64,000 nt of DNA, taken from assembly GCA_965287045.1 (NCBI GenBank), contig OZ336892.1, positions 6,696,001-6,760,000 of the forward strand. The letters are read 5' to 3'. This document shows positions 1-64,000 of this stretch, piece after piece. Position 1 is the first letter of the stretch. Each line of letters begins with the position of its first letter. The stretch comes from Carcharhinus amblyrhynchos. Its lineage: Eukaryota. The notes under the pieces are model-generated. The model searched no databases. It was not told the origin of the DNA and was given only the letters and a program-made list of their open reading frames with translations. The translations under genes were made by a program, and so were the position numbers.

Positions 1-142
1 CAAAGATGATATTTCTGCATTCAGCAACTTGCAAAATATTAAGCAAAGGCCACAATGTTGCATTCTGTACACCTCTGGGCAAGTGTCTGAATTATGAAGA
101 TCGTTCATACACAATAGTAAACTGCAGAACATGCAGGGCTTT

Positions 143-163
143 GGGGGGGGTGGGGGGGGGGGG
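143..163 (+). repeat. G8-T-G12 tract
   Basis: Direct. Confidence 0.9.
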
Positions 164-1049
164 AGTATATGACACCTCCACCCAATGCAACACAAGTACA
201 ATTGAGGAACACATTGAGGTGTGGGGCAAATGTGCTGGATTACAGGGATGTGGTGGAACATGAGGGTTGGTGCAGACTTGGGACCAGAGGGCCTCCTCCT
301 GTGCCACAGTGATTCTATGGACAGGGAGCAGGTTTTCCTGTTTTCACTGATTCTTGTGAAGCAGGTGGTGAGAGGGAAAACATGGATGCTGATACAATTT
401 CAGTTTCAACAGCTTCTGGATTGGGATCAAGATCAAAGCTACAAAAGCACCTATTGCTTTGATCAAGGGATGAGCCAGGATAATCTACCCAGTTCCACAA
501 GAGGCCAACCACAATCTTTCCAAAGCAAGCTGGCTCTTTGAAGTAATGTTCCTGTGAAACCTGTGCAAAGTATCCACAAGACCTCCAACGAATGCTTATA
601 GCACCATTCGATTACCTTCTTTGCAATCAAGTAGCTTTGTGTGAACAAGTCCCAGAGAACCAAGCATGGCAGCAAAAGAATCCATTTTGCCACATCAGCA
701 AATCTCTACAGACAGAACCACAGGCACAATCCAGGAAGGACATCCAAGTAAAGATGCAGAATTTCAGATTTAAAACTACATTGACCTCTAATCTTGCTTC
801 CTAAAAGAAAATCTACTCAAATGTTGCTTTGTCAGACTGTAAACTCAGTGTTTTGTTAAATGTCAGGATAAAAAGGTAGATTTTGAGACTGCAGCTTTAA
901 ATTGAGTAAAGAAGCAGATGGCCTGTAGGAGTCACCCCGGCAGTTAAAGGGCTCAAGAGTTTGAGACAAGGTATATTCTGACTGCTACCACCACAGACCG
1001 AGTCTCTCAAAATCCCAAATGTTATAGATATTGGGTTGTAAGTTATCCA

Positions 1050-1172
1050 AGGATGTGCATGTTAGGTTGACCCTTAGTGTCAGGGGAACTAACAGGGTAA
1101 ATACAGGGATAGAATGTGGAGATTGTGGTCAGTGCAGACTATGGAACAAATGGTCTCCTTCTGCACTATAGG
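1050..1172 (+). mobile_element. V-type SINE 3' half
   Basis: gatgtgcatgttaggtt...cccttagtgtcagg...ccttctgcactatagg. Confidence 0.7.
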
Positions 1173-2549
1173 GGGTAAGGAGATGTAAGGAGTTGGGATC
1201 AAAGATCACTTTAGCATTATTACCTGGATACAAGGTTGGTGCACTTCAAAAATGCCATGGGGGACAGGTACAAGCATCCATACAAATTACTAATGGCAGT
1301 TTGGGAGTGGTCTACAGTCAGACACAGCAGGGGACAGGCCAGTCTTGACATGGAGCAGCAAATGCTGACAAATTGCACAGTACAAAAACACAGGTGGAAC
1401 TTGCACTTAGAAACCAAGTTGAGGGGATTTAAAAAATGACACTGGAAGATTCACCCAGCTTAGGCTAGAGGAAAAGTATCCACTGTATAACCTTCAGTGG
1501 AAGCCAGTTCTGTAATCAGTACCCAGCTGGGAAAGTTAGCAGAAGAAAGCCATTGGGAGCAGAGAATAGTGCACCTATTAGGCAAATGACAGGTCCAGTC
1601 AGGTTAGAGAAGTTAAATGGGGAAGTTTAGTTTCTGGTTCAGTAAAAGTTGCCCACAAAAAAAGTTTAATAATGAGAGTCATTTGAAAGTTCTAATTAAA
1701 TCTAGTTATTTTGTGTAGTCTAGAGAACAGAAGGGCCATGTTCATATTGCCCTAGTTCTTTACACTGGTGGTCATTCATGTGACCACTCAGGTTTGATAA
1801 CAGCAAGTTTAGTCATTACAGCAAAACCTATGGAATCCTATATACATTCCCAGTGTGGCTCAATCCATGCAAGTGCCCTAGTTAATGACCTCTGGAGGGG
1901 AGAGAAAAGACCAATTTGAGCATTCCAAACAGCCAACTCGAGGACCTTACTACTCAGCAACTCTGCCTGCCATCACTTGAATAAACAAGCTGTTTAATCC
2001 TCAAAGGTTCAAGCAGTGTTAACAGATTTCAAATGTACTATGCACTGCTCAAGCTGTTAGTAACAGAGCTTAGATCACCACGGTATAAAAATGATTAACT
2101 GTTGCATGCAATACCTGCACCTGGACTTCATCCATTGAATGGTCTCCTGCCCCCATGCTTGTTAATGTTAACAGATTACTGTATTAGTCAGAGGTATGCA
2201 GAGAAAGTTAGCCAAAAGGCAGATCCAGAACAAGCTAAAATCAAAGGCTACTGGCATGGGACAAAACTGGTATTACAGCAACCAAACTGGTTAATAAGCT
2301 GTGACTTTTTTTGCTCATCTTTCCCATAGCTTTGTATTTTTAAATAAAACTTATTCCTTTCCAAAAAAGTTTCACCACTAGAGCCCTGGGCAGAAATCTG
2401 TTTGATCCTGAATTGTTTCAATGATCTGAAGCACAAAAAAATTGACCCTCTCCCCTGTAAAAATAAACCATGAACTCAAGAATGAGGGGCAACTTTTTTG
2501 GAACATGATTCTCAGGGCTTGACAGGGTAGATGTTGGAGGTTGTTCCCT

Positions 2550-2800
2550 CTTGGAGGGTCTAAGAGGGAATAAGGAGTCACCCATTAAAAGAAATGTCTT
2601 CGTGAGGATAGTGAAACTGGAATCCTTTACCATAGGTATGGAGGCAGCTGAAACAGGTCAATTAGTAAGAGAATCAAGGGTTTGGGATAAGGCTGGAAAG
2701 TGGAGTGGGGGAAATCAGATCAGTCATGGTCCCATTTGACTGGCAGAACAGACTTGGTGGGTTGAATGACCTACTGCTCCGTGTATTTGGTCTATGATCT
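2550..2800 (+). mobile_element. CR1 3' end
   Basis: cagatcagtcatggtc...gaatgacctactgctcc tail. Confidence 0.65.
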
Positions 2801-3314
2801 TGAAAACAAATGTACTCAAATTGTGCAAAGTCTCAACATTGCTTGTGACAGAAGCATTTGATGGACCCCATAAATTTTTTTTTAGAAATCTTGCTGTTCA
2901 GACCAATAACTGACAAGATTTAAAATATGATCAAGTTTAAAAACCACAAACCAAGAACCAAGCACTAATGCAAACAAGGGTCAAACCCCAAGACAAAAAG
3001 AATCCAAACCCAATTTGAAACAAAATAATTTCAAATGAAATCTTAAATTGGATTAGGAAGCATTTGTTTATTAAACATGCCCTGGATTATAGCTTTAATG
3101 GGAATATATTTCATGGCAACCTGAGGAAACAGTAGATTCTTGTTAAAATTGACACCAATAGTTTATGAACTTCAGCCTGTGTCAGGATTCTGACTAGAGT
3201 TCTTGCATATATTGTGTCAGTGTTCTGTCCTATTTAACTGCATTAGGTGTAGATGTACTTATGGTAAATTTAATCTTAAAATGGGCATCAAGTGCACATT
3301 TTGTCAGTGAGTTC

Positions 3315-3530
3315 CAGGTGGCTCAGTGGTTAGCACTGCTGCCTCAATTCCTGGGACCCAGGTTTGATTCCCAGCTTGGGTCACTGATTGTGAGGAGTCT
3401 GCACGGGTTTCCTCTCGGTGCTCCTGTTTCCTCCCACAGTCTACGACATGCCAGTTATGTGCATTGACCTGAACAGATGGAGTGACAGCTAAGGGAATTT
3501 CATAGTAACTATTGCAGTGTTAAAGCCTTT
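3315..3530 (+). mobile_element. tRNA-derived V-type (HE1-like) SINE
   Basis: A box ggtggctcagtggttagc, B box ggtttgattcc, core gggtttcctc..ggtgctcc.gtttcctcccaca. Confidence 0.8.
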
Positions 3531-4984
3531 GACTAAAGTCAAATTTTATATTCCACCTCCCAGTGCCTTCTATAGGCAACTCAAAACTAATGCCCAAGTG
3601 AGGCCTCATTAGCTAGCAACTCCAATGAAGCCAATAATGCCACAAACATGGGAGAATAAACTGCGACTGTTAGCAAATTTCACCCAAATCTCAGTATGCC
3701 TAATCATTTGGGGCACATTCCTCAAAGAATATTAGCATCTTTTAAAAGTATGCAAAAATCTACCCTGAAACAAACTTTATTGGACAGTGCTTTGCCCAAG
3801 AGAATATTTTGTACACATCCAAACAGCCATAAGACCAGAGGAAGCACAAAATTACAAGCATCAACTCCTTGTGGGACTGGAATAAAGTTAGTTTTAAACT
3901 GATCTGCATAAAAAAAGTTTCAAATTCTTCACATACCCCTTTGTTAATAGCAGTTAGTAAGAGAATGCAGAACAGTAACTGCAGCACAAAGGCTTTTCCA
4001 CAAACTACAGCCAGCAAACTGCAGTTTTGGTCAAGAAAAACATGCTGATGTTTATTTTTAGCATTTGTGTGCATGAAAAAGAGGCAAAAGTACTGAAGCA
4101 AAAAAATGGACCCCTGAGATGGTTCTGCCAAACAGGCTCTTTGAAAGCACACACTCAGCCAAGCAGAAATGCTTCATGGCCTCAAACGTGATTTCCCCTT
4201 GCAAATGGAGTTGCACATGCTCAAGTGTAAACAAACAGTTCCATTACCCATTTTTCACACACACTAGCTGGGAGGGGGCTACTGAATGGCCGTACCCACA
4301 ACACTGCTGCACACTTGTCCCAAGAGTCCCTGTGGAAATATTTTCACTGAGCGCCACTTGGCTGTGACAAGTTAAACCCCTTAATGTTGCATTATAAATT
4401 CCAGCTGATTCATCTCAACTTGGGGGCATTAGATGTTAACATGGAAAGGCACCTGAGATAAAAGAGGGCTCTTCATCCTTGTAACAGTTGGCAAAAGCCA
4501 ACATTGAGCAATGAGGCACCACAGGGACTAACTTCATGAGAAACAGTGTGGGGAACAGGTCCCATCATGAAACCCCTCAAGCTGCCTCATGTCTGTCAGA
4601 AATTATTAACAGAACGAGTTCATAAGCTGGTTCACAATCCTCTGGAAGAGGCAAGGTGGTTGCATCTTATCACCACAAGATTTGAAATACTCACATTGGA
4701 AACTTTCACTATTTAAAGTTTAGGTCCAGTTTTAAGTTCTAAAAAAGGCAGGGATTGTGAACCAGTCACCATATGACCACCTGCCCATTTCTGCCAATGA
4801 CTCAAAAGAGTCACTGAAGGTCCTCACTAAACAGTTTCAACTGCTCTAACTCTGCTCGCAAGGATTTGCAGTGGATCTAGTGGAATTAAAAAAGCAGCAG
4901 TGTAAGATGGGAAGGAAACAATTCATGCAGATATCCTGAGTTTCAGTCTCCAGAACTAAAGATGGAAAATGAGTCAACTTTCAC

Positions 4985-5005
4985 CTTTTTCTTTATTTCA
5001 TCAAC
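4985..5005 (-). CDS. CLTC: CLTC alternative microexon 31, 21 nt (VDEIKKK)
   Basis: cccttgcag|GTTGATGAAATAAAGAAAAAG|gtgaaagt; phase 0-0; resembles the mammalian 7-aa exon 31 (VDAIKEK) in the expected intron. Confidence 0.88.
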
Positions 5006-7230
5006 CTGCAAGGGAATTCAGAGGGTAGCAGCTTAGAATCCAAACTCATCCAGCACAATAAAGCAGGTAGAAAACAGCAACAGAAAGGAGCAAAGTCAAG
5101 GAAAACCCAGAACAGGGAGATGGGAAGGGGAAGGAAGAAAGAACAGTAAATAGCAGCATTGTGTACTACAAAACATCAGGAAGGACAAATATACAGATGA
5201 ATAATGGCAGAATAAAATTGATCAAACTCACTTGACAACCACCTTGCTGGGATTAATTTTGACTAAGCAACAACCTATTCCAAAGTCAGGCTCCACTAAA
5301 TCCATGCAGCTTCTAAGGCTTCAGTACCCTATACCCAACTCTAACTATTCCCAAACCTCCACATTTGATGTTGCCATTTCCCCAAACTAGACAGCAAGTC
5401 ACACGAGACGCAATTAACCATTAAACTTCAAGGATAAAATCTTTGCTTCAAGATGAAGCAGAAAGCAAGCCCTGCTCATCCCCACTATACTCCATAGAAG
5501 GAGTCAACCCAAGACAAATTATTGCCATTACTTAGCTGAAGTAAACTAGCCAACCTATGGCTGCATGGAATTTAAATTTACACTGGCTGCATCAAGTTGG
5601 ATTCCATACCAAGTTTTATTATGCCATTCATCTGCAAGCAAAGGTAACTTGCAACAGGTACAGAAAAACAATTAAATATCAAAATAAGACACTGCAAGCA
5701 TATTAAGAGGATCACAACTCTTGCACAGGAAAGTTTGGCCAGGAATGCAAGGTCATTAGATAGGGCATTAATGTAAACAAAGTGCTGCAGGTGGGGGGGT
5801 AGGGGGAACTGGATAAGTGTTAGCCACCTCAAGTTTCTTGCCGTCACAATTTCAGCAGCTTCAGCATCTGATGTGATTCAATTCAAGAATTGCTATTCAA
5901 ATCAAGTTTTGTACAGCAAGGACTAGAGAGAATGCCCACAATCACATGCCCTTGTCTGGGGATATGCACCAACATTCGTGCTGTGTAACAGTTGACAATT
6001 CCAAAACCTCAAATTAGAGGCAACCCACTTATGGAATCCCATTCCATACAGCATTCAAGTAGTTAAATTGTCACTTAAAGAACCATCAAAACTATAGCAT
6101 AATTCTTGTCACATCCAAAAAAAGCACAAGTTATGGCAAGACACCCAATACAAGACTGAGAGCCAAGTCTTAGTTAAGCTAATCAAACTTAGTTTAACAT
6201 TACCAAGTAAAACGAATGCCCTTCTACAGCAGGGAGTGTAACATCAGCGCACTGTTCAAAGTAGGACAGGAAAAACATAAAGGATAACAACTCCAACAAG
6301 GGGACCTAGCAGAATTCCTTGAACAAGTTTTTGGTTTAGTTCTGCAAGCAAAAAAATCTGCTGAGTCTCCAGTTATTGCTCAGTTTAATGCCAAAGGTAT
6401 GTCATTGGAGTTATGCCAAGACAAACTCATTTATAACAGCTTTATAGTACTGTAGTATTACTTCATTAGGACAGGTCTGCCATTAAGCCAGCATTGATTT
6501 TTAATTTTTAAAAATGTCCATCTGCAATCTTAGTTTAGGATCAGTTTTAAAAAGAGTCTGCACTGCAACACATTCCAAAGGATGTTTAAACTGGAGACCA
6601 GATTTAAGACTGATTTTTCAAACCAAAAAGGAGCTGCAATGCAACAATCTCAATTAGTACAATTTATGGCAGAGTTCAAGTGTTTAAGTGAAATGGAACA
6701 GGTTGTGCCAGTCTACAAGGGGTGGTTGGGCAAACTCAGCCACATTTGCAAATGCAGCAAAGTCAAAATCTGAACTATTAAATGGTTTGATTAAGAGCTC
6801 TAATATTTATCCTAGAATGGATGGTCAGAAGAACAGATATTTAGAATGATAATTAGGAAAAAATTTTTAGAATGAGAAAACATGAGTACCAGAATTGGTT
6901 AATCTAGGTTAAATCAGTATTTTACTCTAGATGACAGGAGCCAGACAACACAAATTTTACTAGGCCTGATAGCCTAGTATCAGCCATGATTCAAGTCTTA
7001 GGTTGACTCGACTAGCAAAACAGCACAATTTTAGATCTGCTAAAAATTTGCTATGTACTGTAGGCTTCAAAACAATTCTAATCTCCATTGTAAACCTCAC
7101 CAGAAATCATTTGACAATTTTGCAGTATAGTCATTATATCTCAAAACATGAGAACACTTCAAACACAAACTGTTAAGTGCCTTGGAGCTACACCAACCTC
7201 CTTCAAGCTCACTTGTGTACTGTCACATAC

Positions 7231-7452
7231 CTTTGTGAGATACTCCCTCATCACCTGGATGAAGTATGGCATAGAGAAATCCATTATGTTGTGCCTCCAA
7301 GAAAGCTCAAGCACAACATCTGGCCTCAGCAGGTCATAACAAGTAAATAGACAGGAAGCAAAGCACTCATTCTTCCCATCCTCAAGGAACCACTGCAGCA
7401 ATTCCTCTGCTAGCTCAGTATCCTTGGACTCCGATGCATATTGCATAGCATC
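7231..7452 (-). CDS. CLTC: CLTC exon 30, 222 nt (DAMQYASE...EYLTK), trimerisation region
   Basis: AG acceptor, GTATGT donor. Confidence 0.96.
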
Positions 7453-8100
7453 CTGGAAAATTGAACATAAGAGTACATTAACTTACTTGTGCAAGTACCA
7501 CTGCAGTAACCAGACTGGCTTTAAAATTTACAACTGTCTGACCAAGAGCTACTCTCTAGGAGTACCCAAAGTTCAGTGAAGAATGCATGCTAGAGTATTC
7601 CATATTACAAAGATGGGCACTAAGTGCAGAGTCAATCTACATGCATAGTTCACTCTTGAAAGCAATGTTGATGTTCCTCTGGTAATCCTTGAGCCCTCCA
7701 TTTCAAGGTCAGTCTCATGGCAAGGTGGCCAGAACCAAGCATTGCACAAAGTACAAGTACTCTGGATTTATGTTCATATTCTCTGGGCCCCTCAAGTCAC
7801 CCTATGCCATTCCAGTGTCTAGATTAAAAATGTGATAATACTTCTAAAATACAAATGCAATAATTTGCTGTAACTACAGTTTAGAGTGTCAAATAATGAC
7901 AAGCTTGCATGCAGATTCCAGAGCATTAACATTTTAGGTTTGATGGGACTTCAAGGTGACTGAAGGTATAAACTATTTAATCTTCAGTCATGTGGGACAA
8001 GTGAATAGGAGTCTGTTACACTGCTTTGAAAGTCTGACTGTTAGGCACTCCAACTCTGAGCTCAACCCGTGAGAAAAGCAATCTTGTGATACTTCCATCA

Positions 8101-8313
<213 letters not shown>

Positions 8314-8699
8314 CTAAGTATAAAGGACATTTGTTTAACTTACAGTACAGGTAGACAAACACCTATGTACAAACCACAAGAACCAGAATTGATCAGATGA
8401 ACTATTGGTGTGGTAACTTGGGCCAAAAAGATAGTCAAAAATGCATTATGATATTCATTCTTAATATAGTATGGCATGGACTCTTAACTGGTTACCTCCA
8501 CTACAAACTCCCTTGTGGTAAGACTGGACCTGGAAAACCCTTACTGTCAGTCACAATACTCACTATATTACATAAAGATGCTCACTATAATGCTAACAAT
8601 AGGGTACAGTGGGCACTACTAGTCTATCAAAGTGCAACTTCAGGATATAACAATGATAACAGCTGCTCATTGAGCACCTTCCATTCAAGTTTCACCTAC

Positions 8700-8810
8700 C
8701 TGGTAGTCCTCCTCCTGGATGAACAGGTTATTCAATGACTCATTCACAGACTTGTTGTTGTTGCTTTGTACAGAACGCAGATAGGGTTTGACCAGATTCA
8801 GCTGCTTCAC
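8700..8810 (-). CDS. CLTC: CLTC exon 28, 111 nt (VKQLNLVKP...EEDYQ)
   Basis: Read manually; AG acceptor, GTAGGT donor. Confidence 0.95.
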
Positions 8811-8997
8811 CTGAAAAAACAAGAAATGGTTTGCAACTACCCTATTGCTTAAAAGTCAAAACAGGAACAGATGCTCCAAAATAAATTTGATATCAGGTTA
8901 GAGTTGTCTGTTCATGAGAAATCATAAGCACCACTGCAATGCCAAATAGAATTTGTCATCTTTTATTCCTCATCCTGCAGTATAAATATCTTCCACT

Positions 8998-9092
8998 GTC
9001 TTTGACAGTGTCCTCTGGACTCAAAATATTGGCTCTTTATATAGATGCTGCCAGACCTGCTGAGATTTTCCAGCATTTTCTTGTGGTTTGTG
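8998..9092 (+). repeat. Short Penelope-like terminal repeat (other copies ~14295-14365 minus, ~55680-55755 plus)
   Basis: Shared agatgctgccagacctgctgag..tttccagcatttt motif in three places. Confidence 0.6.
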
Positions 9093-9439
9093 CACCACAG
9101 GTTCAAGATCAGCAACTTAGGTCCATCTTCAAAACACTACTTCTTGAAAGTTAACTGAGCACATCTCAGTTTTGTTATTCTAGATGTTACTGTTGCCAGT
9201 CCCAATTTCACCCATACATTTCCACTACTGGGATATCTATACTCACCTCACTGGCAGGATAAGAGTTTACACATCAAGCCATTTAAGACTAGCAAGTCCC
9301 ACCTATCATTCTTTGAACAGTTAAGGATAAACACTTGCCCATGAGAGATGGGCAGAGGGAATTGACAGTGGAGGAAACAGGACCAGGCTAAGGTAAGACA
9401 GCCCCCATAAGGCCAAAGCTTGCTTGCACTAACAGCTGT

Positions 9440-9690
9440 AGAACAGGACCCTGGATCCCTACAGTGCAGGTGGCAGCCATTCAGCCCATCAAGCCTGCAC
9501 TGAACAATCCCACCCAAGTGCTATCCATGTAACCCCACATTTACCCTGCTAATCCTCTTGGGGAATAATTGCATATCAACCTAACCCCCATGAACTGTGA
9601 AGGGGAAACATGCAGTTAGGGACAATATGCAAACTCTCCAGTATTTAACTGGGTTTGCTGGCACTGAGGCAGTTAGTGCTAGCCACTTGA
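9440..9690 (-). mobile_element. V-type SINE
   Basis: ccctacagtgcag..gccattcagcccatc ... gaggcag..agtgctagccact. Confidence 0.7.
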
Positions 9691-9787
9691 CAGGGATGCA
9701 GGGTTCCCCTTTCCTTTAGTTTCTCAGCATTTCCTTTCAGGTTTCTAGTATGGTAGTATTTTGCAATTTATTTGCAAACTGAAGTAC

Positions 9788-9919
9788 CTTAGTAAAGTAG
9801 TTGACAGCACGTGTATGATCCAGACGAGGAGATAGCACCATGAGCAGATCATTCAGTAATAAAGGCTTAAACTCCAAGTAGAACTGTGTTGCTTTGTAAT
9901 AGAGCTCCACATTGGCCAC
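9788..9919 (-). CDS. CLTC: CLTC exon 27, 132 nt (VANVELYY...NYFTK)
   Basis: AAG acceptor, GT donor. Confidence 0.95.
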
Positions 9920-10371
9920 CTTAGAAAAATGCAAGTTAAATATTAGTTTAAGCAAGGTTACTTGACAGGAACCAAAACTTTGGCTCTAGCAAATTAAGGC
10001 TAAAACACAAGCAAAATTTACAACAAGGTTGGAATAAAATACAATATGCTTTGAATCAGTTTCTAGCTTCCTCTAGCCACTAGGTGGCATTTTATACAAG
10101 AGATATGGTTGCTAGTGTCACTCAGTGGGTAGAGCTAGTATTAAAACTCCACATTACAGCCTTATAGTCTTGGCCAGATTTAGCCTGTTTCTAAAACAGT
10201 CTGACTGAATGCCTGTGCATTTGTGAACTTACCACCAGGCCATAAATGCAGCTCCTTACAAGAAAAAGGCTAATTTTTGCTGGTTTGAAAGTCACTGTTT
10301 TGGGTATGTGACAAATAGCATGTTGACAGATTAAGAAAACATCTGTTATACAAACCACATGACAAAAACTG

Positions 10372-10620
10372 AATCATATCACCGAATCCCTACAGAAGGC
10401 CATTCAGCCTGCACTGACCACAATTCCATCCAGGTCCCATTTCCATAACCTCTCATATTACCCCTGACTAGTGTTAGTTTTAGCATGGCTAATCAACTCA
10501 ACGTGTACATCTTTGGACTGAGGGAGGAAACCCATACAGACATGGAGAATGTGCAAACTCTAGTGACCTGAAGCCAGAATTGAACCCAAGTCCCTGGTGC
10601 TGCAAGGAAGCAATGCTAAT
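10372..10620 (-). mobile_element. V-type SINE
   Basis: catctttggactgagggaggaaac, gaatgtgcaaactc, gaattgaaccc. Confidence 0.75.
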
Positions 10621-10672
10621 CCTTATTGGAGGTAAATGGTCCACAGATTTGCCCTAGGTGAGGATAAATTCA

Positions 10673-10870
<198 letters not shown>

Positions 10871-10873
10871 TTA

Positions 10874-11107
<234 letters not shown>

Positions 11108-11301
11108 TTACATTGAGCAGTGCAAGCAGAACCAACTTACAGGAGTAATGTCAAATACCTATGGTTTCTTTACAAGAGTTGAAAATTGCTTAGATTGCTA
11201 TTGAGGGGTACAATAAGCTGTTTTCAGCACAATTTTTAGAGTTGATACACAAATCAGGAAACTTTTGCAACTGCCTTAAGATACGTAATCTGATGAGGCT
11301 A

Positions 11302-11502
<201 letters not shown>

Positions 11503-11706
11503 TTACTTGGAAGCTAATGTCCAGTTATAGGAGATATCAAAACAATTCTTGTTATTCTGACTTTTGTTTTTAGAGGGAGCCATTTTGCCTCAACTTTAGG
11601 GAAAATTCACCATGTGTCCAAAGAACATGCAAGCAATCCTAACAGATGATTAACTGGTTCACTGAGGGGGAGGCAGAGACAACTTCCACTCAGTGCTTAC
11701 TAATTA

Positions 11707-12030
<324 letters not shown>

Positions 12031-12343
12031 CTACAATACACAGGAAAATACTTAGAGTTTCTATCTTTTCATCTGGCTCTGAAGATTCTCAAACTGAAGA
12101 GACTGACATCCTGTCACTGACCAATTAAAACCTGGAGGTCAGAGGCCATCAGGATGCATCAATAGCAGAGACAGTCAAGGCAACAAGTAGTGACCCACAT
12201 CGAAAAGGTCACATTCAATCCCTAACCCAGTCAGTAGATCTCTACCAAACCCAACAGCATTACAATTGGCTACAGCCATTGAGTTAAGGGAAGGTGTTTG
12301 ATCACTGCATTATGTTCATTCAGACCCTCAAGCTGCAATTTCA

Positions 12344-12953
<610 letters not shown>

Positions 12954-12989
12954 CTATTTAAAAAGGTAGTGTGAAATATCCATATTTCA

Positions 12990-13214
<225 letters not shown>

Positions 13215-13489
13215 TTAGATTTATTACACTAGAGGATACCACAATAGTTCACCTGGATATGGGTTTACAGCAATTAGCATACTTCACTATATCCTAATGC
13301 AGTATAGATGGACTTCCTTTCCCAGTCTGAAATAGGAAAATCAGAACCTCAACTATTTTCAGCAAAGACTTACAGCAAGCACTGCAGGATAATCTGGGTG
13401 TTGGGCAAAAATCAGCTACTTACCAAGTATGTAGGTCTGTTCTAGTGATTACCAATTAGAAAAATAGTTTGATATATAATCTTCTACAA

Positions 13490-13770
13490 TTCATGGGTTA
13501 TTAAACCTGCATGAAACTGGTTCAGTGTTAATTCTGGGCACCACACTTTTGGGAAGGTGGCTATGAAAGCATTGGAGGGTGCAGGAATGTCTCAAGACTG
13601 AGTAGTAAAAGTAACTGGAGAAGTTTGGACTGGTCTTGAGGCCAAGAGGAGATTTGGTGATGTATTCAAAATCCAAGGGGTTTGCACATAACAGGTAGGA
13701 AGAAATTGTTCCCATTGGAAGGTTGAGAACCAGGAGGGCATAGATTTAAGGCACTGGCAAGAACAGCAAT
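13490..13770 (+). mobile_element. CR1 3' fragment
   Basis: aattctgggcaccacactttt, cattggagggtgcag, agaaccaggagggcatagatttaagg. Confidence 0.7.
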
Positions 13771-14350
13771 AGTGTCAAGCTTTCCCCCCTGCCAAAACAA
13801 GTCCAACATGGACTCTGGTATCCTTCCATACTGTACCCAATTCATGTACTTAGAATGATAAACCTGATTCTAGAGTGCAAAAGCTATGAAATGTTTTGTC
13901 TACCAAATCCATTACTGCATTGCCTAAACTGGAGTGTTTTCTTTGGATTTGTAGGTTTGTGCTCCTACAGGTTTGATGCTGCTTCTGCCCATCCAGGACA
14001 ATTGCAAAAAACCAAAAAAGGTGGCAGCAGGCAAACACCAGAAGTTCTAAATCCAGCCTTTGGTGACCCAGCAGCCAGTAAATTGGTTGACACCAGGCAT
14101 AGTAGGCCAGAGATGGGAACCATGTTGAGGGGAGGACAAAACCAAAAATAGTTCTCATCTAGTGCAAAGGGGAGCCATTGTTGTAAAAGCTAGATTCAAA
14201 TGGCATCTAATGCCAAAACTAGCAAACCAAGTTACAACTCTAAACCATCACCACTGGCTGAAGTGTGCTCATCTTTAAAAGCAAAATATTAAATGCCAGA
14301 ATGAAACAAAACTGTTGGAACTCTGGTATGACAGCATCTGTGGACAGTTA

Positions 14351-14581
<231 letters not shown>

Positions 14582-15309
14582 TCAATTGTAAACTTCAGCA
14601 CAAGATACAAGTTGATTTCCTACAGATTATTCTTGAAAGTATGCACATTTTATGCAGGTAATCAGGATTTCTGTAGGGAAGAAAAAAGTGGCATGTGCTG
14701 CAACTCCAACCAACCTTCCAGACAGCCAGAGAATAGATAATGAATCAGTTGAATTGATTCAAAGGTCAATGTTGTATGATTGTCAATGGCATAGCTAAGC
14801 TTAGAAAGATTGTCTTACACTTCTCAAAAGCAGTGTTCTAAGCACAAGGAAGCTGGACTGCCATAAGTGACAGAAGTGCAAAGCATCAAGGACTGCATAC
14901 TACCCTTCTGCAGACACTAAAGAACTTGAACTATAGAAACCAACTCCATTTAAATCATTTCATGGCTTTGTCTAACTATTGCTTTGGGTTTTCCTCATTG
15001 CTGGGCTTGGAGGTTTCTTAAGACTTATTCAATGTATGGTATTTTAATCTAGGGTCATTTACTATAAGTTATGCTTTACCCTCAAGACTACAAGTGCATC
15101 AATACAAATCTTGAAGCCAATAATTTCCAAGTGGATCTATGTTTGTGTGACCAATTATGGTCATGACATGAACAATTAACAACTAAATAAAATTAGTGTT
15201 GAAACCTGCAGGCTTTCACAAGCTTCCAAATGCTACCAAGGAGGTTGGTTTATGTTTAAAAAAATCAGTAACCTTCTTACAGATAATGCAATTCTGTATT
15301 AGGATTTCA

Positions 15310-15528
<219 letters not shown>

Positions 15529-15669
15529 TTAAAAAGGTAAAAAAGAATCTCAAGGACAGTTCCAGGGCAAGCATTTCCACCCCACCAAATTACTTGAAGT
15601 GAAGCAAATATGGAATTTCAAAAATCAAGATGTATTTTTCATATTGAAGCCAGCTACAATGAACTTTAG

Positions 15670-15960
15670 GTCATCTTTACAGTGTGGTAAAATTTTAGTT
15701 GAAGGGTCTGTTGTTACAAGGAGACAAATTAAAAGTGAGGGGGGGATAATTGGAGGAAAACCTCTACCCAGAAGAGAGTGATGGTCTGGAATGCACTGCC
15801 TGGGAGGGTGGAAGAGGCAGGATGCCTCAAAAGTACCTGGATGAGTACTTACACACCATAACATTCAAGGTGATGGGCCAAGTGGGCAGGTCAGAGCATT
15901 TCATGTGTTGCTGCAGACTCAGTGGGCTGAAGGGCTCTTCTGCACTCTAGTATTGTGAAA
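15670..15960 (+). mobile_element. CR1 3' end
   Basis: tctggaatgcactgcctgggagggtgg; gggctgaagggctcttctgcact. Confidence 0.65.
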
Positions 15961-16238
15961 TTCCCACTGAATAATAGTGGTTAGCTCAAATAGTTGCACA
16001 CATCCTCAAGGCCAGAGTACAAATTTATAGACATTCCTTGTACAGGGACGTAGCTATATTGGTTACTTTCAAGAGGACCATTTAACTATCCCATTTGCAC
16101 CACAAGAATCATCCCTATGAAATGTTCCAAAAACAATGTTTTTTTTTAAAAAAGGTAAACTGCTGTTGAGTTCTTGCTATGCTCAAAATGGCTGCAACAT
16201 TGGCTGATACCTGTTCTTCACAAGCCCTAAACTGGCTA

Positions 16239-16637
<399 letters not shown>

Positions 16638-17129
16638 TCATACAAAAGCCTCACAAATAGGAATCAGTAGTGTAGTGTAAAGGCTTAGGACAAACCCTCA
16701 AAAACAAAGTGGTGGTAGAGGCAGGAACAGTCATGTGAATTCTCTACACTAGGGAGCAGTGAAGACTGGGTCACTGAATATACTTCAAGGTAAAAAGTTC
16801 TATTTACAAGGGTTTATAGGAAGACAGGAAAATAGAATTCAAGACACTCAGATCACCCATGTTGAATGGCAGTACAGAGACAACAATTGGTCTCCTGCTC
16901 ATTTAATCCTCAGATGTCTAAACTAAAAATTTAGACTAGAATCAGATGGACTGCCAGGGATGGTGTTTGACTGAAGTTGGACCAGTCTGGCACATTTGCT
17001 AAATTTCAAAGGGATTGAGGGGCAGAGTGAGAAATCAGAAATCAAACTAGGTTTGTCCCAATTACCCAAGTCCTTCAGTGGCCCAGTTTGGAAAGTCTGT
17101 CACTGGTACTTACCATTTCACAACTGTTA

Positions 17130-17354
<225 letters not shown>

Positions 17355-17434
17355 CTATCAAAGTAAAAGATCATTGTTAGTTGTAAATGGATGCATATTA
17401 GGACTGAATAATTTGAGAATGATCATTTAGAAAC

Positions 17435-17692
17435 AGTAGTGCCAGGGATCTGGGTTTGGGTCTGGCCTTGGGTGACTACTTTACATGTTCTCCATGTCTG
17501 TGGGTTTCTTCCAGGTGCTCTGGTGGTTTCCTCCTACAGTCCAAAAGATGTTTGGTGGCGGTGGAGAAATTGGGCATGGTAAACTGCCTCTTAGTCTCAA
17601 AAAGGAGATTAAGAGTTAATGGATTAGGATTGTGGTTGGTATAAGCTTGATGTATCAAAATGGCCTCCTTCTGCACTATAGGGATTCTATGA
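17435..17692 (+). mobile_element. V-type SINE
   Basis: tgtctgtgggtttcttccaggtgctc..ggtttcctcctacagtccaaa ... ctgcactatagggattctatga. Confidence 0.75.
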
Positions 17693-17964
17693 TGCTCAAA
17701 GCCTGTTACATGAATTAATGCAAAATCATTTATCCTTCCCCATTCTGGCTTGCAACTCCAGACCCCATAACAAGGCTCAACTATCCTCTGCAATGGCCTA
17801 AGCTACACAAGGGCAGCTAAGAATGGGCAGATGCTGGCCTTGCCAGCAATGCCTACATAAAAACCAAGTTCAGCTTGTGGACATGGAAAATTACTGCCAC
17901 ACCACCCCCCCAGAAATGTAACAAACCACCCGCCCAAGACAGAACCAAAACATTTCCAGTTCTA

Positions 17965-18105
<141 letters not shown>

Positions 18106-21100
18106 CTATGAAAACAATGGTTTAAAAAAAAGTGCGTCAGTCTTGTGCATGCAGTGTATTTGAACGGATGTATAAACAGACTTCCTACAACTGCTCTGAA
18201 TCTCCCTTTGACAGAACCAAGTGCAATATACATTCTCATAATGACAAATGCTACCACTTGGTGTTTGGTCAAATGCACAGCCTTGATTGAATTTTAAATA
18301 TTTTGATCTGACTTGCCAATTAAGTCAAAACTACAGCAAAAGTAGCCATGTCTTTAGATGCATCCACAAGTGGTTTATTCAGGTATGGAATCTAGAAGAT
18401 ACTGATGTAGATCAGTACTTGATCTTTCACATAACCTACCAGCCTTTAAAACTACAAACTCTTTAAAATCTACATTTCATGATTGCGATGATAGTTCATA
18501 TGTTGAAAGATCCAAAAAAGAACTAGTCACTAATCTCTTGCTGTGTGCACGTACAGAAATGACTCAAATTGCTGAGTGCAAACACTTTGGGCTGCACCAA
18601 GGCTCAAACCGAATGGATTGAGCTTTAGTTTATACACCAAAACTGGGTTGAATTTTAGTTTACATTCCTTTCAAGCATGAGCACACAGTTTGAGCAAAGA
18701 ATGGGAAAAACAAGCTATGTGCCTGGGAGCAAGAACTACAAAACACTTCTAGTCTACTCAGCTGCCAAAATAGGTTGAATATCAAACAATGCTTAAATCT
18801 TCAATATCAATGCAACATGGCATATGTATTGCTTTGATTCATTAAGGGCCATCTCAACACAAATTGGATTCTATTGAAACTTGGGATTAACCACCCTGGA
18901 ATGTGGGACTTGAATACTAATCTTCATTCCCAAGATGTTGAGATCTAGTGAAAACTTCATACCAGTTATTGGTTGAACACAACAACAAAGGTTAAAAACC
19001 CTACATCTACGACAGTAGTGATGGTTTTGAAGCTAGCAGTTACTGCAGGAATAGCACTCTGGGATTGGGAAGCAGACAGTGCTCTGATTTATACCAGCTT
19101 TAATCCACAGTTTCAGCTCATTAAGCAAAAATTTACTCTCTTGAACAGATGGACTCCAATAAATTCCACAATTTCTTCTTCAAAGCCTAGCAGCATTATT
19201 GCTGACACTTGCAACAGTGGGATAATGCTGGGGTCAGAATAGACCAAAGTGAGCTTTCACAACTTCAGCAGTTTTGCCCTACTCCCATTGTGAAACTAAG
19301 AGACCAACATCTGTACCTAAAACAAGGCCATACTGAAAGCAACAGTGTTCAAATTCCACTGCATCACATCCTGCTTTTAGGTAAAAAATGAACAAGTAAC
19401 TTACTCCTGTAGTTCAACACCACCACACAATGGCCCAACCAAGTCATAAGGACATGTGCACTGGTATCCAGTGAGCTGCATAATCTGCAATGGTTTGAGG
19501 CCTACCACCCATGGGGCTACTACTGAAAAGAACAGCTGTCTGCATTCCCCACAATTAATGAGTTGCAGACTACCTTCCAAATTCATAGTTTAGCTTTTGC
19601 TAATGCCAAATGGAGATATCCATGTTAATTCAAGACTAGAGCAATTAAGTGGCCAACTCCCAACTTACTGCCACTTGTGATTGAAAGCTATGCAGATGTA
19701 GCTACATCTGCCACACTAGTCTTGTCTTAGCCTTTTGGCACAAGTACCCACCAAGAAAACTACCAAATCTTTAGTTCATGATTTGGCATGAAGCCAGATC
19801 AGTTCTAAAATCATTGTACTTGCACTCAGCTAGGAGCAAGGTAAAAGCAATTCTAACTACATCTCTCCACCTTGATATGCAATGACACTAATTTACATCA
19901 AAAACAGCAAGAATTTCCTTAATGTGAACCAAGCCACCATCCATCTGTTAGTATGGGAGTTCACAAGTCCAGAGCAAGATGAAAATCCTCTTCAACAGGC
20001 CCTAGCAAATAGTTACATTTCTATTTCGATCTTCACTTAAAGCAGACCAAACAACTTTAGAATGCACTTTACAATAGTGGCTTTCCTTGAAGTTGGGCTG
20101 ATGTCAGCCACATTTCCACAAGTTTTAGATTATATTCTGAGAAGTTACTACAAAATCAAAACAGCAAGATCATTTTAAGCTGGCTTTACAAATGATATTC
20201 TGCCAATGTCTTGCCATATCCAAGAGCACTGTCCTGCACAAATAGGATAGGATATAGTCTTATGGAAATAAGGGGGAGGGGGGAGGAAAGGCCTGCGCTG
20301 CAAACATTTACCTGGTACATGTCCTGCTCATTCCAGATAAGGAACAGCACAAAAAATAATAGCTTCCATCAACAGCTGGTCACTCAGTTCAACATTATAC
20401 AAACCAATAAGCAGTTGAACAAGTTTAACATGGTCATTTAATGCACAGCTGACAGATTAATTCAGCAAAACAGATTTAACCCATTTTATATTTTTGTAGA
20501 AGCTTTATGGATCTTCAGTTGAGAAAGCAGCTAGGATTTGGTTTTGTTTAAAGCCTATTTGCTGTTACTTATTACTTGGCACCCTGCAACTGCTTTCTTA
20601 AAGTCAGTCCAATAACTGACATTAGACCATTATATTGCTAACATTATACTTCCAGTTTAGAGCAGCTAATTGAGACCAGCTTTGCTTTTCAATCATTTAT
20701 CGCATCCCAGTTAAAAAGCTGCTTGCAGTCAAGCCTTTGTTTTTCACATGACAAATTGCATATTGCAATTACAAGACAGTGAATTGTGTGGGGATTAACA
20801 GGTTTAGAAGCAGATATCCAGCTTAGTTATGGCCTTCACAAATTTGAGAATGTTCAAAGTTTGGACAGGCACCAAGTGCTCATTTAAGATGGAATGTGAT
20901 GGAGTTTAGAACAAGATATTACCATGTCCAATTACAGTATTGATGCCCTGTATTGCCCACACAACTGCCAGGAATAATCAGAAAGCAATAATTACACATT
21001 TACATATATAGCTAATGATAGTAAAAATGCAGTTTTCATGGCAAGAGCACAAGACAGCTTCCTTAAAAAAGTCACAGGAAAACTGATTGTCAGCTATTAA

Positions 21101-21161
21101 TTAGTTTTGTATTTCTACCCAGACAGCTTAAAACTCTGCATTACTTAAATATTTTAAATTA

Positions 21162-21389
<228 letters not shown>

Positions 21390-21814
21390 TTACAAACAAA
21401 GCAAAGTTGTTGTCACAGGGATAAAATGAGAATGTTTGGGTGAAGGTAGCCAGCAACATTCCTGGGTAAAGTCATGGAAAACCAATACCCCAATTATCTC
21501 ATAGCCCTGCCTCATGAATTGCTACTGAAACAGCCTGACTAATTTCAAACATCATGCCAATCTCCATCCATTTAGTCAGGCTTCCAAAAATCAAAGATGG
21601 CAACAAAAGGAACAAATCATGGCTCTTGGGACAACTAGCACTTGCTGCACCATTTAATGCAGTCCTCACTTTCAGCTCCCAATGAAAAATTGGGATGGGC
21701 ACTTGTGCCAAAAATGACAAATACATCTGTATACTGATGCTCACATGAATTTAAGGATTTTTGTTGAATAGTGTGGCAGCTATTCAATCAAGCATACTAC
21801 CATTTAGAAAATTG

Positions 21815-23050
21815 TTTGATTGAGCAGACGCAGCATGGATTTGTTAAGGGGAAGTCATGTTTGACAAATTTATTGGATTTCTATGATGTGACTCGTGCAG
21901 TAGACAGGAGGGGAACCGGTGGATGTGGTGTTTTTAGATTTCCAAAAAGGTGTTTGATAAAGGTGCCTCAAAGGTTGATACAGAAGGTTAGGGTGCACAG
22001 AGTTGTGGATAAGGTGTTAGCATGGATAGAGGATTGGTCGTCTAAAGAGGAAGCAGAGAGTTGGTATCAATGGGTGCTATTCTGGTTGGCAACTAGTGGA
22101 GTGCTGCAGGATTAGTGCTGGGGCCTCAACTATTTACCATTTATATAGATGATCTGGAGGAGGGGGCTGAGTGTAGGGTGACAAAATTTGCTGATGACAA
22201 GAGGAGTGGAAAAACAAATTGCATGAAAAGGTGTGGAAAGTCTTCAGAGATCTGGATAGGCTGAGCGAGTGGGTGAAGACCTGGCAGATGGAATATAAAT
22301 GTTGCAAGTGAGGTTATCCACTTTGGCAAATAGGAGGGATTATTATTTAAAAGGCAAAAAGCTGCAGCATGCTATGGTGCAGAGGGACCTGGGGGTCCTT
22401 GTGCACGAGTCACAAAAAACCCAGTCAGCAGGTGATTAAGGAGGCAAATGGAATGTTGGCCTTTATAGCAAGGGGGATAGAATATATAGAAGTAGGAGAT
22501 CTTGCTGCAACTGTACAGGGTACTGGTGAGGCTGCAGCTGGAGTACTGTGCAGTTTTGGTTGCTGTACTTGTGCAAGGATATATTGGCCTTGGAGGGAGT
22601 GCAGAGGAGGTTCACTAGGCTGATACTGGAGATGAGGGGGTGGGCCTGTCCTCTAAGATCCCCCTCATCCTTCTAAACTGAGACATACAAGATGAAGGGG
22701 ATAGACAGGGTTGAGGTAGAGAGAGATTCTTCCCACTTAGAAAGGATAGCAGGACTAGAGGACACAGCCTCAAAAGATAAGGGAGGGCAGTTTAGATCAG
22801 AGTTGAGGAGGAACTTCTTCACTCAAAGGGTGGTGAATCTCTGGAATTTCTCTGTCCATTGAAGTGGTGGAGGCTACCTAGCTAAATATATTTAAGTCAC
22901 AGGTAGATAGGTTTCTGATAGACAGGGGAATTGAGAGTTATGGGAAGAAAGTGGACTTGATCCACTTCAGATCAGCCACGATCTTATTGAATGGCGGGGT
23001 GGGCTCAAAGGGCTAGATGGCCTACTCCTGCTCCTATTTCTATGTTCTTA
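21815..23050 (+). mobile_element. 5'-truncated CR1 LINE (RT domain to 3' tail)
   Basis: QHGFVKGKSCLTNLL, SVLGPQLFTIYIDDL and KFADD motifs; ends atggcctactcctgctcctatttctatgttctta. Confidence 0.9.
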
Positions 23051-23663
23051 CTAGTTCAAACTTGTAACAGACCCAAAAGACAATTCAAAGAGTGAGGGGA
23101 ACTGGTAGATTTGAGCTGCTTTCTCTTGAAAGCATTGGTGAGAAGAGGTAGGGGAGGACAGACGGGTAGATCAGGAAGGCACAGTATGAGAGCTTGGAGA
23201 TTTCAAATAGAAAAAGGCAACCAAAGCACAGCAGTTTATAAAAGGGTAAGGATTTAGAATTTAAACCACCTAGGTCAGTAAGGACAGAATGACAATGATG
23301 AGTTGTGGAAATTTCTTACTGGGACATAGGATAGAAAGAACCTTTGAATAGTCTGCAGTACACCATTATGTACTTGGAAAACAAGCAAGGTGCTTTATAC
23401 AAAGATAGGTGAGCCTGTTTGTTGCCATACCAACATTTACAAAACTTTGATGAGTCTCTTGTCCAATTACTTCAAAAGGATTGGAAAAAACAAGTACACT
23501 TTATGCTGTTTCAACATGCACAAAATACTAAACTGCACAAATGATCCTGCACAAAAATTTGTGATAGACAGGATGCGGCATCACCCATTCTTAGCTGGTT
23601 ATGGATTATTTATAACAAAAACCCTTCCAGTTGAATTTCCAGGAAGTGGAGCCAAACCTCTTA

Positions 23664-23864
<201 letters not shown>

Positions 23865-23943
23865 TTACAATGGCAAAATGATTTTAGAATGTCAAAGCTA
23901 AAATAGTTTAAGTGACACAAGTTACATTACCAAATAGATTCTA

Positions 23944-24117
<174 letters not shown>

Positions 24118-24723
24118 CTAAAAACCAAAATCGATTTACATTAATGTACCAGCTTAAGAGAAATAAAAGCTATATTGACAAGTTGTTTTGCATCAGTATA
24201 AATGCTTACTTCAGGTGAAAATAAGCATTTCTACATTAAAACAGTACATATCAGCACAAATAGCCAGGGAAATCTAATGAATATATTGAATGCAAATGAT
24301 ATTGCCAATTACCAGCTAACTAATGGCATGTGTCTGACAAGGTTGTATAATACAAATGGCTGATATGTACACCATTCATGCAACCACTAGAGGGCTTGAA
24401 GTGACAACCACAAGTTGCATTGTAGTGGTACCAGCTGCAGAAAAACCATGAAGCAGCAGCCAGTTTGAGTCAAGAACAAGTTTAAAAATAAAAGCACCTT
24501 AAAATTCTCTACAAATTCAAAAGGGTGATACTGAGCAAATATCTTCAACTGAAAGGAGATCTATATAGTGATAGCATGAGAAATTTGTACAGATGAAAAA
24601 CAGGTTTAGCTTAAATGGCTTGTGCTGTATCTGTTTAGATGAATAGCCAGTATTGGTGTTTCGCTTTGAACACCCCTTTCAGTTAACCCCAACAGCATGT
24701 CACATTTTACACAACTTCCACTG

Positions 24724-24995
24724 GCAGTGGTTAGCACTGCTGCCTCAGTGCCAGAGGCCCAAGTTCAATTCCAGCCATGGGTGAGTGAGGAGTTTGCATG
24801 GGTTTCCTTCAGGTGCTCCAGTTTTTCCCAGTCCAAAGATATGGGGGTTAGGTTGATTGGCCATGCTAAATAGACCTTTACTGTCAGGGCATTAGCAGGG
24901 CAAGTATCTTAAGGGGATGGGCCTGGGTGGGATTGTGGTCAGTGCAGATTTGATGGGCCAAAAGGCCTCCTTCTGCACTGTGGGGATTGTATGAA
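24724..24995 (+). mobile_element. V-type SINE
   Basis: cagtggttagcactgctgcctca ... gattggccatgctaaat ... ccttctgcactgtggggatt. Confidence 0.8.
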
Positions 24996-25059
24996 GTACC
25001 ACATTGTGGCAAGAAAATTGACTGGCTCAGACCTCATGTTTCCCATGCTGTGTTGTTCT

Positions 25060-25660
25060 TTGTCCTTTAAATGGCAGGCCTATTAAGAGTATAGAAAAGT
25101 ACACAAGTCCTTGAAGGTGGCAGTACAGGTGGAGAAGGTGAAGGCAGCCGATGGTATGCTTGCCTTTTAGGGTGGGGTATAGAATATAAAGCTGGCATCT
25201 GATGTTGCTGTTGTACAGATTGTTTGCCTGCATTTGGAGTACTGTGTCCAGTTCTGGTTGCCTTACTACCAGGACGTGGAGACCCTGGAGTGCAGAGGAC
25301 GTTTACCAGGATGTTGCCTGGTATAGAAGGCCTGAGCTAAGAAGAAAGATTGAGCAAACTGGGGCTGTTCTCTTACAAAGGTGGAGGATGAGGGGAGACC
25401 TTAGGAGGTATAAGATTGAAGGGTCTAGATAAAGAGAACAGTGGTAAGCTTTTTCCTAGGTTGGATACAATAATTACAAGGGGCCCCACGGGCTTAGGGT
25501 GAGGTATAACTCCTTTGATAGAGGGAGGTTTTTCCTCCACACAGGGTGGCGGGGGCCTGGAATGCACTGCCAAGTAGGTGGTGGAGGCAGACACGCTGGG
25601 GTTGTTTAAGGCTTACTTTAGGCACAAGAGACTAGAGATGGAGGGATACAGGAGACTTTT
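25060..25660 (+). mobile_element. CR1 3' fragment
   Basis: ggagtactgtgtccagttctgg, gtgcagagga..tttaccaggatg and cctggaatgcactgcc motifs. Confidence 0.8.
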
Positions 25661-25954
25661 CTAAATAAAGATCAAGAGCTTTGGGACATCCCTGGGAATC
25701 AATTGATTCCTATGGACCTTCCAAAATATTTCATAGCTCACTTGCTTTGTGCTTCTGGGGATTCTGTAAATGTCTAAGTTTTGCATGTTTATTGATGTCT
25801 TTTTACTTATTAGGTGATTTGGTCCACTTTGTTGGCCAAGGGGCAAACACAGTGGGTCGTGCGATGGCTGCTCTTGGATGTGGCTTTGAAAGTTGCTTAG
25901 TGCTTCATGTCATTAGTGTACACTTAAACTGGACCATCTGACAAGCAACATGAC

Positions 25955-26245
25955 AGCTCAGGTGATTATCACTTTGCTGTGCAGATACCTGGCTTTGGGC
26001 TGGTGTCTGTGGGGGTTTGCACACATTCTCCCTGTGATTGTGTGGGTTTGCTCTGGCTTCCTCTCACATCCCAAAAATGTGCTCTTAGGCTGATTAGGGG
26101 CAATTTGTTACACCAAATTAGCCTTCCCTCAAATCTTCCCCAGTAGGTGTAGACAAAGGTCATGGGTAGAGGAGGGCACTCAAATGTTAAAATGGCAGTG
26201 AGTGTGTTGGGCTAAAGGGCCTGTTTCCCATGCTGTGTTGTTCTT
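25955..26245 (+). mobile_element. V-type SINE variant with CR1-like tail
   Basis: gtctgtgggggtttgcacacattctccctgtg..tgtgtgggttt; gggctaaagggcctgtttcc. Confidence 0.65.
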
Positions 26246-26403
26246 TAAAGTTATACAGCCCTTCAGACCAGATATCACATACAATTAAATCCATTCAGCT
26301 GGATCACTAGATAAAAAGGACAAGGATATTGCCAACAGGACAAGTGCAACTTTCAATTCTACCACTCCCACCCAGAGGGTTAAAAACAGTTCTCCACAAC
26401 CTA

Positions 26404-26826
<423 letters not shown>

Positions 26827-27467
26827 TCATAAGATGGGTAGACCCATCCTTCATCCACATTCAGTTCTATTAAACCAAAAGCTGTATTTTCCCCCCTTTC
26901 AGCATGTACCAAATTTCCCTTTTGAATGTTACCAATTAATTGGCTTCCAACACCCTTCAAAGCACTACATTTCAGATAACTCAAATACTGCAAAAGTAGT
27001 GCCTTAAAAAAAAGGGCAAGTGTACATTTTGTAAGGGTTCAAACAATCCAGAGCTAGTTCCACCACTTTTTCTGGTATGAGCACCAATTGTGCCCCCCCA
27101 CTTCCAATACTTGGCATCCAATTCAGAATAGGAGGAACTTTCAGGCTCAGAGTCCACTTCTATTGGATTAATTTGTGGCATGGTCCCCTTATGTTAATTG
27201 GAAATTTGATACTTAGTTTCCTTAGTGTATTAAAATAATTCAAGGTCCTCTTGTGAGCAAGTCACATTAGTGAGCACTGCAGAATGATCAAAGTTCAGTC
27301 CATTAATTCAGGTTAACATTAAAATATATATAGTGTTAAACATTCAAGTAATTTTAGACATTGAGATCAAAAGACATGGAAAGACATTCTTGCAATATAA
27401 CAAGGTTAACTGAAGTACAAGGGTTCTTTTCTGCATTGACTCACTTTCAAAGAGAAAATTCCCTTAC

Positions 27468-27590
27468 CTGGGTGATATCTGCAAGAGGTTCTTCATCCTG
27501 AACCAACATCTGAGCAAACTGAAGTCCTTGATCAGGACCAACTCTCATTACGTTCCTCAGCAGAAAGATCCAGTCTGGCGAGTAACCAAC
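27468..27590 (-). CDS. CLTC: CLTC exon 10, 123 nt (VGYSPDW...ADITQ)
   Basis: AG acceptor, GTAAGG donor. Confidence 0.95.
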
Positions 27591-27919
27591 CTGAACAAGG
27601 ATGGGCCACAGTTGAGCAATAAACAAATACACACCTACAACAGTCAACTATCTAGCTACGTCAATTCCAAACCTACAGCTTTAAATGGATTCTTGAGAAA
27701 AAGGCAGAACTTCTGCATCAAATCTTAAACACATTTTAGATGTGGCTTAACTTTGATAAGAGCCACTTTTTGCAGCTGATCCCAATACAAATCTAAAATT
27801 CTACATTTTGATAAAGGTTGCTGAGACTCAGACTCACTAAAGCTTTAGATTAAAGGCAAACAGACACACACAGCAATGTCATTTTCAGTTTGCAATCAAG
27901 GCATTGCAAGAATCAATGC

Positions 27920-28650
27920 TTGGGCATCAGTCAAGTGCAATACAATCTATAATTAATGACTTGGATGAGGGAAACAGTGTGATGTATCCAAGTTTAGTTT
28001 GTGGACAAAAATGAAGTGGGAAAGTGGCAAGCAGGACACGAGGCAGAAAAATTGTAATATTTGAGCATGAACATGGCAGACGGTATAGAAGAATTCAGAA
28101 ACTGAAATTATCCACTAATAGAAAAACTTTTTTTTTTAAAAGGGCACTAGTAAATGCAGACAGGCAGAGGAATGGGAGGACTCTTGCACATGAAATCAAA
28201 CATGAAAATGCAATAAGAAAATCAAATTGTCCATCACTGTCAGGGGCTGAGTACAAAAAGCACAAGTTTTAACCCCACAAAAGCACCATATAGTTTAGCT
28301 CAAGTAATGAGGAGCACAGATTCACTGGATTAATCCCCAAATTATGACTACCTTACTGTACTAACAAGGACATCATGGGAAACAAATCTGTAGTTTTAAA
28401 GTAGATTGCACTGGCCAAAACATTAACTAGCAGTCTCAGAACAAGAGATTCATTGGAAACTGAGCTGAAATTTAAGGGTTGTGAAATTTTCTACCCAGAA
28501 GGGATGCAGATGCTCAGGTCATCAACCCTCAAACTAAGTAGATTTACCATCAAGGGCTTTGGGACTAGGATGGGAAAAGAGATAGATAGGCCAGCCATTC
28601 TTTAATGGAAGCTGACTGGTAGGGCTTTGTGGCCCATTCCTGCCTGTGTC
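27920..28650 (+). mobile_element. Highly decayed CR1 fragment
   Basis: attaatgacttggatgaggg, tatccaagttt and a 3' ggcccattcctgc-like tail. Confidence 0.6.
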
Positions 28651-28875
28651 CCAGGAGCAGTGAAGGATTATGCACAGCTCTGAAAATTAGTTTTAGGTTG
28701 AAGGCAGTTAGGACTTGGAGTTGGAGTTGGAGTTGAAGGACCTTCCAACTAGTTCAACAGTACTCCCAGAAAGAACAGAACTGAATGAATAAAGGAGATT
28801 GGTCAAATCCTTAGAAGGAAAAGCAGATTTAATAAAGTCTAAAATTGTCTCCTGTCCAAGCTGAACAAATAGTTA

Positions 28876-29046
<171 letters not shown>

Positions 29047-30004
29047 CTACAAGAACAAAAACAGACCCATTAGATCACAAACTACTAAAAAGTTCAGCTT
29101 ACTAGTGCATGACCACTTATAAAATCAGGAGAACATTCTTACCCAACTGTGACACAGGCATGTGAAAATAAGGGGGAATTGTTACATGGAGCCACAGCTC
29201 TGGAGTTGATTTACAAACCAACTACAATTTAAAATTGAGTACTAATTCTTGGCAAGTTTAATTCTGCTAAAACCTCTGATTCAGCATTTTTCCTATCATT
29301 AGGCAAAAAAGTTGAATGTTATTAGGTCTGATACAATGTGCTAGCTACAAAAATTAATGGCCTACACAATTTAGATTCAGTAAATATGGTTGACTAATAC
29401 TAGGACAGTAGGAAGTCAGTTAGTTCACACTTGAGGCAAGACATCAAGTTTGAACAAAGAGGCAGGTATAATAGAAAATTGCAATCATTTCAGGAACAAT
29501 GAATTAATATTTCCACTCATTTGGAAAAATCTACTCAACTTTAAATGGAAGTAGTCAAATCAGGATTGTGCCACTTAGGAACAGTAAGATTATGGTGGTC
29601 CTACACTTCATAGAGGCTACATGGCAGATAAAGCAAGCTTGGCAAGGTGTTGCCATGCATCACCTGTGCATGCTGCATCCATCTGTTGGTGGAGAGGGTG
29701 ATTAGTCCAGTTAATCAAGTAACCTATTTGGTCCTAGGTTAACTTGCATTAAAACTCCATTCAGAAGCACAACAACATTCCAGCCTTGTAGATGGAGGCT
29801 CTAAAGTGCCAAGTTATGAATTACATAGTTCAAGGTAGTAGCTTTCAGAGCAACACAGCCCATCAGCTATTTAACAATGTCATTAACCAACAGAAGCTTC
29901 TAGTGAAGAGCAGATCTGGGCAGCCTTCCAACTTTACTGTAAAAAAAAAAAAGGCAACTTGAAAGAATTGGATACCTGGAATTCATGCTACCAGCATGCT
30001 GCAG

Positions 30005-30255
30005 GGAGAGGATGGCACTGTCACTGGCTTAAACTCTGCCACAGTAAATGGTGAATTAAAAGCTCATGATTGTTGACTGACATTAAAATCTATCTAGTTC
30101 ACCAACATCCTTTAGGATAGGAAATATGCCACCCTTACCTGATCTGGCCTACGTTTGACTCCCCAAATTGCCCTCTGAAATGACCAGCAGGCTGCTCAAT
30201 ACAAGGGTAGTTATGGGTGGGCAATAAATGCAGGCCCAGCCAGTGCCCAAATTGA
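30005..30255 (+). mobile_element. SINE with L2-like tail (further fragment at ~17730-17860)
   Basis: tctagttcaccaacatcctttagg.taggaaat.tgccacccttacctg.tctggcct ... gggcaataaatgc.ggcccagccag. Confidence 0.65.
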
Positions 30256-30382
30256 ATGCATGACACAGTAAAGCCTGTAGGACAAATTATTCTATGCTGA
30301 TCTTGGAAAGTGTAGCAAGCAAAGTAGTTGCATTAAATTTGAATAAGTGTACAAATAGTAGTCTGGGGGATGAATCCAATTA

Positions 30383-30625
<243 letters not shown>

Positions 30626-30973
30626 TTAAGTCAAAGCAAAGTAAACTGAATGAAGTCCACATATTGACATTATGGAAAACTACTGAACAAGACAATAGTC
30701 AAAAATGTCTAAACTTCATTATACCTGCCATTAAACAGATTTAGTTCTTACACATGATTGAAGCAGAGTCAAATCAGTACCACAAATGACTAAGGCTGCC
30801 ACTGAAGTGGTTCCAAACTACTTATGCATTAAACTGGAAATATCTTCTGCAATTGTCACATGAGAAAAATATGTACAAAGCTTCAATTTGTTAATGCACC
30901 TGTTGCATTTAACAAACCATGGATCCACTTTTTGGCAAAAGCAAACTATTTCATCTCAACTTAATTTTTGCTA

Positions 30974-31261
<288 letters not shown>

Positions 31262-31789
31262 TTAGTAAAACTTTAATGTTGAACTGATATGAAACTTGAG
31301 CTTTATGGGGGAACTACCAGTCCAATGCAATATTTTAACATTGCCAAAGCAATTTATTGAAATGCAGAGTTCTACAAATATCTATAGTGGCAAAATGACA
31401 AATCATTCTGGACAGCTTAGGCACTGGTGTCTTTTCACAACAGCATTGTACTGGTACAAGCAAGGTTGATGATACCTGGAGCAATGAAAGTTTGGATGTT
31501 TGATTTGTTCATGAGCCCTTGGGATTAAAACTTTAAAAACCTTGTTCACCGGCTTAGTGTTTCCTCAAATCACTTACTATGCCATCCCATTTCAAATTTT
31601 ACCTGTTCAATCACCCAAGTTATTCAATATTCACATTGAATGTGGTTTTTAAAAGCAAGGCCAACTGGATGGCAAATATTGATCTGGTTAATCCATCAAG
31701 ATATTCTGGATGTAATCAAATCCAGAAATTATGTTGCCTGCAGTGCTCAACTCAAAATACCCAGTATTCAATACAAGAATGAGAGGGTT

Positions 31790-32200
31790 TCTCAGGTGTT
31801 AGTGCCCAGTCAGGTCACCATAGTACAAAGTCCTTGAAGGGTGCAGAGGTGATTCACCAGGATGGCTGTGATCAGGCATTTGAGTTATAAAGCATTGGTC
31901 AAAGGGGCCATGGTTGTCTTCCTTGAAGACAAGGAGATTTGATACCAGATTGACAGGTTTGAATAAGCAAAAAATTCTTAGCTGAAGGGCTTGAGCCAAG
32001 AGGCAGAATTGTGGGAAAACAAAAAATGAAATTGCCTGGAGCTCATTGCCCATAGGGGTGGTGGAAACAGGACATAAGAACATAATAGGAGTAGGCCATC
32101 TAGCCCTTCGAGCCTGCCCCGCCATTCAATAAGATCATGGCTGATCTGGCACTTCAAAATAAGCTTTTAGGGAAATCTGGGACTGACTTGGGTTTGTCAT
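31790..32200 (+). mobile_element. Decayed CR1 3' fragment containing a short inverted young CR1 tail (32072-32148)
   Basis: gggtgcagaggtgattcaccaggatg; the insert is the reverse complement of 22968-23050. Confidence 0.7.
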
Positions 32201-33094
32201 TTACAGCACAGAGCAGTACATTAAAAACTGTTGATACAAGTCAACTCCAATCCTTCAATAATCAGCCTACTCATTACAACACAACTTAGCAACTAGAATG
32301 GGAAGAATAATGAGTTCACAAGTTTTTAAATGCTGAAATGGACCCAGGCTAGGTCTAGTGTGCACTGGCTGATTCATATTGTTGACTGGAGACAAAAAAG
32401 GTCCCAAGGACAGCCATTGCAGATGTAATATCATCCATAGCTACAACATGAATTTACTTTGAAAAGAGATTGTAGGATTCAGGATAGTAATTTTTCCAAC
32501 TATTTAAATCTATGCTATATAGTTATGATATGCTTGCTTTTTTTTTTAAAAAACAGGATATAAAATTCAAATCATGAAGGAAGTTCAAGGTCACAGCAAA
32601 GCAAATACTAATCTAATCTATCAACATAGACAAACTCCAGCCTTGATCCTAGCCCATTTCTGGTGCTCCCTACACAGGAGATAAGAGTGGCAATTAGCTC
32701 AGACAACACCAAAATTTGCAAGTAACAGCATATGTGGTAGGGTTTATACTGGTGGAAAATGGCTTGTAAGCAAATATCAATACATTTTCTCACAAATAGA
32801 TCTGTAAATTTGTGGAATGGGCAATTAACTGACAAAATGTTGATTTCAAATACAAACATGCTCAAAAACATGGCCTTTTACAGTTAGACATTCAAAAGGG
32901 AATGGGGTTGCATTACCAATCCACACATGCAATGAAATGAAATAGCAAGATCAATGTTACAGGCACCATGGCAGTGCAGTTATGCACATGCAAGAAATTC
33001 CAGGCTGCTCACAGATTGATGCAAGACAACTCAACCTGAAAGGCGAGGTTGAAATTAAATATCTAGAACCATAGTTATTTGCAACTAAATTAGG

Positions 33095-33530
33095 AGCAAC
33101 AGTAGACCATTCAGCCTCAGTCTGCTGTCATTTGGTAGGTCATGGCTAATGCTATTGTGGCCTCACTTTGCTGTCTCCCCTCCTTAACCTATGCAGACTG
33201 ACATTAACAAACAAGTCAAATGCTGCCTCTAGACCAAATTTTAGAAATTCTCCATCTTAAATGAGTCATCCTTATTTTAAAACTCTCCTAGCCCTAATGC
33301 CCAAGACAACCTCTAAGCACCTACCCTGCCCAGCTCCTATTGTAATGGATATAGGCCTACTTGTCCTTCAAGTGATCCTTCTGAACTGCTTCTAATGCAA
33401 TTATATCCCAAGTAAGATCAAAACAGTACACAACAGCCTCACATTATTGCAAGGAGTATTAACATTGCATTCACCTGTATGCTGAACAGGATTTGTGTAC
33501 CAGGACATTCAAATCCCTCTACTGCAATCT
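33095..33530 (-). mobile_element. Decayed CR1 3' fragment (minus strand)
   Basis: taggagcaacagtagaccattcagcc ... gatcctt.ctgaactgcttctaatgc. Confidence 0.55.
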
Positions 33531-34402
33531 CTTCATTTCAACTAGATAAAGTTGAAAATTCCAGTTCTTCAACACAAAAATCTAGGCTGACTGTCTCAGA
33601 TGAGACATGATACAAGTCTCTTTCCTTTCAGGTTGGTGCAAGAGATCTGGCCTAATTTGTCTTTGTGAAAATTAAGCAAAGAATTTTTGAAAAGTGCCTT
33701 GGGATAGAAAATTGTATTTCATTTTGAATAATACACTAACTTTCAAAACACTAAACAAAAAAGAATCTTCCCCCCACTGTCTGCCAAAAGGAACACTGAA
33801 CAAAGATGACCTTTGGTTAAATACAATGGCTGCCAACACTGATCACATTTCCACATTAAAAATTAATGTTGCTATAACTGGCAAGTGATGGATCAATTGA
33901 CTGATTCTTGTATTAACACTTCCTCTTCACAAACCTGCTGCCACCTGAACTTTGCTCTAAAACTGCCCTACATGTTAGTTCTATGTATTTCAAAACCATG
34001 AAAGGTCACTGACTCACCACATGCCATAGAAAATAGGTCAAATCAGCCAAACAGTCCACTACGGGCTCAAAATTTAAAAATGGAAACCCAGAAGCACATT
34101 TATAATTTATGAAGCAATAGGCTGGCTAACTGAGCAGAGCACTTTATGCCTCTAAATTACACCAATGTAGCTTTATTCAGAAGATAAAGTTCAACTTTAA
34201 AAGGCATTAAGGCACTTTAGTGATGCAATGAAAACATGCTGTGCCAAATTTGAGGGGTTGCTAAAACTCAGTTGAAGATTTAAGATTGTGGAATCAGGTT
34301 TCAGCTTTGTGGGCAGGGAAGGGACTGGGATATACAGGTGTTTGTGGCAAGGGCTTGCCACCAATGTCAAACTGGTTGAACAGGCTCACCTTAGACACAC
34401 TA

Positions 34403-34768
<366 letters not shown>

Positions 34769-35459
34769 TCAGGGAAGAAAAGAGGTTCATTAAGTTACTG
34801 CATACCACTCAGACAAAACTAATTTTTGTAGGCACTAAAGTAGACTAGTCTTCAAATTGTGCAATGATTTGTTTCACCCAAATTTTAGCTAGGTTGTGCA
34901 TACAGGACCTCTGGAGGAACTGTCCCAGACCACAAGAACCAATTAGTCAGTGTGCTGTAGGAATATATTGGTGGAAAGGGATAAACACCAGGTTTTAGTC
35001 CAACCTATAAGGCAGCCAGTATCAAAATCTTGTGCAAGGTAGAAGAATGCAGGTGTTAGTGTACAAACAGTAAATACAATGTTGATAAGGAAAGGAGATT
35101 CTGTACACATTTGACAGAACTGTGGTACCATTAGTTTGGAATTCAAGTGCACTGAAGCTAATATTTACCAACAGCCAGCAATGCCATGTTCCATGAATGA
35201 ATTAAACCAATTTAATGTCAGATACCATTTTGGCACACAAGCAGCCAACATGCACAGGTATGTACCATGCAAGTGCTGAAGGAACAGAAGGCTTAGCCAT
35301 TTTAATTCTTCATGTTGATCTATTTTGTGCATAGAAAATCTTAATGTTAATCCAACCTGCAGGTGGTAAGAGTACCTTCAGTTTCCCAAACCTGCACAAT
35401 GGCTTGGATATTATTCTACATTAACATAGGGATCTGAAGCGTGAAGGTCCATATAGTTC

Positions 35460-35920
35460 TAAAAAAGTGGCAACAAAGGCAGCCAAGGTGATTAAGCATA
35501 TAGCATGCTCACCTTCATTTACCAGTGCATTGAGTAGGGAGTTGGGAAAATCATGTTGCATACAGGCCACAGGGAGTATTGTGTCCAATTCTGGTCACCA
35601 CACTAGAGGAATGTGGAAGCTTTGGAGAGAATGTGCGTACTTAGCTTTCCCCCACCCTAGAATGGAAGTTCCAATTACAAAAAGGAGTGTGTGTGTGTGT
35701 GTGTGTGTGGAGATGTTTTACTGCAGATTGATGGGTGCCTGGAATGCACTGCCAGGGGTTGCAGTGGAAAAACAGGCAGATTAGCAATGTTTGAGGCATC
35801 TGAATGGATACATGAATAGGGAGGGGTTAGAGTGATGCAAACCAAGTAATGGCAGATTTTGAGTTAGGGCACCATGATCAGCACAGGCTTGGAGGGCTGA
35901 AGGGCCTGTTCTGTACTTCA
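35460..35920 (+). mobile_element. CR1 3' fragment with internal (TG)n
   Basis: gagtattgtgtccaattctggtcacc, gcctggaatgcactgccagggg, gggctgaagggcctgttct. Confidence 0.75.
35687..35709. repeat. (GT)n microsatellite
   Basis: gtgtgtgtgt run. Confidence 0.9.
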
Positions 35921-36085
<165 letters not shown>

Positions 36086-36720
36086 CTAGAAGAAAACCAG
36101 ACAGGAGTATACATACAGGTAACAGAATCACAAATCAAGTTCATTAAATACTGGAGTTAGCATTATACTAGATTCAAACCATGTTGGCTCATTAAGATGA
36201 ATTACTGCAGAGTCAAGTACTAACTGAAAGAAACTGGGTTATGTTTTTCATTGTTTTAATTTCCAACTGAACACAAAGCCACAGTTACACAAATGTCACA
36301 GCACAAGTTACTTCAGGCTTGGAAGATTTATGGCTAACCTTCTTCCTGAGTCTTAAATATTAGGCAGTTTTATGTACTCAGCTGTTAAATGGCAAAATAC
36401 GAACTAGAAACATTCCAAACCTCCTGTGGCTATTGCAGGCACTATGGATCAATGGGCTAGGAAATAGAAAACTTCAAATCTGTTACTGGAGCTGAAGGAC
36501 AAGTCCACAGAACCCTTAGTGCAGAAGGCCATTGTGTCTGCACAAACTCTGAAAGAACACTCTACAACTCTTGTTCCCTGTTTGTTTCTTTCTTCCCTTC
36601 CTCCTCCCCCCACCACCCTGTCATGGTGCTGCTCTTATTCATGGCTTCTACTCAGTCCACCACAGAACTGAACAATCAGCACTTCTAGGGTCAGAAAGTG
36701 AAAGAATGGCATTGGTATTA

Positions 36721-37074
<354 letters not shown>

Positions 37075-37533
37075 TTAGAGGAACCTAAAGCTCGTGCTTT
37101 CTTCCAGTTTGGGAGAAAAAAAAAGATGCCAAAGATGCATTAAGCCCAGTTGGTGCACATGCCTGAGCTACCACAATTATTTTTTTTAATGGTGAATTTC
37201 AGAAAATAATTGTAACCCCAAAAGCAATTGTGGGTAGTTCAGCTACTTTTGCAGTTAAACAGCAAGCACAAGGCCAGCTCTCAACTGTAGTACATTTGCC
37301 CTCTGGCAGGATGTAGCCACACCTGTTTACTCCCTGCCCTTCCTCAACCCCACCAGTATCTTTGTACAGCATTAAGGCAATGCTTAGAAAAACCAGCAAT
37401 TGTTGAATGGGGTATAAATGCCAAAGATGTAATGAGGGACACTATGCCACCACATAGCCCCAAAATAAGCAGTGGGACACAGTTGGCACCTTAAGCCAAC
37501 ATCCACATGCAAGCAATATAGGAAAAAACTTTA

Positions 37534-37920
<387 letters not shown>

Positions 37921-40900
37921 TCAATCCTCCCTTTAGACTTTTAGTTAGCAGGCCAGTAAAGCTCACTTACAGGTTTCCCTTCTTAAAGTGGTGTAATAGT
38001 AGTAGAGTAGATTTGATGCCCTACAATTTAACCAAGTGATTGTACAGCTTGAACAAACATTTGTAATTTCTTACTGAATTGCAAATGTTAAAAATCAAGT
38101 TAATTTGAGTCAGTCAAGGAACTAATCACAGGACTACTTGTCCAGTTGATACTAGGTATATAAGCCAGAGCAATGCAGTATCTGTCTATAGTTGTTTTGT
38201 AAAAAGATAACTTTTTACAAGATTGCAGTACATGTGAATGATAGCAGGTCTGAACCAAACAGCATTCATTTGTATGCGTTTCTGGAGCACAACACAGCAC
38301 TCAAAAGGATGGGAACATCTACAACTAGCACTCAATGAGATTAAAGTTTTCCCACTTGTAACAAATAATTGGTGGTGTTCTGTGGCTATGAGAATTTTTG
38401 AAAACACTACAATCTAAGCCAAGCATTTTGCTGAACTGCATTTAAGTTTTCTTGGTGCAAAAGCTCATCCACAATTCACTAAAGGTTGGGTCAAAGTGTT
38501 GAGTGCCTAAAGACACTTAACAGGGATCAGAATAAAAAAGGTACACTAGTAGACTCAAACCAACTTTTCCTATCGAGCCTGACAAGTGAAGATTGAGAAA
38601 AAAAATTATTAAACTCTTGGATTTAAGTACAGGGGAAAAACCCAACTGCTTAGTGCTTGTTCCCATCCCAAATATCCAGTTGTACACAACACTACATAGA
38701 ATTCAAAATGCAAAATTCAGGCTCATGGTTGTTCTGATCCAGTTCATAATGTGCAATTTGCATTCCCTCACCCTGTTTCAGAATTCAGACCTATGGAGAC
38801 AAAGAATTGTGCATTGCAAGCTGTGGGGATGTAACCAGTGTTATAATCAGCACAAGCTAAAAATTGATTAAGATGCCTGACATTACCAGGACTCAGTTGT
38901 ATTTTTTTAATTACCCCCCAAGCTGCTAGGAACCAGAAAGGTTTCAATTTCAGTCAGGTAACTCTTCATACTCAGCTATTCATAAAGAGGCCTCAAGCCT
39001 TCACATAGGTGGTTGAAGCACAAGAATATCAAATCAGTACTGACAAAGAAAAACACCAAAATGTTCAGGCTTGTCAGTTTAATTCATAGGGTCCTTCAAT
39101 TTTTAAATAAAGGAACAGTTTAGTCTTCCAGTACAGCAGCTGGAAACCCAACAGTTTATAAACTGGACCAGAATCATGTGTCTAGATTTAAAGTAACTCA
39201 CCATCTGCTTATACAAAGAAAGCAGTAAAGAAATGCAAAGTAATTGAATCAGTAAAACAAGCTCCAGATATTAAGCGTCACAAAAAGCTATAATAAAAAG
39301 TTAACCTTTTGCAGGCTGCCTGGCGATTTAAATCTCCAACTGCTTTGTGAACAGATGCAAGATAAAGCAGTCACTGCATTTCACTAGTAGACTTAATTTC
39401 ATACCTAGCTGGTGAAAAATTCTTGAATACATGTATGCAAGTTTGGAGCAATATGCATTTACACAAAATAGACATCCAGGGATTAGGTAGGGGAAGCTAA
39501 GTGAATAGCTAAAGCAAAGCTTTTTTAAAATAGCTTTAAAAATAAAGTCCTGATGTAAATCAGCACTCCTGCTGAAGGAAGAAAGTTTTTTTTTCCACAA
39601 ATTAGGGTTCATGGGTTTTGCAGCTCAATTGTGCATTTAAAATAATTCAGCTGTCAGAAATTAGAGGGTTTTTTTCCCCCCACACTTAAGTTTACCAAGT
39701 GATAAGTTTAAATCTGCCCAAGATGAGTGCAGCTTTTATTCTGATCATATGGCAAGACTATATCTTGTGTCTAGATGGGATAGGGAGAATCCTATTTACT
39801 TTTAGGACTTCCAGGTTACAGCATCAAATTAGTTTGCAAGGCTAAAGAAGTACTTAGGATTTCTGTAATTTGGAAGTGGCACACCATACATCACCCCAGT
39901 TTATTTTGCAAGATGGGTCCAACTAGAAGAAACATTTGTACACATCACTGCATTCACATGTTATTAGCTCACTGAAAGTTAATGTTGTACTACCACTGCA
40001 TCCACTAAATACACTGCTGAGGCTACTTTCAATGAGCTAACTACATTTACACAGTATGCAAAGGAACCTCCAAGAACAGGGAAGGAGATCATTTGTCATT
40101 TTCCCTTTTACATTCAGTGATGGAGCAGACTAACAGGATTATCCTATGACACCAAGTGTTCCTTCACTAGGGAGCACAGGTAGCTTGAGATTAGCTTTTT
40201 CATTCAAAATGTGTTCCTGGCAAAGTCACCATTCAGTACCCACCCTTCAAGGGAGACAGAACCAATAGCAGTTTAAGTACCAACCACATTGTGAAACTAG
40301 TTGCGCACAAGCCAGACCAGTTAACAGTGAGGTTTTTTTTCAAGATTCCAGTTATGAAACCCAGGATCTAAAGCTTCCTGTGTGGGTCACCAGTTTAAAG
40401 GTTAATAGGTCTCCCATTTAAGTTAGAAGTTGAGGTTCGTGTCCCTGGGAAGATGGTGAATATTAAGTGGATAGATTCTTGACTAAGGGAGTCAAAGATT
40501 ACCAGGGGTAAGAAAGTGAACTAAAACCACAATGACCACCTTAATGAAAATGGGAGAACAAGCTGAGCAGTCAAATGCCCTAATCCTGCTTCATATGAAT
40601 GCTAAGATTGTTCATGTCCTCAAGTGCATGCACTGGGACAATATTCTAAATTTGTTTTCAGTCTTTTGCCAAGTAATGGAAATTTCCAATTAAAAAGTTA
40701 AGATAATTCAATAAATTTAGTGTGGTTCAAGTCTAGTGCAAACTGGAAGTTTAATAAATACACATTCTCAGCTCATTGACCAAAATGGTAGACTAAGTAG
40801 TCTCACAACACCATGTTGTAAGGCTTCTTACTGTGTTTACTCCAGTCCAATGTCAGCACCTCTACATCAAAATGGTAGACAGGAGTTGATGGATAGAGAT

Positions 40901-41171
40901 GGAGGATGCATTTAGACACTAAATTAAAATCTTTGAGATGGAGTTTATTTCAAGTGTTACTTCCTAGATGCTTCCAGCCAAAGATGCCTTGCTCTTCATT
41001 TTTACTTTAATCAGCTTGGTTCCATGTGCATCCAACCATTGAAAGGCATGCACTTGCTTTAGTCAAAGTGGACAAGCTCATGAAGGAAACCATTTAGTTG
41101 AATTGCAATGCAGTGACAAGGCTGAGTCTGCACAAACTTGTATTTCAAAGACCAAAAGAAAAACCCATCTA

Positions 41172-41468
<297 letters not shown>

Positions 41469-43107
41469 TCAATGTCAAAAGCTAGGCTACTGGACAGGTG
41501 TGGAAACAATGAAAATTTCTACAATGTTACAACTGCTTATAATAAACCATTATTCTTTGGCTCAATTATGCCTCTAACCAAGTTTCACTTTTTACTGGTG
41601 GCCCACAAAATGAGGAAAAAGGGAAGCTAGTTCATAAGGGCATCCAAGCATGCAAGAATTGAAAAATGATTGGTCTTTTTACTTAAAGCATGTGCACCAG
41701 TTAGCATTGACAATTAGTTCCACTTTCATGGCTCTCAAGTATTATGGGCAGGAATTGGTTTTGCCTTTCAGGGCTAATGCAGTAAGACTGCCTGCCAGAG
41801 CAGGCTTGAAGAAATGACTGAAGGCCAGAATACAATACTCAAGCAAATGTTTGATACTTGCAGTATCAATGGAAAAGTTGCAATGACAATGCCTGGATAC
41901 AAGTGGAAATATTTAAAATGATCAAGACAGGTTTGGTTCTAGGTCTAAATTATGCAACTTGATCAGAATCAAAGGGAAACCAGGGAATCTAAAAATCCAG
42001 TCAAAATTAACCAGAAGTGAATATCCAGTATTTAAGGTTTAAAATAATTCACATCTCAAAGTTACCAATCTTTAAAAGAATGAGAACTCATCCTGCTGAC
42101 GGATAAAATGAGTGCAATCTACTGCATTCATATAAATCTAAAACTGCAGAAGTTCCAAACTGCAACAGGAAGCTGCAGGATATCAGATTAGAGTTGGGAG
42201 CAACAGGTGTTTAGACAATTTTTAACTGAAGTGCCCCAGTCAGTCATGAATGATCAATACTCCATTTTAGAGCACTGACCCAAATACTAAAATTCTCACC
42301 ACAGAAGTATTTTTGATTTGTGAAATCATGCTCAACTTGAGGGGTTGGAGTTGGATGAGATTCTTTTCAATTTAGGTGGGCAGTGGCAAGTTACCACTTC
42401 TGGAATGAATATATGCACAACACCAGAGTTCAAATGTCAAACAGTACTAAATCTGAACATGAGACATTAATATGGCATTCTTCCAGATCTCATTCTAATT
42501 GATGCATAGATGGCATTTAGGACATGAATTTCAGTGGAATACAGAAAGTTAAATTAGAGAATACATTTAATGTTATTGAAACATTCCCATCTTACTGTAG
42601 AAGAGAGTCACAACTGGTTGTACTTTATGAAGACTCACTCAACATGGCAGTTTTGCATTTGAGATTATTCCACTTGCAAAATGTAGAATTTAAACAAAGC
42701 AAGCTGAAGCAATTTTGTAACTGAGCTACACATGGAGATCAAGAAAGTTGTCCTTGGTCACTTTGGAGAGCTAGCAGTTGAGTACTACATTATTCATGGT
42801 TAACAATACTGAAAAGTTATCTGGCAGACAGTCATAACTCTAGTCAGCTGGTAAAAGATAAATATCCCTTCAGTGACTGCTGTGAAAATTCAAATTGTTT
42901 TACCAATTTTGATTCAGTCACATGTCTTTTGCAAAGACATCTTGCATCAGAGGACAGACAGCATGCTGTTTTTGCCATCTGTCTGCATTATTCAAAGAAT
43001 CAGATTGCTTTGACGCATTGTACATTTATTCCAATTAAATTGCAGATGTCAAGATCAAACTTTGATTGGGAGCTTGGTCAAACCAGTTGGGAATTATGTT
43101 ATTTAGG

Positions 43108-43265
43108 TTGCCTCAGCACCAGGGTTCAATTCCCACTTCAGGTCAGTGAGGAGTTTGCAGTGTGCATTTCCTCAGAATCCAAAAGTGGTGGGGGTTAGCT
43201 GATAGGGGATAATTGTGCACCAGGTGTAGGCTCAAGGGGTTGAATGGCCTCCTGCACTGTGGACG
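43108..43265 (+). mobile_element. Internally deleted V-type SINE
   Basis: tgcctcagcaccagggttcaattccc...ggagtttgca...gaatggcctcctgcactgt. Confidence 0.65.
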
Positions 43266-43699
43266 TTCTTGAGCTTGCTACATTTCCATGCACTGACTTG
43301 TCAATTCTGAAGATAGAGGGGAGGGTGGGCTTCAACACTCCATTGCCTCAAATATTTATGCAGTTAACAATTGCAGTGTTTGAGTAAAACTATTTCAAAG
43401 TCAGATTGTACAAAAATCAGGAACTCTACCAAACCAGACAACTGCATTTGGAAATATTAAGTGAGGGAATGCTGGCACTGAGGAAACACTAATTTGTGCT
43501 GTTGCACCAGTCATCTTCTACATTTCCTGACCTTTTCATAGGGGCAAGTAACCTTGAATGATTGCTTTTGTCACCTGCATTTCAAACTTAGTTCAGGCAT
43601 GAAGAACTAAATGCACTTTGCAGTTTAGTCACTAATATCACAAGTAATTTACACTCAGACTCCTACAAACAGGATGAAACGAGTGACTAGAACATCTGC

Positions 43700-43830
43700 T
43701 TCAGGTTGAGGGATGAAATGTTGGCCAGGACACTAGTGAATTTATTTTTGAACAGTGCTGTGGCATCTTCATGCAAAAAAGATCTGATAAACACTGCACT
43801 GAAGTCAGTCACAAGTGTTGAATGCACAAA
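43700..43830 (-). mobile_element. Deu-domain-type SINE fragment
   Basis: ggttgagggatgaaatgttggccaggacac ... actgcactgaagtcag. Confidence 0.55.
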
Positions 43831-44374
43831 CTTGGAATATCACTGATCCATGTTAGAAACTTGAGAATGAGAATCTACATCCCAATATGATCATTCTGCA
43901 CTGAAGCTATTTTCCATTCAAGGCAATTAATCCAGGACCACAGCACAAGAATATCATATTTACATTAGAATTCCACTGCATTCAGATCAAAAATGACATA
44001 AGGATACAATGGTCATACTTTCTAATTTCCACACAATTAAAACTCAAGCAGCTGTTAACACCACTTTCCATAATACACATGGTCTCCAGGCTGTTCCATT
44101 CAAGTTCAAACAGCTACCAAATTTCAAACATTGACAGCAGAGAAGTTGGAACAGGCATTATTTCTTGCAAACCAAAAGAGCTAAACTTGAAAGGTTGTAT
44201 TTGTCACCATGGAAGACTTGGTGGGTTTTAAAAATCCAAAGTAATCAAGTCCAGCCAGCCACCAAATTGACATCCTTGATCCTATTAGTCAAAAATCAAT
44301 CTTTCAGCAAGGCTGGTGAGAAAAATCCAGCACAGGGACTGTTTTATAAAAAAAGTGGCCTAGATTTTCGATCC

Positions 44375-44830
44375 TTAAGTACTGTTTGCAAGTTTAGCAT
44401 GTCTGTTACTACTTTCACCAGCTTCTACAGATGCACCATAGAAAGAATTCTCTGCTTTGTCAGAGCTTGGTATGGCTCCTGCTGTGTCAAAGACTACAAG
44501 AAACTCAAGGGTTATGAATGAAGCCCAGTCCATTCAAACCAGCCTCCCATCCGCTGACTCCATCTACCCTTCCCACTGCTTTGGAAAAAAGCAGCCAGCA
44601 TAATCAAGGACCCCATGCAGTCCAGACACTTCCAACTTCTGTCAGGAAAAAAGATAGAAAAGTTGAGATCTGTACCAACTGACTAAACAGCTTCTTCCCT
44701 GCTGCCAGATTTTTGAATGGCTCTACCTTACATTAAGCTGCACCCTAGTTATAACTGCAACATTACATTCTGCACCCTCCATGAATGGTGTGCTTTGACT
44801 TAGTGCGCAAACTTTTCACTAATGACATAC
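44375..44830 (+). mobile_element. Rex1/Babar-type LINE 3' fragment
   Basis: KFSMSVTTFTSFYRCTIERIL...WYGSC; homologous to the 63 kb copy. Confidence 0.8.
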
Positions 44831-47800
44831 TGTACAATTACAATTCTTTGTTAATACCACAGACTGAAATAGGTGCTCTAGCCAAGATGCTTTATTACTT
44901 GCACAACCATCTGCCTTCAACTTTTGAAAACAGGACACTGACTGAATTACAAAGTTGAATAGCTAGGTGTCAGAACAGAAATGCAATTAATTCAGACGTT
45001 AGTATAACAGTAATGTTTAATTTCTTCAACTAAACCAAAGTCTGAGGAAGGATTACCAGTTCTTTAGGCAAATTGATGGCTTGGTCGAACAGATGTCCAG
45101 CAAATTCTGGGTTTTTTGGATGAAACCTAAACTAAAATCATCCCTGCAGAGCTCAGCAACAGCCTAGGAAATTCTTGAAGTTTAACTAAAGCCTTTTTCC
45201 ACTACCCCACAAACCAGAAAATACTTGGCATTTCTACTTCCCAGCAGAAAACAGCATAGTCAATAAAAATTGTTCTGTTTGGCACTGATGTGATTAACTA
45301 AGGTTTGCATGACCTTCACAAGTAACATTGTGACCACACCTTTTCTTGCATGGTTACAAGAGAAACTAAACATGGAACAAAAGTTGGGTGTGGTTACATT
45401 GGTCATCTCCCACCAATGCTAGATAAACTTGCACTTTCCAACAGGCCCAGAAGCTTGTATTTGATTACTGATTTGAAAAGTTCATAGATTTCCACTGCAG
45501 TGCAAGTTCTACAGCTGACTTCTAGCCTTTCCACTGCAAAATCAAGTAAAAAAGGATAAAAATGAAATGCAGCTATGCTGCTAACTCCAAGCATCAAGTA
45601 CTGAGTCCAGCACAAGTAACCTTCAAGGGTGGAGATGTGGAATCAAACTATTGAAGCAAACTTTGTTTTGACTAAACACAAGAAAATGACCTAAAACAAA
45701 AGTTAATCCAGGAACTTTAGCATACAAGATTAAAGCTGGAATAGTGAGCCAAACAAAAGGGTCTCGGGTGGCATTCTGCAAAGCTCTCTCTAGTGCTGGT
45801 TTGAACCTTTCATCCCTTTACCTACCAGGGATGAAACAGCACATTATCCACCAACTTGGTTATGTCCAAGAATCACCTTAAGGAAATTACCTCAAGTTCC
45901 CAATTTTCTGATCGGTGGGTTACATTAGTTCAAAATTTGCACCCATGAACAACTTTGATCTCCACTGCAGAAGGAAAAATGGCAACTTCACAGGCAAAAG
46001 TCTTGTAATACAAGTTGTCAAAGATGCTTTCAATTACCAAAAATGGTACTGACAAAAATGGAGTCAAAATGGAAAAAAAAAAAAGAGTATTCTAGTACTT
46101 ATGAACAGGCTAGGAATCAGGACCAATGCTCCAACCTCACTGATGAAGGCTTGTCCTACTACTAAAGCCATTTCTGAACAATGTTAATTAGAACACTTAC
46201 AAGCAGTAAATTGTTTGTTGTACGAGTTAGGATTTTAGTAACAGCATGGATATCAAAAAGGCAATTAAACGGCTAGTCAATATAGCTCCACACTCGCCAC
46301 AGGGCCACTCAAATCAGTATACAGGAGGACTGAAACAGTGGTTCATTTAGTAAAATCTGTCTTGTTCTTAGTGCTGGCTAATCCATAAATTAGCCCAAGG
46401 TGCTAACAGGCTTTAGTGATTTTCAGTGTCACAGTCAGCTTTATTATGGGATCACCACCTAGGGTCAGGTATAGGAAGGTCTCAGGTACTCTAAGATGTT
46501 AACCATTATTCAATTTAAATTGAGAAAATTGAACTGGAATTACTATTGCTCAATGTTATGAGCAAGTGAAACAGGACTTGCCCATCCCTAGAAAAGTAAT
46601 CCAGTTTGTTTAGTTGTATTTAAACAAAAAAACTTTACTAATGAAAATACAGTACTAGTTTTGAATGGGGAATCCAATGCATCTATTGTATTCATGGCAA
46701 CCATGATCAGGTCATGCTGCCCCCACACTACTTTACAATTCTTAAAAATTTACCCCAATATGTAGGTTTGGTTTGCTGCTGCATGTTAACCCATTGATTC
46801 TTTCCTTCAAGATAGATTACCTGTTTGGAAGGTATGTACTATACTTCAGTAACAATTTATGGCAAACTTACAACTACAACTGAGCCATTTTAAAAATGGC
46901 TTCATTATGACACAGCAAGATAATCTGCATCATTGGTAAGACTGCAACTGTGCAAAGTAACTAACTAGGCAAACAATTCCACAGTTGGTTGCATAGACAA
47001 TGAGTACAACAGGTAACAAAAAATTGGCAAATGGTGGCTAAGTATGGGAATGGTTTATAGTTTAGATAAGGGCTGAAGTGACAAGGTGGGTCAATAATCT
47101 AGTTTTGCTGATGTGGATCATAGCTCCAGGTGGATTGTTAAGCTTAGAGAAGCTTGATACAAAGGAGAGATGTTGGTGGGAGCAGCTAATGGATTACAAA
47201 CACTAGCAACATTAAAGCACACTGTTAAAATGGAGTTTAAATGTGAACTTAAGACTTTGATTTGTATGCAAGGTCCCAAATCAAAGTGAAACAAGATGGG
47301 TCTGGTAGGGAAATGGGGTAGACACCACATGGGATATAGAAGTTCTTGCATGTCCTCTCCTACTTCTTACCAGTATAGCACTGAGGGACAGTGCAGCAGG
47401 GTCAGACTAGTGATTAAAACAAATCAAGTTAGAACTAAAACTAAAATGAACAAAGGGCCAGTTAATGCCAAGCTTTGTGATCTGTAAGCTATGTTTGTTC
47501 AAGATAAGTGCAGAGTAAAAAGCAAATACTGACCAATAGTTTTTGGACACTGGTCATGAATAGAAGTGCCAAAACTTCAACATTCCTGCCAAGATAATAT
47601 CTTTCAGGAAGCTCAAAGCTCTGAACAAATTTGCCACTTTCCTGGAGGTTGCTTCCATCAGCAGAAAGAACTTCACTGAATTCTAGGAAGGATGCAAAGC
47701 TGCTGTCAAAATCATAACTGAACAGGGGAGCCAAGTGACTGGACTCCAATGCAGACAAACTGGTATATTTTGGGAAGTGTCAAGAACATGCCCCAAAGCT

Positions 47801-47999
47801 TAATCTATAATCACTTTGTTCTTGGTTTTAAGTGATGTTTACACTAAACAGTAACAAACATTTTAGCATGCCAGTGACCAAACAGGTATCTTGCATGTAT
47901 TCCTTCACCTCAGACAGCCAATACTCTAAAACAGACTATGAAAACCACTTCCTCCTATCCAACAGGAAGTTTTTATACTTGCTGCATAAACCTATACTG

Positions 48000-48750
48000 A
48001 ACATTCATTGGGCTGATGAATGGCAGATGGAGTTTAGGCAAGTGTGATTTTTTTGGTAGATTGAACCAGGGCAGGACTTAATGGTTGGGGAGAGTTACAG
48101 AACAAAGATCTAGGAATACATATTCAGAGCTACTTGAAAGTGGAGTTACAGGTGGACAGAGTGGTGAAAACATTTGGTGTGCTTGGTTTCATTATCAGAA
48201 CACTGAAGTTTTACAAGGCAAAGGCCACACTTGAAATACTGTGTATAGTTCTGGTCACTTATGGAAAGGTGATTATTAAAACTAGAATGACTGCAGAAAA
48301 GATTTACTAGGATGCTACAGAGACATGATCATTTGAGTTGAGGCTGAACAGATTGGGGGGGGGGGGGGGGGGGGGGGGGGGTTCTCCCCCACCCCTGACT
48401 GTAGGAGTGATTTGAGGTCTATAAAATGGGCATAAAATCAGCCAGATGGTCAATATCTTTCCCAAGATAGGAAAATCTTAAAAAAGTAGAGGGCATACTT
48501 TTAAGAGGTGAGATACACAAAGGGGGTCCAGGATGGGCAATTTTGAGTGGTGAATTCTGGAACAAGCTGCCAGAAAGTAGTAGAGTCAGGTACAAATTGT
48601 CTTTTAAAAAATATTTTAAAACAGTTATATGGGTAAAGGTAGGGGGATATGGGCCAAATGCAGGCAATTGGGACTAGCTTAGGGGTTTTTTTTTTAAAAA
48701 AGGGCAGCACAGACAAGTTGGGCTGAAGGGCCTGTTTCCATGCTGTAAAG
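48000..48750 (+). mobile_element. CR1 3' fragment with internal poly-G
   Basis: tgggctgatgaatggcagatggagttt ... gggctgaagggcctgtttccatgctgta. Confidence 0.8.
48355..48381 (+). repeat. Poly-G tract (27 nt)
   Basis: Direct. Confidence 0.9.
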
Positions 48751-49889
48751 CTGACTTGTGCTTGAGTTGGAAGCAGATCCATTCACAGCAGCAAGAAAAA
48801 GGACGCAAGTTTATCAATTCTGACTAGGCATTATGGGCTAGTCAGGTAGCAAGTTTGTCACACCCTTCTGGAGCACTGCATGTCAAGAAAGCAGCCTGCA
48901 GACAGTGGTCTTATCTTCCACCCCAAACTGGAAAACTGAAAGGCTTACATCACCCAAATTTAAGTTTCTTACCCATACTATGGGGGCATACTTCCTTGGG
49001 CACTAATTTAGCAGGTCATAATTCATACCAAAATCTAAGTTTGAAGACTTAGAAGCCAGATTCCCAGCTTTGAAGTAGACAAATCATGTCCTGCTGCAAT
49101 CACTGCATCAAGACAGTTGGCACTATAAAAATAAATAGTCATTCCACTTGTCATGTTCAACCACAAGCTCTTCCAACAGAAAACAAATTCCTCCAAATGA
49201 ATGCAGGGTGGATAAGCAAAAGGCAGAGACTGAGGTTCCTCAACTGAATTACTTCTAGTGTAATACTTTTGATTAGAGGCAGCAAATTCACACTAAAAAT
49301 CAATACAAGTGGTTACATTGAACCAGTTGAGCTCAAGCTGCCCATTAGTGACAACTGTAGATCAAGAATGGTGGAACTGTTGATGTCTGAAATGCACCTA
49401 TAGTACACAGGCATGCCTGCCAATGATGCACTTCTAGCTGTTAAAATCAATGCATGGCTAAGCTTCAAAATGGTGTCCAATAAATACCAGCTCTGTTTGA
49501 TGAGAAAATTAGGCCAGCATTTTACAACTCTACTCCAAGTATTCACTTGAATTTTTGGGCATGTACATTAATTACTAGTTCAACTTGTGCAAAGTCAGTA
49601 GAAGAGAAGAAATGCACAGGTGAAGTCAGGGGCTCCAAACTATGATAGAGTTCTAATTGGAGTCAAGCTAGACCCATAGAGATTTGACTTAAATTTGTTA
49701 TTGCATCTGGGTATTATTGTCTAGGCCAGCATTTATTGCCTTAAAACTTTTGGAAGGTCACCTGGAGATTAATTGTTAAGTGGGTACTTGGAGTTAACCC
49801 ACCTGGTTAACTCTATGGATACTAAAAAAGCATTACAGTCTTCAAGATAGCTAGGAGCTGGGCTAATAGGAACCTGCTAAATCCATAAG

Positions 49890-52745
49890 TGACTGTTGCC
49901 AGAGGACCATGACACCATGTCTTGAGGCTGGATGCAGTGTCTGAAAATATGACTGATCAGGACAATTTGGGCACAATGTCATGGCACATATTGGACAGAC
50001 TTGTATATGCACTGTGCTGGTGGCTCTGGACTTGCACAGCCTGTGCTCAAGTTGTGCTTCAGCAATGCACCTAACATTGTAAGCTTGACAGCCCTTGTGG
50101 ATGAGGCAGGACTGGGTAGGGTGGTTGTGTGCCTGTTTCCCCAGGTGGTCATGTTTGTCAAGCAACATCATCAAGGCTTGTCATGTTTCTTCTGCCTATG
50201 TGAAGATCTTCCAGCAGAGTTCCCCAAAGGAGCTGCTTCGGTATGTGCTCATCTGGCATACCAGATGCCATGACCTGTGCTGCCATTGTGTGGACTCATG
50301 GTAGACTTGCTGAGAATTTGTGTCTGGTACTTTGTCTTGCCATCTGGTGTAATATTCTGCAAAGACATGTGGAAACAATTGAGCTGTCTTGCATGCCTTT
50401 AATACAGTCCATGTTTCACAGGCATATAGAAGGGAGTAACAGCACTGTAGCACTTCAGTTTTGTTACTGGGCTGATTTACATTCCCATAGTGGAGCAGCC
50501 TACTGAAAGCAGAATTTGCCTTGATATTCTACAGTTAACTTCTGTCAATAGCTACAGCTTGAGGGTGCTGCCAAGTGAACTGGTCCACTGCCTGTAGTTT
50601 CTGCCCTTTGATTGTGATTTGGGTTGTGTACAGTGCACAACTTCAGTCTTTGGTGAATCCAAACTTGTCATAAGCTGTGGAAAAATTTGTCCATACTGAC
50701 TTGCATCTCTGGCTCTGAGCCAGTATACAGGGTGCAGTTATTGACAAAGAGGAAGTCTGAGAAGAGTCTCCATTTTGGCAATAGCTTGAAGTCTCCTCTG
50801 GTTGAAGAGGTTCCCATCCACTCTGCTTGAGGCTGATTCTAGCACTGTCCTGAAGGCATCATTTTCAACATGGCAGTAATCATGGTGAACATTGTGGGTG
50901 CAAGCACAGAACCCTGTTTGATGCCATTGGTGACTGAATGCCTTGTGGGTTCTCTGCCATCCAGTATTCTGGCCATCATGGAACTGGTGAATGAATTGGG
51001 GGGGGGCACAGCAGGCAGGCTGCTGAACTTTGACAATCCTCCACAGGTCTTGGAGTGTCAAAGGCTTTGAGGTTGAAGGTTGTGTAAAGCTTGCAATTAT
51101 GCTCCTGACACTTCTGAAGTTGGCATGCAGCAAAAAGAAAAAAAAAATTAGTCCTGAGGATATTGTGGAAGCCAGCCCACCTCCAGGTGAGTGACCAGAT
51201 TTAGGACTTGAAGGTTTTTGTGATGGAGAGCAGTTAGATTCATTGGTAGTTGTTGCATACTTGACAATTATATACCTCTACAAGAGAATGGAAGCATCTT
51301 TAAGTTTGAGGAATGGATCCTTGCTTTCCAAAAAAAACTGAAACTTGGTGAGCTTTGATACAGGACCAGCAGCTTTGTAGATCTGTGGGTATGGCTTCTA
51401 GCCCTGCAGTTTTCACCACTGGATAGCTGATGGGCAGCTTTTGGAGAGACTTTGGCTTCTGCTAATGGGTCATCCATGGCACAGTTGATAACCTGGGAAA
51501 TGCTGTCTATTGCCTCACTGTTAATGAGGGTTGGTTGAGGGCAGCTTCAGTGTCCAGCCCATCTCTGCAGTAGCTGAGCCCTCTAATGAGTTGTACCATC
51601 TGTACTCAGGAGAACTCCAAGATTGAGGTCTGTTGAATGCTCATAGAACCATTAGACTGTCAGTGTATCTTGTATTTCATCTGCCTTGGTGCTTAGAGTC
51701 CTGCATTTTATGCAGTTTATTCTGCACTGTCCTGTGAGCACTGGTAAAAGCATTTTTCATGGCAGCTGATAGTTTGTTCTGACAGGCCTGATGAAGATGA
51801 TGCTTTTCAAGTAGAGCCTTCTCAATCTCAGTGAACCAGTCATGCTGCTTGTGGGTAGAGGGCCTGAGCATCTTCAGTGCAGTGAATGGACAGCATCCCT
51901 GAAGTATTCCCAGGTTGTTCTCAGCACTGCCTGCAAGGTGTGGGTGCAAGCTTAAGTCTTCAGCCAGTGCTGAAGCTATATTGGGGGTTCTTTAGCTTGG
52001 CTGCATTGATTCTTTTATAACCTGCTTCCTTGTGGACACCTTTTGGGTCTGATGGAGCTCATTTTTGGAGACAATAAGCCTTTGATCTGTCCAGCAGTCA
52101 GCACCACACATGGCCTTGGTCACTGACATCCTGCCTGTCTTCTCCTGACAATGACAGTCAATAAGATGCCAGTGCTTAGCAGGGGTGCATCCAGGTCTGT
52201 TACAGGTAGGCAGATGGAAGATTGCATTGGTGATTAGGTCATGTGCTGCACAGAACTTTAAGAGTAGGCAGTTACTGTTACACTTATCCATGCCATGCCT
52301 CCCAATAACTGCCAGGTTGTAGAGTCACACCCTACTCTTGCACTGAAATTGCCAAGATCAGCTTGTTGGTACTGTTCACTGCTGATAACAGGGTGTCTAG
52401 TTGTCTGAAGAACTCATCTGGGTTGTTTGTCATGGGGCATAGTGCTGATCAGAGTGGTTTGACTTCTGTTCTGTAGTGGAAGCTGTTGTGTTACAAGCCA
52501 GTCATCTGCACCCTTAGGTAGGCTAGCAAGTTTCTAAACAAGGTGACCAATTGTGACTGCTGGAGTTGGATTCACCATGCTCATTACTGCCATGACCACT
52601 CCAGAAAAAGTGTATCCATCTCCAGTTTGTCAATTGACCTACATTGCAACCAAGTAAAACTTGCCTTGCCATGTCAATGTTGTATCTTGCAAGCTCTCAG
52701 GCTGTTCTTCTCTGGTCTGTCTGCTTAGTATTCTCCAAAACACAT
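49890..52745 (-). mobile_element. Decayed near-full-length RTE-clade LINE (APE + RT)
   Basis: Minus-strand peptide remnants in the expected order: KHWHLID, TKAMCGADCWTDQRLI, VTNGIKQGSVLAPTMF, DGNLFNQRRLQA, LLYACETWTV; many frameshifts. Confidence 0.85.
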
Positions 52746-52899
52746 TAGACTAATAGGAGCAAGGCTTTCCTATGAGGTCAGATTTTAGCCTCAGCCAACA
52801 GTGCACTTGTGCAAACATCCTAAGGGAGACAACTTGACCAGAGCATTGACTGGAAGCATCTGACCTCCAAGTGATCACTAACATATCTTTCAGCTAAGC

Positions 52900-53260
52900 T
52901 GACTCATTTCCAGCAAAGGCAGCCACTTGGTCAAATGCTGCCTTAATGTTCAGGAGAGACCAAGTGTGGCATCAAGAAGCCCTAGCAAAATGACATCTAG
53001 CAATGGTGATGGTTATTAGAGGTCAATCATCTCAAACCCAGGACATTGCTGTGGAAACCCCAGGTACATGCAGGTGCAACTATTTTCAGCTGCTTCAATG
53101 ATCAATCCTTCAGGTTCAGTACTACTGAAACAATCCATGTCCATTTGCACCAAAACCTGGTCAACATCCAGGTATGATTGAGTGGCAACTAGCATTCAAG
53201 AAAGTGGCTCAACACAACTTCTGAAAAATTAGCCTAGCCAGCAATACCCACATGACCAAA
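52900..53260 (+). mobile_element. Heavily deleted L2-like LINE fragment
   Basis: gtgtggcatcaag, ttttcagctgcttcaatga, aacctggtcaacatccagg; tail cctagccagcaatacccc. Confidence 0.55.
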
Positions 53261-53989
53261 TCAAACTACATCCCAACCACATTTATGCAGAGAAAATTCA
53301 GATTTGTTCAGTACAGACTAGATCAAGCTCAAGATGCATGACTGTACTCGGTACCTCCAATTGCTTCATGGGTGCTTGGACTACCAATGAACAAGATCAG
53401 TGGCAGCCCAAATAAACCACCAGTAGTCTTGATAATGCTGTCCAAGTTCTAGAAAAATCAAATTCCTTCAAAGCCAAAAATCTGAGGCTCAACTTAATTG
53501 TCAGCTGCAGGGAGTAGAATGCAATCAGCAAAACAAAAACACTGCCTACACCATATACTGCATTCTAGCTTTAACCTGATTTGATCAGAGGGCTTATTCT
53601 CCATGGTTTAGTCAACAGCCCAACATATTTACCTCATGCCTCCCAATCCAGTCAGAAGCCAGGTAGATCAAGTGGAGCATTTGAAGCTGATGCTTGGTAG
53701 TTTTGCACCATTCCAATTTGGTTGGTCTGGGTACTTGGGAAGCAACTTCTCTAATGAGGCTAGGGATAAAACCAGAATCCAAATCTATTTTTAACTTGAC
53801 ATTAACTTGATGTGGAGCATGGATCTTGGTGTTCATTGATTTCCAGTATCAAAAGTCTGGAGTCAAAATAGCAAGTTTAAAAATAGGTCTACAGGAATAA
53901 AAATGCTTGAGGATAATGGTGGAGGTGTTTGAATTGAGGATTTAATTAGTGTGGCCAGGAGAACCAATGGGTGTGGCTTATTTAGCCTC

Positions 53990-54780
53990 AAGTCTCAAAC
54001 TACTAGGTAAAATAAAAATGGATGTGATTGCAGGTAATGTCTCAAGATAGATAGGAAGTAAAGAATTTGCATAAGTGGGTCTTGATTGGCAGGTAGAGAA
54101 CAGCAGGGTACTGTAGGGATCTATGCTAGGACAGCAACTGTTCACATTAATAATTTGGAAGAGGGAACTAAATGTATCATTTGGAAATGGTACAAGGTTG
54201 AGTGGGAGTGCAGAGATGTCTGATTTGGACAGGCTGTGTGGGGGCATATGCAATAAAACGACTACTACTTGAATGGGTGCAAATTGAGGGGGTGGATACT
54301 CAGTGATTGGTGCTCTTGTGCATCAGTTGCTGAAAGCACACACTGGTATAGCAGGCAGTAAAATAGTATGTTGGCCTTCATATAGTCAAATCCTCTAGAA
54401 ATAAGGGCATCTTACTGAAGTTTTCCAGGGTCAGTGAGGCCACACCTGGCAGTTGGTGTCCTTAGAGGATGCATTTTCCTTGGAGTACAGTGAAGGTTTA
54501 CTAGGTGATTCCTGGGACAGCAGGGTCTGCCATGGAGAGATTAAGATTGTATTCACTGGAGTTAAGAGCGAGAGGGGCTCAAACAAAATTTTAATTGGAT
54601 TAAACAGGGTAGATTCAGAAAGAATGTGATAGTTTGAGGATATGGGGGTAAACTTTGAAGAGGGAGAAATTTCTTAATCCAAAGTGGTGAGTGTGGAATT
54701 CAGTACCAAAGAACATTTGAGGCCAAAAGTCAAATCAGATATTGCTCTTGGGACTAAAGGATCAGAAGGGGTGAGAGGGT
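53990..54780 (+). mobile_element. Decayed CR1 fragment
   Basis: gggatctatgctaggacagcaactgttcac, gtatgttggccttcat, gtgaggccacacctgg. Confidence 0.7.
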
Positions 54781-57700
54781 CTACTGAAATAGGTTCATAC
54801 TATTTGATTTGCCATTCTTCCAATTTTAAATATCACTTCAAACAGCCAAACCTTTTGCTTGCTAGTACTGTATCAAATCCCACTAGTGCTTCAAAATTCC
54901 TATCCAAGAGACAAGCTAGCTTTGTTTGCCTTTCAGGTGTCATTTATTACTATCAATGACTAACCAGTTATGCATCTGATACATTAAGATTAGAGATCAA
55001 GATCCAAGTCCACCAATATAGAATTTGGGTTTGGAACTTATTTCATCTTTGAACAGATATCAGTTCTTGTCCCATGCTAAGAGAGAAAGACAATGACTTG
55101 ACAGTCTCAGGTGACAAGGGATCCAAGCTGTTTTTGCTAAAGTGTATTGGAAGATAGGGGGGGCAGTTCAATATAAAACTGATGGTCTATGGACAACAAA
55201 TTAAACTGATGAATATTTGGGTCCACAAAACTGCTTTTGCTCTCTTATACCAAGGTGGTAAAGAGTACTCTCCACATAAAGCCATCTCAAACAATTTGGC
55301 CCATGAAGCCATGCTGGAATTGCTCCACGTTAGAGTATCTGCAGCTAGAACAAACCAGCTCATTAACAGCATCAATGTGTGATCAGGTCAAGGAGAAAAT
55401 TTTGCACAATGTGATAGCTTCTCAAAGCAGTCAAAAGAGCCAGATCTTGAGTATAAAACACCCAGTGGAAATAAGATTAAGGGATATCAATAGCTGTACC
55501 TTGCTTCAGTTGGAGTTTAGACCAGTAAAACAAGTCATTCAAATGTCTGGATTTTAAGTACTGCAATTTAGGAAACAAGCATACCAGTGACTGCTTTTAG
55601 CCAGCTGGTGTCATCAGGGCTAACAATTGCCTTTGTTAGCATAATATCAGTTATTTAAAGCAATAATAAAGCATGTGACATTGACTCCTGTTAATACCAG
55701 CTCCCTACAGATGCTGCCAGAACTGTTGAATATTCCCAGCATTTTTTATTTAAATCAAGCATAGGTGCACACTATTTTACTATCAAAGCTCATGCTTCCT
55801 GCAGGAAGCAAAGCAAGATAGAAACCATTGTATTCCATTTCCTTGGACTCAGTGCACTCCTGGCTAGTCTCCAATTTGTCATTCAAAACTCTATTCCAAA
55901 CCAAGTCCTGTTCATGCACTGTTCAGCAACCCACAATGCCTCAGGATCATTAGGATTTAAACCAGGATGAGAATCTTCAAAGGGCTTCATTCTGTTGAAA
56001 CTTACCATCCTCCAAATATCAGCACCTAGTCATTTTGCTGAATCATCCCATTTTAACTGCTACCATTGATATTGAAACTGCCTTAAACTGAGTTGTGGAA
56101 CCCTAATCTCTACCTTTTGACCATTTGCCCAAGTATTAACTTGAAAATTAATCCACAAGGTAAATTGAGGTACCTTGGAAGGTGACAACCTTGTTTTCAC
56201 TATTGCAGAAATCATGCCAAGGGATTATTTATTATATAAAAGCTGAAGAATGAGGGAAGATACAAGTAGAGAACATGCCCTCAGTTAGCTTTGTAAAATA
56301 TCCCAGACTGCGATAATTAGAAATTTTGCAGCAAACCTTATGGTGTGCATTCACTAATTTCCAAGAACTATTCCAATATTAAAATGTTCAAGTGTTATGT
56401 TTTTTCATACATGAGCAAATAGCAGGGGCTGTGGTAACACTGATGCAGCTGCATCTCCCATTCTGTGCCAAGAGCAAAAATATTTTTAGTATATCCAAAG
56501 TCAATTAAGACTGCTCCCACAGAAAAAAGTTCAAAAGCAGCCAGTGTGCACTGACTTGTACAATGGAATTGAAAGCTAGGAAATTCAAAAATATGCAGGC
56601 AGTAGATTATCAATTATTCTAACTGCATGTGTTTTAAGCTTGTGATGTGCCTTTTGCTGAAGAATGGAAACAGATTCCAATTCTAGAGCCATGGGTTAAT
56701 TTCAGAGAACTAGCTGCCAAGTGAACAGCTATAACTTCAGATAAATAGGACAATACAGCACCAATAAAGAGCTAGTCAGTAAATACTACAACCAATGAGG
56801 AACAAAAACTAAGCACACAGCTGGAAACATTAATACTGCATTTGTACTCAAAATACACAGGAAGGGGAGTCATTTAAAAATCCACTGTTCCTTCTGTGTC
56901 AGACACTTACCGGAAGTGGCTGGGTTTGTCAAGAAGCCAATTTGAATTTAAAATCAGGCTCGTCAATGTTTTTTGTAATGTAATCACAATTCAGTGAATT
57001 GATGAGACAAAATGGGAATCAAAAATAGTTGTGAATGCCACTATTCTGTTTAGATTTCAAAGCTTCTGAAAGATTTAAATCCATTTTATTACCTAGCCTA
57101 AAGTGGGGAAAGCTTTCCCCACAATCTAAAGTGATATCTGGAATCTCAAAGCACATCGCTAAGTATTGTAGCTGAATTAAATATATTGCAGAAAAACTTT
57201 ATGTAATTACAGGAAGCAGAGGCTGAGATTGTCTGCAAACTTCCCCTTCCAGAAGGAGTTTGTCCACAACATAAAGACCACCCATTTCCATCTCTGCACC
57301 ATCATCTTCTTTGGCCTGCCTAGCTCATCTGCTGCTGAAATGCTTGTTCCTTCAGATTTCACTATTCCATTTCACATTGCATAAACTAGGCAGAGTTTGG
57401 GATGACCATGTCCTTGCTCAGATCTGTGTATCACTTTCCCTTCACCCACCCAGACAAGGTCATGGTGATATTCACATGTTAATCCTTTGTTTTAAATCCT
57501 ATATGGCCTCATTCCTTCCAATTTTCTCCAGATACTATTCCCATTTTCCTTTAATTCTAATTTCTTGCACATCTGATTTCCATCCCTCTGTCACTGCAAA
57601 AAAGCTTTCAGCAGCCCTATGTTCTGGAAGTCCCTCCCCAAACTTTTGGGCTTTTTACTCAAAAAGGCACTTCATGAAATGGCTTTGGACATTTTACAGA

Positions 57701-58889
57701 CACTAAAATTATAGCACTAGACCAACACCCAAAAATGGAATTCAAATACATGTTACACTCATTAGGGTGACAGGAAGTTGTAGAGTTGATCTGTGGCAAG
57801 TTGAATTGCTGCACCAATTACCTGCAGATCACTTAAACAGTTCTCCCTCAATCCCAAACAAGTTTAAAATAAGCCAATGGAGCACAGCGAGTCAAATTTC
57901 AGCCAAGGGAGAGCCTGCTGTAAGAAAAAAAGCTGAAAGCAGGAGCTCTGGATTCTTCACAGGAATTGTAGGACTGACCAGATTACTGCAAGAAAACTTC
58001 AGAACTATTAATGCAGCAAAAGACATTTCACAAAAGCTGACCTAAACCAGGAAGTAGTATCACAACACCACATCCCAGAAACCAAGAAAATCTAGACCAA
58101 GAATACAGAATTAATCAAAGTGGAGCAGATGTAGCAAGATTTGAAAAAGACACAATGAAGGCTATCAATGGTACAGTGGAGCAGGAAGAATTGCAGGACA
58201 GTAGTGGACAGGAAGCTGCTGGCTGGAGCACAAGGCTGTAGAAAATAAACATGAGGCCCTCCTCCATAGCCTATTTACAGAGTTAGAAATAGGATCAAAT
58301 TAAGAGTAATAATTAGATCAAGGACAAGTGCCTTGGAAAATCTGGTGAGTTGGCAGGTGGGAGCTGTGGGTACAATAATCAGGTGAGTCAGTCTTTGATG
58401 GACTGACTGAAACTTCAGTGGACGTTATATAAACAGTTGAGAAAAAGACAACATTGCCTCTGTTTAGCTACAAAACATTGCAGCCCATCCAGTGTGATGT
58501 AACTGTTAAACCAGTAACATGTTAACATTCCTCCCATCACCCAGACCAAATACAATTAGTTCAACTGATTACAACCATTTGATACAGTACAAGACATTTG
58601 CCACGTTAACATGGAGCTCAAGTAGGAAAGTATGCTAAGTGTGCTACATTTGGAAGTTGCTCTAATTAGTATCCTACACTGAAAAACATTGGAATCTGGT
58701 TAATTTTGGTTGTAACAATCTTGCATCTAAAACCATTTTATAAAGGCCAAGCAAAATGGATGCACTGAAACCAGTAAATTACTTCAAAACTATTTGGTCA
58801 GGCATCCAGGGTCACCTGCTAATAGCAATGATTTGCCTCACTGCTTGCATTAATTAGCAATGTTTCTAGATCAGAACATGCAAGCAGGT

Positions 58890-59050
58890 TGGTTACAGTC
58901 AGTTGGCTAGACAACTGGCTAATGATGCAGAGCAATGCCAAAAGCACAGATTCAATTCTTGTACCAGCTGAGGCTGTTCATGAAGGCTGTCTTCTCAGCC
59001 TTGCCTGCAGTGGAGTGATCATCAGGTTAAATCACCAGTCACAGCTTAAA
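58890..59050 (+). mobile_element. Decayed tRNA-headed SINE
   Basis: tcagttggctagac ... gattcaattcttgtaccagctgagg ... tcaggttaaatcacc. Confidence 0.55.
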
Positions 59051-61449
59051 GTCACTACAGTACCAGATGACCATATCAGTGGCCAAAGCATGCCTTGTTT
59101 TGCTGGGCCCTATTCAGAATTAAATCAATGCAGAAGCAAATAATGCTACAAAGATCAAGGATTGGGATGGTGATCAGCTGAAGTTATATACCCAAAAGCC
59201 AAAGGAGTTACTCAAGGCAGCACAGCTGCTTTGCAATCCAACACTGCTAGTGGTCATTGAATGGAATAGACTGGTCATGAAGATTTGTATTCTGCGCTAG
59301 CTGGAGAAATTAAGACATGTTTGTTGTAGGAGACCAAATGAGGAGGAAAACTAAATTAGACAGGCTGATATTTACAAGGATAATGAATGTGCCACCCCCT
59401 CCTGTAAAAATATAATTACTATATTTAGGACTGAACTGGATGCCTATCCTCAGGTAAGAAGTGGTTCATTAGGGGGTCACAAGATGCACTCATTTAAATA
59501 TTCCAAGTGACTGGAGGATAAGAATGTGACTTATTCAAATTTTCTGCAGTTAGGATAAAATACTATACAATACTGCCATGTACTTGCATATTAAATATGA
59601 TATTCACTGCATGCAATCATGTTGATCAATGCTGCACCCAACTATGAATTTACATGATAGGTGAAGTGCATGCATCACCCTACATATTAACAGCCATATA
59701 TGTTTTACATCCCCCCACCCCTCCAAACAGTATAAATTGGAATAACTTCTCTGCACTTTGGACCTAGAGGAAAGTTGCACAAGTCCAGAGTTAATAAACC
59801 AGCATAGTTTTTGGACTAACATTTGCAAAATTGATTAGCACTGCTTAATTTACTAAATTGTGACAATGTTATGCAAACAGGGAGCCCAAACAATGAGTAC
59901 AAAGTTTAGTAAAAACATGATCTGAGAAACAGGTCAACTGGAATTTGTTGACAAGGTTGAATCTAGTTAAAATAGCCAAGTACCAACGTGACTACAACCT
60001 TGATTGATGCCATCAAGTTAGAAATTAAAGCATTTAGCTACTGATGTCAACTGTATCCTTAAATGCTGTCAAGCAACATCTAGTTAGCACCTCCAGGGCA
60101 AAGGCAGATTTAACATTTGAATGCATCTTTTAGAGTTTAAAGTGTTTTTATTGCAGAGTTGTGATGTCTTCTGCCTCCATTCCACCTCCCTCCCAAAAAC
60201 ACTGGAAGAGAATTAAGCAGGTAGCAAAAAAATAGTGGCATCTCTTGACAAGTTAAAACACAGGTAAAAGGAATTTCAAAAATCATTTGCAGCAATGATA
60301 TCATGCCATTGCAAAAATGGTTTTTCACCACATTCCAGACACTAGTCCAAGTAATACTTCATTAGATTTTAAGCTGCAGGAACTCTACATTCAAATAACC
60401 ATTTTTTTAAAATTAACCCACATCAAGCTTTTAATTCAAAAGCAAACTACAGGTTAGTGTCAGGTAATGACTAATCCACATCTGTTGGTTATTGGGAACC
60501 AGTCATAGACACATCCAACCAAATTTGAAAAGATACAAAACATCAGGATGTTATTAATGTAACTACATGAAACAATGCAAATCTGGCAAAGAATCAAGGG
60601 TGTATAATAGAAATTTGCACTTTAACATTGTAACAGCACCTGTCCATAGATACACTACATTCATTAAAGTGATTCAACTTGAAACTAAATTCTTCCTCTG
60701 AAAGCTCAGCTGAAGGCAAGACCCTTTGGTAACAACTGCAATATTTCACTCTAGAATTAAATCAGACATTTAAAAACAATTTCATTAAGTCATCACAAGG
60801 ATGTCATGTTAGGCCACAAATGCTAAGCAAGCAATTTACAGTAAGGGGATCAAGAGGTGGATTTCAGATTAAAATATGCAGGTGATTTGGGTTCATGGAG
60901 AAAGTTTCAATATAAAACCCATTACTCCTTCTGTTAAGCTTGAGAAATATTTCGAGTGGGTGGGAACTAAATGGGCTCCAGCACTTGGCAAAAACCTTCC
61001 CCACCCTCTGAAAACACCCATCCTGTGGCAGCCTCAGTACTTCCTGGGCCACCAGGAAGGGAAGGTAAAAGACCAGGGGTGGGGTAGGGAAAGAAAAAAA
61101 AACAAAATTAAAATCCAGTGGATGGGCATTTCCTCATACGGGTGACGTTGTGGAAACTGTGTCAGGGTGTAATTCAAGGTTGAACCTTCCCCTAGAAGCA
61201 AAAAAAAATTCAAAGAGATTGGGGGGGGGGGGGGCGCACAAGGAGGGAGAGAGAGAAAGCAGCCAAATGTGGTTTATAAAATTTAGAGGGAGGATGATGA
61301 TTGTAGGAAAGTTTTCAATGGGTGGGTGGAGATGACATTTGTCCAGGGCTGAGGCTTGGGAGCCCTGAGAAGAGGGGAGTGAAACTAAGGTCGGGCTTTG
61401 GAGCCCTGAGGGAGGGAGGGAGGGTGGGTTAAGTGATTATTTTTATTAC

Positions 61450-61491
61450 CTGTAGATGCTCCTGGAAGCGGATGGGCAGAATCTGAGCCAT
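61450..61491 (-). CDS. CLTC: CLTC exon 1 coding part (MAQILPIRFQEHLQ), 42 nt
   Basis: gacATGG Kozak context; donor CAG|GTAATA. Confidence 0.96.
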
Positions 61492-62210
61492 GTCGACGAC
61501 GACGTGAAGGAAAGGAGAGGGGGAAGAAAAAAAAAAGACACCTCGGTCTGGCGGCTTCGTCAAGTCAAATCTCCGGCAGGGAAATGGGGTGGATCTGTGC
61601 GAGTGAGAGAGAAAAATATTATTAAGACCGAATTTTACCTCAGGAGACAGGCGGCCGCTCAATGACAGGGTGAGGGAGGGAGGAAGGGCTGATCGGACTC
61701 GGGTCTCACCTGTATGCTTAGGCTGAGTGACTCTCACTCTCCCTCACACAGCCCGGCCTGCTCCCTCTGCCTCAGCCTCTTCCTTTTATAAACGGTCCGA
61801 GGGGCCGAGCCGCAGCGGAGCCGCAATGGCGGAAAACCGGAAACAGCGGAGCGCTACAGCCCCCGCCCGCCCCGCCGGTCGCCCGCCCTCCCCCCTCCCC
61901 TCTCGGCCGCGGCCAACAGCAAGCAGAGGGAGTGCTCCGGCTCCTTACACCACCAAACCCCTCCCCCTCCCCTCCCCTCACACTTCCCGCCGCCGCCTTT
62001 TTATTATTCCATTCCTCCCTAAAACACCATTACATTCGGTTCAGCCTCCTCTCGACCGGGTTTCATTCACTCGATTCGTGCTTTTTGTCCGGGTAAAGGC
62101 CGGACTATTTTCTTTTGGCGGAGGGCTGATAATCTGCCACATCATTGGCACATGACGTGACGCCACTTCCGCCCCGCCTTCCGGGTTTGCACTCCTCACT
62201 TCCGGCTCCT
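61490..62210. promoter_or_regulatory. CpG island promoter and 5' UTR of CLTC
   Basis: Only CpG/GC-rich block in the window. TATAAAAG on minus at 61783-61790; YY1-like AATGGCGG 61825-61832; ETS CCGGAA 61837-61842; GC boxes; ATTGG 62144-62148; TGACGTGA 62153-62160; CTTCCG ETS cores at 62165-62205. Confidence 0.85.
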
Positions 62211-62533
62211 GACTCCATTCATTGAGAAGCTGGAGCTGTCTCTGCAATGTTAGAAGGTTGTGGTGTCCTCTCTCAGCAGGGGATCATATTATTCACTGTT
62301 TGATTATTTTTATTCCAGTATAGGTGTGTTGTGCAACTCAGTTGCAAATACATGAATTGGATTTATGAGTTTAGGCATTTGACTTCTAGCCTTCAGACCT
62401 CATAGCACTTTTCACAACTCTTACCGCCCCTCCCCCCCCCCCGGGACATTTCAAAAAGCAATTACCACCAATGAAATACTTTTAAAGTATGGTTACTGTC
62501 ATAAAGAAAGAAATGCAGCCTCATATCTGCATA

Positions 62534-62818
62534 TCATAGAATCCCTATAGTGCAGAAGACCATTTGGCCCATTGAGCCTGCACCGATAACAATCCCACCA
62601 GACCCTATCCCCATAACCCTGCTATTGATACTCTGGGGAAATTTAGCATAGCCAACCAACCGAACCTGCACATCTTTGGACTGTGGGAGGAAACTGGAGC
62701 ACCCAGAGAAAACCCACGCAGACATGTCCAAACTCCTCGTAGATAGTCGCCCAAGGCCGAAATCAAACCTGGATCCCTGACACTGTGAAGCAGCAATGCT
62801 AACTGCTGTGCTGCCCTA
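62534..62818 (-). mobile_element. Near-intact V-type SINE
   Basis: catagaatccctatagtgcagaag...catctttggactgtgggaggaaactggagcacc...cagcaatgctaactgctgtg. Confidence 0.85.
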
Positions 62819-62841
62819 TAGCATGTCCTGTAAACAATGAT

Positions 62842-63690
62842 TTGATTTATTATTGTCACTTGTATTGGGATGCAGTGAAAGAATTGTTTTCTGTGCATTA
62901 CATGACAAAGCATACTATTTATTAGAGTACATTGGGGAGAAGGAAAGGAGAGGGTGCAGGATATAGTGTTGCAGTTACAGGTAGGGAGAAGAGAAAGATC
63001 AGCTTAATATTTGATAGGACCATTCAAAACTCTGATGAGTCTTGAGTCGGTTGGATGTGTTTTCAGATTCTTGTAATTTTTCCTTGACAGAAGAAGGTGA
63101 AAGGTATGTCTGAGATGCATGGGGTTTTTGAGTATGCTTGCTGCTTCCCCAAGGCAGTGGGATTGTCGACATGTGTCGACGTACTACCAGGCATGTTGGG
63201 TTTACAGGCTGATAATCAACGTATTTGCGTCAACGGATGGGAGGCTGGTTTGCATGAAAGACTGAGCTACATTCACAACCCTTTGTAGTTTTCTTGCAGT
63301 CTTGGTTAAAGCAGGAGCCATACCAAGTTGTTATATATCTGGAAAGGCTACTTCCTATGGTGCATCTGTAAAAATTGGTGAGAGTTGTAGCAGACATGCT
63401 GAATTTCCATAGTCTTCTGAGAAAGTTGGGGCATTGATGGACTTTCTTAACTATAGCTTCAGCATGGAGGGACCAGGATGGGTGGTTGGTGATCTGAACA
63501 TGGAGAAACGTGACACTCCCAACTATCTCCGCTTCATCACTGTTGATGTAGACAGGGTCATGTCCTCCAGTACGCTTCCTGAAGTTGATGACTATCTCCT
63601 TCATTTTACTGACATTGAGGGGGAGATTATTGTCATTGTACCATTTCACTATGTGCTCTTATCTCTTTCCTGTACGCCATGTCCAATCGC
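62842..63690 (-). mobile_element. Rex1/Babar-type LINE 3' end
   Basis: ORF 63230-63649 reads WYNDNNLPLNVSKMKEIVINFRK...LTNFYRCTI...TWYG; tail gtgacaataataaatcaaatca. Confidence 0.85.
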
Positions 63691-64000
63691 CAGTGAGATT
63701 TCTTATTGGATAATCCTTTTTGATGATGCTGCTAAAGTGATAAAAGTTAGACACTGGGGGGAACTTCCAGCTCTTCAAATAAATTTAGATTCACCTGATT
63801 GTGCAGACAAGGCTTCAATGTAACATTTCATCTGAAAGCTTAGACCTGCAACAGTGCAACATGCCTTTCAATACTTAACAATACACCCTACTATTTCCTA
63901 AATAATCCCTTATTTTTTCTCTCTAATGTACTCCATTTCATGTGCTGTGTATCTGTGTGGAAAATAGCTCTGATTGACTGTTGTGGGAGCACATTCCAAC

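What the first reader, a model, noticed from the sequence alone, without database searches (positions are those of the whole stretch)
4985..5005. Hidden 21-nt CLTC microexon (VDEIKKK), a shark-type counterpart of the pit-to-plaque switch exon 31
Seen: ttgcag|GTT GAT GAA ATA AAG AAA AAG|gtgaaag, frame-preserving, 2.2 kb downstream of exon 30 and invisible to the ORF track. Established: mammalian CLTC has a 7-aa alternative exon (VDAIKEK) here, in the trimerisation domain, included in muscle and brain and linked to flat clathrin plaques. Inference: the switch predates the cartilaginous/bony fish split. The substitutions (A to E, E to K) rearrange charge and make the insert more basic while keeping a one-heptad length.
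Basis: partly seen in the sequence, partly recalled or inferred. Interest (0 to 1): 0.75.

Follow-up and report, generated by a model that had tools for sequence, protein, structure and literature searches.

The report
Shark clathrin microexon, older than jaws
A shark clathrin heavy-chain gene carries the 21-base optional exon that in mammals helps turn endocytic pits into flat adhesion plaques; database gene models already show it in other sharks, and look-alike inserts in lamprey and in the sister gene CLTCL1 suggest it likely arose before jawed vertebrates, though its use and effect in sharks are untested.

Summary
Minus-strand 5005-4985 reads ttgcag|VDEIKKK|gtgaaag, in phase 0, 2,225 nt after exon 30 of a shark CLTC gene. 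It ranks first of 302 candidate exons in 1-7230. Its intron flank reads VKVDS, as in mammalian read-through proteins.

It is not new to databases: RefSeq models of Heptranchias and Mustelus already contain VDEIKKK, and teleost models contain VDAIKEK.

Lamprey has VDEMKAK at the same site, and bird, reptile and teleost CLTCL1 carry 7-9-residue inserts there, against 0 of 42 mammalian CLTCL1 proteins. Parsimony makes E3 ancestral, so 'A to E' is probably reversed; only K6 is a shark change. Core residues V1 and I4 are kept, and a single-chain model keeps one continuous helix.

Against: 3 of 4 laid runs gave an mRNA contig, all skipping the exon; none showed inclusion; tissues unknown.

Extra: a weak-splice-site 48-nt exon (6251-6204) matching a Mustelus isoform. 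Verdict: a real orthologue of a known exon, with modest evolutionary interest.

The parts
4985..5005 (-). 21-nt frame-preserving microexon (VDEIKKK), orthologue of mammalian CLTC exon 31
   Evidence: same peptide in RefSeq Heptranchias and Mustelus isoform X1; no substitution listed here in runs X1 and X12
5006..5255 (-). Acceptor and upstream pyrimidine-rich tract (73% C/T over 5006-5155) with clustered YGCY and TCTT/TTCT motifs (recalled as MBNL- and PTBP1-type sites; binding not tested)
   Evidence: C/T fraction reached by 0.08% of 150-nt windows; 8 YGCY (2% of 250-nt windows reach this) and 9 TCTT/TTCT (2.7%)
4967..4984 (-). Donor and conserved intron start; reads VKVDSF, as do hamster and orangutan read-through proteins (chimpanzee VKVDSL). 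A second, weak GT 6 nt on matches the 9-residue teleost CLTCL1 forms
   Evidence: P0072, P0206, P0205
4924..4929 (-). Single TGCATG (recalled RBFOX motif) 56 nt into the downstream intron; not significant alone
   Evidence: 12% of 250-nt windows hold one
6204..6251 (-). Candidate second, 48-nt frame-preserving exon (CADVTLPAVEGHSFYL) between exon 30 and the microexon; weak splice sites
   Evidence: 15 of 16 residues match the extra insert of Mustelus XP_078080761.1; acceptor above 5 of 29 and donor above 0 of 30 constitutive sites; no contig over 6214-6251 in 4 runs
7231..7452 (-). CLTC exon 30 (222 nt, phase 0 at both ends), trimerisation domain, equal to residues 1536-1609 of clathrin heavy chain structures
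   Evidence: exon 29-30 junction in contigs of X1, X4, X7
7231..61491 (-). Shark CLTC exons 1-30, all with AG/GT ends; the last exons lie beyond the window's left end

Best explanation
This 21-nt segment is the shark orthologue of CLTC exon 31, a likely optional exon that would add one heptad (VDEIKKK) to the tripod helix of the clathrin trimerisation domain, predicted to stabilise the trimer and, as in mammals, likely to favour flat plaques over pits in striated muscle. Shown: position, phase, strong acceptor, conserved flanks, CLTC identity, both the with- and without-insert forms in shark gene models, and the skip form in RNA contigs. Predicted: helix continuity, with V1 and I4 in a/d-type register. 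Inferred from mammals: trimer stabilisation, the plaque switch and muscle-biased inclusion. Inferred from the distribution: one origin before the lamprey split and the CLTC/CLTCL1 duplication, with loss from mammalian (and perhaps amphibian) CLTCL1.
For: Ranks 1 of 302 on splice sites and 1 of 335 on peptide similarity. Identical peptide in 2 of 4 chondrichthyan CLTC models seen; the other 2 lack it. Intron read-through matches mammals over 5-6 codons. In run X12 (organism D) substitutions are 6 of 476 nt near the exon against 31 of 577 nt further off (Fisher p=3e-4). The tree puts the gene among shark CLTC, SH-aLRT 100. The single-chain model of the Heptranchias insert form has one helix over residues 73-115, spanning the insert at 91-97, block pLDDT 82. 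V1610 and I1613 are the modelled core residues of the human insert, and the human insert form resisted detergent better (bioRxiv 10.64898/2026.08.20.745084, section 7); shark keeps both residues. Lamprey isoforms P0120 and P0235 differ only by VDEMKAK. V1 is invariant, and D2 and K7 need one change each, over 23 inserts.
Against: No inclusion junction in 4 of 4 runs; the 3 with an mRNA contig skip the exon (tissues unknown, contigs drop minor forms). RefSeq XP models are predictions whose RNA support I did not see. Nothing tests plaques in sharks. K6 replaces the acidic residue that PMC7480091 (section 10) says interrupts a smaller hydrophobic stretch, so surface behaviour may differ. The V-D...K frame copies the exon 30/32 junction, so repeated independent gains in lamprey or CLTCL1 are not formally excluded; their intron flanks were not aligned. 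The conservation test uses one run, low-depth contigs and stretches chosen after seeing the data, and ignores gaps.
Confidence: 0.8

Rival explanations
1. The exon is real and spliced, but in sharks it has another tissue pattern or effect (for example neural or low-level inclusion, or tuning of adaptor or light-chain binding through the more basic surface), and the plaque switch is a later bony-vertebrate use.
For: All 3 informative runs skip it. Outer residues vary widely across lineages and paralogues, including 9-residue forms that break heptad register. PMC7480091 (discussion passage) does not exclude an adaptor effect.
Against: Core V1/I4 and the length are kept. Upstream YGCY and pyrimidine clustering fits the regulators known for muscle exons (motif labels recalled).
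Confidence: 0.15
2. The sequence is a conserved but silent remnant in this species, kept as an intronic element and never joined into mRNA.
For: 0 of 4 runs show inclusion.
Against: Open frame, acceptor stronger than 26 of 29 constitutive ones, and the identical peptide in isoform models of two shark orders.
Confidence: 0.04
3. A chance AG..GT match in a long intron.
For: Short sequence; 335 such 21-nt candidates exist in the window.
Against: Best on both independent scores, in the expected intron and phase, with a mammal-like flank and identical shark models.
Confidence: 0.01

Closest known systems
Mammalian CLTC exon 31 (21 nt, VDAIKEK, inserted after K1609; Moulay et al. PMC7480091; Blue et al. 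PMC13676984)
   Same: Gene, intron, phase 0, 21 nt, 5 of 7 residues including core V1 and I4, donor flank reading VKVDS, existence of a skip isoform.
   Different: E at position 3 (likely ancestral) and K at position 6 (likely shark-derived); net charge +1 against 0. Tissue regulation and plaque function are shown only in mammals. A possible extra 48-nt exon upstream.
RefSeq shark CLTC isoform X1 (Heptranchias perlo XP_067864580.1; Mustelus asterias XP_078080761.1)
   Same: Identical VDEIKKK insert; Mustelus also has the 16-residue insert (15 of 16 identical to the window's).
   Different: These are predicted models. The window protein differs at 2 (Mustelus) and 14 (Heptranchias) of 1,608 residues.
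Lamprey clathrin heavy chain insert VDEMKAK (Petromyzon marinus XP_032803267.1 and sister isoform)
   Same: Same site, 7 residues, V-D-E-hydrophobic-K-x-K, present in some isoforms and absent in another.
   Different: Single-copy gene outside both paralogue clades; M4 and A6; intron flanks not compared.
Non-mammalian CLTCL1/CHC22 inserts (VDGLFYK, VDGLFNK in birds and reptiles; VDEIAEK, VDEFAAK(VT), VDELAGQ(VK) in teleosts)
   Same: Same site, V-D start, optional among isoforms; the 9-residue forms end VK/VT/VM, like the CLTC donor flank.
   Different: Paralogous gene, faster divergence, 9-residue variants; absent from 42 of 42 readable mammalian and 5 of 5 amphibian CLTCL1 proteins, and reported absent from human CLTCL1 (PMC13676984, section 18).
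Rodent Cltc microexon 33 / CHC17-SAS (PMC13676984; bioRxiv 10.64898/2026.08.20.745084)
   Same: Another lineage-specific splicing change in the same C-terminal region, an analogy for the shark 48-nt exon.
   Different: It lies after exon 32, shifts the frame and truncates; the shark candidate lies before exon 31 and keeps the frame.

Membership tests
CLTC exon 31 microexon | Lies in CLTC (CHC17), not CLTCL1 | tested here: met
   shark CLTC clade and CLTC clade both SH-aLRT 100; no flanking genes in the window for synteny
CLTC exon 31 microexon | Follows exon 30 (after K1609), 21 nt, phase 0-0, AG/GT ends | tested here: met
CLTC exon 31 microexon | Encodes a heptad with hydrophobic residues 1 and 4 continuing the tripod helix | tested here: met
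   pattern; continuous helix in a single-chain model of the Heptranchias form; trimer not modelled
CLTC exon 31 microexon | Conserved flanking intron | tested here: met
   read-through identity with mammals over 15-18 nt, as protein; 6 of 476 against 31 of 577 substitutions in X12
CLTC exon 31 microexon | Alternatively spliced: both skip and inclusion mRNAs exist | tested here: inconclusive
   skip form in 3 of 4 runs, inclusion in 0 of 4; inclusion seen only in predicted models of two other sharks
CLTC exon 31 microexon | Inclusion rises in maturing striated muscle | not testable with these tools
   run tissues not given and only contigs served
CLTC exon 31 microexon | Stabilises the trimer and promotes flat plaques | not testable with these tools

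The most novel reading that the evidence does not exclude
The trimer-stiffening microexon is a founding vertebrate invention, older than jaws and than the CHC17/CHC22 duplication; it is still spliced into CHC22 of sharks, teleosts, reptiles and birds and was lost from mammalian CHC22; and some sharks added a second, proline-containing 16-residue exon just upstream that would kink the tripod helix, giving a three-state trimerisation domain.
Probability: 0.3. Interest if true: 0.6.

Novelty: new member of a known kind. Interest (0 to 1): 0.35.

Why it matters
The exon itself is known and its shark form is already in RefSeq, so the sighting alone is ordinary. The distribution adds something. The papers I read trace exon 31 only through amniotes (to chicken) and describe it as absent from human CLTCL1. 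The lamprey and non-mammalian CLTCL1 inserts suggest a single origin at the base of vertebrates and a loss in mammalian CHC22. Nature has varied positions 3, 5 and 6 while holding V1, D2, a hydrophobic 4 and K7. That gives a ready panel of natural variants to ask whether the pit-to-plaque effect comes from the extra hydrophobic core turn or from surface charge and adaptor binding, a point PMC7480091 leaves open.

Tried and rejected
No whole genome is held for this window, so exon 32, synteny and the CLTCL1 locus could not be read. Motif scan and tblastn found no exon 32 or later exon in 1-4984. Laying 4 of the 23 listed runs gave no inclusion junction; X12 gave no mRNA contig. The mRNA contigs of X1 and X4 stop 28 nt into exon 32; by my k-mer reasoning (assuming 31-mers) a rejoining microexon path would stop them at 26 nt, so I do not count this as inclusion evidence. 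Intronic contigs around the exon (depth 3-10) are not counted as evidence of retention. A search with the Mustelus junction found 19 hits among 39 candidates, none a cluster representative with the 16-residue insert; this is weak, as only representatives are searched. The first tree run timed out; the tree used is a quick LG+G4 search with SH-aLRT only, and it leaves lamprey, CLTC and CLTCL1 as an open three-way fork. Mean hydrophobic moments did not separate insert from skip forms consistently (mammal 0.34 vs 0.35; shark 0.43 vs 0.39; lamprey 0.34 vs 0.40) and are not used. The 27-nt alternative-donor form is possible here but its donor is below all 30 constitutive ones. The lone TGCATG is not significant. 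Rejected: the gene being CLTCL1; 'A to E' as a shark change. Two look-ups of earlier scan findings returned nothing.

Full report
Observation. On the minus strand, 5005-4985 reads GTT GAT GAA ATA AAG AAA AAG (VDEIKKK) between ...cccttgcag and gtgaaag. Exon 30 ends at 7231 in phase 0, 2,225 nt upstream, and matches residues 1536-1609 of solved clathrin heavy chains. A spliced model gives 30 exons from 61491 to 7231, all with AG/GT ends (the script's last donor was corrected to 7231). Exon 32 is not in the window. With a splice matrix trained on the gene's own sites, the 21-mer ranks 1 of 302 candidate frame-preserving exons in 1-7230, and 1 of 335 21-nt candidates window-wide for similarity to the mammalian insert. 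It is not a chance match.

Which gene. Over 1,608 residues the model is 99.9% identical to CLTC of Mustelus and Cetorhinus/Carcharodon, 99.3% to stingrays, 99.1% to Heptranchias, about 96% to tetrapod CLTC, 90.9% to lamprey and 89-91% to the tetrapod and sturgeon CLTCL1 models then in hand. In a 37-sequence tree cut at the end of exon 30 and rooted on molluscs, it sits in the shark/ray CLTC clade (SH-aLRT 100), sister to bony-vertebrate CLTC; lamprey, CLTC and CLTCL1 form an open three-way fork. So 'shark CLTC' is supported.

Is it an exon. For: RefSeq isoform X1 of Heptranchias perlo and of Mustelus asterias contain VDEIKKK at this site, while 2 other chondrichthyan models lack it. These are predicted models; that they rest on RNA reads is my recall of the pipeline, not something I saw. 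The intron just after the exon reads VKVDSF in frame, as do hamster and orangutan read-through proteins, with VKVDSL in chimpanzee. In run X12, a relative, substitutions are 6 of 476 nt around the exon and 31 of 577 nt further away (p=3e-4), and none is listed in the exon; this rests on one run of low-depth contigs, stretches chosen after the fact, gaps not counted. The upstream 150 nt is 73% pyrimidine, with YGCY and TCTT clusters. Against: I laid 4 of the 23 runs listed. Three gave an mRNA contig (depth 146-351); in all three exon 30 runs straight into a loose end that I read by hand as VDKLDISES, the start of shark exon 32. None showed inclusion. Tissues are unknown and contigs drop minor forms, so this shows the skip form, not absence of the other.

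How old. Of 430 proteins fetched, 302 had a readable junction; 214 had no insert and 88 had one, a few of them evident mis-predictions. VDAIKEK occurs in 31, across mammals, birds, turtles and teleosts. Lamprey isoforms P0234/P0235 carry VDEMKAK, and P0120 differs from P0235 only by lacking it. CLTCL1 carries VDGLFYK (7 proteins, birds), VDGLFNK (6, reptiles) and, in teleosts, 7- or 9-residue forms such as VDEIAEK, VDEFAAK(VT) and VDELAGQ(VK). The 9-residue forms end like the CLTC donor flank, which fits use of a second GT six bases on. No insert was found in 42 readable of 47 mammalian CLTCL1 proteins, 5 of 5 amphibian CLTCL1, or 12 readable of 15 mollusc proteins; these samples are small and absence from models is weak evidence. 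PMC6548504 (passages) dates the CLTC/CLTCL1 duplication after the jawless-fish split and before the jawed-vertebrate radiation. The simplest reading is one origin before both events (inference, about 85%). The caveat is that V-D...K copies the exon 30/32 junction, so repeated gains are conceivable; flanks in lamprey and CLTCL1 were not aligned. In addition, contigs in X1 and X4 from a second locus match only a short stretch ending at 5024 (in X4 4981-5024, 5 differences in 44 nt) with unrelated flanks, and share the same upstream loose end. This is probably the shark CLTCL1 microexon, but it was not identified.

Direction of change. Parsimony over 23 inserts on the topology (Varanus added by hand; tips without an insert left out) gives E3 at the vertebrate, gnathostome and CLTC ancestors, with A3 arising in bony-vertebrate CLTC, and E6 at the gnathostome ancestor, with K6 arising in sharks. 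Net charge is +1 against 0 in mammals and lamprey.

Mechanism. In mammals the seven residues extend the tripod helix; skipping lowers plaques and forced inclusion raises flat lattices (PMC7480091: section 10 and passages). V1610 and I1613 are modelled as a new hydrophobic core, and the insert-bearing hub resists detergent better (bioRxiv 10.64898/2026.08.20.745084: abstract, sections 5 and 7, first part of the discussion). The shark insert keeps V1 and I4 and the V..I...V..L spacing. A single-chain AlphaFold2 model of the Heptranchias form (17-sequence alignment, mean pLDDT 74.6) has one helix over residues 73-115, through the insert at 91-97; likeness to solved clathrin helps such a model, and the trimer was not modelled. 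I therefore expect trimer stabilisation (about 75%) and a muscle-biased plaque role (about 60%); both are inferred. On tissue, PMC13676984 (abstract, passages, sections 10 and 18) says heart and skeletal muscle, mildly brain, and PMC7480091 says cultured neurons skip it.

A second candidate exon. The Mustelus model has 16 more residues before VDEIKKK. The window encodes 15 of these 16 at 6251-6204, a 48-nt open segment between cag and gtaatg. Its splice sites are weak on this gene's matrix (acceptor above 5 of 29, donor above 0 of 30; the matrix favours AG before the donor) and it is not in the top 10 of 302 candidates. It has no second copy in the window, no contig covered 6214-6251, and no cluster representative carried it. 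It contains a proline and would break the heptad spacing. It may be a minor or noisy exon of some sharks; I give it about 40% for regular inclusion.

Prior art. Eight full-text searches were run. 'microexon + cltc + elephant shark' and 'microexon + clathrin heavy chain + lamprey' found 0 papers; 'VDAIKEK' found 2; 'CLTCL1 + microexon' found 2, of which I read parts of one and saw only the listing of the other (PMC8638120). PMC13676984 reports full conservation from mouse to chicken and absence from human CLTCL1; a term search in it found no 'shark', 'zebrafish' or 'lamprey'. I also saw passages of PMC13522860 and bioRxiv 10.1101/2021.09.08.459463. The library lacks most subscription papers, I saw no supplements, and VastDB (recalled as covering fish and shark) could not be checked, so the deep conservation may already be on record.

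Verdict. A real orthologue of a known exon, already present in shark gene models: a new member of a known kind, interest 0.35. The added value is the likely pre-gnathostome origin, the paralogous CLTCL1 exon apparently lost in mammals, the corrected direction of change, and a possible extra shark exon.

Noticed in passing
window 39202-39204, minus strand (intron 2): cag|ATG|gtgagt after a pyrimidine tract; joined between exons 2 and 3 it would add one Asp after K83. This matches the retina-specific 3-nt CLTC microexon in bioRxiv 10.1101/2021.09.08.459463 (passages). Asp at this site occurs in 31 fetched proteins of both paralogues, and Glu in 2 of 3 lamprey isoforms, so it also looks pan-vertebrate. 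Not tested in RNA.
   Followed up: partly
window 6204-6251, minus strand: 48-nt open segment matching an extra 16-residue insert in the Mustelus CLTC isoform X1 (15 of 16 residues); weak splice sites, no RNA cover in 4 runs.
   Followed up: partly
window 4981-5024 as matched by contigs of runs X4 and X1: A second locus in these animals matches only the acceptor and microexon (5 differences in 44 nt in X4) with different flanks; probably the CLTCL1 microexon, not identified.
   Followed up: no
P0129 (woodpecker CLTCL1 model): Read-through after VDGLFYK is ASS*, which would fit a GC donor for the bird CLTCL1 microexon; DNA not seen.
   Followed up: no
P0131, P0132, P0133 (bird CLTCL1 models): An extra insert of about 30 residues after the PIVF motif, where the rodent microexon 33 and the human CLTCL1 penultimate exon sit; several carnivore, bat, rabbit and primate CLTCL1 models also keep the long C-terminus.
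   Followed up: no
window 3324-3441, 24725-24824, 62679-62811: Three copies of a short interspersed repeat, 71-76% alike; resembles the V-SINE family from recall, not tested.
   Followed up: partly
window 63233-63658 and about 50000-52300, minus strand: Decayed reading frames that look like retrotransposon remnants; the first hits Pfam PF09004, the 50741-51277 frame hits nothing.
   Followed up: partly
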